The notes beneath the pieces are model-generated. The model was not told the origin of the DNA. It made no database searches and worked only from the letters and a program-made list of their open reading frames with translations. Positions 1 to 32,000 of a stretch of DNA of 32,000 nt are shown here, piece after piece (positions within the stretch are counted from its first letter, which is position 1; each line of letters opens with the position of its first letter). The stretch comes from Rhodobacter capsulatus SB 1003 (GTDB lineage Bacteria > Pseudomonadota > Alphaproteobacteria > Rhodobacterales > Rhodobacteraceae): the NCBI RefSeq assembly GCF_000021865.1, contig NC_014034.1, positions 2,130,001 through 2,162,000 of the forward strand, in the 5' to 3' direction. A program made the translations under genes and the position numbers.

Positions 1-392
1 GCGCTGTCGCCGTCCATCGAGCCGAAGTTGCCCTGACCATCGAGCAGCGGCAGCGACATCGAGAAGTCCTGCGCCATCCGCACCAGCGCGTCATAGATCG
101 CCGCGTCGCCATGCGGGTGGTATTTCCCCATCACGTCGCCCACCGGACGCGCCGATTTGCGATAGGGCTTGTCATGCGTGTTGCCGGTTTCATGCATCGC
201 ATAAAGGATGCGCCGGTGCGCGGGCTTGAGCCCGTCGCGCAGGTCGGGAATGGCGCGGGACACGATCACGCTCATCGCGTAATCGAGGTAAGCGGTCTTC
301 ATTTCCTCGGCGATGGAAACCACCGGGCCCGCATGGTGGGCACGTTTCGGGGTGTCGCCGGAGGGGTCCGTGGGGTCGATGATATCGGTCAC
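1..392 (-). CDS. gyrA: DNA gyrase subunit A, N-terminal part (gene continues past the left window edge)
   Basis: Minus-strand frame is open from the edge to GTG 392 (alternative in-frame ATG 443). Translation [13 protein letters not shown]...[43 protein letters not shown]...[42 protein letters not shown] matches the conserved GyrA N-terminus. Absent from the ORF track because it is edge-truncated. Confidence 0.9.
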
Positions 393-504
393 GCGGGGCT
401 TCTTCTGCCAGATTTTGTTGTGCCGCCTTATATCGCAACCCATGGCTTGGGTGCAACGGCGAATGGTCTGTCCGGGGGGAAAGGGCGGAATTTGCGTCTT
501 TGGA

Positions 505-532
505 CCAGGAAGAAACGGCGGCTTCTTCCTGG
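505..532 (-). terminator. Hairpin between dsbB-like gene and gyrA (possible terminator)
   Basis: Perfect 10-bp stem CCAGGAAGAA / TTCTTCCTGG with an 8-nt loop, just downstream of the 553..1038 gene on the minus strand. No clear U-tract. Confidence 0.3.
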
Positions 533-552
533 CTCAAACAGGCCCCGGGCGC

Positions 553-1038
553 TCAGCGCCGGGCGCGGCGGTCGCTCAGGAAGGCCGCGATCCAGAGCCC
601 CGCGAAGATCAGCGAGAGGGCCGCGTTCAGGTTCGGCATGGTGATGCCCAGGACCTGCCAGGCGATCTCGTCGCAGCGCACCAGCGGCGCGGCCGAGATC
701 TGCGCCATCAGGTCCTGCGCCGAGAGGCTTGAAATCGGGTTCGAGGTGCAGCTGTCGGGACCGGCAAAGATGTGGCGCTCGACGCCGGAATGATAAAGAC
801 CGAAGCCCGCCGTGGTCAGGCAGGCCAAGGCGCCGAAACCGGCAAAGGCCATCGGCAGCCGCAAGAGCACCATCAGGCCCCCCAGAACGGCCGCGACCAG
901 ATGCGGCCAGCGCTGCAGCACGCACAGATCGCAGGGCGGAAATCCCAGCGCCTGAAAGATCAGCGCCGCGATCAGCACCGCGGCCGAACCGGCGGCGGCC
1001 AGCGCGACAAGCAGGCGCGGGGTCAGGAACGGGGGCAT
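553..1038 (-). CDS. dsbB: Disulfide bond formation protein, DsbB family
   Basis: 161-aa multi-TM protein with PCDLCVLQRWPH (CxxC followed by QR) in the first loop, typical of the DsbB family. Confidence 0.75.
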   Translation of the reverse strand: MPPFLTPRLLVALAAAGSAAVLIAALIFQALGFPPCDLCVLQRWPHLVAAVLGGLMVLLRLPMAFAGFGALACLTTAGFGLYHSGVERHIFAGPDSCTSNPISSLSAQDLMAQISAAPLVRCDEIAWQVLGITMPNLNAALSLIFAGLWIAAFLSDRRARR

Positions 1039-1040
1039 GT

Positions 1041-1625
1041 TCAGGCTCCTTTCAGGACAAACCAGGCGGCGGCCAGCACCAGCAGCAGCCCGCCCGCAAC
1101 CCAGACGAGGCGCCGCTCGACAAAGCTGGCGATCCGGGCGCCGAATCGTGCCAGCAGCCAGCCAAGGCCGTAAAACCGCGCCGAGCGCGCGACGATGGCC
1201 GAGGCGATGAACAGCACCGGATCGAAGCTGAGCACCCCCGCCAGGATCGTCACCACCTTCATCGGCGGCATATGCGCCAGCCCCGAGGTGACCAGCATCA
1301 CCAGGATCGCCCAGGTTCCCGCCCCCTCGCGCAGGGCGTCAAAGGTCGCCATCTTGCCCGTCGCCTCCAGAAAGGGCCGGGCCAGCAGGTCGAAGGCGTA
1401 ATGGCCGATGCACCAGCCGAAGATCCCGCCCAGAACCGAGGTGACCGAGGCGATCAGCGCATAGCGCCAGATCTTTTCGGGCCGCGCCAGCGCCATCGGC
1501 ACGAAAAGCACATCGGCCGGGATCGGAAAGAACGAGCTTTCGGTGAAGGAGATGAGGCCAAGCGCCCAATCCGCGCGGCGATGTCCGGCCAGGCCAAGGG
1601 TCCAGCGGTAAAGTCGTTCGAACAT
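1041..1625 (-). CDS. YqaA/DedA-family (SNARE-associated) membrane protein
   Basis: 194-aa polytopic membrane protein. FTESSFFPIPADVLFVPMAL motif is typical of YqaA/DedA. Tightly packed against the dsbB-like gene. Confidence 0.7.
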   Translation of the reverse strand: MFERLYRWTLGLAGHRRADWALGLISFTESSFFPIPADVLFVPMALARPEKIWRYALIASVTSVLGGIFGWCIGHYAFDLLARPFLEATGKMATFDALREGAGTWAILVMLVTSGLAHMPPMKVVTILAGVLSFDPVLFIASAIVARSARFYGLGWLLARFGARIASFVERRLVWVAGGLLLVLAAAWFVLKGA

Positions 1626-1764
1626 GGGCCCCCGCGGCTGGTTCCGGCGTCTTGGCCGTGCATCGCAAGGCAGGGGGGCGGCGTCAAGCCGGGGCGCGAC
1701 GTTTTCCCGCTGTCCGGGGCGGCTTTGCGGGGCTAATTTCGCAACCGTGATCGGGAGGGGCGCG

Positions 1765-2673
1765 ATGAGGTGGCAAGGCCGTCACGGCAGCGACAATATC
1801 GAAGACCGTCGCGGCAGCGACAATATCGAAGACCGTCGCGGTGGTGGCGGGCGGCGGATCTCGCTTGGTGGCGCGGGCGGGCTTGGCCTTCTGGCGCTGG
1901 GGCTGGCGGGCTGGATCTTCGGCATCGACCTGACGCCGCTTCTGAACAGCGAGGGGCTGCACGGGAACGGGATGCCGCGCGAGAGCGCACCGCAGGTGCA
2001 GGAGGGCGGCGCGCTGAGCGCGCGCGACCGGGCGATGGGCGATTTCGTCTCGGTGACGCTGGCCGATACCGAGGAGATCTGGGCCGGGCTTTTCCGCAAT
2101 GATCTGGGCCGGGTCTATCACCCGGCGGTTCTGGTGCTGTTTTCGCAGGTGACGCGCTCGCCCTGCGGCACCGCCTCGGGGGCGACCGGCCCGTTTTACT
2201 GCCCGGCCGACGGCAAGGTCTATCTGGACACGGCCTTTTTCGACACGCTCTCGCAAGAGCTTGGCGCCGCGGGGGATTTTGCCGCCGCCTATGTGGTGGC
2301 GCATGAGATCGGGCATCGGGTGCAGGACGAGCTTGGCCTGCTCGACAAGGTCGAGGCCGCGCGCGCGACAGCCGATCCGGCCACGGCGAATGCGCTTTCG
2401 GTGCGGCTCGAGCTGCAGGCGGATTGCCTGGCCGGGATCTGGGCGCATCACGCGGCGGCGGATTTCGGCACGCTCGAGCGCGGCGACGTGGCCGAGGCGA
2501 TGAGCGCGGCGGCACGGATCGGCGATGACACGCTCGCGCGAAATGCGGGCCGCCGTCCGATGCCCGACAGCTTCACCCATGGCACCTCGGACCAGCGCCA
2601 GTTCTGGTTCGCCCAGGGGTTCACGACCGGCCAGATCGCCTCTTGCGACAGCTTCGCCCGCCGCACGCCCTGA
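1765..2673 (+). CDS. ypfJ: YpfJ-family neutral zinc metallopeptidase
   Basis: Start at ATG 1765 behind GGGAGGGG. N-terminus MRWQGRHGSDNIEDRRG, one TM segment, and the zinc motif VVAHEIGHRVQ (HExxH). Confidence 0.8.
   Translation: MRWQGRHGSDNIEDRRGSDNIEDRRGGGGRRISLGGAGGLGLLALGLAGWIFGIDLTPLLNSEGLHGNGMPRESAPQVQEGGALSARDRAMGDFVSVTLADTEEIWAGLFRNDLGRVYHPAVLVLFSQVTRSPCGTASGATGPFYCPADGKVYLDTAFFDTLSQELGAAGDFAAAYVVAHEIGHRVQDELGLLDKVEAARATADPATANALSVRLELQADCLAGIWAHHAAADFGTLERGDVAEAMSAAARIGDDTLARNAGRRPMPDSFTHGTSDQRQFWFAQGFTTGQIASCDSFARRTP
1786..1839 (+). repeat. Perfect 27-bp in-frame tandem duplication inside ypfJ
   Basis: GGCAGCGACAATATCGAAGACCGTCGC occurs twice back to back (1786-1812, 1813-1839), giving GSDNIEDRR GSDNIEDRR. 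Confidence 0.95.
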
Positions 2674-2820
2674 ACCCGCCGCGCCGTTTGCTCTTGTCAG
2701 ATCCGCGCGCGAGGGTAAACGCGAAAAACCGGCCGGGACGGGACGGATCCGCCCGACCGGCAAGCAAAAACCGCCCGCGGCCGGCCTCGACCCGGCTCTA
2801 CCTTGCAGGCGGCGCAATGT

Positions 2821-2904
2821 GCGGGTGTGGCGGAATGGTAGACGCGACAGACTCAAACTCTGTTTCCGCAAGGAGTGTCGGTTCGAGTCCGACCACCCGC
2901 ACCA
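2821..2904 (+). tRNA. tRNA-Leu (anticodon CAA)
   Basis: Acceptor stem GCGGGTG/CACCCGC, anticodon loop CT-CAA-AC, long variable arm (class II tRNA), T-arm GGTTCGAGTCC, discriminator A and encoded CCA. Confidence 0.9.
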
Positions 2905-2981
2905 CAAAACCAAGCCATCATATTGATTTCGACTAGGTTTTTGATTTCGCGAATTTCCCGGCCCCACATGCGGCCCCACAG

Positions 2982-3188
2982 TCAGGCGACGGTGGAGCCC
3001 CCCCCTCCCCGCAGCCATCTGTCCATTTCGTCGGCATGCACGCGGCTCCCGCGCTGCCGGTGGATGGTGATTTCACCACGCGCCGCGGCGCGATAGACGG
3101 TCGCGCGGGACACACCGAACCAGAGCGCGACATCGGACACGCGCACCCAGATCGGACGAACGGGAATCTTCGGGTCATGCTTGGTCAT
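2982..3188 (-). CDS. Excisionase/AlpA-type helix-turn-helix DNA-binding protein
   Basis: 68 aa. VSDVALWFGVSRATVYRAAARGEI...DEMDRWL fits the excisionase/HTH_17 pattern. It is the last gene of the leftward operon, 77 bp from the tRNA. Confidence 0.7.
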   Translation of the reverse strand: MTKHDPKIPVRPIWVRVSDVALWFGVSRATVYRAAARGEITIHRQRGSRVHADEMDRWLRGGGGSTVA

Positions 3189-3275
3189 TTCGACACCTCG
3201 TCAAAGCAGCGTTTGGGCTGCGGTCGTGTTTGAAACAAAACGGCGAATCGCCGGGCAACCTGCGCCTCGATCGGC

Positions 3276-3936
3276 TCAGCCATTGCGGGCCTCCTGCTGC
3301 TGATCGACGAAGCCGCCCCATTGATCGGCGCAGGCCTCGGCGAGGCCCTGGAAGGTGCGGCTGCGGATCTTCCAGCGATCCGGCCCGGGGCTGGCGCGAT
3401 GGATCGCGGACCATTCCGCGTGGCGCTCCGGCTCTTCGGCTTTGCGCGGCGGCACCAGCCGGTTTGTCGGCACAAGCGCGGGCAACCCGCGCAGATACCA
3501 GCCGGTCGCCTTGAAGGCCGGATCGCCGAACCACCACGGCTGGACGATCTGCGGGCGCGGCAGATCCGCGGGCAGGCGCGCGCGGGCGTGTTTGTGCATC
3601 ACCGGATTCTCGATCGCCACCCGCGCGATCGGCGCCCGCCAGCAGGCCGAGAACAGCGCCGCGCCTTCGTCCAGCTCCGCCCACATCTCGGCCAGGCTGC
3701 GCCCCGGCGGCGGAACATGCAGCCAGCGCACGCCGCTGTTGCACAGCCGCGTGCAGGGCGGATGGCAGACGGCCAGAAAATCCCAGCCCTCGTCCAGATA
3801 GTCGCGCAGATCGCCGCGGATGTGCCGGTTGCTGCCGTCCTCGGCGGGCAGAAGATCCACCGACCACATGTCATGTCCGCGCGGCAAAGGCCCGGCGCAT
3901 CACGCCCGATGTCTCGCAGCCGATCAGCCCGCGCAT
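3276..3936 (-). pseudogene. Small phage cytosine-C5 methyltransferase-like gene split by a frameshift
   Basis: The piece from ATG 3936 to the stop at 3871-3873 gives MRGLIGCETSGVMRRAFAART*. The next frame continues RGHDMWSVDLLPAEDG...AVCHPPCTRLCNSG...VAIENP (PPC and ENx motifs). A 1-nt indel near 3873-3880 joins them. ATG 3936 overlaps the upstream stop (TGATG). Confidence 0.55.
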
Positions 3937-4133
3937 CACCGCAGCCCCTGCAGGATCAGCCCTGCCCCGGCCGACAGAAGCCCGGCCGAGCTGTGAAGCA
4001 GGATGCCAAGCCGGGCGCTGCGGCCGGGCTCTTCGGCGCGCTCCGCCTCGCGCGCGGTGGCGAGGGCCAGATGGAAGCCCGCGGCCGCGGCGCAAAGCGT
4101 GGCGATGCCAAGGGCAAGGAACAACGGATTCAT
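3936..4133 (-). CDS. Small membrane protein (hypothetical)
   Basis: Internal ATG 4133 gives 65 aa, MNPLFLALGIATLCAAAAGF..., with two hydrophobic segments. Start overlaps the upstream stop (ATGA). Confidence 0.4.
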   Translation of the reverse strand: MNPLFLALGIATLCAAAAGFHLALATAREAERAEEPGRSARLGILLHSSAGLLSAGAGLILQGLR

Positions 4134-4339
4134 CGGCGCGCTCCGGTCTTCGGATCGGGCTGCGGGCGGGCCAGCGGCGTGATTTTCAGCGCAAGGCCGC
4201 TCAGCAGGCGGGACATGATCTGCCCCTGCAGCCAGCCGCGACCGGCGGGGCTGTGATAGTCGATCTCGCACCGGCCGGTGTCGCGGATCACTTCGTCAAG
4301 CTCTGGGTCGATGACTTCGACACGGACAGGAAAGGTCAT
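4130..4339 (-). CDS. Hypothetical phage protein
   Basis: 69-aa ORF in the operon orientation, translationally coupled to the next gene. No recognisable motif. Confidence 0.4.
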   Translation of the reverse strand: MTFPVRVEVIDPELDEVIRDTGRCEIDYHSPAGRGWLQGQIMSRLLSGLALKITPLARPQPDPKTGARR

Positions 4340-4424
4340 GGGGGGCTCGCGTGTTGGGGGCTGCGGCGCGTGGAGGGGGGATGACGCGCCGCAGCCATGC
4401 CCGTGCGGGTGGGCGCACGGGATC

Positions 4425-4718
4425 TCAGATCATGCCGAGGGCGGTTTTGTAGAGATCGAGGATCGCCTCTTCCTCGGCGACATCATTCTTGTCGCGCTTG
4501 CGCAGGGCGATGATCTTCCGGATCACCTTGGTGTCATAGCCGCGCCCCCTGGCCTCGGCCATGATGTCCTTCTGCTGCGCGGTGATGTCCTTCTTTTCGG
4601 CGTCAAGCTGCTCGTATTGTTCGATAAACTGGCGCAGCTCGTCGGCGGCGACGGCATAGGCGCGATCGCGCACCGCGCGATCGGCGGCAGTCTCTTTCAT
4701 CGGGGTCTGGTCCAGCAT
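4425..4718 (-). CDS. DUF2312 / GapR-like nucleoid-associated DNA-binding protein
   Basis: 97 aa. LRQFIEQYEQLDAEKKDITAQQKDIMAEARGRGYDTKVIRKIIALRKRD is the hallmark of the UPF0335/DUF2312 (GapR) family common in alphaproteobacteria and their phages. Confidence 0.8.
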   Translation of the reverse strand: MLDQTPMKETAADRAVRDRAYAVAADELRQFIEQYEQLDAEKKDITAQQKDIMAEARGRGYDTKVIRKIIALRKRDKNDVAEEEAILDLYKTALGMI

Positions 4719-4787
4719 CCTGTGTCCTGGAAAAAGGGCCCGGGCGCGGCGTCGCTTGAGCGCCCGGGCCAGGTGCCCGGCCGGGAG

Positions 4788-5006
4788 TCAACGGCACTCG
4801 GGATAGAGAGGCGCCGTCGCAAAGGCCGGGTGGCAGATGTGCGGTTCGAGCGCGAGGGTGAGGTTCAGCGCGGTGCGCAGGCCAAGATGGCCGAAGAGCA
4901 GCGTGGCCGCGAGGATCGCCGCATAGGCGGAAAGCGAAAGCGAGGGGTGATGCGACACGGCAAGCCCGTCGCGCAGTCGCAAAAATCTGGGTTCGTCGCG
5001 CCGCAT
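4788..5006 (-). CDS. Hypothetical small protein, first gene of the leftward early operon
   Basis: ATG 5006 is preceded by a strong AGGAGG site (ACAGGAGGCAGTGATG). 72 aa with one hydrophobic segment. Operator-like palindromes lie just upstream. Confidence 0.45.
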   Translation of the reverse strand: MRRDEPRFLRLRDGLAVSHHPSLSLSAYAAILAATLLFGHLGLRTALNLTLALEPHICHPAFATAPLYPECR

Positions 5007-5040
5007 CACTGCCTCCTGTGTGGTGGTTGGTGCGGCAATG

Positions 5041-5090
5041 TTGCGATAAGCGCAACTTATGGTCAAGCCATTAAATTGCGTTTATCGCAA
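5041..5090. promoter_or_regulatory. Two operator-like palindromes TTGCG-N5-CGCAA (OL-like)
   Basis: TTGCGATAAGCGCAA (5041-5055) and TTGCGTTTATCGCAA (5076-5090), in the AT-richer intergenic region upstream of the 5006 start. The same motif recurs at 6397-6411. Confidence 0.5.
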
Positions 5091-5216
5091 CTTTGCTTCC
5101 GCGTCGATTCGTGGAAGCTTCGACACGCGGGCTTTGAGGGCCAAAGTTCAAAGGCCCGCTTTCCAGCGGGGCCAAGGGGCGACGACGGTGAAGGCAAAGC
5201 AACTGTCGCTACTGAT

Positions 5217-5831
5217 CTAGATATAATTCCGCCAATGTTGCTCGGACACGATGCAGATGGACGCGCCTTGGGCACGCCACTCGACCGCCCGCTCAATCTT
5301 GCGTCCGAAAGAGGACTGCTTCCATGCCGCGGAGGCGTAGTCACCAATCACGAGGTAATCGGTGTTCTTGACCATGCTGCCGCAGACAGCACCGTATCGC
5401 TGAACAGCAGCTTCACATTGCTGACGGCGCCCGAAGCTGAACGTTCCCGTGAAACAGAAGCGGCGTCCATCGAAGTCGATGTTCGGCGCAGGCTCCGTGA
5501 ATGGCAGCGTGGTTGAGCGCAGAACCTCGCCAAGCTCGAAATCGTTCCCGGTCAAGGCCACGAGGGTATCCGTGAGTTCTGCGCGTTCGTCTTCATCGAC
5601 GTAGCCATCAGCGAAGATGTCGCGCATCCGTTCCAGCAAGAGCCAGATCATCGGATTGGAGTGCGTCGACGCGCTGGCGGCAAGCCAACGGTGCAGGAAC
5701 TCGATCTCATTATCCGTAAGCTCGTTATCCGCAACCAAACCGCGAGCCAAGCCAATCAGTTCGGCCACCTGTCTGTCCGCGATCTGCTGTCCGAGAAATT
5801 TCCCTTGGCGGGCCTCGTCGTCTATGCTCAT
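5217..5831 (-). CDS. TerB-like N-terminal domain / C-terminal BRCT-domain protein (cargo gene in the immunity region)
   Basis: 204 aa. N-half has TerB-like acidic helices (ADNELTDNEIEFLHRWL, DGYVDEDERAEL). C-half FDGRRFCFTGTFSFGRRQQCEAAVQRYGAVCGSMVKNTDYLVIGDYASAAWKQSSFGRKIERAVEW resembles the BRCT pattern of NAD-ligase-type BRCT domains. GC is visibly lower than in the flanks. Confidence 0.6.
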   Translation of the reverse strand: MSIDDEARQGKFLGQQIADRQVAELIGLARGLVADNELTDNEIEFLHRWLAASASTHSNPMIWLLLERMRDIFADGYVDEDERAELTDTLVALTGNDFELGEVLRSTTLPFTEPAPNIDFDGRRFCFTGTFSFGRRQQCEAAVQRYGAVCGSMVKNTDYLVIGDYASAAWKQSSFGRKIERAVEWRAQGASICIVSEQHWRNYI

Positions 5832-5979
5832 AACGCGTTGATTCCTTTATAACTAATGCCGCCCCTTATCTCTTTTTGCGGTTTGGTGGGCACCTGACCG
5901 CAAGATCTGGCGGCTTGAACGCGGACAATGTTCCCGTAAAGTTCCGCCCCTTGGAGATAGGGGGTCAGGGTGGACGCAG

Positions 5980-6326
5980 TCACTTTTCAGAAGCATGCCG
6001 AGGCGCTTTCTGCGGATCAACAGGACCTTCTTCTGGACTATCTGCTTTCGCTTTTAGGTAGAGAAGAAACTCTTCCGCCTGCTCTTGCAGCTTTGGTGGA
6101 AGATGCTCGAAGATCGCGGCAAAGGTGTCCGTCCTCGTCCGCCCCCCTTGCGCCCTGAAGAACTCCAGAACCTTCGGGATTCTCCTCGGGTTGTACCCGA
6201 CGACTGCCCGAGAGTGTCTTGGTGACCTTCTCCAGAGAAATGCCGAGAGCTTGAGCGAGTTCGGTTTTCTCGCCCCTCCGGCCTGTCAGGCGGTTGCTTG
6301 ATCCAGTTTCCGTCAATCACTTCCAT
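5980..6326 (-). pseudogene. CI/XRE-type prophage repressor interrupted by two +1 frameshifts
   Basis: Three consecutive minus-strand frames read MEVIDGNWIKQ | RLTGRRGEKTELAQALGISLEKVTKTLSGSRRVQPEE | IPKVLEFFRAQGGRTRTDTFAAIFEHLPPKLQEQAEEFLLYLKAKADSPEEGPVDPQKAPRHASEK*. Removing one nt near 6289-6296 and one near 6176-6187 gives a coherent 114-aa HTH protein (347 nt = 345 + 2). Divergent from the Cro-like gene. Confidence 0.55.
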
Positions 6327-6345
6327 GGCAGCAGCATCGCAAAAG

Positions 6346-6413
6346 CTGCGAAAATCGAAAACTGCCGAAAATCGCAAGTCTTCACTTGACCGAACATTGC
6401 GATTATCGCAATG
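6346..6413. promoter_or_regulatory. Divergent switch region with a perfect 19-bp palindrome and two degenerate copies (OR-like)
   Basis: CATTGCGATTATCGCAATG (6395-6413, core TTGCG-N5-CGCAA) plus weaker CTGCGAAAATCGAAA (6346-6360) and CTGCCGAAAATCGCAA (6362-6377). Lies between repressor start 6326 and Cro-like start 6421. Confidence 0.55.
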
Positions 6414-6420
6414 TCTCGGC

Positions 6421-6780
6421 ATGTTGAACCCTGCCAAACGAGTGATCCAGATTTGCGGCGGATACGATGCCGTCGCCGAGATGACCTGCCGCAGCGCCGC
6501 GCGGGTGCGGCGTTGGGAGTACCCCCGCGCGCGCGGCGGCACCGATGGGCTGATCCCTGCGGACTGCCAGAAGGCGCTCCTCGCCACGGCGCGGGCGCGC
6601 GGAATCGACCTGCGGCCGGAGCATTTCTTCGACTGGCCCGATGCCCCCTCGGATGCCGAGGGCGCGAGCCTTGCGTCGGGTCTTCGCACCTTGCCTGCCG
6701 TTCAAATGGCACCTGCCCTTTCGCAAAATTCCTTGACCGATACGCGTCATCCTGACGGTGCGGAAGGACGTCTCCCATGA
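6421..6780 (+). CDS. Cro/YdaS-like HTH regulator
   Basis: ATG 6421. MLNPAKRVIQICGGYDAVAEMTCRSAARVRRWEYP...GLIPADCQKALLATARARGIDLRPEHFF. First gene of the rightward operon, divergent from the repressor remnant. Confidence 0.55.
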   Translation: MLNPAKRVIQICGGYDAVAEMTCRSAARVRRWEYPRARGGTDGLIPADCQKALLATARARGIDLRPEHFFDWPDAPSDAEGASLASGLRTLPAVQMAPALSQNSLTDTRHPDGAEGRLP

Positions 6781-7223
6781 GAAACGGCACTTTGATTTCG
6801 CAAGAAGATGCGGCGCGGCGGATCGAGGATGCGCTGCGGCTTCGGGTCGGGCGGGGGCGGCGGTTTTCGTTTCCGGCGCTGTCGGATGCGACGGGCATCC
6901 CGACGCGGACGCTGGAGAGCTATGTGCAGGGGGCGACGCCGCAGCTGAACGCGCTGTTGTCGATCTGCTCGGTGCTGGGGCCGAGCTTTACCAGCGACAT
7001 TCTGGCGGCCTGCGGGCAGATGGCGCATGAGGCGAGCCCGGGCGAGCCCGAGCATCTGCGGGTGGCGGCCTCGCTGGGCGAGCTGGTGATGCAGATTTCC
7101 GAAGCGGTGGCAGATGGTTACGTCGATCACCGCGAGGCGGCGCAGATGCGTCCGCTGGCGGCGCGGCTGATCGAGCTCTTGGAGCCGCTGGCTTATGACC
7201 CGGCGGCGCGGGGGCGGCCATGA
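6777..7223 (+). CDS. Phage early protein with HTH-like segment
   Basis: 148 aa with an ATGA overlap with the upstream gene. FSFPALSDATGIPTRTLESYVQG looks like a helix-turn-helix. Confidence 0.5.
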   Translation: MRNGTLISQEDAARRIEDALRLRVGRGRRFSFPALSDATGIPTRTLESYVQGATPQLNALLSICSVLGPSFTSDILAACGQMAHEASPGEPEHLRVAASLGELVMQISEAVADGYVDHREAAQMRPLAARLIELLEPLAYDPAARGRP

Positions 7224-7549
7224 GCGGCGCGGCGCGGATGGCGCTGCGGATCGAGACCGGGCGGATGGCGCGGTTTCTGGGGCTGATGCGCGACCGGCTG
7301 GCGCTTTTGGGCGATGGCGAGATCGACGCGGTGGAGCGGTTTTGCGACGCCGCGGGGCTGGTGCGGCTGGTGCAGGGACCGCCCGAGGGCGGCGCGCTGG
7401 TGCTGCTGGCGGTGCCGAGCCTGCGCATGCTGCATTTTCTGGACCGGATCGGCTGCGCGCCCTGGGCGGCGCTGGCGGTGGCCTTTGCCGGGGTCGATGT
7501 GCCGCCCGAGGCGGGCGAGGTCGATGACCTGCTCGCGCGGGCGTTCTGA
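7220..7549 (+). CDS. Hypothetical phage early protein
   Basis: 109 aa, ATGA overlap with the upstream gene, coding-like composition, no motif recognised. Confidence 0.45.
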   Translation: MSGAARMALRIETGRMARFLGLMRDRLALLGDGEIDAVERFCDAAGLVRLVQGPPEGGALVLLAVPSLRMLHFLDRIGCAPWAALAVAFAGVDVPPEAGEVDDLLARAF

Positions 7550-7566
7550 GGACGGGAGGCGGCACG

Positions 7567-8325
7567 ATGGGCATGAAGCTGATCAGCGGGCCGCGGGCAC
7601 AGGGCGAGGTGATGCTGCCGCTGTCGGCGGGGCAGTTCTCAACGCGGGGAGGATCTGCGATGGTTGAGGCATTCCATGGGGCCGGGATACAGCGCGCCGC
7701 GCTCTTCAAGCCGGTGGGCGCCGAGGAGATCCGCGACTATCCGCTGTCGAACGAAGACCGGCTCGACAGCCATTACTTCGTTCCCTGGGAACGGCGGCGC
7801 TGGCTGAACTCCGACATGCGCTTGCGCGGCACGGCCGAATGCCGGGCGCTTTATCTGGATCTGATCTTCATCTCCTATGACCAGTCGCCGGTCGGCACGC
7901 TGCCGATCGACACCGACATTCTGGCGCGGCTGGTGATGGTCGATCCGGTGCATATGCGGGCGCTGTGCAGCCTGCCCTACGGGCCCCTGCACCGCTGGGA
8001 ACGCTGCCGCTGCGATGGCGGCGAGATCCGGTTGATGCATCCGATGGTGCTGCGCACCCTGACCGAAGCGATCGCGCGCAAGGAAGACAACCGCGCGAAG
8101 AACGAGGCGGCCAATGCCGCCAAGCGCCGCCAGCGGCTGCGGATCACGATCTCCGGCTATGCGGCGGATCTGGCCAAAAATGATGCGGCGCTGCTGTTCA
8201 TGGATGAATGGCTGGTGAGCCAGGGCTGCGAGTACCGGTCCTCGGCATGGGTCGAGCGGGCGCTGGCGGCCTGGTCGGATCACATGCTGGCGCTGACCAT
8301 GCGGGCCAGATCGGACCGGCCATAA
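7567..8325 (+). CDS. DUF1376-like phage replication-region protein
   Basis: ATG behind GGGAGG. HYFVPWERRRWLNSDMRLRGTAECRALYLDLIFISYDQSPVGTLPIDTDILARL resembles the DUF1376 (YdaU-like) pattern found in phage replication modules. Confidence 0.5.
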   Translation: MGMKLISGPRAQGEVMLPLSAGQFSTRGGSAMVEAFHGAGIQRAALFKPVGAEEIRDYPLSNEDRLDSHYFVPWERRRWLNSDMRLRGTAECRALYLDLIFISYDQSPVGTLPIDTDILARLVMVDPVHMRALCSLPYGPLHRWERCRCDGGEIRLMHPMVLRTLTEAIARKEDNRAKNEAANAAKRRQRLRITISGYAADLAKNDAALLFMDEWLVSQGCEYRSSAWVERALAAWSDHMLALTMRARSDRP

Positions 8326-8476
8326 CTGTCCAAGATTGTCCGAAAGACAGTGTCAAGACAGTCCCGGACACTCTCGGACTGTCCTGCACGACAGGGAAAA
8401 GGACAAGACATTGAAAGGGATAGAAGCCGATCCTCAGACAGGCCCGGGCGGGCGAACCTGTGGATATGTGGATAAG
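8326..8476. promoter_or_regulatory. Iteron cluster plus DnaA-box pair (candidate phage replication origin)
   Basis: At least 8 copies of a TGTCC/GGACA core in 8326-8405, including AAGACAGT twice 11 bp apart (8344-8351, 8355-8362). TGTGGATAT (8459-8467) and TGTGGATAA (8467-8475) follow; the latter is the exact complement of the DnaA box TTATCCACA. Confidence 0.4.
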
Positions 8477-8498
8477 TGCTGAGAAAGGAGCAGGGAAG

Positions 8499-9080
8499 AT
8501 GACAGGGCAGGAACAGGAACAGGACGGGGGCCGGAGCGAGGCGCGGGTGCGCGCCGAGTTGCTCGGGCCGATGGCCGGGCTGCGGCGCAGCCGCAAGGTG
8601 ACGGCCGGGGACCATGCCCGCGATCAGGCGATGATCGCGCGCAGGCTGTCTTACATGAGCCGACAGAACCTGCGGGGCCTGTGCGAGATGGCGCTCAAAC
8701 AGGCGCGCGGGGTCTGGCCGGAACCGGCGCTCTTGCTGAGCTGGGCCTATGGGCTGGAACAGCCGCCGCCGCAAAGAAGCGATTACGTCGCCTCGTTGCT
8801 GCGCTCGGCGGCGGGGCGCGAGGCGCGCGACGGCGGCTATCTGGTCGAGCTGATGCGGATGGCCCGGCGGCTCGGCCCGCCGCCCGGGCGTTACATGATC
8901 TCGAAGCTGCGCGAAGAGGCCGCCGACAATGCCCGCCGCCGCGCCGGGCTGCGCCAGATGCTGGAACGCGGCAGCAGCCTGCGCCGCGAGGATCACGCCT
9001 GGCTGGAAGCCTATCACGCCGATCTGGCGCTGGCGGAAGCGATGATGAAGAGTTCGGACGCAGAGGATCGCGCGGCATGA
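8499..9080 (+). CDS. Hypothetical phage protein
   Basis: ATG 8499 lies 8 nt after AAGGAG (the track's GTG 8460 start is less likely). 193 aa, no motif recognised. Confidence 0.5.
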   Translation: MTGQEQEQDGGRSEARVRAELLGPMAGLRRSRKVTAGDHARDQAMIARRLSYMSRQNLRGLCEMALKQARGVWPEPALLLSWAYGLEQPPPQRSDYVASLLRSAAGREARDGGYLVELMRMARRLGPPPGRYMISKLREEAADNARRRAGLRQMLERGSSLRREDHAWLEAYHADLALAEAMMKSSDAEDRAA

Positions 9081-9988
9081 GCCTGATGACATTTCCCGGC
9101 GGGCGGGTCGTTCCCGCGACAGTTCTGGCGGATCTGGCGGTGCGCCATCTGACGGGCACGGCCGATCCCGCGGCGATCCGGGCGCTCGGCGCGCGCGATC
9201 GGGCGCAGTTCCGTTTCTGGGTCGAGGTGCTTGATTGGGCGCTGACGACGAAAGCGGTGGCGCGGAGCGAGCTTTGGGCGCGGCGGGGCGGCGCGGGCGG
9301 CCCGCTTGACGTGGTGCTCTCGGTGACGCGGATGCAGGCGCTGGCGCAGGCCTGCGTGATGGCGCGGGCGGCAGCGCCGCAAAGCTGCGGGCCGGAGATC
9401 GCGGCCGCGCCCGCGCGGGGCGCCGCGCTGCGGTTTCAGCCGGTCGCGATGGTGCCGAAGGGCGCGGAGGGCTTCGCGGCGGAACCGGCGGGCTATCGCG
9501 GCCGCGATGCGGTGCGGCGGGCCGATCTCTTCGACAAGATGGACCGGGCGGCGCAGCGGCGCGGTCAGGCGGCGCCGTTCGCGCCCGGGCAGGTTCTGGC
9601 GGGGCGCAGCTATGCGGCGCTGGCCGAATTCGTCTCGGCGGGCGGGGTCAAATGCTCCAGCCTCGAAGGGCGGCTCGGCGGCGGCGGTGCGGGCGGGCTC
9701 GACTGGATCGAACGGCACGCCCAGGCGGCGGCGCGGCTGGCGCGGATGCAGGCGCGGATCGGCCCCGGCGCGGCGCTTTCGGTGCGCCGGGTGCGGCCCT
9801 CGAAACGCGCCGAAGAGGGCGGTGCGCGCACGATCGCGGACCGGGCGCTGGTCGATGGTTTCTGCCTGCAGGGCCAGAGCCTGGGCGATGTGCTGCTGGC
9901 GCATGGTTGGGCGAAGAGCGGGCAGAACATCGAAGTCCTGCGCAAGGCGCTGGCGGCGGCGCTGGAGCGGATGCGACTTTGCACTTGA
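9077..9988 (+). CDS. Hypothetical phage protein (possible C-terminal HTH)
   Basis: ATG 9077 overlaps the upstream stop (ATGA). MSLMTFPGGRVVPATVLADL... The longer 8681 start in the track lies in the shadow of the previous gene. Confidence 0.5.
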   Translation: MSLMTFPGGRVVPATVLADLAVRHLTGTADPAAIRALGARDRAQFRFWVEVLDWALTTKAVARSELWARRGGAGGPLDVVLSVTRMQALAQACVMARAAAPQSCGPEIAAAPARGAALRFQPVAMVPKGAEGFAAEPAGYRGRDAVRRADLFDKMDRAAQRRGQAAPFAPGQVLAGRSYAALAEFVSAGGVKCSSLEGRLGGGGAGGLDWIERHAQAAARLARMQARIGPGAALSVRRVRPSKRAEEGGARTIADRALVDGFCLQGQSLGDVLLAHGWAKSGQNIEVLRKALAAALERMRLCT

Positions 9989-10017
9989 CCAAAACGAATG
10001 CGACTTTGCGCTTGACC
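9971..10017 (+). repeat. 20-bp direct repeat (19/20) with 27-bp period at the early/late boundary
   Basis: ATGCGACTTTGCACTTGACC (9971-9990) and ATGCGACTTTGCGCTTGACC (9998-10017). A partial third copy ATCGCGACTGCG starts at 10023. Confidence 0.8.
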
Positions 10018-10110
10018 GTTAAATCGCGACTGCGTATGGGTTTTGCATGATCTCGAATTGCGCCCGAAGGCTGACCGGCCTTGCGGGCGTTTTTATTTTC
10101 CGGGGACGAC

Positions 10111-10485
10111 ATGGCCATCAGGAAGCTGTGTTCGGCGCCGGGCTGCGAGGCGCTGGCCCTGCCCGGCGGCTCGCGTTGCCCCGAACATCTGGCCCGTGAC
10201 AGGGAACGCAAGGCCAAAGCCGCGCGCTCGGCCGAGGCCACACGCTGGCACGCGCTTTATCACGATCCGCGCTGGCGGCGGGCGGCGGCGGCCTTTCTGG
10301 CGGCGCATCCGCTTTGTGCCGATTGCGCCGAACTGGGCGTGATCGAAGCCGCGCGCGAGGTCGATCACATCACCCGCCACAGGGGCGATGCGCGGGCATT
10401 CTGGGACCGGACGAACTGGCAGCCGCTGTGCAAGCGCTGCCATTCGCGCAAGACCGCGCGCGAGATCTGGCACGGCGCGGACTGA
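10111..10485 (+). CDS. Phage HNH endonuclease (terminase-associated)
   Basis: ATG 10111. MAIRKLCSAPGC...CPEH...HPLCADC...EVDHITRHRGD...NWQPLCKRCHSRKT has cysteine pairs and the H-N-H core. Sits directly upstream of the terminase genes, as in HK97-like cos phages. Confidence 0.85.
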   Translation: MAIRKLCSAPGCEALALPGGSRCPEHLARDRERKAKAARSAEATRWHALYHDPRWRRAAAAFLAAHPLCADCAELGVIEAAREVDHITRHRGDARAFWDRTNWQPLCKRCHSRKTAREIWHGAD

Positions 10486-10607
10486 GCCCCCCGGGGGGTA
10501 TCCGGAAACTGGCCCCCTTCCCCCCGCACCGGCGGGAGGAGATTTGTTTTCGCGGGCGGGAAATTGGGATCAAAAACCCACTTGGAAGAGAGGAACACGA
10601 GGGCGGC

Positions 10608-11048
10608 ATGCGCGGCGCGAAAGGCACTCTGAGGATCGTCACCCCGATGAAGGGCGAAGACGAGGCCATTCCGGCGCCGCCCGACTTCATGAGCGCGGAT
10701 GCGCGCGAAGTCTGGCTGCGGCTTGCCCCGCAGCTGGTCCGGCTCAAGCGGCTCGAGCCGCATTATCACGAGCTCTTCGCGGGCTATTGCGAGGAGGTCG
10801 CAGTCTATATCGCGATGACGCGCGATATCGGCGCGAACGGCGTGACCTATGAGACCGGCGCGGGGCGCAACGGCAACCAGAAGCGCACCCGCCCCGAGGT
10901 GCATCTGCGCAAATTCGCGCTGGAGGGAATGATCCGGCTCGGCGCGCTTTTCGGGCTCTCGCCGATCGACGAGAAGCGGCTCGGCGCGGCAAGCCAGGGC
11001 GATCTCTTCGAGGATCTGATGCGGGCGGTGAATGCGCCATCCGCTTGA
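10608..11048 (+). CDS. terS: Terminase small subunit (P27-like family)
   Basis: ATG 10608 after GAGGAA. 146 aa. PAPPDFMSADAREVWLRLAPQLVRLKRLEPHYHELFAGYCEE fits the P27-type TerS pattern. Overlaps the terL start. Confidence 0.75.
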   Translation: MRGAKGTLRIVTPMKGEDEAIPAPPDFMSADAREVWLRLAPQLVRLKRLEPHYHELFAGYCEEVAVYIAMTRDIGANGVTYETGAGRNGNQKRTRPEVHLRKFALEGMIRLGALFGLSPIDEKRLGAASQGDLFEDLMRAVNAPSA

Positions 11049-12705
11049 TCACCCGGTCTCGCGCTATGCGACCGATGTGATGGAGGGGCGGATCGTGGCG
11101 GGCGAGCTGGTGCGGCTGGCCTGCGCGCGCCATCTGCGCGATCTCGACACCGGCGCCGAACGCGGGCTTTACTTCGACTGCGCCGCCGCCGACCGGATCA
11201 TCAATTTCGCGCGGATGCTGCAACATACGGTCGGCCCGATGGCGGGCAAGCCGCTGGAGCTGCAGCCCTGGCAGGTGTTCCGGCATGGCTCGGTCTTTGG
11301 CTGGAAGCGCGAAGGCTCGGGCGTGCGCCGGTTCCGCTCGACCTATCACCAGGTCGGCAAGAAGAACGGCAAGACCACCGATACCGCGGTGCCAATGCTG
11401 TTCACCCAGCTTCTGGACGGCGAGGCGGCGCCGCAGGGCTTTTGCGCGGCGACGACGCGCGATCAGGCGGGGCTTCTGTTCAAGGAGGTGGGGCGGATCG
11501 TCAAGCGCTCGCCGGTCCTTTGCAGGATGATGCAGACGATGCGCCACGAGATCGTCACGCCGCGGGTGGACGGGGTGATCAAATGCCTCTCGCGCGACGG
11601 CGATTCCAGCGACGGGATCAACCCGAGCTTTCTGGCGCGCGACGAGATGCACCGCTGGACAGACCGCGAACTGGCCGAGACCATCGTCGAGTCGATGATC
11701 GCGCGGGCGCAGCCGATCGACTGGGTGATCACCACCGCGGGCCATGACCGCCATTCGCTCTGCGGCGAGCTGCGCGGCTATGCCGAGGGCGTGCTGCGCG
11801 GCGCGATCACGGACGACGCCTTTTTCGGCTTCGTCGCCGAGCCGCCCGCCGATTGCGACCCGCTCGATCCGGCCTTCTGGCCGATGGGCAATCCGAACCT
11901 CGGCGTGTCGAAGCCGATCGGGAAGATGCACGAGGCGGCCTCGAAAGCGGCGGCGATCGCCGCCTCGATGCCGAACTTCAAGCGCTTCCACTGCAACCTC
12001 TGGACCGAGGGCGAACAGATGTGGATCGCGCGCGAGAGCTGGGATCAGGGCGCGGCCGATGCGCCTTTCGATCCCCGCATGCTTTACGGCCGCGACGCCT
12101 GGGTGGGGGTGGACCTGTCGAACAAGATCGACACCACGGCGATTGTCGTCGCGGTGCCGCTCGACGGGCTGATCTACCTGATCGCCTACACCTTCCTGCC
12201 TGCCGGGCCGAAGGGCTTCATCGTGCGGGCGCAAAAGGAGAAACGGGAATATGTCGCCTGGCGCGACCAGGGCTGGCTGGAGGTGCATACCGGCGGCGCG
12301 ATCGACGAGGCGCAGATCGAGGCGCGGATCGGCTGGATCGCAAAGACCTTCGCGGTGCAGGAGATCGCCTATGATCCCTGGGGCATGAAGTACATGGCCG
12401 ACCGGCTGGCGAAGCGGCGCCTGCCGATGGTCGAGCACCGGCAGGGCTTTGCCAGCATGTCAAACCCGATGAAGCGGGTCGAGGAGCTGGTGGCGCAAAA
12501 CCGCCTCCGCCACGGCGGCAATCCGGTGCTCGCCTGGCAGGTGGGCAATGTGCACCGCGACGAGGACGCGGCCGAGAACATCAAGCCGAACAAGAAACGC
12601 TCGACCGGGCGGATCGATGCCGCGGTGGCGATGATCATGGCGGTGGGACGCGCCGCCGCGGGCGAGCGCAGGCGCAAGCAAGCAAGAGGGGTGGAGACAT
12701 TATGA
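11032..12705 (+). CDS. terL: Terminase large subunit
   Basis: 557 aa with a Walker A-like VGKKNGKTT. Size and position between TerS and portal, plus an ATGA overlap with the portal gene. Confidence 0.9.
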   Translation: MRHPLDHPVSRYATDVMEGRIVAGELVRLACARHLRDLDTGAERGLYFDCAAADRIINFARMLQHTVGPMAGKPLELQPWQVFRHGSVFGWKREGSGVRRFRSTYHQVGKKNGKTTDTAVPMLFTQLLDGEAAPQGFCAATTRDQAGLLFKEVGRIVKRSPVLCRMMQTMRHEIVTPRVDGVIKCLSRDGDSSDGINPSFLARDEMHRWTDRELAETIVESMIARAQPIDWVITTAGHDRHSLCGELRGYAEGVLRGAITDDAFFGFVAEPPADCDPLDPAFWPMGNPNLGVSKPIGKMHEAASKAAAIAASMPNFKRFHCNLWTEGEQMWIARESWDQGAADAPFDPRMLYGRDAWVGVDLSNKIDTTAIVVAVPLDGLIYLIAYTFLPAGPKGFIVRAQKEKREYVAWRDQGWLEVHTGGAIDEAQIEARIGWIAKTFAVQEIAYDPWGMKYMADRLAKRRLPMVEHRQGFASMSNPMKRVEELVAQNRLRHGGNPVLAWQVGNVHRDEDAAENIKPNKKRSTGRIDAAVAMIMAVGRAAAGERRRKQARGVETL

Positions 12706-13982
12706 ACCTGCGCGGTCTTCTGGGCCTTGGCGCCCGTGCCACGCTGCCCGCCGCGGCGCGGATCGAACCGGCGCTGTCGGGAATGGCGGCAGCGGGCGCG
12801 GCCGCCCTGCCCGTCTCGCAGGATGCGGGCTGGCGGGAGTTCGGGATCGCGGGGGCAAGCCGGGTGCGCAGCCTGCCGCGGGTGACGCCCGATCTGGCGC
12901 AAAAGCATGCGACCGTGGTGGCCGCCTGCACGGTGATCGCGGGCGATCTGGCAAAGCTGCCGCTCGGCGTGTTTCAGCGCGCGGGCAGCGGGCGCGAGAT
13001 CCGGCTGCGCGACCATCCGCTCGATCACCTGCTCAATGCCGAGGCCGCGCCCGGCGTGCCCGCCCATGTGATGCGCTTCGCCATCGGCTATGCCTTCACC
13101 CTGCGCGGCCGCGGCTTTGCCTTTGCGCCGCGCGACGGCGCGGGCGAGGTCACGCTGATCGAGGCGATCCGGCCCGATCACTGCACCGTGCTGCGCGCCG
13201 GGCGCGAACGCTATTACGAGTTCGAGGACGGCGCGCAGGTGCTCCGCCGCGTTTCGGGCCGGGTGATGGCGCATCTGCGCTACATGGCCGAGGACGGCTG
13301 GACCGGGCGCAGCCCGATCGAGGTGGCGGCCGAGACGCTGGGCATTGCGCTCGCCCGTCAGGAGGCGGCGGCGCGGCTGGCGGGTGGCAAGGGTTTCAAG
13401 GCGGTGGCGAAGCTTGAGGATTTCGGCGCCGATGACGAGACCTGGCAGCGCGCGCGGGCACGGCTCAAGGCGGCGATGGCCGAGGATGCCGACGAGGGCG
13501 TGCTGATCATCGGACAAAGCGACGACATCAAATCGCTTGGCCTCTCGGCGGCGGATCTGGAGCTGCTGGCCTCGCAGAAGTTCGACCGCGAACAGATCGC
13601 GGCGCTTTACCGGGTGCCGCCCGCCAAGCTGCAGATGCTCGAATACGGGGTGAAGGCGAACGGCGAGCAACAGGCGCTGGATTACAAGGCCGAATGCCTG
13701 ACGCATTGGGGCCGGTTCCTTGAATCGGGTCTGGGCCAGGGGCTGCTCAGCGCGGCCGAGCGCCGCGCCGGGCTGTTCCTGCGCCACCAGTATGACGCGC
13801 TGCTGATGGCAACGACAAAGGAACGCTACGAGGCGATCACCAAGGCGGTGGGCGGGCCGATCCTGACGCCGAACGAGGGGCGCGCGATCGAGGGCAAGGA
13901 CCCGATCGCGGGCGGCGACGTGCTTTATCCGCCGCCGAACATGACCCGCAAGGACGGCGGCGCAACGGACAAGGAAGGCTGA
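12702..13982 (+). CDS. Portal protein, HK97 family
   Basis: 426 aa, directly after terL. Conserved central block (EQIAALYRVPPAKLQM) and synteny. Confidence 0.85.
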   Translation: MNLRGLLGLGARATLPAAARIEPALSGMAAAGAAALPVSQDAGWREFGIAGASRVRSLPRVTPDLAQKHATVVAACTVIAGDLAKLPLGVFQRAGSGREIRLRDHPLDHLLNAEAAPGVPAHVMRFAIGYAFTLRGRGFAFAPRDGAGEVTLIEAIRPDHCTVLRAGRERYYEFEDGAQVLRRVSGRVMAHLRYMAEDGWTGRSPIEVAAETLGIALARQEAAARLAGGKGFKAVAKLEDFGADDETWQRARARLKAAMAEDADEGVLIIGQSDDIKSLGLSAADLELLASQKFDREQIAALYRVPPAKLQMLEYGVKANGEQQALDYKAECLTHWGRFLESGLGQGLLSAAERRAGLFLRHQYDALLMATTKERYEAITKAVGGPILTPNEGRAIEGKDPIAGGDVLYPPPNMTRKDGGATDKEG

Positions 13983-13985
13983 GCG

Positions 13986-14897
13986 ATGGGCAGAACGGTT
14001 CGGGAGGTGCTGGCCGCGGGCGGCGGGCTGATGGCGCTGGACACGGCGCGGGCCGCCGAGCTTCTGGCGACGGCCTGGCCCGCGGCGGCGGCAGCGGCAG
14101 AGCCGCAGGCCTCGGCGGGCGATCTGACGCGCTACACGCGCGAGCCGGGCCTTGCGGTGATGCCGGTGCGCGGCCTGCTGACGCCGAATTCGGCGCTTCT
14201 GGAACGCTATCTGGGCTGGGCGACCTATCGCGGCATCGCCGAGGCCTGCGCCGATCTGGCCGCCGATGATGCGGTGTCGGCGGTGGTGGTCGAGTTCGAC
14301 ACGCCGGGCGGCTACACGCTTGGCATCGAGGATGCGGTGACGGCGCTGCGCGATCTGGCGGCGGTCAAGCCCGTCCATGCGCTGGCCGCGCCGCTCGCCG
14401 CCTCGGCGGGCTATTGGCTGGCCAGCCAGGCGCGCGAGCTGGTGATGACGCCCCGCGCGGCGGTGGGATCGATCGGGGTGGCGGTGACGGCGGCGGCCAA
14501 TGTCGCGCCGGGGGCCGCCTCGGGGGTGCAGCTCTTCGATTTCACCTCGCGCCATGCCCGGGCAAAATGGCCCGATCCGGCGACCGAGGACGGCAAGGCC
14601 GAGATCCGCCGCGGCCTTGACCGCACCGAGGCGCGGTTTCACGCGGCGGTGGCGGAAGGGCGCGGCATCGCGCCCGAAGATCTGGCCGCGCGGCTTTCGG
14701 TCAGCGACGATCCCGAAGATGGCGGCGCGGTCTTCGAGGCCGCCGAGGCGCTGGCCCGCGGGCTCGCCGACCGGATCGAGACCCGCGCTGCCTTTTATGC
14801 CCGGCTGCGGGCCGCCCATGCCCCCGCCCCCCGCAAGGGTCTGGCGCGGGGGGCGCGGGCGCTGGCCGCCGCGGCCCGGGCGAAGGCCCGTCTCTAA
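13986..14897 (+). CDS. Head maturation protease, S49 (SppA/ClpP-fold) family
   Basis: VVVEFDTPGGYTLG and LAASAGYWLASQARELVM are the S49 signature blocks. Lies between the portal and capsid genes. Confidence 0.85.
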   Translation: MGRTVREVLAAGGGLMALDTARAAELLATAWPAAAAAAEPQASAGDLTRYTREPGLAVMPVRGLLTPNSALLERYLGWATYRGIAEACADLAADDAVSAVVVEFDTPGGYTLGIEDAVTALRDLAAVKPVHALAAPLAASAGYWLASQARELVMTPRAAVGSIGVAVTAAANVAPGAASGVQLFDFTSRHARAKWPDPATEDGKAEIRRGLDRTEARFHAAVAEGRGIAPEDLAARLSVSDDPEDGGAVFEAAEALARGLADRIETRAAFYARLRAAHAPAPRKGLARGARALAAAARAKARL

Positions 14898-15029
14898 GAC
14901 ATCCCGGCGCAAGCCCGTCTTCAAGACATCCCGGCCCCGGCCGGTGTGAGCCCGCGCGCGGTGGCGGCGGAGAATGTGGCCGCGCGCCCGGCGCCGCGGC
15001 CTTGGATCCCGGACTCTCGGAAAGGAAGA

Positions 15030-16376
15030 ATGATGACGATCGATGATCTGCGCCGCGCGCGAAAGGCGGCGGCGGACAGCATGTCCGAAAGGGCCGAGGC
15101 GCTGGCCGCGCTGGAAGCGGCCGAGACGCCCGATGCGGCGGCGATCAGCGCGGCGGAAACCGCCTTTGAGACGGCGCAAGGCGCCTTCGAGGCCGCCGAC
15201 AAGCAGGTGAAGCGCGCCGAGGCGGTGGAAGCCGCAAAGGCCGCCGCCGCGGGGCCGGGCGACACCGATCCGGGCGCGACCCCGGGGGCGAACCTTGGGG
15301 CGGGCGCGGCGGCGGGGGCGGGGGCGGCTGCTGTGCCGAAAGACCCCGCCCACAAGGGCATCGAGGTCGGGCTGATCGTCGGCGCGCTCGCGGCGCAAAA
15401 GGGCGATCTGGGCCGCGCCGTCGCCCAGCTGGACCGGGCGGGCTTTGGCCAGGTCGCGGCCGCGCTCAACGCCACCGATGCGACCGCGGGCGGCGTGACG
15501 GTGCCGCGCCCGCTGGCCGCGGATCTGATCGAGATGCTGCGCCCGCGGGTGGTGATGCGCCGCGCCGGGGCGCGGGTGGTGCCGATGCCCGCGGGGCAGC
15601 TGCGCAAGGCGCGTCAGGCGGGCAGCGCCAGCGCGGGCTATGGCGGCGAGACCGTGGCGCCGCGCGCCAGCGCCCCGGGCTTCGATGCCGTCGACCAGAG
15701 CTTCAAGAAGCTGCGCGCGCTGGTGCCGATCTCGAATTCGCTGCTCTCTTATTCCTCGCTGCAGATGGGCGCGCTCGTGCGCGATGATCTGCTCAAGGTG
15801 ATGGGCGCGCGCGAGGATCTGGCCTTCCTGCGCGGCGACGGCACCAACGAGGCGCCCAAGGGCGCGCGCAACTGGATCCCGGCGGGGCATTGGCTGGGCG
15901 CGGTGGCGGGCACCGACGCGCTGGCGATCGACAAGGCGCTGCGCAAGCTCGTCTCGCTGGTCGAGGATGCCAATATCCTGATGGTCACGCCGGGCTGGAT
16001 CATGCGCCCGGGGGCGAAGAACTTCCTGGCCGCGCTGAAGGATCTGCATGGCAATGCGCTTTACCCCTCGATCGACGCGCGCGGCGAGCTGATGGGATTT
16101 CCGATCCACACCACCACCCAGCTGCCCAACAACCTTGGCGCCGGGGCGAACGAGACCGAGGTGATGTTCGCCGATTTCTCCTATCTGGTGATCGGCGAAA
16201 GCGGCCTGTTGCGGATCGCGCAATCGACCGAGGCCGCCTATCTCGACGCCAATGGCGAGATGCAATCGGCCTTTGCCAATGACCAGACGCTGATGCGCGC
16301 CATCGCCGAGCATGATTTTGCCCCCGAACATGAGGTGGCGATCGCCGGGCTGCAGGGCATCGGCTGGGCGCTGTGA
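15030..16376 (+). CDS. Major capsid protein, HK97 family, with N-terminal coiled-coil delta-like domain
   Basis: ATG 15030 after GGAAAGGAAG. MMTIDDLRRARKAAADSMSERAEALAALEAAE... is an A/E-rich scaffold-like N-terminus, followed by a ~300-aa capsid-like body. Confidence 0.85.
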   Translation: MMTIDDLRRARKAAADSMSERAEALAALEAAETPDAAAISAAETAFETAQGAFEAADKQVKRAEAVEAAKAAAAGPGDTDPGATPGANLGAGAAAGAGAAAVPKDPAHKGIEVGLIVGALAAQKGDLGRAVAQLDRAGFGQVAAALNATDATAGGVTVPRPLAADLIEMLRPRVVMRRAGARVVPMPAGQLRKARQAGSASAGYGGETVAPRASAPGFDAVDQSFKKLRALVPISNSLLSYSSLQMGALVRDDLLKVMGAREDLAFLRGDGTNEAPKGARNWIPAGHWLGAVAGTDALAIDKALRKLVSLVEDANILMVTPGWIMRPGAKNFLAALKDLHGNALYPSIDARGELMGFPIHTTTQLPNNLGAGANETEVMFADFSYLVIGESGLLRIAQSTEAAYLDANGEMQSAFANDQTLMRAIAEHDFAPEHEVAIAGLQGIGWAL

Positions 16377-16430
16377 TCCCCCCGGGCCGCGCCCGGTCGC
16401 GGCCCGGTCCCTGATCGGAAAGGAACAAAC

Positions 16431-16991
16431 ATGGCCAGGCTGGTCACGGTAAGATTTCTGCGGGGCTCCGCGCCCTACAACACCGGCGAGATCGCCGGGT
16501 TCGAGGCCCAAGTCGCGCGCGCGCTGATCGCCAGCGGCGCGGCCGAGGCGGTGAAGGCCGCGCCGCTGGCGCCCGATCCCGCCGCCGGGGCCGGGACCCG
16601 TCAGCGCGTGGTGCTGACCTTCCTCGCCGCCGCGCCGCCCTATCATGCGGGCGATGTGGCGGGCTTCGATCCGCTTGAGGCCGCGGCGCTGGTGGCCCGG
16701 GGCAAGGCGGTGCCGCTGACCACCAGGACCGGCGCCGGGGAAGAGCCGGGGGAGGATGAGGCCTGCGACACGGAAGAACCGGGCGACAATCCCGCCGCCG
16801 ATCCCGGCGACGATCCCGGTGCGGACTGCCCCGATGACGGGATCGACGACGACGCGGCCGAGCCGGATTTCCTGCTCGTCGACCATGACGACGACGGCAA
16901 CGACCATGACCATGACGACGACGGCGCAGCCGAAGACCTTGACGACGACGGCGAAGACGGCGCTCCGCCGGTGCAGGGGCGCGCGGGCTGA
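16431..16991 (+). CDS. Head-module protein with an internal ~40-aa duplication and an extremely acidic Asp-rich tail
   Basis: VTVRFLRGSAPYNTGEIAGFEAQVARALIASGAAEAV versus VVLTFLAAAPPYHAGDVAGFDPLEAAALVARGKAVPL. Then about 80 residues dominated by D/E/G/P (DDDAAEPDFLLVDHDDDGNDHDHDDDGAAEDLDDDGEDG). Confidence 0.6.
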   Translation: MARLVTVRFLRGSAPYNTGEIAGFEAQVARALIASGAAEAVKAAPLAPDPAAGAGTRQRVVLTFLAAAPPYHAGDVAGFDPLEAAALVARGKAVPLTTRTGAGEEPGEDEACDTEEPGDNPAADPGDDPGADCPDDGIDDDAAEPDFLLVDHDDDGNDHDHDDDGAAEDLDDDGEDGAPPVQGRAG

Positions 16992-17585
16992 TGCGCGTTC
17001 TGGGACCGGTCCCGGGCGCGGTCAGCGTGGCGGAGTTCAAGCGCGCCACCCATATGGACGAGGGGACCGAGGACGATGCCGCCCTCGCCGCCTGTCTGGC
17101 GGCGGCGCAAAGCCTGGTCGAACAGGCGACGAACCGCCCGCTCGGCCCGCGCGAGGTGGAGATCACGCTGGAGGCGGTGCCCGGCCTGCGGCGCTGGTGG
17201 TTTCCCTGCGCGCCGGTGCTGTCGGTGGCGCAGGTGGTGGTCGAGACCGAAACGGGGGCGCAGGCGTTTGACCCGGCGCGCTGGCGGCTGCGCCTCGCCC
17301 ATGACGAGCCGCAGATCGACTTTGCCGCGGGCGCGCTGCCCTCCAGCGCCGCCCCCTGCCCCGTCAGCATCACCGCCACGGTCGGCGCCGATCCCGAAAG
17401 CCCGGCGCTCCTGCCGCTGCGCCAGGCGATCGTGCTGATCGCGCGGGACTGGCACGCGGCCGGAATCACCATCGCAGGCGAGGCGGCCAGCCCCGGTGCG
17501 CTCTCCTTCGGCGCGCGCGCGATGCTCCGGGCACGCCCGCTATCTGCGCCCGCGCGTGATGGCGTGCGGGCTTTCGGGGGGCTGA
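16991..17585 (+). CDS. gp6-like head-tail connector protein (3' end unresolved)
   Basis: VSVAEFKRATHMDEGTEDDAALAACLAAAQSLVEQATNRPL is the typical gp6-like N-terminus. The frame has no stop before the next gene (the ORF runs to 17923). A stop at 17583-17585 exists only in the +1 frame. Confidence 0.55.
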
Positions 17586-17587
17586 GA

Positions 17588-17923
17588 ATGGGCGAGCGCC
17601 TTGACACAAGGGTGACGATCCTGCGCCCGCGGATCGGCGATGACGGGCTGAGCCGCTGCTTCACCGGCTGGGAAGAGCTGGCGACCCTCTGGGCCAGCCT
17701 GCGCGAGACCGCGGGTGACGAAGCCGCCGCCGCCGGGCAGATCGAAACGCGCGGCGGTGCCAGGCTGCGCCTGCGCGCCTCTCGCCGCGCCCGCCAGATC
17801 ACCGCCGCGGACCGGGTGCGGGCGCGCGGCCAGCTGTGGGAGATCCGCGGGATCTGCGCCCCCGCTGCCGGGCTGATCGAGCTCTCCCTTGCGGCGATCA
17901 TGATCGGAAAGGCGGCGGGATGA
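17588..17923 (+). CDS. Head closure / head-tail adaptor protein
   Basis: Internal ATG 17588. MGERLDTRVTILRPRIGDDGLSRCFTGWEELATLWASLRETAGDEAAAAGQIE...RQITAADRVRARGQLWEIRGI fits the head-tail adaptor pattern (~110 aa). Confidence 0.6.
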   Translation: MGERLDTRVTILRPRIGDDGLSRCFTGWEELATLWASLRETAGDEAAAAGQIETRGGARLRLRASRRARQITAADRVRARGQLWEIRGICAPAAGLIELSLAAIMIGKAAG

Positions 17924-18423
17924 CCGGCACGGTGAAGCTGGAAGGGCTGCGCGACCTCGAACAGGCGCTGGCGCAGATCGAGAAGACCGCCACGGCGAAA
18001 GCGGTGATGCGCCGCGCGCTGAAGACCGCCGCCCGGCCGGTGGCGGATCTGGCCGCGGCGCTCGCCCCCGAGGGGCCGACCGGCAAACTGAAGCGCTCGA
18101 TCAGCATCAGCACCAAGCTCAGCAAGCGCCAGCAGCAGGCGAACCGCAAGCTGCAGGCCGAGGGCAAGGCCGCGGTCGAGATGTTCCTCGGCCCCGATTA
18201 CAAACAGGCGGGCAATCACGCCCATCTGGTGGAATTCGGCACCAAGCCGCACCGCAACCGCGGTCAATTCGCCGGAACGCAGCACCCCGGCACCGCACCC
18301 CGCCCCTTCCTGCGCCCCGCCTGGGAGGCCGAGGGCAGACCCACCCTCGATCGGCTGGGCAAGACGCTCTGGGGCGAGATCGAAAAGGCGGCGCGACGCG
18401 CGGCCGCAAAGGAGAAGGGCTGA
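17920..18423 (+). CDS. HK97 gp10-family tail-attachment protein
   Basis: ATG 17920 (ATGA overlap). HLVEFGTKPH...APRPFLRPAWE is the gp10-family signature. Confidence 0.75.
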   Translation: MTGTVKLEGLRDLEQALAQIEKTATAKAVMRRALKTAARPVADLAAALAPEGPTGKLKRSISISTKLSKRQQQANRKLQAEGKAAVEMFLGPDYKQAGNHAHLVEFGTKPHRNRGQFAGTQHPGTAPRPFLRPAWEAEGRPTLDRLGKTLWGEIEKAARRAAAKEKG

Positions 18424-18572
18424 TGGAACAGGAAAAGGCGCATCCCGATGATGTGGTGAAGCTGCTCGCCGATCTCGCCGCGCAGCATGGCTACCGGCTG
18501 GTCGGGGTCGAACTGGTGGCGCGCAAGCCGCTCGGCGCCGCGCTGCCGCGTCACAGCTACAGGATCTTCTGA
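18423..18572 (+). CDS. Small coupled ORF (49 aa), not listed in the ORF track
   Basis: TGATG overlap with the gp10-like gene. MEQEKAHPDDVVKLLADLAAQHGYRLVGVELVARKPLGAALPRHSYRIF*. Fills the gap before the next gene exactly. Confidence 0.4.
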   Translation: MEQEKAHPDDVVKLLADLAAQHGYRLVGVELVARKPLGAALPRHSYRIF

Positions 18573-18575
18573 TCC

Positions 18576-18944
18576 ATGGAAGAGAGCTTTCGCGCCGCGC
18601 TGCTGGCCTCGGGCGCGGTCACGGCGCTGACTGGCGACCGGATCGATTTCGGCGCCAACCCGCAGGACACGGCCTGCCCGCGCCTCGTGCTCTGGACGAT
18701 CTCCGACACCGGCGGGCTGCTCCTCTCCGGCCCCGATGGCATTTCCCGCGGCCGGGTCCAGGTCGATTGCTACGGCGAGAGCTATGGCGCGGCCAAACGC
18801 CTTTCCCGCGCCGTGCGCGCCGTCCTGGATGGCTACAGCGGCGGCGGGTTTCAGGGCGTCTTTCACGCGGGCACGCGCGATTCACAAGACAGCGAGGCCC
18901 CGTTCCGGGTCTCGCTCGATTTCATCACGGTTTTCACCAGCTGA
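18576..18944 (+). CDS. DUF3168-like tail completion/terminator protein
   Basis: 122 aa. Position before the major tail protein, with RVQVDCYGESYGAAKRLSRAVRAVL typical of this family. Confidence 0.55.
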   Translation: MEESFRAALLASGAVTALTGDRIDFGANPQDTACPRLVLWTISDTGGLLLSGPDGISRGRVQVDCYGESYGAAKRLSRAVRAVLDGYSGGGFQGVFHAGTRDSQDSEAPFRVSLDFITVFTS

Positions 18945-18954
18945 GGAGGGCCGC

Positions 18955-19395
18955 ATGGCCAACAGTCAAATCATCGCTTACGGCGCCACCGTCGAGCGCT
19001 CCACCGATGGCGTCGCCTGGACGGCAATCCCCGGATGCAAGGGCATCGCCATCCCCGCGCCGAGCACCGATTACATCGATGCCACCTCGCTCGACAGCCC
19101 GAACGGCTTCAAGGAATACATCCGCGGCATGCGCGACGCGGGCGAGATCTCGGTGCCCTGCGGCTATACCGCCGCGGGCTACGAACAGCAGATCGCCGAT
19201 TCCCTCCGCGACGAGCCGGTTTACTACCGCACCACCCTCAAGCCCGCCCCCGGCCAGAAGACCGGCGATGTCTTCCAGTTCCGCGGCTTCCCGACCCCGC
19301 AGGTCGAGGGCAACGACGTCACCGGCCTGATCGCCATGACGATCAGCATTCGCGCCACCGGCAACGTGACCTGGACCAAGGGGACGAAGGCATGA
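18955..19395 (+). CDS. Major tail (tube) protein
   Basis: ATG 18955 after GAGGAGGG. 146 aa. Position upstream of the chaperone pair and tape measure. Confidence 0.7.
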   Translation: MANSQIIAYGATVERSTDGVAWTAIPGCKGIAIPAPSTDYIDATSLDSPNGFKEYIRGMRDAGEISVPCGYTAAGYEQQIADSLRDEPVYYRTTLKPAPGQKTGDVFQFRGFPTPQVEGNDVTGLIAMTISIRATGNVTWTKGTKA

Positions 19396-19757
19396 CCGGC
19401 ATGACCAGCTTGCGCGGCGCGGTGCCCTTCGCCGGGGAGCGGTATTTCCGGCTCTCCACCAATGCCCTTGTGCGCTATCAGGACGCCGCGGGCGAGACCC
19501 TGCTCGAGGCGATGGCCGCGCTGGAACAAAGCCCCGGCGACACGCGGCGCATCCGCCGCATGGTCTGGGCGGCGCTCTCCCATGAGGGCCTCACCGAGGA
19601 AGCGGCGGGCGATCTGATGGACGAGATCGGCCAGACCGAAGCGGCCCGGCTTCTGGGCGAGGCGATCCGCGCCGCCTTTCCGCAGGCGGGCGCTCCGGGG
19701 GCGGAGGCCGCAGACGCCGGGGGAAACGGGGCGAGCCGGAAGAAACGGATCCCCTGA
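19392..19757 (+). CDS. Tail assembly chaperone (G-like, zero-frame product)
   Basis: ATGA overlap with the tube gene. 121 aa. Position immediately upstream of the tape measure, with a slippery site near its 3' end. Confidence 0.7.
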   Translation: MTGMTSLRGAVPFAGERYFRLSTNALVRYQDAAGETLLEAMAALEQSPGDTRRIRRMVWAALSHEGLTEEAAGDLMDEIGQTEAARLLGEAIRAAFPQAGAPGAEAADAGGNGASRKKRIP

Positions 19758-20071
19758 ACGCGCTGCTGCGCGCCTGGCTTGAGGCCGGGCAGGATTATCC
19801 GGGCTTTTGGGATCTGACCCCGCGCGAGGCGGTGATGATCCTGCGCGGTGCCGCCGCGCAGCGCCGCGCCGAGATCGAGACCGCCCGCGCCCTCAATCAC
19901 CAGCTCGCCGGGCTCGTGGCCTTTGCTGTCCACGATCCGCAACACCTGCCGGAGTTCCGGCCGGACGACACCGCCGCCGCCACCGCCGCCACCGCGCAGG
20001 GCGCGCGCGAGGTCGATCATGAACGGGTCCGGGGCGCGCTGATCGCCATGGCGCTGCGCCCCGGGCCCTGA
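19392..20071 (+). CDS. Tail assembly chaperone fusion (GT-like, via -1 frameshift at 19721-19727)
   Basis: After the slip the reading continues RGEPEETDPLNALLRAWLEAGQDYPGFWDLTPREAVMILRG... to the stop at 20069-20071. The downstream ORF has no convincing start of its own before 19832. Confidence 0.6.
19721..19727 (+). promoter_or_regulatory. -1 programmed ribosomal frameshift heptamer G_GGA_AAC
   Basis: Zero-frame codons GGA (19722-24) and AAC (19725-27), preceded by G 19721, give X_XXY_YYZ. The -1 frame is open from here to 20071. Confidence 0.65.
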
Positions 20072-20115
20072 TCTGCAAACCCGGCCGCCTGCGGGCGGCC
20101 CTGTCTTTTCGGGGA

Positions 20116-23001
20116 ATGCCCATGTCTGCCTCTGCAGTGATCGGCGCGCTGCGCGTCAATCTCGGTCTCGACAGCGCCAGTTTCCAAAAGGGCGTCGCCA
20201 GATCGACGGCCTCGCTCGGCACGCTCAAGGGCGCGGCCATGGCCGCCTCGGCCGCGGTCTCCGCCATCGGCGCGGCGATCGGCGGCCCGGCCCTGGCCGC
20301 GATCGTCACCGCGGCCGCGCGTTCCGCCCGCGAGATCACCCGCCTGTCGCAGGTCGCGGGCGCCTCGGCGCAGGAGCTGCAGCACTGGTCCTTCGGGGCG
20401 CGGACGGTGGGCATCGAACAGGAAAAGCTCGCCGATATCCTCAAGGACGTGAACGACAAGGTGGGCGATTATCTCTCCACCGGCGGCGGCGCGATGGCGG
20501 ATTTCTTCGAAAAGATCGCGCCCCGCGTCGGCGTGACCGCGCAGGCGTTTCGCGATCTTTCGGGGCCGCAGGCCTTGCAGCTTTACGTGTCGAGCCTGGA
20601 GAAAGCGGGCCTCTCGCAGGCGGAGATGACCTTCTACATGGAGGCCATCGCCAGCGATTCCACGCTGCTGCTGCCGCTTTTGCGCGCCAATGGCGCAGAA
20701 ATGGCCCGCTTGGGCGAGAGCGCCTCAAGCTTTGGCGCCGTCCTCGGGACCGATGCGATCACCGCGCTGCGCGCGGCCGAGCGGGCGCTCGACGACATTT
20801 CGGTCGTCCTTGAGGCCACACGCAACCGCATCGCCGCCGATCTCGCCCCGGCGGTCGAGGCGATGGCGCGCGCCTTCGTCAATGCCATGCGCGAGGGCGG
20901 GTTCCTGCGCGGGGTGATCGACGGGCTGATGGCGGCGCTGCCGCATCTGACCGCCTATGCCGCCGCCTTCACCGCCGGGCTGATCGCCTGGCAGGCGGCC
21001 GCGATCGCCGCGCGTCTGGCCACGATGGCGCTCTCGGTCTCCATGGCCGGGCTGCGCGCCGCGATCGCCGCCACCGGCGTCGGCGTGCTCGTCGTCGCCA
21101 TGGGCGAGCTCGGCCTCGCCATCCTCGATGCCGTGCGCAAGGCTGGGGGCTTTGCCGCCGCCTGGTACAAGCTCAAGGCGAAGTTCTTCGAGGTTCTGCG
21201 CGACATGGCCGGGGGATGGGTGGAGTTCACCTGGGCGCTTGCCGACGGCATGAATGATCTGTTCGGCACCCGGCTGATGGGCGCAGATGCGGGGATCACG
21301 CAAACCCTGCGCGACCTGCAGATCGGGGCGGAAGACGCCGCCGCGGCCGCGCAGGAGGTGGCCACGGCCGCCACCGAGGCCGAGGTCACGCTGACAGGTC
21401 TCGGAAGCGCGGGCTCCGGCGCCGGAAAGAAGCTCAAAAAGGGCCTGACCGAGGCGCAAAAGGCGGCGCAGGAGTTCGCCGATGCGCTGCGGGACGGGTT
21501 TCGGTCCTCGGTCGAGGGCGCGGTGGACTGGATGCTTGACGGGTTTCAGGGCGGCTTCAAGGGTCTGGTCAGCCTTGCCCGGGACGCGCTCAAGCAGGTC
21601 GTGGCGCTCTTTCTCAAAAACCGGATCACGCTCTCGCTCGGCCTTGGCGTCAGCGGCGGCGCCGCCACGGGGGCAGCGGCGGGCGCGGCCGTCTCCGGGG
21701 CGGCGGCGGGCGGCTTTGCGGGCCCGCTCGGCCTGCTGGGCACCGCGGGCAGCTTTCTCGGCGCGATCGGCTCGGGCGCGGCGGGGCTCGGCACCGCGCT
21801 TTTCGGGGCGGGCGGCGGCCTTGGCGCCGCGGGCACCTATCTCTCCTCGGTCGTCGGCAGCGCGACGAGCAGCCTCGGGCCGTTCGGCGCCGCCATCGGC
21901 GCGGCGCTGCCGATCCTCGCCGGGGTGGGCGTGGTCTTCTCCTTCTTCAAGAAGAAGGTCACCCAGCTTGACGCCGGGCTGCGGCTGACCGTCACCGACA
22001 TGGACACGCTGGTCGAGACCTTCAGCAAGACGAAGACCTCGCGGTTCTGGGGGCTGTCGAAGAAGACCCGCGAGACCTTCACCGAAGCCGGTGCGGCGAT
22101 TGCCGACCCGATCGAGGCCGCGGTGGCCGGGATCGTGGGCGGCGTCGCGGACATGGCCGACACCCTCGGCATCGCCGGGCGCGACGCGCTGAAAGGGTTC
22201 TCGACGCAGATCAAAATCTCCACCCACGGGCTCTCCGACAGCGAGGCGCAAGAGGCGATCCGGGCGGGGTTCACGCAGCTGTCCGACGAGCTGGCGCGGA
22301 TGATCCTGGCCGCGGGCGAAGGTGTCAGCGGCAATCTCTCCGCCTTCACCTCGGCCTTCGCGCGCCGGGGCGAGAGCGCCAGCGAGACCCTGACCCGGCT
22401 TTCCTCGGCGCTGGCCACGGCCAATGCCTGGCTCGACCGGCTCGGCAAGACCGCCTATGACACCTCGCTGGCGGGCGCCGATGCGGCCTCAAAATGGGCC
22501 GGGGCCTTCGGCGGCCTTGAGGCCATGTCCGAGGCCGTCGGCAGCTATTACGCCGGGTTCTACAGCCCCGCCGAACGCCTCGCCCAGGCGCGCGAGGAGC
22601 TCTCGCAGGCGCTGGCGGGGCTCGGCATCGACGCCCTGCCCGGCTCGCGCCAAGCCTTCCGGCAGCTGATCGACGCCGCCTTTGCCAGCGGCGACAGCGA
22701 TCTGGCCGCAAAGCTGATCCAGCTGGCCCCGGCCATGGCCGAGATCACCGATCAGGCCCAGGCGCTGACCGCGGCGCTGAAGGATCTCGACACCCAGTCG
22801 CTTTATCGCAGCGGCGCCGAGGCGCTTTATGCCGCGACCTCGGAAGGCCATCGCCGCCGCCTGACCGGCGCCGATGCCACCGTGCAGGGGCTGCTCGCCG
22901 AGGTGGTGCGCGCGATCCGCGAAGGCGACATCAACAATGCCCGCCTCACCGCCCGGCTTCTGGCCGTGCAGGAGCGCATGAGCCTGGACCCCGCGCGATG
23001 A
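20116..23001 (+). CDS. Tape measure protein
   Basis: 961 aa, A/G/L-rich with hydrophobic central stretches, downstream of the chaperone pair. ATG 20122 is an alternative start. Confidence 0.9.
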   Translation: MPMSASAVIGALRVNLGLDSASFQKGVARSTASLGTLKGAAMAASAAVSAIGAAIGGPALAAIVTAAARSAREITRLSQVAGASAQELQHWSFGARTVGIEQEKLADILKDVNDKVGDYLSTGGGAMADFFEKIAPRVGVTAQAFRDLSGPQALQLYVSSLEKAGLSQAEMTFYMEAIASDSTLLLPLLRANGAEMARLGESASSFGAVLGTDAITALRAAERALDDISVVLEATRNRIAADLAPAVEAMARAFVNAMREGGFLRGVIDGLMAALPHLTAYAAAFTAGLIAWQAAAIAARLATMALSVSMAGLRAAIAATGVGVLVVAMGELGLAILDAVRKAGGFAAAWYKLKAKFFEVLRDMAGGWVEFTWALADGMNDLFGTRLMGADAGITQTLRDLQIGAEDAAAAAQEVATAATEAEVTLTGLGSAGSGAGKKLKKGLTEAQKAAQEFADALRDGFRSSVEGAVDWMLDGFQGGFKGLVSLARDALKQVVALFLKNRITLSLGLGVSGGAATGAAAGAAVSGAAAGGFAGPLGLLGTAGSFLGAIGSGAAGLGTALFGAGGGLGAAGTYLSSVVGSATSSLGPFGAAIGAALPILAGVGVVFSFFKKKVTQLDAGLRLTVTDMDTLVETFSKTKTSRFWGLSKKTRETFTEAGAAIADPIEAAVAGIVGGVADMADTLGIAGRDALKGFSTQIKISTHGLSDSEAQEAIRAGFTQLSDELARMILAAGEGVSGNLSAFTSAFARRGESASETLTRLSSALATANAWLDRLGKTAYDTSLAGADAASKWAGAFGGLEAMSEAVGSYYAGFYSPAERLAQAREELSQALAGLGIDALPGSRQAFRQLIDAAFASGDSDLAAKLIQLAPAMAEITDQAQALTAALKDLDTQSLYRSGAEALYAATSEGHRRRLTGADATVQGLLAEVVRAIREGDINNARLTARLLAVQERMSLDPAR

Positions 23002-23936
23002 AGATCCTGACTCCGATTGCCGTCACCGATGCAACGCTCATCTCCTGCTCGATCCCCGAGACGGATTTTCCGCGCTGGAACGCGCAGACCACCTATCCCC
23101 GCGGCGCCTTCGTGATCAGCCCCGCCACCCATACCGTCTATCGCGCGCTCCAGGGCGACAACACCGGCCATGATCCCGATCTCGAACAGGCAGCGCTCGC
23201 CGATCCGCTGATCGACGACCCCGATCCGGTCTTCTGGCAGGTGATCGGCGCCACCAACCGCTGGCGGCTTTTCGACGGCAAGCCCTCGGTTCTGGCGCGT
23301 GCCGCCGAGATCATCCGCGTCACCCTCGCCCCGGGCGTGGCCGTGGGCGGCGTCGCGGGCTTTGGCATCAGCGCCGCCGAGATCCGCGTGACGATGACCG
23401 ATGCCGGGGCCGTGGTCTACCGCCGCGCGATCGCCATGCAGGACGAAACCGTCGTCAGCGACGGGCTGGGCTATTATGTCGAGCCGATCACCGAGCTCTC
23501 CGAATTCGTCCTCACCGATCTGCCGCCCTATGCCGCCGCGCAGATCACCATCGAGGCCATCCGCCGCGGCGGGCAGGTCAGCGTCGGGCAGATCGTCCTC
23601 GGCCCGGTCTGGGCGCTCGGGCGCCCGGTGATCGGCGGCACCGGGTTTCAGGGCGTCGATTTCTCCTATGTCAAACAGGACGATTACGGCGATCTGACCA
23701 CCGTGCGCCGCGCCGCCACCCGGCTCAGCACCTTCGAGACCTGCCTGCCGAACGCCCGGCTGCTCGGCTTTGACACCCGCATGCGCAGCCTGCGCGGCGG
23801 CACCGCCGCGGTCTGGATCGGCTCGGACGATCCCCGCAAGGCGGCGATCAACTACGGATTCTATCGCAGCTACCGCGCGGCCTATCAGACCGACGCCTGG
23901 TCGCTGATCTCCATCGAAGTACAAGGAATCGTCTGA
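22998..23936 (+). CDS. Tail tip/baseplate-associated protein (function not assignable)
   Basis: 312 aa, ATGA overlap with the tape measure gene. Position typical of a distal tail protein. Confidence 0.45.
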   Translation: MKILTPIAVTDATLISCSIPETDFPRWNAQTTYPRGAFVISPATHTVYRALQGDNTGHDPDLEQAALADPLIDDPDPVFWQVIGATNRWRLFDGKPSVLARAAEIIRVTLAPGVAVGGVAGFGISAAEIRVTMTDAGAVVYRRAIAMQDETVVSDGLGYYVEPITELSEFVLTDLPPYAAAQITIEAIRRGGQVSVGQIVLGPVWALGRPVIGGTGFQGVDFSYVKQDDYGDLTTVRRAATRLSTFETCLPNARLLGFDTRMRSLRGGTAAVWIGSDDPRKAAINYGFYRSYRAAYQTDAWSLISIEVQGIV

Positions 23937-24880
23937 TGGCAAAACCCGCCAAACCGACCGTCCCGCCGCCGCCGCTGCGCTCCAACCCGGAGACCTTCAG
24001 CGCGCGCATGGAGGCCTCGCTCCTGTTCTGGAAGACCTTCGCCGAGTATCTCGACGCGCTTGGCGACCATGCCGAGACCCAGGCCGATGCGGCGCTGGCC
24101 GCGGCCCTTGCGGCGGGCGCCGGGACCGGACTTGCGCTGCGGGGCAATGGCGGCAAGCTGATGGCCGTCAATGCCGGGGCAACCGCGCTGGAATTCCTGA
24201 CCGCCTCCGGCGCCGGAAAGGCGATCCTCGCCAATGCCAGCGCCGCCGGTCTGGCGCTGGCGAGCGACGCGGATGCGGCCGCGCAGCGCGCCACGCTCGG
24301 CCTTGGCACGGTCACCGCCCTGGCCGAGGCGGTGACGGATCTGAGCGCGATCACCCGCTCGGGCTGGAACCGCTTCGCCGCCGCCCAGACCGCCAACACC
24401 CCCTTTGCGACCGGCGCGGGGATGGTGCTGACGATCTTTTACGACGGCTCGGCCGCGGTCCAGCTGGTCTGGGGCCACAACAAGGGCGAGAGCGACACCG
24501 GGCAATGGATCCGCTGGCGTGCCGCCAGCACCTGGGGGGGCTGGGTGCGGCTGCATGGCTCGCAGACCGAGATCAACGGGCTGATCGGGGCGCTGGCGCT
24601 GGGGGTCGCGCAGTCCTGGCAGGATGTCACCGCCGCCCGCCTCGCCGGAACCAATTACCAGAACACCACCGGGCGCCCGATCGCGGTCAGCATCACCACA
24701 GGCGGCACGACGGCGAACACCGCGCTTTATCTGGGCGTCGCGACCCCCGCCAACATCCTGATTGCCGCAACCGGGACCGGCTCGACCCTGCGGATCATGT
24801 CGCATCAGGCCATCGTCCCCGCGGGGCATTATTACCGGTTCGAGGGCGCCGCGCCCGCAACCTGGGCGGAGCTGCGCTGA
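23936..24880 (+). CDS. Tail fibre / host-recognition protein (putative)
   Basis: 314 aa, TGATG overlap. A/G/T-rich with a beta-rich C-terminus. Position after the tail tip gene. Confidence 0.45.
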   Translation: MAKPAKPTVPPPPLRSNPETFSARMEASLLFWKTFAEYLDALGDHAETQADAALAAALAAGAGTGLALRGNGGKLMAVNAGATALEFLTASGAGKAILANASAAGLALASDADAAAQRATLGLGTVTALAEAVTDLSAITRSGWNRFAAAQTANTPFATGAGMVLTIFYDGSAAVQLVWGHNKGESDTGQWIRWRAASTWGGWVRLHGSQTEINGLIGALALGVAQSWQDVTAARLAGTNYQNTTGRPIAVSITTGGTTANTALYLGVATPANILIAATGTGSTLRIMSHQAIVPAGHYYRFEGAAPATWAELR

Positions 24881-25374
24881 TGGAACACGGCTTTTTCCAC
24901 CCCGCCCACGGCTACTGGCAGACCACCGGCACGCCCACCCCCGAGATCCGCGCCGCCTATCCCGAGGGCACGGTCGAGGTGCCGCTGCGCCCCGGGGCCG
25001 ATCATCTCTGGACCGGCGAGGGCTGGGAACCGGCCCCGGCGCGGCTCTCGGTCGATCAGGCGCTCGCCAATCTCAAGGCCGCGCGCGACGCGGCCATCGC
25101 CCGCGGCATCGAGGTCGACGGGCTGCGCCTGCAGACCGACGATCTGAGCCAGAGCCGCCTCACCGCCGCCGCCCTTGCCGCCCAGCTCGATCCGACCCTG
25201 ACCCTGCGCTGGAAGCTTGCGACCGGGGAGTTCGTCGCGCTGAGCGCGCCGCAGATCATCGCCCTCGCGCTGGCCGTGCGCGCCCATGTGCAGGCCTGTT
25301 TCGACCGCGAAGCCGATCTGGCCGCGCAGATCCGCGCCGCCGCCGACCCGGCCGCGGTCGCCCTCACCTTCTGA
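24880..25374 (+). CDS. DUF4376-like fibre-associated protein
   Basis: ATG 24880 (TGATG overlap). LKAARDAAIARGIEVDGLRLQTDDLSQSRLTAAAL...FVALSAPQIIALALAVRAHVQACFDREADL fits the DUF4376 pattern. Confidence 0.5.
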   Translation: MEHGFFHPAHGYWQTTGTPTPEIRAAYPEGTVEVPLRPGADHLWTGEGWEPAPARLSVDQALANLKAARDAAIARGIEVDGLRLQTDDLSQSRLTAAALAAQLDPTLTLRWKLATGEFVALSAPQIIALALAVRAHVQACFDREADLAAQIRAAADPAAVALTF

Positions 25375-25435
25375 TGCCCTCGGGCGCCGTCACCGTCACC
25401 GCCCGCCGGGCGGCAAGCCGCGAAAGGGCAGGATC

Positions 25436-25756
25436 ATGAGCGATGCAAGGGGCCTCGTAGAGCTCGTCGATGCCATCTGGGGCGGGGCCGTCACCACGAT
25501 GGCGGCGGCGCTCGCCGGGCGGCTGATGTGGCATTCGACCGAGGTGCGGGCGCGCAAGCGCCGCTTCCTGAGCCGCGAGCTGCTCTGGGAGCTGCCCGTC
25601 GCGGTCGGCATGGCGATCATCGGCGAGGCGGTGGCGGCTTATTTCGAGCTCGGCCGGACCGTGACCACCGGCGTCGTCGCAACGCTCGCCTATCTCGGCC
25701 CGCGCGGCGCCCAGGTGGCGCTGACCCGGGTCTTCTTTCACAACAAGGAGTCGTGA
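25436..25756 (+). CDS. Holin-like membrane protein
   Basis: ATG 25436. 106 aa with about three hydrophobic segments and a charged C-terminus, immediately upstream of the endolysin. Confidence 0.5.
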   Translation: MSDARGLVELVDAIWGGAVTTMAAALAGRLMWHSTEVRARKRRFLSRELLWELPVAVGMAIIGEAVAAYFELGRTVTTGVVATLAYLGPRGAQVALTRVFFHNKES

Positions 25757-25757
25757 G

Positions 25758-26432
25758 ATGACGACAGACTGGCGGGCCGCGCAGCTGCGGCTCCGGGCGC
25801 TCGGCTTTGAGCCGGGGCCGATCGACGGGCTTTGCGGGCCGAAGACGAAAGCCGCGATCACGGCCTTCGGGCGCAGCCGCGGGCTGTCGGCCGAGCCCGG
25901 TTTCGGGCCGGTCATCGCGGCGCTGATGGGCGCAGATGCGCCCTGCCCCGACCTTCCCTGGATGGCCGAGGCGCTGCGCCTGAAAGGCCTGCACGAGCGG
26001 CGCGACACCACGCGGCTGCGCGCCTGGCTCGATCCGGCGGCCGGGGCGATCGACCCGCGCGCCATGCCCTGGTGCGGCGCCTTCGTGGCAAGCTGCCTGC
26101 GCGCGGCGCTGCCCGGGGTGATCCTGCCCGACACCCCGCTTGCCGCCCGCGCCTGGAGCCGCTTTGGCGATCCCGTCGCGCCGGTCTTCGGCGCGGTGCT
26201 GGTCTTCTGGCGCGGCGCCCCCTCCGGCTGGCAGGGCCATGTCGGCTTTTGCCGCGGCGAGGATGCGGGGGCCTATCACGTCCTCGGCGGCAATCAATCC
26301 GATGCCGTCACCGTCACCCGGATCGCCAAGACGCGCCTGCTCGCGGCGCGCTGGCCCGCGGGCGTACCCGTCACCGGGCGGCCGGTCCGCCTCACCACCA
26401 AAGGCCTCGCCCTCTCCAGCAACGAAGCCTGA
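25758..26432 (+). CDS. Endolysin: N-terminal peptidoglycan-binding domain plus C-terminal CHAP/NlpC-like (TIGR02594-type) domain
   Basis: LRALGFEPGPIDGLCGPKTKAAITAFGRSRGL (PG_binding_1 pattern), then PWCGAFVASCL...WQGHVGF...VLGGNQSDAV (Cys/His amidase-like core). Confidence 0.8.
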   Translation: MTTDWRAAQLRLRALGFEPGPIDGLCGPKTKAAITAFGRSRGLSAEPGFGPVIAALMGADAPCPDLPWMAEALRLKGLHERRDTTRLRAWLDPAAGAIDPRAMPWCGAFVASCLRAALPGVILPDTPLAARAWSRFGDPVAPVFGAVLVFWRGAPSGWQGHVGFCRGEDAGAYHVLGGNQSDAVTVTRIAKTRLLAARWPAGVPVTGRPVRLTTKGLALSSNEA

Positions 26433-26450
26433 GCCAACACGGAGACCCCG

Positions 26451-26798
26451 ATGACCGACACCCTCCTCGCCACGATCCTCGCGCAGATCGTGCTGCCGAT
26501 CCTCGCCACGATCACCACCGCGCTGATCGGCTGGGCGGCGGCAAAACTGCGCGCCCGCTGGGGCATCGAGATCGAAGCCGCGCAGCGCGAGGCCCTGCAT
26601 CAGGCGCTGATGACCGGCGCGCAGCTCGCCCTGACCCGCCGCGGGCGCCGCGACGACGGCCGCGATCTCGACCTCCTCGCCCGGGATGCTGTCGCCTATG
26701 CCCAGACCTCGGTCCCCGATGCCATCCAGGCCCTCGCGCCACGCGACGGCGTGCTGAAAAATCTCGCCGCGGCCAAGATCGCGGCCCTGAGCCGGTGA
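26451..26798 (+). CDS. Membrane-anchored lysis-cassette protein (spanin-like?)
   Basis: 115 aa with an N-terminal TM (LLATILAQIVLPILATITTALIGWAAA) followed by a charged helical region. Position after the endolysin. Confidence 0.4.
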   Translation: MTDTLLATILAQIVLPILATITTALIGWAAAKLRARWGIEIEAAQREALHQALMTGAQLALTRRGRRDDGRDLDLLARDAVAYAQTSVPDAIQALAPRDGVLKNLAAAKIAALSR

Positions 26799-26837
26799 GA
26801 TCGCCCGCCGGGACACTTCTGTAAAGAGTGACGTTTT

Positions 26838-26874
26838 GGCCTCTTGGGAGGCCAGAGGGGGCGCCAACCCCCTC
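26838..26874 (+). terminator. Two consecutive GC hairpins after the lysis cassette
   Basis: GGCCTC-TTGG-GAGGCC (26838-26853) and GAGGGGG-CGCCAA-CCCCCTC (26855-26874). No T-tract. Confidence 0.3.
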
Positions 26875-26951
26875 CGACACGGGGACACCGCTAAGCACCC
26901 CCGTCGACCAGCCAAAGCTCATGGCCGCTCCCCCCTCGCGAGGGAGGGCCC

Positions 26952-27368
26952 TTGGAACATATTCAGATGATGGAGTCCATGATTCCCGTCGCGCCGGTGG
27001 CCCCTGCGGCACCCTGGCTCGGCGGCAAACGCAACCTGGCGAAACGGATCTGCACGATCCTCGACGAAACCCCCTGCCGGACCTATTGCGAGCCCTTCGT
27101 GGGCATGGGCGGGATCTTCCTGCGCCGCCGCGCCCGCCCGCGGGCCGAGGTGATCAATGATGCGGGCCGCGACATCGCGAACCTGTTCCGGATCCTGCAG
27201 CGGCATTATCCGCAGTTCCTCGAAATCCTGCGCTTCCAGCTGACGGTCCGCAGCGAGTTCGAGCGCCTGCTGGCGACCCGGCCGGACACCCTCACCGATC
27301 TCGAACGTCGCATCCAGGATCGGCTCCAGCGTTTCGGCGATTGCCCCATGAATTATGCGGTCCCATGA
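26952..27368 (+). pseudogene. Dam-type (D12 class) N6-adenine DNA methyltransferase, 3'-truncated
   Basis: PWLGGKRNLAKRI...YCEPFVGMGGIFL...EVINDAGRDIANLFRIL...PDTLTDLER are the N-terminal SAM-binding blocks. Similarity stops at about 27308, no DPPY catalytic motif follows, and the ORF ends inside the 17-bp duplication. Confidence 0.75.
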
Positions 27369-27628
27369 ATTATGCGGTCGGCGATCGGCGGGATCATCAA
27401 CCGCCTAGTGCCGCCCTTGCGCTTGGGAATGTCGACGCGGCGGCAGGGGCCTTGCTGCCAGCCGCCCGCGCGCAATGCCAGCGCAAGATCGCGCAGAGAT
27501 GCGGTGGCCCCTTGGGCAAAGGTGGCGATGGTGACGCCGTCACCCCCCGCCGCGCCGCCGTTTTGCTGGACCTTGAGCCATGAGGCCTGCAGGGTCTCAT
27601 ATTCCGTGGCCTTGAAAAACAGGTCCAT
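27300..27628 (-). pseudogene. Reverse transcriptase gene fragment (N-terminal ~110 codons only)
   Basis: From ATG 27628: MDLFFKATEYETLQASWLKVQQNGGAAGGDGVTIATFAQGATASLRDLALALRAGGWQQGPCRRVDIPKRKGGTRRLMIPPIADRIIHG, which covers RT domains 0-2. The frame stops in the 17-bp duplication. With one copy removed it continues AIAETLEPILDATFE and then hits the methylase gene. Confidence 0.75.
27345..27378. repeat. Perfect 17-bp tandem duplication
   Basis: CCCATGAATTATGCGGT at 27345-27361 and again at 27362-27378. Confidence 0.95.
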
Positions 27629-27731
27629 CTTGCCCCCGCCACATCTTCCGTGTCCTGCGCCCCGTTGCGCCAGACTGCCGCCGAAGTCCAGCCGGTGCAA
27701 CCTTGCTGTTGCCGCACCTCCGTTTGCATTG

Positions 27732-28039
27732 GGTTCCCGCCGTCATCTTGGCGGTGATGTGAGGCTTACCCCATACCCAAGAAAGGAACATCATGGGTTC
27801 AGTCCGCCGTCGTCTTGGCGGTGATGTGAGGCTCTCCCAGCATACCAAACCGCTGGCGACCATCAGGTTCAGTCCGCCGTCGTCTTGGCGGTGATGTGAT
27901 GCACAGGAGAGACCGATGAAAATCACGGCCTTCGGTTCAGTCCGCCGTCGTCTTGGCGGTGACGTGAGGCACCTAAACAAGAGGTTCTACGATGCCGAAA
28001 GGGGTTCAGTCCGCCGTCGTCTTGGCGGTGATGTGAGGC
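27732..28039 (-). CRISPR. CRISPR array: 5 repeats (37 nt, the leftmost degenerate) and 4 spacers (30-33 nt), type VI-A-like repeat
   Basis: Repeats GGTTCAGTCCGCCGTCGTCTTGGCGGTGATGTGAGGC at 27796-27832, 27866-27902 (27900 G>T), 27934-27970 (27963 T>C) and 28003-28039. The degenerate copy at 27732-27765 has a 3-nt deletion plus 1 substitution. Spacers: 27766-27795, 27833-27865, 27903-27933, 27971-28002. The minus-strand reading has the Cas13a handle shape. Confidence 0.95.
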
Positions 28040-28409
28040 TCAGGTCCCGCAAGCCATTGAGACGCCAAGATCTTCAAGCAGGGTTTCGGAACCCTGGACG
28101 ATCAAGGCCGTATTTTGAGACCTTTTTTGCATTTCCGCGCCGCTCCAGTGGCAATTACTCTTTCCGTGTCAGTGTATTGCGCGTTTTCTGAACCCTCCTT
28201 GCCGAATTTCCGACCCGATGCCGCTGCAGGCGGCGGGTTTCGGCAAGCCTAGGCGAAGTCCGATGCGATGGCTACAGGCTTTGTCGCGCCCCGAACGTCG
28301 AAAACCGGGCAGATGGTGCGGCAAATCGGCCCGGCCCAACGGAACTGTTGCGAATGGGCTTGACGGCTTGCATCCTTGCCTTGGTGGGTTTTGTGCTGGG
28401 GGCGCGACA
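28040..28409. promoter_or_regulatory. Putative CRISPR leader and divergent promoter region between the array and cas13a
   Basis: 370-bp non-coding spacer with an AT-richer tract (about 28100-28190). The repeat orientation and the degenerate repeat at the far end place the leader here. A TTGACG hexamer at ~28359-28364 is a candidate -35 for cas13a. Confidence 0.4.
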
Positions 28410-31400
28410 ATGCAGATTGGCAAGGTTCAAGGGCGGACGATCAGCGAATTCGGCGATCCGGCGGGGGGGCTCAAACGCAAGATCAGCACCGATGGCAAGA
28501 ACCGCAAGGAGCTGCCCGCTCATCTGTCAAGCGATCCTAAGGCGCTGATCGGGCAGTGGATTTCCGGGATCGACAAGATCTATCGCAAGCCCGACAGCCG
28601 GAAGTCGGATGGTAAAGCGATCCATAGCCCGACCCCATCCAAGATGCAGTTCGACGCGCGTGACGACCTTGGCGAGGCGTTCTGGAAGCTGGTGTCAGAG
28701 GCGGGGCTGGCGCAAGACAGCGACTACGATCAGTTCAAACGCCGACTGCACCCCTATGGTGACAAGTTCCAACCTGCCGACTCCGGCGCGAAGTTGAAAT
28801 TCGAAGCGGATCCGCCCGAGCCACAGGCGTTCCACGGGCGCTGGTATGGCGCGATGTCGAAACGCGGGAATGATGCCAAAGAGCTTGCTGCGGCGCTTTA
28901 CGAGCATCTGCATGTCGATGAAAAGCGCATTGACGGGCAACCAAAGCGGAACCCCAAGACCGACAAATTTGCGCCCGGCCTGGTGGTGGCGCGGGCATTG
29001 GGGATAGAGAGTTCGGTTCTGCCGCGCGGCATGGCGCGGCTGGCGCGGAATTGGGGCGAGGAGGAAATTCAAACCTATTTCGTGGTCGATGTAGCGGCTT
29101 CGGTGAAGGAGGTGGCGAAAGCCGCAGTGAGTGCTGCGCAAGCGTTCGACCCGCCGCGACAGGTGAGCGGACGATCCCTGTCGCCAAAGGTCGGCTTTGC
29201 CCTTGCCGAGCATCTGGAGCGCGTGACCGGATCGAAGCGCTGCTCTTTCGACCCCGCTGCGGGGCCCAGCGTGCTGGCGCTGCATGACGAGGTGAAGAAA
29301 ACCTACAAGCGCCTTTGTGCGCGCGGCAAGAATGCCGCGAGAGCGTTTCCCGCCGACAAGACGGAGCTGCTCGCCCTGATGCGGCATACGCATGAAAACC
29401 GGGTGCGCAACCAGATGGTCCGGATGGGGCGTGTGTCCGAATATCGGGGACAGCAAGCGGGCGATCTTGCGCAGAGCCATTACTGGACCTCGGCCGGACA
29501 GACCGAAATCAAGGAATCCGAGATCTTTGTTCGGCTGTGGGTGGGGGCCTTTGCGCTGGCCGGGCGGTCGATGAAGGCCTGGATCGACCCGATGGGCAAG
29601 ATCGTCAATACCGAGAAAAATGACCGTGATCTGACCGCCGCGGTCAATATTCGGCAGGTGATCTCGAACAAGGAGATGGTCGCCGAGGCGATGGCGCGGC
29701 GTGGCATCTATTTCGGGGAAACGCCCGAACTGGACCGACTGGGTGCCGAAGGGAACGAGGGCTTTGTCTTCGCGCTGTTGCGCTATCTGCGCGGTTGCCG
29801 GAACCAGACCTTTCACCTTGGTGCCCGGGCTGGTTTTCTCAAGGAAATCCGAAAAGAACTGGAAAAGACCCGGTGGGGAAAGGCGAAGGAGGCAGAGCAT
29901 GTCGTCCTGACGGACAAGACAGTCGCCGCGATCCGCGCCATCATCGACAATGATGCAAAGGCGTTGGGGGCGCGCCTGCTTGCCGATCTGTCCGGTGCTT
30001 TCGTGGCGCATTATGCATCGAAAGAGCATTTCTCGACACTTTATTCCGAGATCGTCAAAGCGGTGAAGGATGCGCCCGAAGTCTCCTCCGGGCTGCCGCG
30101 GCTCAAGCTATTGCTGAAGCGGGCAGATGGTGTGCGCGGTTATGTGCATGGCCTGAGAGACACACGCAAACATGCATTTGCCACCAAGCTGCCCCCGCCC
30201 CCCGCCCCTCGAGAACTTGACGATCCCGCGACGAAGGCGCGTTACATCGCCCTGTTGCGGCTTTACGACGGGCCATTCCGCGCCTACGCTTCTGGCATTA
30301 CCGGAACGGCGCTTGCCGGACCTGCCGCGCGCGCCAAGGAAGCGGCAACCGCGCTGGCGCAAAGCGTGAACGTCACGAAGGCGTATTCCGACGTAATGGA
30401 AGGGCGCACGAGCCGGTTGCGCCCCCCGAACGATGGCGAAACGCTGCGCGAATATCTCAGCGCCTTGACCGGCGAAACCGCGACCGAGTTCCGGGTGCAG
30501 ATCGGGTACGAGTCCGACTCGGAAAACGCCCGCAAACAGGCGGAATTCATCGAGAACTATCGCCGCGACATGCTTGCCTTCATGTTCGAGGATTACATCA
30601 GGGCCAAGGGCTTTGACTGGATATTGAAGATCGAGCCGGGCGCGACGGCGATGACCCGCGCGCCCGTCCTGCCCGAGCCGATCGATACGCGGGGCCAATA
30701 CGAGCATTGGCAAGCGGCGCTCTATCTGGTGATGCATTTCGTTCCGGCCAGCGATGTCTCGAACCTGCTGCACCAGTTGCGCAAATGGGAGGCGCTTCAG
30801 GGCAAATATGAACTGGTCCAGGACGGTGACGCCACGGATCAGGCGGACGCGAGGCGCGAGGCGCTTGATCTCGTCAAGCGCTTCCGCGATGTGCTGGTGT
30901 TGTTCCTCAAGACCGGCGAGGCCCGGTTCGAGGGCCGCGCAGCGCCTTTCGATCTGAAGCCGTTTCGGGCGCTCTTTGCCAACCCGGCCACCTTTGACCG
31001 GCTCTTCATGGCCACACCCACAACCGCGCGCCCTGCCGAAGATGACCCCGAGGGGGACGGTGCGTCCGAGCCGGAACTGCGTGTCGCGCGCACCTTGCGC
31101 GGTTTGCGCCAGATCGCGCGCTACAACCATATGGCGGTTCTGAGCGATCTTTTCGCAAAGCACAAAGTGCGGGACGAAGAGGTGGCCCGCTTGGCCGAGA
31201 TCGAAGACGAGACGCAGGAAAAGTCACAGATCGTGGCAGCCCAGGAACTGCGCACCGACCTGCACGACAAGGTGATGAAGTGTCACCCAAAAACGATTTC
31301 CCCCGAGGAGCGGCAAAGTTACGCTGCGGCGATCAAGACCATCGAGGAACACCGGTTTCTGGTCGGACGGGTCTATCTGGGTGATCATCTGCGCCTGCAC

Positions 31401-32000
31401 CGGTTGATGATGGACGTGATCGGACGCCTGATCGACTATGCCGGGGCTTATGAACGTGACACCGGAACTTTCCTCATAAACGCGAGCAAGCAGTTGGGAG
31501 CAGGCGCCGATTGGGCTGTCACCATCGCAGGGGCAGCCAATACCGACGCGCGCACCCAAACCCGCAAAGACCTTGCGCATTTCAATGTGCTTGACCGCGC
31601 GGATGGCACGCCAGACCTGACCGCTCTGGTCAACCGGGCGCGCGAGATGATGGCCTATGACCGCAAGCGCAAGAATGCGGTGCCGCGCTCGATCCTCGAT
31701 ATGCTGGCACGACTTGGGCTGACGCTGAAATGGCAGATGAAAGATCACCTTCTGCAAGACGCGACGATCACTCAGGCCGCCATCAAGCACCTCGACAAGG
31801 TCAGGCTGACAGTTGGCGGGCCGGCGGCGGTGACAGAGGCCCGTTTCAGCCAAGACTACCTCCAGATGGTGGCGGCCGTCTTCAATGGCAGCGTCCAGAA
31901 TCCAAAGCCACGCCGCCGGGATGACGGGGACGCATGGCACAAGCCCCCCAAACCCGCGACCGCGCAAAGCCAGCCAGATCAAAAACCGCCCAACAAGGCA
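28410..32000 (+). CDS. cas13a: Cas13a (C2c2)-like type VI-A CRISPR effector, RNA-guided RNase. 3' end lies beyond the window
   Basis: Frame is open for 1197 codons from ATG 28410 (after a GGGGG run) to the last base of the window. Two HEPN R-x4-H motifs lie at codons 464-469 and 1052-1057. Adjacent to the CRISPR array. Not in the ORF track because there is no stop in the window; the three long minus-strand ORFs here are its shadows. Confidence 0.93.
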   Translation, partial: MQIGKVQGRTISEFGDPAGGLKRKISTDGKNRKELPAHLSSDPKALIGQWISGIDKIYRKPDSRKSDGKAIHSPTPSKMQFDARDDLGEAFWKLVSEAGLAQDSDYDQFKRRLHPYGDKFQPADSGAKLKFEADPPEPQAFHGRWYGAMSKRGNDAKELAAALYEHLHVDEKRIDGQPKRNPKTDKFAPGLVVARALGIESSVLPRGMARLARNWGEEEIQTYFVVDVAASVKEVAKAAVSAAQAFDPPRQVSGRSLSPKVGFALAEHLERVTGSKRCSFDPAAGPSVLALHDEVKKTYKRLCARGKNAARAFPADKTELLALMRHTHENRVRNQMVRMGRVSEYRGQQAGDLAQSHYWTSAGQTEIKESEIFVRLWVGAFALAGRSMKAWIDPMGKIVNTEKNDRDLTAAVNIRQVISNKEMVAEAMARRGIYFGETPELDRLGAEGNEGFVFALLRYLRGCRNQTFHLGARAGFLKEIRKELEKTRWGKAKEAEHVVLTDKTVAAIRAIIDNDAKALGARLLADLSGAFVAHYASKEHFSTLYSEIVKAVKDAPEVSSGLPRLKLLLKRADGVRGYVHGLRDTRKHAFATKLPPPPAPRELDDPATKARYIALLRLYDGPFRAYASGITGTALAGPAARAKEAATALAQSVNVTKAYSDVMEGRTSRLRPPNDGETLREYLSALTGETATEFRVQIGYESDSENARKQAEFIENYRRDMLAFMFEDYIRAKGFDWILKIEPGATAMTRAPVLPEPIDTRGQYEHWQAALYLVMHFVPASDVSNLLHQLRKWEALQGKYELVQDGDATDQADARREALDLVKRFRDVLVLFLKTGEARFEGRAAPFDLKPFRALFANPATFDRLFMATPTTARPAEDDPEGDGASEPELRVARTLRGLRQIARYNHMAVLSDLFAKHKVRDEEVARLAEIEDETQEKSQIVAAQELRTDLHDKVMKCHPKTISPEERQSYAAAIKTIEEHRFLVGRVYLGDHLRLHRLMMDVIGRLIDYAGAYERDTGTFLINASKQLGAGADWAVTIAGAANTDARTQTRKDLAHFNVLDRADGTPDLTALVNRAREMMAYDRKRKNAVPRSILDMLARLGLTLKWQMKDHLLQDATITQAAIKHLDKVRLTVGGPAAVTEARFSQDYLQMVAAVFNGSVQNPKPRRRDDGDAWHKPPKPATAQSQPDQKPPNKA
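29799..29816 (+). other. HEPN-1 catalytic motif RNQTFH (codons 464-469)
   Basis: Context ALLRYLRGCRNQTFHLGARAG. R-N-x3-H is the canonical HEPN RNase motif. Confidence 0.85.
31563..31580 (+). other. HEPN-2 catalytic motif RKDLAH (codons 1052-1057)
   Basis: Context DARTQTRKDLAHFNVLDRA. Second R-x4-H motif, about 590 residues after the first. Confidence 0.85.

Follow-up and report, generated by a model that had tools for sequence, protein, structure and literature searches.

A reverse transcriptase stump behind the Cas13a array of Rhodobacter capsulatus as the probable relic of an RT-Cas1 adaptation module

Directly behind the type VI-A CRISPR array of Rhodobacter capsulatus lies the stump of a reverse transcriptase (RT) gene. 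It is very probably the 5' remnant of an RT-Cas1 fusion, which together with cas2 would have made up the adaptation module of an ancestral type VI-A/RT1 system in this organism. The locus is a previously unrecognised, decayed member of that known class rather than a new kind of system. A first-pass annotation, made from the sequence alone, had taken the stump for what remains of a CRISPR-associated RT or RT-Cas1 acquisition module destroyed by rearrangement, and this reading is supported by synteny, by an intact locus (L039) and by the junction between the RT and a prophage dam gene. It had also stated that RT or RT-Cas1 modules accompany some type VI-A loci, as is indeed the case for the VI-A/RT1 systems of Alphaproteobacteria (PMC6753606). 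The stretch of DNA analyzed (the window) is 32,000 nucleotides long, and the features that bear on the argument are given by their positions within it.

about 3000-26800, plus strand: prophage, with genes for a CII-like regulator, HNH, TerS, TerL, head, tail and lysis (from gene content)
26952-27307, plus strand: 5' end, 119 codons, of a D12-class dam gene from a prophage (from PF02086 and phage Dam matches)
27300-27307, no strand: probable deletion junction, CTCGAACG (from the end of prophage identity and the end of RT homology)
27300-27628, minus strand: RT stump, very probably the 5' remnant of an RT-Cas1 pseudogene (from translation, RT models and relatives)
27345-27361 and 27362-27378, no strand: perfect 17-bp tandem duplication, CCCATGAATTATGCGGT twice (repeat family D4, 100% identity)
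27629-27728, minus strand: gap of 100 nt separating the start codon of the RT from the degenerate terminal repeat (from sequence positions)
27729-28039, minus strand: type VI-A CRISPR array, made up of four intact 37-nt repeats, GCCTCACATCACCGCCAAGACGACGGCGGACTGAACC, and a terminal repeat degenerate at its 3' end, with four spacers (from repeat finding)
28040-28409, no strand: divergent intergenic region between the leader side of the array and cas13a (from feature positions)
28410-32000, plus strand: cas13a, running past the end of the window (100% identical to P0263; Pfam Cas13a families)

The stump is read on the minus strand from an ATG at 27628, where the sequence runs MDLFFKATEYETLQASWLKVQQNGGAAGGDGVTIATF...RRVDIPKRKGGTRRLMIPPIADRIIHG. 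It contains RT motifs 0-2, within about 104 codons once one copy of the 17-bp duplication is taken out. In its present state, the open reading frame extends only from 27628 to 27353 and encodes 91 amino acids (P0001), a product unchanged across more than 100 assemblies. The duplication is what shortens it: it shifts the RT frame, and a stop arises at 27353-27355. The same duplication is found in all contigs with exact P0001. With one copy removed, the RT frame runs on as ...ADRIIHGAIAETLEPILDATFE, to ...LEPILDATFE, and there, at E104 (nt 27300), homology to RTs and RT-Cas1 proteins ends. The sequence after E104 bears no resemblance to RT motifs 3-7 or to YxDD. Since the homology ends before motif 3, the catalytic (Y/F)ADD of motif 5 is missing from the stump; relatives of the stump RT have it, as FADDF. 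The first-pass annotation had described RT domains 0-2 beginning at ATG 27628, an abrupt end with no domains 3-7 or YxDD, and a frame restored by removing one copy of the duplication. All three points were reproduced, by the translation together with a match to the PADLOC RT model (E = 1.2e-23), by the stop of RT homology at E104, and by the continuation into ...ADRIIHGAIAETLEPILDATFE, respectively. To that description can be added that what lies past the stump is a truncated phage dam gene, read in antisense. One candidate for further RT sequence past the junction, GVRPGRQQAL, considered as motif 2a (RPGRS), was rejected: it is the antisense of the dam codons EFERLLATRPD, those codons share 92-96% DNA identity with intact prophage dam, and its register disagrees with the RT alignment.

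The dam fragment meets the stump tail to tail. Its open frame continues into RT-derived DNA, reaching a stop at 27368, and it covers only profile positions 1-72 of the 253 in Pfam PF02086. Residues 10-116 of a 278-aa Dam, that of phage phi2LM21, match it with 64% identity. Among the matches listed, all 11 from phages with at least 42% identity lose Dam homology at residue 119 (...TLTDLER), and the homology to a 278-aa Dam stops there too. The break can be placed more exactly by means of three prophages from IMG/VR (L130, L124 and L123), which share 92-96% DNA identity with window positions 24000-27311 and carry an intact dam of 274 aa. Base-by-base identity to them ends after ...GATCTCGAACG (window position 27307). 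Past that position the intact gene goes on CGCGGCGCGGTTCCTC (ERAARFLY), whereas the window goes on TCGCATCCAGGATCGG, the antisense of RT codons. Similarity to the three prophages ends 20-45 nt past the dam stop codon, so dam is the last prophage gene to be conserved. The two homologies in the window overlap: both span the 8 bases of CTCGAACG, which encode L-E-R(CG) in dam on the plus strand and T-F-E in the RT on the minus strand. Since CTCGAACG is compatible with both parents, the sequence suggests that a deletion took place at a short microhomology (8 nt at most).

The missing parts of the module were sought by tblastn, using as queries three full-length RT-Cas1 proteins, a Cas1 and Cas2. 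No RT 3' part, Cas1 or Cas2 was found in the 32-kb window, in the 10 kb to its right or in L002 to L005. The impression of the first-pass annotation that no cas1 or cas2 was in view thus holds for the window and 10 kb beyond. In particular, no C-terminal Cas1 domain belonging to the stump gene was found in the window or in L002 to L005, and in the same sequences Cas2 had no match at E < 1. At a minimum, RT-Cas1 would have lost about 1.7 kb, cas2 about 0.3 kb and dam about 0.47 kb, in addition to any DNA that lay between.

Might it have been an insertion, of the prophage or of the Cas13a island, and not a deletion that broke this same RT-Cas1 gene? The prophage does lie directly beside the break, and everything between a tRNA-Leu and a P4-type integrase has the look of integrated DNA. 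After an insertion, however, cas2 and the 3' part of RT-Cas1 should survive at the far end of the inserted element, and neither was found in window positions 1-27300 or in the 10 kb beyond cas13a. The lack of any such remainder argues against insertion and for loss of DNA. Moreover, dam itself is cut, at codon 119 of 274, and is intact in the close prophage relatives, so DNA was lost on both sides of the junction. Insertion is therefore quite unlikely. A variant, that a Mu-like phage (RcapMu) split the gene at random, was dropped in view of the HNH-TerS-TerL packaging genes, the tRNA att site and the truncated dam.

What kind of RT the stump came from is a separate matter from how it was lost, and by themselves the model libraries leave the class undecided. 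The cas-type RT model of PADLOC matches the stump with E = 1.2e-23 and the NCBIfam model of group II intron RT/maturases, TIGR04416, matches residues 11-104 with E = 2.9e-23, both of them far too strong to be put down to chance. The PADLOC RT-Cas1 model Cas1_IIIb gives E = 6e-11. The UG/DRT models of PADLOC match weakly (best UG19, 7.5e-6; also UG21, UG13a and UG17), and its retron models have no match at E <= 10. The classification against RT clade models that the first-pass annotation had proposed thus sets the cas-type RT (1.2e-23) apart from UG RTs (7.5e-6 at best) and retrons, with TIGR04416 (2.9e-23) close by.

Sequence neighbors take the matter further. A profile (A1) built from two sequences, the stump ORF P0001 and a 50% identical protein, P0002, was run with HMMER exhaustively against 1.84 billion representatives, yielding 12,604 proteins with E <= 0.001. 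Many of the best matches are 650-690 aa long, and among the 70 matches of at least 400 aa, 56 have a Cas_Cas1 domain and 2 have GIIM, the group II maturase domain. A blastp search with the stump alone gives as its top match P0003 (146 bits, 65% identity over 104 aa). Ranks 2-21 are filled by RT-Cas1 proteins or by short fragments with no classifiable domain, none of them a GIIM protein; the first of these is at rank 22 (97 bits, 50% identity). The best Cas1-containing protein reaches 110 bits. The nearest classifiable relatives of the stump, judged by sequence, are RT-Cas1 fusions, and no firm clustering with retron, Abi or group II intron RTs, an outcome the first-pass annotation had kept in view, was seen. 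The signal from sequence points to RT-Cas1 by a small margin over group II RTs (110 against 97 bits), and clustering over 104 residues is insufficient alone; it is synteny that decides the class.

Other searches with the stump returned less. A word-indexed protein search found only the stump itself and one relative, a collection of genome contigs gave no match, and a metagenome scan gave only relatives of 44% identity that are RT-only and probably introns. An intact close allele (above 65% identity) of the stump gene, and with it the parental R. capsulatus RT-Cas1-cas2 sequence, turned up in none of the collections searched, so we infer the content and the size of the deletion.

An RT behind a type VI-A array is an arrangement common to the window and four other loci, L037, L036, L009 and L039. 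In L037, 141 nt separate the top blastp match, P0003, from the array ahead of it; the repeat of this array, GAAATACATGACCGCCAAAATGACGGCGGACTACACC, belongs to the same family as GCCTCACATCACCGCCAAGACGACGGCGGACTGAACC of the window, and its last copy is also degenerate. L036 encodes the closest Cas13a relative found (38% identity), followed by an array of six repeats and, 13 nt behind it, P0007, in which an RT N-terminus is fused in frame to a Cas2 C-terminus. L009 has cas13a, an array of 13 repeats, an RT (282 aa) with a Cas1 (348 aa), and a second array. L039, from IMG/VR, is an intact locus, collinear with the window: cas13a in divergent orientation, about 330 bp, six repeats, 76 nt, an RT-Cas1 of 656 aa (domains RVT_1 and Cas_Cas1), and cas2. 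The repeats of all five loci have in common a stem of 5 bp, in which there are compensatory changes, and a loop of 8 nt. A further relative, L001, has an RT stump (P0002), then the C-terminal half of Cas1, then Cas2. Cas2 is thus present in L001 and L039 and survives as a fused tail in L036; cas2 was presumably once present at the R. capsulatus locus as well. The first-pass annotation had foreseen that related genomes might carry an unrelated RT element at this place, with no link to the array. What L037, L036, L009 and L039 have behind the array is the same gene, and the syntenic comparison that it had called for comes upon an intact RT-Cas1 and cas2 there in L039. Even the nearest Cas13a relatives are only distantly related (38%, 25% and 23% identity), which makes this a synteny of related systems, not of strains.

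A word-indexed search for Cas13a found only R. capsulatus and the one relative of 38% identity, and no Cas13a was found in the viral contig collection. A scan of the genome contig collection with a degenerate repeat pattern yielded one true array and 23 chance matches. The true array (L013, Kiloniellaceae) has cas13a and 26 repeats but no RT-Cas1. The scan did not recover R. capsulatus, whose representative genome in the collection is apparently without the locus. Finally, members of the same RT group occur in two type III loci with Cas6 (L010 and L011), which fits the published view that VI-A systems captured their RT-Cas1 module from type III systems.

Against this background, one may ask whether the stump could be a fragment of a group II intron RT/maturase that chanced to land beside the array. 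CRISPR-associated RTs are generally held to derive from group II intron RTs, and motifs 0-2 of the latter are 43-50% identical to the stump. TIGR04416 matches as strongly as the cas-type model, GIIM-bearing group II RTs reach 97 bits at 50% identity, and there is a precedent, a group II intron RT reported beside the type VI locus of Lachnospiraceae MA2020 (PMC6753606). GIIM itself does not help, as the stump is truncated before the place where a maturase domain would be expected and the downstream side of any intron is deleted. But GIIM appears in none of blastp ranks 2-21 and in only 2/70 of the long matches. The surroundings of the stump are not those of an intron either. The ORF of a group II intron lies in domain IV, so that several hundred nucleotides of ribozyme would be needed upstream, and there are only 100 nt between the ORF and the array, too little to hold them. 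The first-pass annotation had argued that the gap leaves no room for intron domains I-III or for the msr/msd of a retron. The argument stands, and a search of the whole window with Rfam at gathering thresholds finds no intron family and no retron ncRNA, only tRNA. In contrast to group II intron RTs, the stump has neither intron RNA nor a maturase domain and sits behind a CRISPR array. Above all, four independent related loci have a homologous gene in the same place, with the same repeat family and RT-Cas1. An intron origin is accordingly very unlikely. That the stump is instead left from a stand-alone defence RT (retron, Abi or UG/DRT) of the adjacent prophage, unrelated to CRISPR, is extremely unlikely: it does abut prophage DNA, JGI names P0001 a "retron-type reverse transcriptase" and UG19 (7.5e-6), UG21, UG13a and UG17 of PADLOC match weakly, but the UG matches fall some 17 orders of magnitude below the cas-type RT, retron models have none at E <= 10, related prophages (of 92-96% identity) carry no RT past dam and come to an end 20-45 nt beyond it, homologous RTs are located behind Cas13a arrays, and upstream space for msr/msd and any retron ncRNA in Rfam are both lacking.

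The preferred reading, loss of most of an RT-Cas1 module by deletion, would run as follows. The ancestral layout would have had cas13a running one way and leader, array, RT-Cas1 and cas2 running the opposite way. A single deletion would then have joined codon 104 of RT-Cas1, tail to tail, to codon 119 of dam at the right end of the neighboring prophage. The joint would fall within CTCGAACG, a stretch that both genes could share, and microhomology may have had a role in it. Lost with it would have been RT motifs 3-7, all of the Cas1 domain, cas2 and the 3' half of dam, together with anything between the genes, while the 17-bp tandem duplication additionally breaks the frame of what remains of the RT. 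Without an adaptation module of its own, the array would be frozen, retaining the production and use of crRNAs but gaining no spacers through its own module.

The intact repeats of the array lie on the minus strand at 28039-28003, 27970-27934, 27902-27866 and 27832-27796, followed by the fifth, 3'-degenerate repeat at 27765-27729. From the latter to the ATG of the stump is exactly 100 nt, in agreement with the earlier estimate of about 100 bp, and comparable gaps in other loci are 141 nt (L037), 13 nt (L036) and 76 nt (L039). The repeat folds into a 5-bp stem and 8-nt loop with an AC bulge. The full product of cas13a has 1285 aa (P0263 is named Cas13a of Rhodobacter capsulatus), and window positions 27001-32000 are 99.9% identical to R. 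capsulatus chromosomes. Published work shows the effector side to be functional, crRNAs being made and used by the RcCas13a locus (PMC8776769, PMC11089165), and promoter activity has been reported both for the array and for cas13a (PMC11089165). A consensus scan found no sigma-70 match in the intergenic region 28040-28409, and a scan for promoters and terminators around the stump was uninformative. The four spacers are identical in the window strain and in L002 to L004, which fits a frozen array; these strains are close relatives. The phage collection yielded no protospacer for spacer 2, and the window and its flanks contain no target of any spacer.

The spacers show one pattern worth recording. 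Three of the four in the window are antisense to an element resembling a Shine-Dalgarno (SD) sequence followed by ATG. In a strict form and in the sense of the target, the motif occurs in 9 of 35 unique spacers of RT-linked arrays, compared with 2 in the opposite sense and 1.2 in shuffles, and 0 of 5000 shuffles reach 9 spacers with the motif. The motif was set after viewing the data, and the sample is small. In loci examined after the motif was defined, 3/13 spacers fit (152 of 5000 shuffles reach that), and in L013, the one array without RT-Cas1, 0/25 fit.

A second side observation concerns the prophage. A megablast of window positions 22000-28100 against phages matched only a holin segment of RcapNL, 289 nt long, so the prophage is not a known Rhodobacter phage. 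A tRNA-Leu(CAA) gene lies at 2821-2904, with a candidate attL at 2891-2904. A direct repeat of the last 14 nt of that gene, GACCACCCGCACCA, is found about 33 kb farther on (in window-equivalent coordinates), within a gap of 387 bp that separates an integrase from tig. This gap lies past the end of the window, where one finds the rest of cas13a, a second small array, a gene for a 516-aa protein, the P4-type integrase and tig. No other integrase was found in the prophage part. With a single integrase and the tRNA-Leu repeat, the prophage and the Cas13a locus may be one integrated element or a tandem pair. It is a tentative and rather doubtful proposition that the locus is cargo of a tRNA-Leu(CAA) element of about 33 kb (a nearly complete prophage with a single P4-type integrase) and that RT-linked spacers are preferentially antisense to SD plus ATG. 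There is a modest chance that these observations on the element and the spacers lead to something new. If the spacer pattern is true, then either RT-Cas1 captures spacers from the 5' ends of mRNA or Cas13a immunity selects spacers that target ribosome-binding sites. Neither was found reported in the VI-A literature examined.

How does the locus compare with known systems? The VI-A/RT1 systems were defined in Rhodovulum and Rhizobium (Toro et al. 2019, PMC6753606), and their RTs belong to clade 7 of the CRISPR-RT phylogeny of Toro et al. The window resembles them in combining an alphaproteobacterial Cas13a with an RT-Cas1 gene that follows the array directly (PMC6753606; Gonzalez-Delgado et al. 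2024, PMC11662929) and in its repeat, since a 37-nt repeat with 5-bp stem, 8-nt loop and AC or CC bulge is the published description (PMC6753606). L039 has the same divergent layout, with cas13a one way and array, RT-Cas1 and cas2 the other. Unlike VI-A/RT1, the window keeps only 104 codons of RT-Cas1, frameshifted, the catalytic RT motifs, Cas1 and cas2 being gone. The Cas13a proteins compared here are distant, at 23-38% identity; the published VI-A/RT1 proteins include WP_080615428.1 and WP_108028906.1.

A process of decay is already documented in the RT2 systems of E. rectale and Drancourtella. There, as here, RT domains are frameshifted, RT-Cas1 or the whole adaptation module is lost, and cas13a and the array stay. 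RT2 systems differ, however, in having a Cas13a of the Clostridia clade, an RT of another clade and a shorter repeat, and the loss in the window differs in that it is a deletion fused to a prophage gene. For clade 1, the literature records only whether a system has the module or lacks it, and mentions no relics. The RT-Cas1 proteins of type III systems (Marinomonas mediterranea MMB-1; also L010 and L011) have an RT N-terminus homologous to the stump, and the same fusion would have been present in the ancestor of the window. Their partners are multi-subunit Cmr/Csm effectors and, in many cases, Cas6, whereas the stump is linked to Cas13a.

The R. capsulatus locus has not gone unnoticed. A supplementary table lists contig NZ_AYQC01000019.1 of R. 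capsulatus (the contig of L004) with the fields for RT-Cas1, Cas1 and Cas2 empty (PMC6753606), and Figure 1 of Kretz et al. 2024 shows a gene labeled "cas1 (negative strand)", preceded by an array of four spacers (PMC11089165). By its position, this "cas1" is the stump, and there is no Cas1 sequence in it. Both entries in the record, the absence of RT-Cas1, cas1 and cas2 in the one and the label in the other, can now be corrected.

The finding is of some consequence, because the Cas13a of R. capsulatus is a type VI-A effector that has been studied both structurally and physiologically. The relic of RT-Cas1 places its system in the RT1 lineage, as one whose module was lost rather than never present, and provides a concrete case from clade 1 (Alphaproteobacteria) for the published picture of frequent gain and loss. 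New spacers would not be expected to enter the native array by way of its own module. A related RT-Cas1 with Cas2, such as that of Rhodovulum kholense, would be the obvious candidate for restoring adaptation in trans.

Adaptation modules with internal deletions were found in two further loci of the same RT group as the stump in the window, L001 (the locus of the stump relative P0002) and L036 (a related cas13a/array locus):

L001, 235-1498: Cas1 reduced to its C-terminal half and attached to a 111-aa RT stump; Cas2 also present
L036, 4555-5181: 165 aa of RT continuing in frame into the C-terminal ~45 aa of Cas2

Internal deletion seems to be a recurrent route by which adaptation modules decay in this RT lineage.

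Many spacers of type VI-A arrays linked to RT-Cas1 are antisense to a Shine-Dalgarno-like (SD) element plus an open ATG. Besides the window, the pattern was seen in three related cas13a/array loci:

Window, 27766-28002, minus strand: three of the four spacers antisense to SD and ATG
L009, 9150-12900: the same pattern
L036, 4150-4540: the same pattern
L039, 7520-7920: the same pattern

The target of window spacer S2, for example, reads ACAGGAGAGACCG-ATG-AAAATC. Nine of the 35 unique spacers from RT-Cas1-linked arrays fit the motif, compared with 2 when the opposite sense is scored and 1.2 for shuffled sequences, the motif having been drawn up post hoc, after the data were seen, and the sample being small; none of the 25 spacers fits in the array of L013, a Kiloniellaceae locus with cas13a but without RT-Cas1. 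No mention of the pattern was found in two papers on RT-Cas1/type VI systems.

Spacer 2 also differs between strains, reading GAAGGCCGTGATTTT in the window (27903-27933) and GAAGCCGTTGATTTT in the other R. capsulatus contigs with the same locus (L002-L004, 9696-9726), while the remaining three spacers show no difference. A 1-nt deletion paired with a 1-nt insertion would explain the change, which, in the target sense, preserves the reading frame (MKITAF vs MKINGF).

The terminal 14 nt of a tRNA-Leu gene (GACCACCCGCACCA) recur in direct orientation about 33 kb away, between a P4-type integrase and tig. Features at the two repeats and in the DNA enclosed by them:

Window, 2821-2904: tRNA-Leu CAA
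L002, 1775-1788 (window-equivalent about 35841-35854): direct repeat of the tRNA-Leu end
Window, 3276-3887, minus strand: ORF of 203 aa, PHROG 757 (DNA methyltransferase), 1.7e-47
Window, 5217-5831: ORF in a low-G+C stretch, PHROG 3989, weak BRCT

The 203-aa ORF, which matches no Pfam family, adjoins the tRNA-Leu end of the element and is a second methyltransferase, separate from the truncated dam at the opposite end. G+C falls to 56-61% at 4500-6500, vs about 70% in the remaining prophage, and the ORFs at 4278-5516 and 6054-6689 in this stretch match neither Pfam nor PHROG.

Intact dam genes are carried by three IMG/VR prophages, L130 (7974-8798), L124 and L123, which are 92-96% identical to the late region in the window. 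Since their DNA diverges from the window and from one another starting 20-45 nt past the dam stop, the prophage family is present in several contexts.

Between the tRNA-Leu repeats lie the prophage, the dam/RT junction, both arrays and cas13a; no integrase other than the P4-type one was found there. A tRNA-integrated mobile element may carry the Cas13a locus as cargo or may lie in tandem with it.

Follow-up and report, generated by a model that had tools for sequence, protein, structure and literature searches.

The CRISPR array beside cas13a in the 32,000-nt stretch of Rhodobacter capsulatus SB 1003 DNA analysed here (the window) raises two questions: which of its strands is read into guide RNA, and whether the few differences among its repeats avoid the part of the repeat on which the effector depends. 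A first-pass annotation of the sequence had proposed that the array is read on the minus strand, divergent from cas13a, and that repeat variation is confined to a dispensable 5' segment. We identify the feature as CRISPR array 1 (spacers 1-4) in the R. capsulatus type VI-A system, transcribed from the minus strand and processed by Cas13a, a reading to which we assign a probability of about 0.95. The array, its strand and the assignment of its handle are already known from published work; what is new here consists of side observations only.

The array (27732-28039, minus strand) is made up of five repeats and four spacers, with coordinates accurate to the base (Table 1). The four near-identical 37-mers recur at a spacing of 67-70 nt, which is far beyond chance, and direct repeats of ∼36-37 nt at regular spacing, separated by spacers of 30-33 nt (32, 31, 33 and 30 nt from the leader-proximal to the distal end), are the hallmarks of a CRISPR array. 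Read on the minus strand, R1 and R4 carry the 37-nt consensus, GCCTCACATCACCGCCAAGACGACGGCGGACTGAACC, which is identical to the published pre-crRNA repeat GCCUCACAUCACCGCCAAGACGACGGCGGACUGAACC. A scan of 26500-29000 against Rfam reported nothing on the array, the sole match being a chance snoRNA (E 0.94). Compared with assembly CP198954.1, the window shows eight G/C-type changes, among them 27926-27929, 21880/21882, 30203 and 30409-30410, and three of the differences fall inside spacer 2 (27926-27929, CGGC versus ACGG); these may reflect either compressions in sequencing or genuine variation between strains. The array of L002 is three units shorter, which we took to be a short-read assembly collapse and not variation.

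Table 1. Features of the array and its surroundings in the window; repeats and spacers run from the leader-proximal to the distal end.
Feature	Position	Strand	Remark
cas13a	28410..32000	+	first 1197 codons in window; gene continues past window end
Leader and divergent promoter region	28040..28409	-	370-nt gap; published promoter fragments map here
Leader motif TCCGAA	28085..28090	-	-51..-46 from first repeat; family pattern TC[AC]GA[AT]
Repeat 1 (R1)	28003..28039	-	leader-proximal; consensus, 37 nt
Spacer 1	27971..28002	-	32 nt; complement has GAGG-N7-ATG
Repeat 2 (R2)	27934..27970	-	A8G (plus-strand 27963 T>C); adjoins Cas13a cleavage site
Spacer 2	27903..27933	-	31 nt; complement has AGGAG-N6-ATG
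Repeat 3 (R3)	27866..27902	-	C3A (plus-strand 27900 G>T); variable, cut-off segment
Spacer 3	27833..27865	-	33 nt
Repeat 4 (R4)	27796..27832	-	consensus
Spacer 4	27766..27795	-	30 nt; oldest; complement has AAGGA-N5-ATG
Terminal repeat 5 (R5)	27732..27765	-	34 nt; lacks A30-C31-U32; loop C21U
RT-Cas1 remnant	27300..27628	-	N-terminal 104 codons; annotated as 91-aa ORF 27356-27628
17-nt tandem duplication	27345..27378	.	perfect; frameshifts RT remnant and makes its TAA stop
Phage D12 Dam methylase fragment	26952..27308	+	N-terminal ∼119 residues

The identity of the locus follows from the effector gene. The 1197 residues of the plus-strand ORF starting at 28410 share 100% identity with PDB 7OS0 chain A (RcCas13a), and the ORF matches the NCBIfam equivalog NF038188 with an E value of 1.5e-208 and 695 bits (cut-off 150). 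Both HEPN R-X4-H motifs are present (RNQTFH, residues 464-469, and RKDLAH, residues 1052-1057), as are the processing residues R1085, N1089 and H1113. Thus, the array adjoins a cas13a with two R-X4-H HEPN motifs, as is characteristic of type VI-A, and the identity to 7OS0 makes the window the well-studied R. capsulatus SB1003-type VI-A locus. The feature is the same locus as the R. capsulatus SB1003 CRISPR array 1-4, and nothing substantive differs from its description in the sections of Kick 2022 (PMC8776769) and Kretz 2024 (PMC11089165) used here, to which all our statements about these two papers refer. In those sections, we found no comment on the repeat SNPs or the R5 deletion and no mention of the truncated RT nature of 'cas1' or of the mobile-element context.

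Published experiments on the identical sequence establish which strand is read, where the RNA is processed and that the promoter is active. The pre-crRNA used by Kick 2022 is exactly GCCUCACAUCACCGCCAAGACGACGGCGGACUGAACC followed by a spacer, and was both processed by and crystallised with RcCas13a (PMC8776769); its repeat maps onto the minus strand of the window at R1 and R4. Cleavage occurs 4 or 5 nt 5' of the stem-loop, as mapped by MALDI, and is abolished by dA6 and dC7 substitutions, while the base-specific contacts in the crystal structure involve loop, bulge and 3' flank, with none to the 5' flank (Kick 2022, PMC8776769). Kretz 2024 draws cas13a on the plus strand, with the four-spacer array ahead of a negative-strand 'cas1', and detects the accumulation of CRISPR1-4 RNA on a northern blot (PMC11089165). 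When we mapped the northern probe to the window, we found that it has the plus-strand sequence at the four intact repeats; the RNA that it detects is therefore minus-strand RNA. RNA of protospacer 6 of array 2, which is complementary to the sense of that array, arrests growth (Kretz 2024, PMC11089165).

The promoter fusions in the same paper agree with this orientation. The array and cas13a promoters have activity that is induced by stress and stationary phase (Kretz 2024, PMC11089165). The reporter-proximal primer of the array promoter-mVenus fragment is plus-strand 28028-28048, so the 292-bp fragment spans ∼28028-28319 and reads leftward, on the minus strand; the cas13a promoter fragment (28139-28451) has a plus-strand reading and overlaps the array promoter fragment. 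The two fragments thus read in opposite ways and overlap, as expected if the array diverges from cas13a and its leader, placed by the annotation in 28040-28409, is shared with the cas13a promoter region. Our own scans of 27200-28500 returned no promoter with a consensus sigma-70 model and one terminator-like site, which is within chance.

On the minus strand, the repeat has the CCGCC/GGCGG stem and 8-nt loop that had been described at first pass, and RNAfold reproduces both, adding a further pair, A11-U32, that closes the hairpin beyond a 2-nt bulge (-9.9 kcal/mol, z -2.5). Read in its transcribed sense, the repeat therefore forms a stem-loop closed by an A-U pair, with 2 nt bulged on the 3' side and a 3' flank beside the spacer, as in type VI-A systems. 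Folding of both strands had been suggested as a check on the orientation; the minus-strand stem-loop was recovered, but the plus-strand repeat is the more stable of the two (-14.2 kcal/mol), so that folding alone cannot settle the strand.

Related repeats were found in several other arrays. A second R. capsulatus array lies directly downstream of cas13a, beyond the window (L001:14027-14201); related repeats also occur in metagenomic locus L011, with a Cas13a that is 38% identical, in metagenomic loci L014, L016, L017, L021 and L026, with Cas13a 45% identical, and in a further array, L018. The comparison set comprised R. capsulatus array 2, L011, L014 (two arrays), L018 and the L016/L021/L026 relatives. 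Scanning genome contigs with Cas13a peptides returned no relative, a word-indexed protein search found only two Cas13a clusters, and the repeat core had zero matches in IMG/VR. The Cas13a of L011 has a precomputed match to a cold-shock domain.

Alignment of six repeat families gives a map of constraint. Invariant across the families are G1, A6, C7, U9, A11, both stem arms, A17, A18, A20, G22-C24, A30-C31-U32 and C37, while positions 2-5, 10, 19, 21 and 33-36 vary. Apart from R5, the only polymorphisms are indeed the two that had been listed, plus-strand 27900 G>T and 27963 T>C. The claim that they fall in a dispensable 5' part holds for one of them: R3 C3A sits in the variable segment (positions 2-5) that processing removes. 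It does not hold well for the other, since A8, which is replaced by G in R2, directly follows the scissile bond or stands one nucleotide further 3', stays in the mature crRNA, and is invariant in the five other related repeat families and in the remaining repeats of array 1; position 8 is not clearly dispensable.

The further claim, that the placement of these SNPs reflects purifying selection on the processed handle, cannot be carried by array 1. The chance that both SNPs fall within positions 1-11 of 37 is 0.088, and with only two SNPs and p ∼0.09 there is no statistical power to demonstrate selection. We give slightly less than even odds to the alternative that the placement is neutral drift in a frozen array. 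Drift would account for A8G, a hit on a base that is invariant elsewhere, which is expected of drift and not of selection, and the destruction of the adaptation gene (see below) means that no new homogenised repeats are supplied. However, the stem, most loop positions and the ACU at 30-32 are fixed in six families while positions 2-5 vary freely, so that the family as a whole shows genuine constraint on the handle. The argument for purifying selection thus comes from the six-family comparison, not from R. capsulatus array 1.

The terminal repeat had been described as having lost ACU and gained one loop substitution, and both changes are present in R5. The loop change, though, is not decay: U at position 21 is the state found in four of the six repeat families, and the L014 terminal repeat bears the R. 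capsulatus-type loop. The loop U of R5 is a tolerated, probably older state and not damage, and terminal repeats seem to preserve former versions of the repeat, as fossils do, and not to be products of random decay. The ACU, in contrast to the loop base, is invariant and forms the bulge and closing pair read by Cas13a, so that a loss of binding is a reasonable inference, and R5 probably cannot load Cas13a. The constraint map is new and modestly useful, in that R2 (with A8G) and the terminal repeat are natural test cases for processing.

The related arrays also bear on the polarity of array 1. Taking the sense from the Cas13a handle, every related array has its variant or decayed repeat at the 3' end, and these six arrays support both the minus-strand reading and the placement of the degenerate repeat at the old end of array 1. 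The pattern TC[AC]GA[AT] is found at exactly -51..-46 from the first repeat in 6/6 related arrays (in L001, L011, L014 and L018 as well as in the window), and may act in leader anchoring or as part of a promoter. In array 1, the leader motif is beside the first repeat, the degenerate R5 is distal, and the leader side is more AT-rich (GC 55%, versus 64% on the trailer side). In L014 and L016, RT-Cas1 and array 1 both point away from cas13a and are followed by the leader, then by cas13a and array 2 in the opposite direction. The gene order is the same in R. capsulatus, while the RT-Cas1 of L014 and L016 is intact; their repeats are 84-92% identical to those of R. capsulatus array 1. The shared layout implies that the divergent minus-strand array is an ancestral feature of the clade.

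The gene on the trailer side of the array is a remnant of such an RT-Cas1. The best full-length relatives of the 91-codon ORF (27356-27628, minus strand) are RT-Cas1 fusions of 660-690 aa, and removal of one copy of the 17-nt duplication restores a gap-free alignment to RT homologues up to residue 104 (window 27300). The methylase homology stops at 27308 and meets the RT remnant tail to tail (27300-27308), the two overlapping by up to 9 nt. To judge from these coordinates, the junction looks like a single deletion that fused a prophage to the CRISPR adaptation module. We rejected an 'RPGR' extension of the RT remnant beyond 27300; the DNA in question encodes, on the opposite strand, the conserved TLTDLER region of the methylase. 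At the R. capsulatus locus we found no Cas1 domain or cas2, and hence no intact RT-Cas1 (RVT_1 plus Cas_Cas1); descent from an RT-Cas1-associated VI-A system is supported by the gene order and the related repeats. Because the Cas1 domain and cas2 are gone, the array is probably frozen, and SB1003 probably cannot acquire spacers with its own module, a further point that is new and modestly useful. The RT of L011 (L011:4555-5181) is also truncated: at 208 aa, it stops past RT motif 3-4 and lacks both the YADD motif and a Cas1 domain. The clade may thus have lost its adaptation gene repeatedly.

The wider surroundings look like those of a mobile element. To the left of the array is a prophage, with TerS, TerL, portal, protease, capsid, tail, holin and lysin genes. 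A tRNA-Leu gene lies at window 2821-2904, and its 14-nt 3' end (2891-2904), GACCACCCGCACCA, recurs once, at L001:17432-17445, 145 nt past a tyrosine integrase gene (L001:16079-17287); cas13a, array 2 and a CorA-like gene all lie to the left of this integrase gene. Just within the tRNA-Leu end sits an excisionase-like HTH_17 gene, and the GC content of the element (0.56-0.62) is below that of its flanks. Since the GACCACCCGCACCA att repeats bracket the prophage, both arrays, cas13a and the CorA-like gene, the VI-A locus lies inside one ∼33 kb element, which could represent either a single prophage that carries CRISPR cargo or a tandem pair of elements joined by the deletion. An exact junction scan of genome contigs for the empty site gave 0 matches, and every context of the flanking Zn-peptidase gene carries the prophage. 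Identification of the prophage as RcapNL was rejected, with a match of only 289 bp at 85%. The CorA-like gene (L001:14316-15866, beyond the window, after array 2) encodes a 516-aa protein with a weak match (PADLOC, E 5e-6). At the start of the Zn-peptidase gene, window 1775-1841 holds a 27-nt tandem repeat of 2.5 copies that encodes a repeated GSDNIEDRR peptide. That the R. capsulatus type VI system travels on a mobile element is a new hint.

The spacers gave no targets in the collections that we searched: the whole array had no protospacer below E 0.3 among phages and plasmids, the four exact spacer cores had zero matches in IMG/VR, and the spacers had no self-matches in R. capsulatus sequence. 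The complements of three of the four spacers (1, 2 and 4) do, however, share a feature, a Shine-Dalgarno motif 5-7 nt ahead of an ATG. None of 20,000 shuffles reached three of four spacers with this motif, and it occurs in 3.6% of sense-strand 31-mers from the neighbouring prophage late region (P ∼2e-4). Across the family, the motif is present in 5/34 spacers in the target sense compared to 0/34 in the crRNA sense. This pattern was noticed post hoc and is to be treated as a lead, a sign from sequence only that the minus-strand crRNAs are antisense to mRNAs. The new hint that it offers is that the spacers of the R. capsulatus array sit on ribosome-binding regions.

If array 1 were an expressed but functionless relic, with spacers that match no circulating target and with the terminal unit and R2 defective, the lack of protospacers in the phage, plasmid and IMG/VR collections and the loss of the adaptation module would both be expected, and only spacer 6, from array 2, has had a functional test in vivo (Kretz 2024, PMC11089165). 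We consider this unlikely. The array is transcribed, is induced by stress and accumulates as CRISPR1-4 RNA (Kretz 2024, PMC11089165), three of its five repeats keep the consensus intact (R1, R3 and R4, with C3A of R3 lying in the variable, cut-off zone), and Rhodobacter phages are scarce in public collections.

The notion that transcription of the array instead follows the plus strand, in the direction of cas13a and of the prophage genes on its left, giving crRNAs whose repeat has the GGUUCAGUCC... orientation, draws on the greater stability of the plus-strand fold and on conceivable read-through from the plus-strand prophage and methylase genes upstream, but is highly improbable, since the published northern probe sees only minus-strand RNA (Kretz 2024, PMC11089165), RcCas13a processes and was crystallised with minus-strand RNA (Kick 2022, PMC8776769), and the decayed repeat and the conserved leader motif would be on the wrong sides.

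With the array read on the minus strand, its working can be proposed as follows. The 370-nt gap, in which the divergent cas13a promoter also lies, holds a promoter that drives leftward minus-strand transcription from R1 to R5. Cas13a binds the hairpin of each repeat, which comprises the stem, the 8-nt loop, the A11-U32 pair, the A30-C31 bulge and the 3' flank, and cuts after A6 or C7, which is 4-5 nt 5' of the stem, to give crRNAs in which the repeat handle is 5' and the spacer 3'. The terminal repeat, without the invariant ACU needed for recognition, would probably not be loaded. The RT-Cas1 module downstream of the array would formerly have added units at the leader end; with the gene now a stump, the array would be frozen. 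The strand and handle assignment matters for the design of RcCas13a guides and probes, and this knowledge is already in use.

A broader history of the locus can be put forward tentatively, and as a whole it is doubtful: that it is decayed RT-Cas1-type VI-A cargo in a ∼33 kb prophage-like element integrated at tRNA-Leu, that one deletion (the RT-Cas1/methylase fusion) destroyed adaptation, and that its spacers and those of its relatives favour the translation-initiation regions of mRNAs. If true, the spacer bias to translation-initiation regions would point to a choice of spacers that is RNA-derived or selected for accessibility.

Compared to known systems, R. capsulatus Cas13a has very low identity to the Leptotrichia and Listeria homologues, with PDB matches that cover only HEPN2 (E 1e-6 to 1e-10), and the stem of its repeat differs from theirs in being GC-rich (CCGCC, 5 bp). 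The Leptotrichia Cas13a repeats have an ACU-containing 3' flank, as does the R. capsulatus repeat. The arrangement of the RNA is alike: in the Leptotrichia and Listeria crRNAs (Lbu, Lsh, Lwa, Lse) and in that of R. capsulatus, a 5' repeat handle is followed by the spacer, the handle has a stem-loop with a 2-nt 3'-side bulge and a basal A-U pair, and the effector processes its own pre-crRNA upstream of the stem, while the base-specific contact to the 5' flank made by Lbu and Lse Cas13a is absent from RcCas13a (Kick 2022, PMC8776769).

Set against the type VI-A/RT1 systems, with RT-Cas1, of Rhodovulum and Rhizobium (Toro 2019, PMC6753606; Toro 2024, PMC11662929), the R. capsulatus locus has the same layout as L014 and L016. 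The alphaproteobacterial Cas13a clade 1 of Toro includes Rhodobacteraceae, R. capsulatus being unnamed there (PMC6753606, PMC11662929). R. capsulatus differs from type VI-A/RT1 in that only 104 N-terminal codons of its RT-Cas1 remain, frameshifted by a 17-nt duplication, and in having no Cas1 domain or cas2. It resembles these systems in the CorA-like gene that follows array 2, which is reminiscent of the CorA genes that have been reported alongside RT-associated type VI-A systems.

Follow-up and report, generated by a model that had tools for sequence, protein, structure and literature searches.

Closest described systems

[quoted passage not shown] Its crystal structure was solved at 2.1-2.2 Å and shows the common Cas13a domain architecture (PDB 7OS0, PMC8776769), and crRNA-guided cleavage of target RNA, collateral RNase activity and the processing of its own pre-crRNA have been reported (PMC8776769, PMC11089165). 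In the native host, a protospacer-dependent and reversible growth arrest accompanied by RNA fragmentation was observed (PMC11089165, Kretz 2024), and three promoters with induction by stress and in stationary phase were described (PMC11089165). The Cas13a proteins of Leptotrichia and Listeria (LbuCas13a, LshCas13a and LseCas13a; PDB 5XWP, 5XWY, 6VRB and others) belong to the same family model and have in common with Rc the logic of the crRNA handle, namely a stem, a 2-nt bulge and an A-U closing pair. However, their identity to RcCas13a is only ~23%, the crRNA stem of Rc is extended by one C-G pair, and base-specific contacts to its 5' flank are absent (PMC8776769). Type VI-A/RT1 systems occur in Rhodovulum sp. 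MB263, R. kholense and Rhizobium spp., and, according to the searched part of the text of Toro et al. (2019, PMC6753606), the corresponding Cas13a clade includes Rhodobacteraceae, Rhodospirillaceae and Rhizobiaceae, with R. capsulatus not named in that part.

The DNA analyzed here is a 32,000-nucleotide stretch of the R. capsulatus SB 1003 chromosome (NC_014034.1, positions 2,130,001 to 2,162,000, forward strand), referred to as the window. It carries the same protein over 1197 residues, with the same numbering of catalytic and crRNA-contact residues and the same repeat sequence as the published system (PDB 7OS0, PMC8776769, PMC11089165), and genes and arrays follow one another as published: a gene on the minus strand, the array with four spacers, cas13a, and the array with two spacers. 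The novelty implied by an earlier note, which had been made from the sequence of this stretch, is therefore not supported, since the enzyme has already been crystallised, analysed by mutation and studied in vivo in its native host. What is new is confined to the context: the complete CRISPR locus is situated within a prophage-like insertion, and its gene for spacer acquisition has been lost. Taken as a whole, the reading in which the RcCas13a effector works by the known mechanism, has no spacer acquisition of its own and is cargo of a prophage-like element is, in our judgment, very nearly certain to be the best explanation. The features of the locus are listed in Table 1.

Table 1. Features of the RcCas13a locus and the surrounding element (window coordinates)
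Feature	Position	Strand	Basis or remark
tRNA-Leu(CAA)	2821..2904	+	3'-terminal 14 nt, 2891-2904 (GACCACCCGCACCA), are the attL core, the direct repeat on the left
HK97-type prophage body	2905..27307	+	Pfam and PHROGs matches, IMG/VR DNA identity
Phage dam methyltransferase, 5' part, truncated at CRISPR-module junction	26952..27307	+	PF02086 positions 1-72 of 253 only
RT-Cas1 fusion stub, ~107 N-terminal codons of ~670, no Cas1 part	27308..27628	-	TIGR04416, PADLOC, tblastn
Perfect 17-bp tandem duplication (CCCATGAATTATGCGGT x2.1) frameshifting the RT-Cas1 stub	27345..27379	.	repeat detection, frame switch seen
CRISPR array 1, five 37-nt repeats, four spacers of 30-33 nt	27729..28039	-	repeat/spacer detection, crRNA match
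Intergenic leader, putative divergent promoters (array 1 leftward, cas13a rightward)	28040..28409	.	array orientation, reporter fusions in PMC11089165
cas13a, codons 1-1197 of 1285	28410..32000	+	open frame, PDB 7OS0_A identity, NF038188; window end cuts the gene
HEPN1 catalytic motif R464-N-Q-T-F-H469	29799..29816	+	R464/H469 catalytic, mutated in PMC8776769
HEPN2 catalytic motif R1052-K-D-L-A-H1057	31563..31580	+	R1052/H1057 catalytic, mutated in PMC8776769
Pre-crRNA processing residues R1085, N1089, H1113	31662..31748	+	residues present; essential per PMC8776769

Identity of the effector

Judged by its sequence, the long frame codes for residues 1-1197 of RcCas13a (1285 aa), which is the sole effector protein of this class 2 type VI-A CRISPR-Cas system, and no finding speaks against this identification. 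The likeness to R. capsulatus Cas13a, which had been pointed out earlier, turned out to be exact: all 1197 residues are identical to chain A of PDB 7OS0 (2708.7 bits), the C-terminal part of the window protein was checked residue by residue, and 13 of the 13 residues numbered in PMC8776769 were found at those numbers. The deposited chain has 1304 aa versus 1285 in the native protein, the excess presumably being a tag. The assignment to type VI-A is borne out by both family resources, as the equivalog model NF038188 (cas13A_C2c2) was the only NCBIfam match (E=1.5e-208, 695.6 bits, cutoff 150) and the PADLOC Cas13a models matched with E=4.9e-197. As well, the protein falls into a database cluster with the name 'type VI-A CRISPR-associated RNA-guided ribonuclease Cas13a [Rhodobacter capsulatus]', whose representative, P0001, has a single difference, S667 in place of T667. 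Local matches to the Leptotrichia and Listeria proteins were found around HEPN2, with E values of 4e-10 to 5e-06.

RuvC and HNH motifs, which had been said to be missing, were indeed not found, nor was any other Pfam domain at E<=1. The Pfam-A scan with the local copy thus yielded no family at that threshold, Cas13a and HEPN families included. This null result was rejected as a refutation of Cas13a and is attributed to a gap in the local library, because precomputed annotations do report PF28192 and PF28350. The bilobed, mostly alpha-helical REC/NUC fold, with NTD, Helical-1, HEPN1, Helical-2 and HEPN2 as its defining parts, was taken from the identity to the 7OS0 chain rather than from a new prediction. 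Relatives of Cas13a were found neither in the scan of species-representative genomes, where the sole R. capsulatus genome to surface, that of strain SP108, is without the element, nor in the scan of IMG/VR.

Catalytic residues and RNase mechanism

The two motifs reported earlier, RNQTFH at codons 464-469 and RKDLAH at codons 1052-1057, were both recomputed in place. The protein contains two more R-x4-H strings (RDTRKH at 583, RGQYEH at 761), so the bare pattern is unspecific on its own, and the motifs at 464 and 1052 are meaningful because they are identical to the catalytic residues of the solved protein. Their positions are nearly the same as those of the HEPN motifs in LbuCas13a, at about 472-477 and 1048-1053. 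In the structure of the identical protein, R464/H469 and R1052/H1057 constitute the catalytic tetrad, and H469 lies ~18 Å from the rest of the tetrad in the binary complex, while R1085, N1089 and H1113 form a metal-independent site that is essential for pre-crRNA cleavage (PMC8776769). The substitutions proposed earlier as an experiment (R464A/H469A/R1052A/H1057A) concern the same four residues that have already been mutated (PMC8776769, Kick 2022).

As has been shown for the identical published protein, Cas13a cleaves the pre-crRNA that is transcribed from the minus strand of the neighbouring array, using the R1085/N1089/H1113 site, and the resulting crRNA of ~58 nt consists of a 28-nt 5' handle (5-bp stem, A-8/C-7 bulge) and a 30-33-nt spacer. 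Pairing of the spacer with target RNA may then rearrange the enzyme, by which R464/H469 would join R1052/H1057 as a composite HEPN site, a step that the crystal-structure paper itself argued from homologues (PMC8776769). Target and bystander RNA are cleaved, for which the HEPN residues were needed when RcCas13a was assayed in E. coli (PMC8776769). In R. capsulatus, induced cas13a together with protospacer RNA leads to fragmentation of cellular RNA and reversible growth arrest in an abortive-infection manner, as was shown in that host.

CRISPR arrays and crRNA

The adjacent repeat had been assigned the Cas13a handle architecture, and this was confirmed by a match of named nucleotides and by folding. 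The crRNA nucleotides named in the crystal-structure paper are present in 9/9 cases in a single register on the minus strand and in at most 4/9 on the plus strand, and array 1 is transcribed from the minus strand, divergent from cas13a. The minimum-free-energy fold of the repeat comprises a 5-bp stem, the A-8/C-7 bulge and the pairs A-27:U-6 and C-28:G-5, reproducing the published stem, bulge and A-27:U-6 pair. Between the end of the last repeat (28039) and the ATG lie exactly 370 bp, in agreement with the distance given earlier. The leftmost repeat, at the leader-distal end, is degenerate with 9 mismatches. A scan of the leader (28040-28409) with the sigma-70 consensus found no promoter, which is uninformative against the promoters demonstrated experimentally (PMC11089165).

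A second array with two spacers is located downstream of cas13a, outside the window, as seen in the locus L001. The six spacers have no match in the deposited phage collection, and none within the 42-kb composite at up to 8 mismatches. A 516-aa CorA-like protein with two TM segments lies downstream of array 2 and was considered as an accessory of Cas13a, by analogy with CorA in type VI-B/RT systems; this candidate was rejected. Its homologues in five other loci, representing four distinct contexts, are beside Cas13a in 0/5 cases; in four loci they are beside proteins of ~173 aa and ~1480-1510 aa (with a weak NACHT match in one), and in the fifth they adjoin AAA/TPR ATPases.

Loss of the RT-Cas1 gene

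Next to array 1 lies a stub that is most similar to the RT-Cas1 fusions of type VI-A/RT1 systems, and a 38%-identical metagenomic homologue also has an RVT_1 neighbour. The stub matches positions 2-107 of 353 of TIGR04416 (E=1.9e-23) as well as the PADLOC models for RT (8.7e-19) and for the N-terminus of Cas1_IIIb (3.1e-07). Its best long relatives are fusions of RVT_1 and Cas_Cas1, in 7/7 tested at >=519 aa; these relatives came from an exhaustive search, whereas a word-indexed protein search with the stub returned only itself and one fragment. By tblastn, residues 1-89 align to 27628-27365 and those from ~85 onward to 27362-27300 in a second frame, with weaker alignments that cross the breakpoint reaching ~27213. 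A group II intron remnant, suggested by the best NCBIfam match (group II RT/maturase), was rejected, as the tested long relatives all have a Cas1 domain, and the position of the stub directly after the array also counters it.

Unlike the type VI-A/RT1 systems (PMC6753606, PMC11662929), the RcCas13a locus retains only ~107 frameshifted codons of RT-Cas1, with no Cas1 domain or cas2. No Cas1-like sequence was detected by tblastn in the 42-kb composite, and no cas2, nor an intact RT-Cas1 fusion beside the array, was seen at the locus. With RT-Cas1 reduced to a frameshifted remnant and cas2 not seen, the RcCas13a system is predicted, from its gene content, to be unable to acquire spacers by itself, and the RT-dependent adaptation shown for type VI-A/RT1 cannot be operated from this locus. 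What the published map of the locus shows as 'cas1' is apparently this dead stub, and the six spacers are therefore probably frozen.

A prophage-like element at tRNA-Leu

The locus is part of an insertion of 32,950 bp that adjoins the tRNA-Leu 3' end, is bounded by 14-bp direct repeats and possesses a single integrase; an HK97-type prophage makes up most of this insertion. The 14-mer recurs beside the integrase outside the window (composite 35841-35854), a length that 0/2000 shuffles reached, and no third copy was found. The integrase carries PF00589 (tyrosine integrase) and marks one end of the element, while no integrase was found in the left arm. The related strain SP108 has the empty site, ending exactly at 2904; its locus L014 joins composite 2904 to the right flank that follows the distal 14-mer, and the BLAST alignment resumes at composite 35900 after a divergent spacer of ~57 nt. 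With repeats that duplicate the 3' end of the tRNA gene, a tyrosine integrase at one end and SP108 showing the empty site, the insertion has the characteristics of a tRNA-integrated element, and the CRISPR locus is absent from SP108 because it is carried on this element.

The prophage body encodes a methyltransferase, GapR, an HTH regulator, HNH, TerS and TerL, portal, S49 protease, HK97 capsid, gp10-like, and head and tail completion proteins, as well as a holin, an endolysin and large ORFs without Pfam match in the tail region (including one of 961 aa). By gene content, the morphogenesis and lysis set is complete. The DNA is 93-97% identical to the IMG/VR contigs L015, L016 and L018 and 89-96% identical to L017. 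In a megablast against 50,697 phage records, the prophage gave only short patches with <=3% coverage (RcapNL 1%), by which an identity with RcapNL or another deposited phage was rejected, and the CRISPR block gave nothing.

The related prophages are collinear up to 27307, with a complete 274-aa Dam, and in the same slot they carry a C5 methylase with an NgoMIV-type restriction pair, a C5 methylase, or a HipA-like protein with DUF3037; these post-dam blocks may likewise be cargo. Temperate phages are known to harbour slots for defence cargo, such as the P2/P4 hotspots. The arrangement here is alike, with a variable low-GC block between the late genes and the prophage end and differing defence genes in relatives, but the slot is filled by a complete type VI-A interference module.

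The whole Cas13a locus would be cargo of the 32.95-kb element. Whether array 1, cas13a and array 2 entered as cargo of the HK97-type temperate phage itself, in the variable slot between dam and integrase, is an evenly balanced proposition; the module would then act as a mobile abortive-infection weapon protecting the lysogen, and the joining recombination would have destroyed RT-Cas1. Alternatively, the locus may be ordinary chromosomal DNA or an older island that borders an unrelated prophage, with tandem integrations at tRNA-Leu later fused by an internal deletion, and this we regard as possible but rather doubtful. The junction 27307/27308, which joins a truncated dam to a truncated RT-Cas1, bears the mark of a deletion or of illegitimate recombination, the GC content falls from ~0.70 in the prophage body to ~0.60 in the CRISPR block, and no homologue of the integrase is present in the available parts of L015-L018. 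Against such a bordering island, one att pair and one integrase serve the whole 32.95 kb with no third 14-mer, the empty site of SP108 is without both parts together, and in the relatives, too, the post-dam position is occupied by variable cargo of low GC; even so, Cas13a would still reside on an integrase-bearing insertion.

No mention of a prophage context of RcCas13a was found in PMC8776769, PMC11089165 or the literature searched. If phage cargo is the true reading, the much-studied 'R. capsulatus' Cas13a would protect the lysogen against competing phages and move with the phage. The element context bears on the spread of type VI-A systems and on the stationary-phase and stress induction of RcCas13a, and together with the frozen spacers it is of modest value for users of the system.

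Role in the cell

It is quite unlikely that the main role of the system is regulation of stress or stationary-phase physiology instead of antiviral defence. The dead adaptation and the lack of a spacer match to any known phage speak for regulation; however, no spacer match was found elsewhere in the 42-kb composite, and the prophage cargo slot, filled with restriction-modification or kinase genes in relatives, points to defence.

Completeness of cas13a and the ORF list

The earlier note expected fewer than 100 codons past the window, and the native length leaves 88 missing. These last 88 codons hold the cold-shock-like C-terminal domain, an extra ~120 residues relative to the Leptotrichia and Listeria proteins that lie mostly beyond the window. 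A complete 1285-aa gene is present in L001 (10001-13858), whose DNA is 99.95% identical, and cas13a is thus likely to be intact in this exact strain. As had been stated, nothing but three antisense ORFs (28695-30029, 30108-31163 and 31224-31982) is listed for this region, and cas13a is unseen because the lister drops ORFs running off the end of the source.

Recomputing the translation from the ATG at 28410 to base 32000 upheld the claimed 1197 open codons, without an in-frame stop. The alternative of a frame open by chance at high GC, a shadow ORF comparable to the three on the opposite strand, is already refuted by the identity with a purified and crystallised protein and by a curated-model score of >4x the cutoff. 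In its favour, the window has 68% GC, long spurious ORFs are common (e.g., 12369-16913 on the minus strand, 1514 aa), and by codon-position GC cas13a (0.66/0.44/0.74) has only a slight advantage over the antisense ORFs (0.72-0.76/0.43-0.47/0.67). The case can serve as a positive control for reading from sequence only, as the family, both HEPN motifs and the organism were named correctly.

The cas13a Gene and Its Product

The frame opening at ATG 28410 encodes a type VI-A Cas13a, an enzyme that is already known in full molecular detail and is not a new discovery. According to the recomputed translation, it runs for 1197 codons to the last base of the window with zero stops, and carries RNQTFH at codons 464-469 and RKDLAH at codons 1052-1057, as the earlier note had reported. 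Two extra R-x4-H strings, at 583 and 761, occur in the same frame, and the bare R-x4-H pattern is therefore undiagnostic. The type VI-A identity claimed from the sequence was borne out by the NCBIfam equivalog NF038188 (695.6 bits vs a cutoff of 150), with which the PADLOC Cas13a models agree on this protein. Moreover, a PDB search returned chain A of 7OS0, 'Cas13a' (2708.7 bits, 1-1197 on 1-1197), with a fully identical printed alignment, and when the C-terminal 257 residues were searched separately the remainder proved likewise identical; the resemblance to Rhodobacter capsulatus Cas13a (RcCas13a) suggested in the earlier note is thus identity over residues 1-1197. In the protein database, the corresponding cluster (1285 aa) is called 'type VI-A CRISPR-associated RNA-guided ribonuclease Cas13a [Rhodobacter capsulatus]', and its representative, P0001, differs from the window protein only in having S667 for T667. 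The local Pfam copy gave zero matches to the protein, a null that reflects a gap in that library, since precomputed annotations give PF28192 (Cas13a_endoribonuclease) and PF28350 (Cas13a_C).

Locus L001, from the 3.85-Mb R. capsulatus chromosome CP198954.1, matches window positions 18410-32000 at 99.95% identity and continues past the end of the window. There the cas13a stop lies 88 codons further on, within the guessed limit of 100 codons; after it come a second array, a 516-aa gene lacking any Pfam domain, a minus-strand tyrosine integrase gene and the housekeeping gene tig. As had been noted, the mechanical ORF list holds only three antisense ORFs over the cas13a region; cas13a was missed because the list excludes ORFs running past the source end. 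The CRISPR repeat closest to the ATG ends at 28039, leaving a gap of 370 bp. The first observation is confirmed in all details, and its interpretation is supported.

The binary complex of RcCas13a with crRNA was solved by Kick et al. in 2022 (PMC8776769), and 13/13 of the residues numbered there lie at the same positions in the window translation. According to that study, R464/H469 and R1052/H1057 form the catalytic tetrad, with H469 displaced by ~18 A in a pre-activation state; cleavage of both target and bystander RNA in E. coli requires the HEPN residues, and metal-independent pre-crRNA processing depends essentially on R1085, N1089 and H1113 (PMC8776769). Kretz et al. studied the locus in R. 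capsulatus SB1003 in 2024, where growth arrest was abolished by one protospacer mismatch (PMC11089165). The guide-dependent cleavage experiment suggested in the earlier note had therefore already been carried out, being published for this very protein. What is new to us is incremental context: the RT-Cas1 stub is dead, array 1 is transcribed from the minus strand, and the locus is carried at tRNA-Leu by a prophage-like element, which strain SP108 lacks.

At the 5' end of cas13a, the arms of a 15-nt inverted repeat, 93% complementary and 106 nt apart, were observed, the right arm of which (GGGGCGCGACAATGC) spans the cas13a start codon. This candidate element could mask the site of translation initiation within the 5' UTR.

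Coordinates of the features discussed (window numbering unless a locus or the composite, i.e., the window extended rightward with L001 to 42 kb, is named)
Feature	Coordinates	Strand	Remarks
tRNA-Leu(CAA)	2821-2904
14-nt repeat, tRNA copy	2891-2904		tRNA-Leu 3' end
14-nt repeat, distal copy	composite 35841-35854 (L001 17432-17445)		between integrase and tig
Uninterrupted site in SP108	L014 620-644
Antisense frame	12369-16913	-	1514 codons
Prophage ORF	16431-16991
Tandem repeat	16782-16819		12-nt unit x3.2
Tandem repeat	16881-16958		27-nt unit x2.9
dam (phage methyltransferase), truncated	26952-27307	+
RT-Cas1 N-terminal stub	27308-27628	-	~107 codons; directly after array 1; from homology searches
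ORF in stub	27628 down to 27353	-	91 codons
Perfect 17-bp tandem duplication	27345-27379		frameshifts RT-Cas1 stub
Array 1	27729-28039	-
Inverted repeat	28278-28292 / 28399-28413
cas13a, part in window	28410-32000	+
Array 2	composite 32436-32610 (L001 14027-14201)	+	plus-strand crRNA sense
516-aa gene	L001 14316-15866	+	between array 2 and integrase
Intact dam, viral contig L016	L016 11882-12706		then C5 methylase
Intact dam, viral contig L017	L017 6171-6995		then ParA-like ATPase, HipA-like kinase, DUF3037
Intact dam, viral contig L018	L018 11211-12035		then C5 methylase, NgoMIV-type restriction enzyme
Metagenomic Cas13a P0002	L007 250-3984
RVT_1 (reverse-transcriptase) gene	L007 4555-5181		downstream of P0002

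CRISPR Arrays and crRNA

Array 1 comprises five 37-nt repeats, the leftmost of which is degenerate, and four spacers of 30, 33, 31 and 32 nt. Nine crRNA nucleotides have been named (C-1, G-5, C-7, A-8, A-15, G-16, C-17, A-21 and C-28; PMC8776769), and the minus strand of the repeat matches 9/9 of them in a single register, vs at most 4/9 on the plus strand in any register. The Cas13a handle ascribed to this repeat in the earlier note was recovered as well, the minimum-free-energy fold of the minus strand being the published handle, with a stem of C-26 to C-22 with G-13 to G-9, a bulge at A-8/C-7 and the pairs A-27:U-6 and C-28:G-5. The nucleotide match and the fold together indicate that array 1 is transcribed leftward, divergently from cas13a, and therefore that the 370-bp stretch is a shared leader/promoter region and the degenerate repeat is leader-distal. 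The published locus map agrees with this direction, as it places the larger array ahead of a gene on the minus strand (PMC11089165).

Array 2 follows cas13a and contains two 32-nt spacers; the last of its repeats is degenerate. Compared with the array 1 repeat, the array 2 repeat has four changes in the 5' flank and two in the loop, at -19 (G to A) and -17 (C to U). Because a protein contact to C-17 of the crRNA has been reported (PMC8776769), binding or processing efficiency may differ between the arrays. Zero matches to the spacers were found in deposited phages and the 42-kb composite.

A Dead RT-Cas1 Stub

The 91-codon ORF beside array 1, which is named 'hypothetical protein' by NCBI and 'retron-type reverse transcriptase' by JGI, ends in ...RRVDIPKRKGGTRRLMIPPIADRIIHG and then stops within the 17-bp duplication; with the frameshift removed, homology extends ~20 codons further. 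The stub matches positions 2-107 of 353 in a group II-type RT model (E=1.9e-23), the PADLOC CRISPR-associated RT model (8.7e-19) and the first 88 of 617 positions of Cas1_IIIb. When 1.84 billion representatives were searched exhaustively with HMMER, its best complete-looking relatives proved to be 650-720 aa long and to match at their N-terminus, and all seven tested relatives of at least 519 aa carry RVT_1 followed by Cas_Cas1. When eight relatives were compared with the composite by tblastn, only residues 1 to ~105-140 were represented and the Cas1 part was absent. The locus therefore holds a dead N-terminal stub of an RT-Cas1 fusion, which is its only trace of an adaptation gene. The stub is consistent with the alphaproteobacterial clade of type VI-A/RT1 systems (PMC6753606), and is probably the gene labelled cas1 on the 2024 locus map (PMC11089165).

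Carriage on a Prophage-like Element at tRNA-Leu

Between 10 and 26.4 kb, the window encodes HNH, TerS, TerL, portal, S49 protease, HK97-type capsid, head and tail completion proteins, holin and endolysin. The left arm of this prophage contains methyltransferase, GapR and HTH regulator genes, and no integrase was found there. The 3'-terminal 14 nt of the tRNA-Leu gene, GACCACCCGCACCA, recur beyond the integrase; in 2000 shuffles of the integrase-tig intergenic region, no match exceeded 12. Among 185,579 species-representative genomes, a pattern that fuses the tRNA end with the right flank of the distal repeat matched exactly one, R. capsulatus SP108, where the site is uninterrupted. In SP108, the tRNA flank aligns to composite position 2904 and, after ~57 nt, the tig flank follows from composite 35900, collinear for more than 6 kb. 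It follows that the intervening 32,950 bp were inserted; this insertion has 14-bp direct repeats and one tyrosine integrase, and it contains the prophage, the RT-Cas1 stub, both arrays, cas13a and the 516-aa gene. No mention of a prophage or island context appears in the searchable text of PMC8776769 and PMC11089165 or in a limited literature search.

At the DNA level the prophage body is 89-97% identical to four viral contigs from IMG/VR, and three of them extend to the dam/CRISPR junction, being collinear through 27307 and divergent beyond. All three carry an intact dam (274 aa), and ~500 nt past the breakpoint they part from one another into low-GC DNA. The window dam, by comparison, is truncated and abuts the RT-Cas1 stub, and GC is ~0.60 in the CRISPR block vs ~0.70 in the prophage. 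This suggests that the post-dam region of the phage family may be a variable defence slot, which on the simplest reading is filled here by the type VI-A module; in the joining event, dam would have lost its 3' portion and RT-Cas1 most of its length. A somewhat doubtful alternative is that two elements integrated in tandem and an internal deletion followed.

The long antisense frame lying across the genes for portal, protease and capsid is no gene but a shadow ORF in 68%-GC sequence, so ORF length by itself is a poor gene criterion in this window. As well, two short in-frame, Asp/Gly-rich tandem repeats sit at the end of the prophage ORF immediately past the capsid gene.

The 516-aa Protein and a Cas13a Relative

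Two hydrophobic (transmembrane) helices lie at the C-terminus of the 516-aa protein, which also gave a weak CorA-like match (4.8e-06). Its homologues adjoin Cas13a at none of five loci (L008, L010-L013), and it was therefore treated as a separate defence-island gene. At four loci the homologue forms a conserved trio with flanking proteins of ~173 aa and ~1480-1510 aa, with a weak NACHT match in one (L010), and at the fifth its neighbours are AAA/TPR ATPases. These genes could be an uncharacterised STAND-type defence system with a membrane effector, in which case the R. capsulatus element could have the membrane protein alone.

Finally, the metagenomic Cas13a P0002, 38% identical to RcCas13a, carries a C-terminal Pfam cold-shock domain (PF00313). 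A cold-shock-like C-terminal domain was described as unique to RcCas13a (PMC8776769), and it thus has at least one relative.
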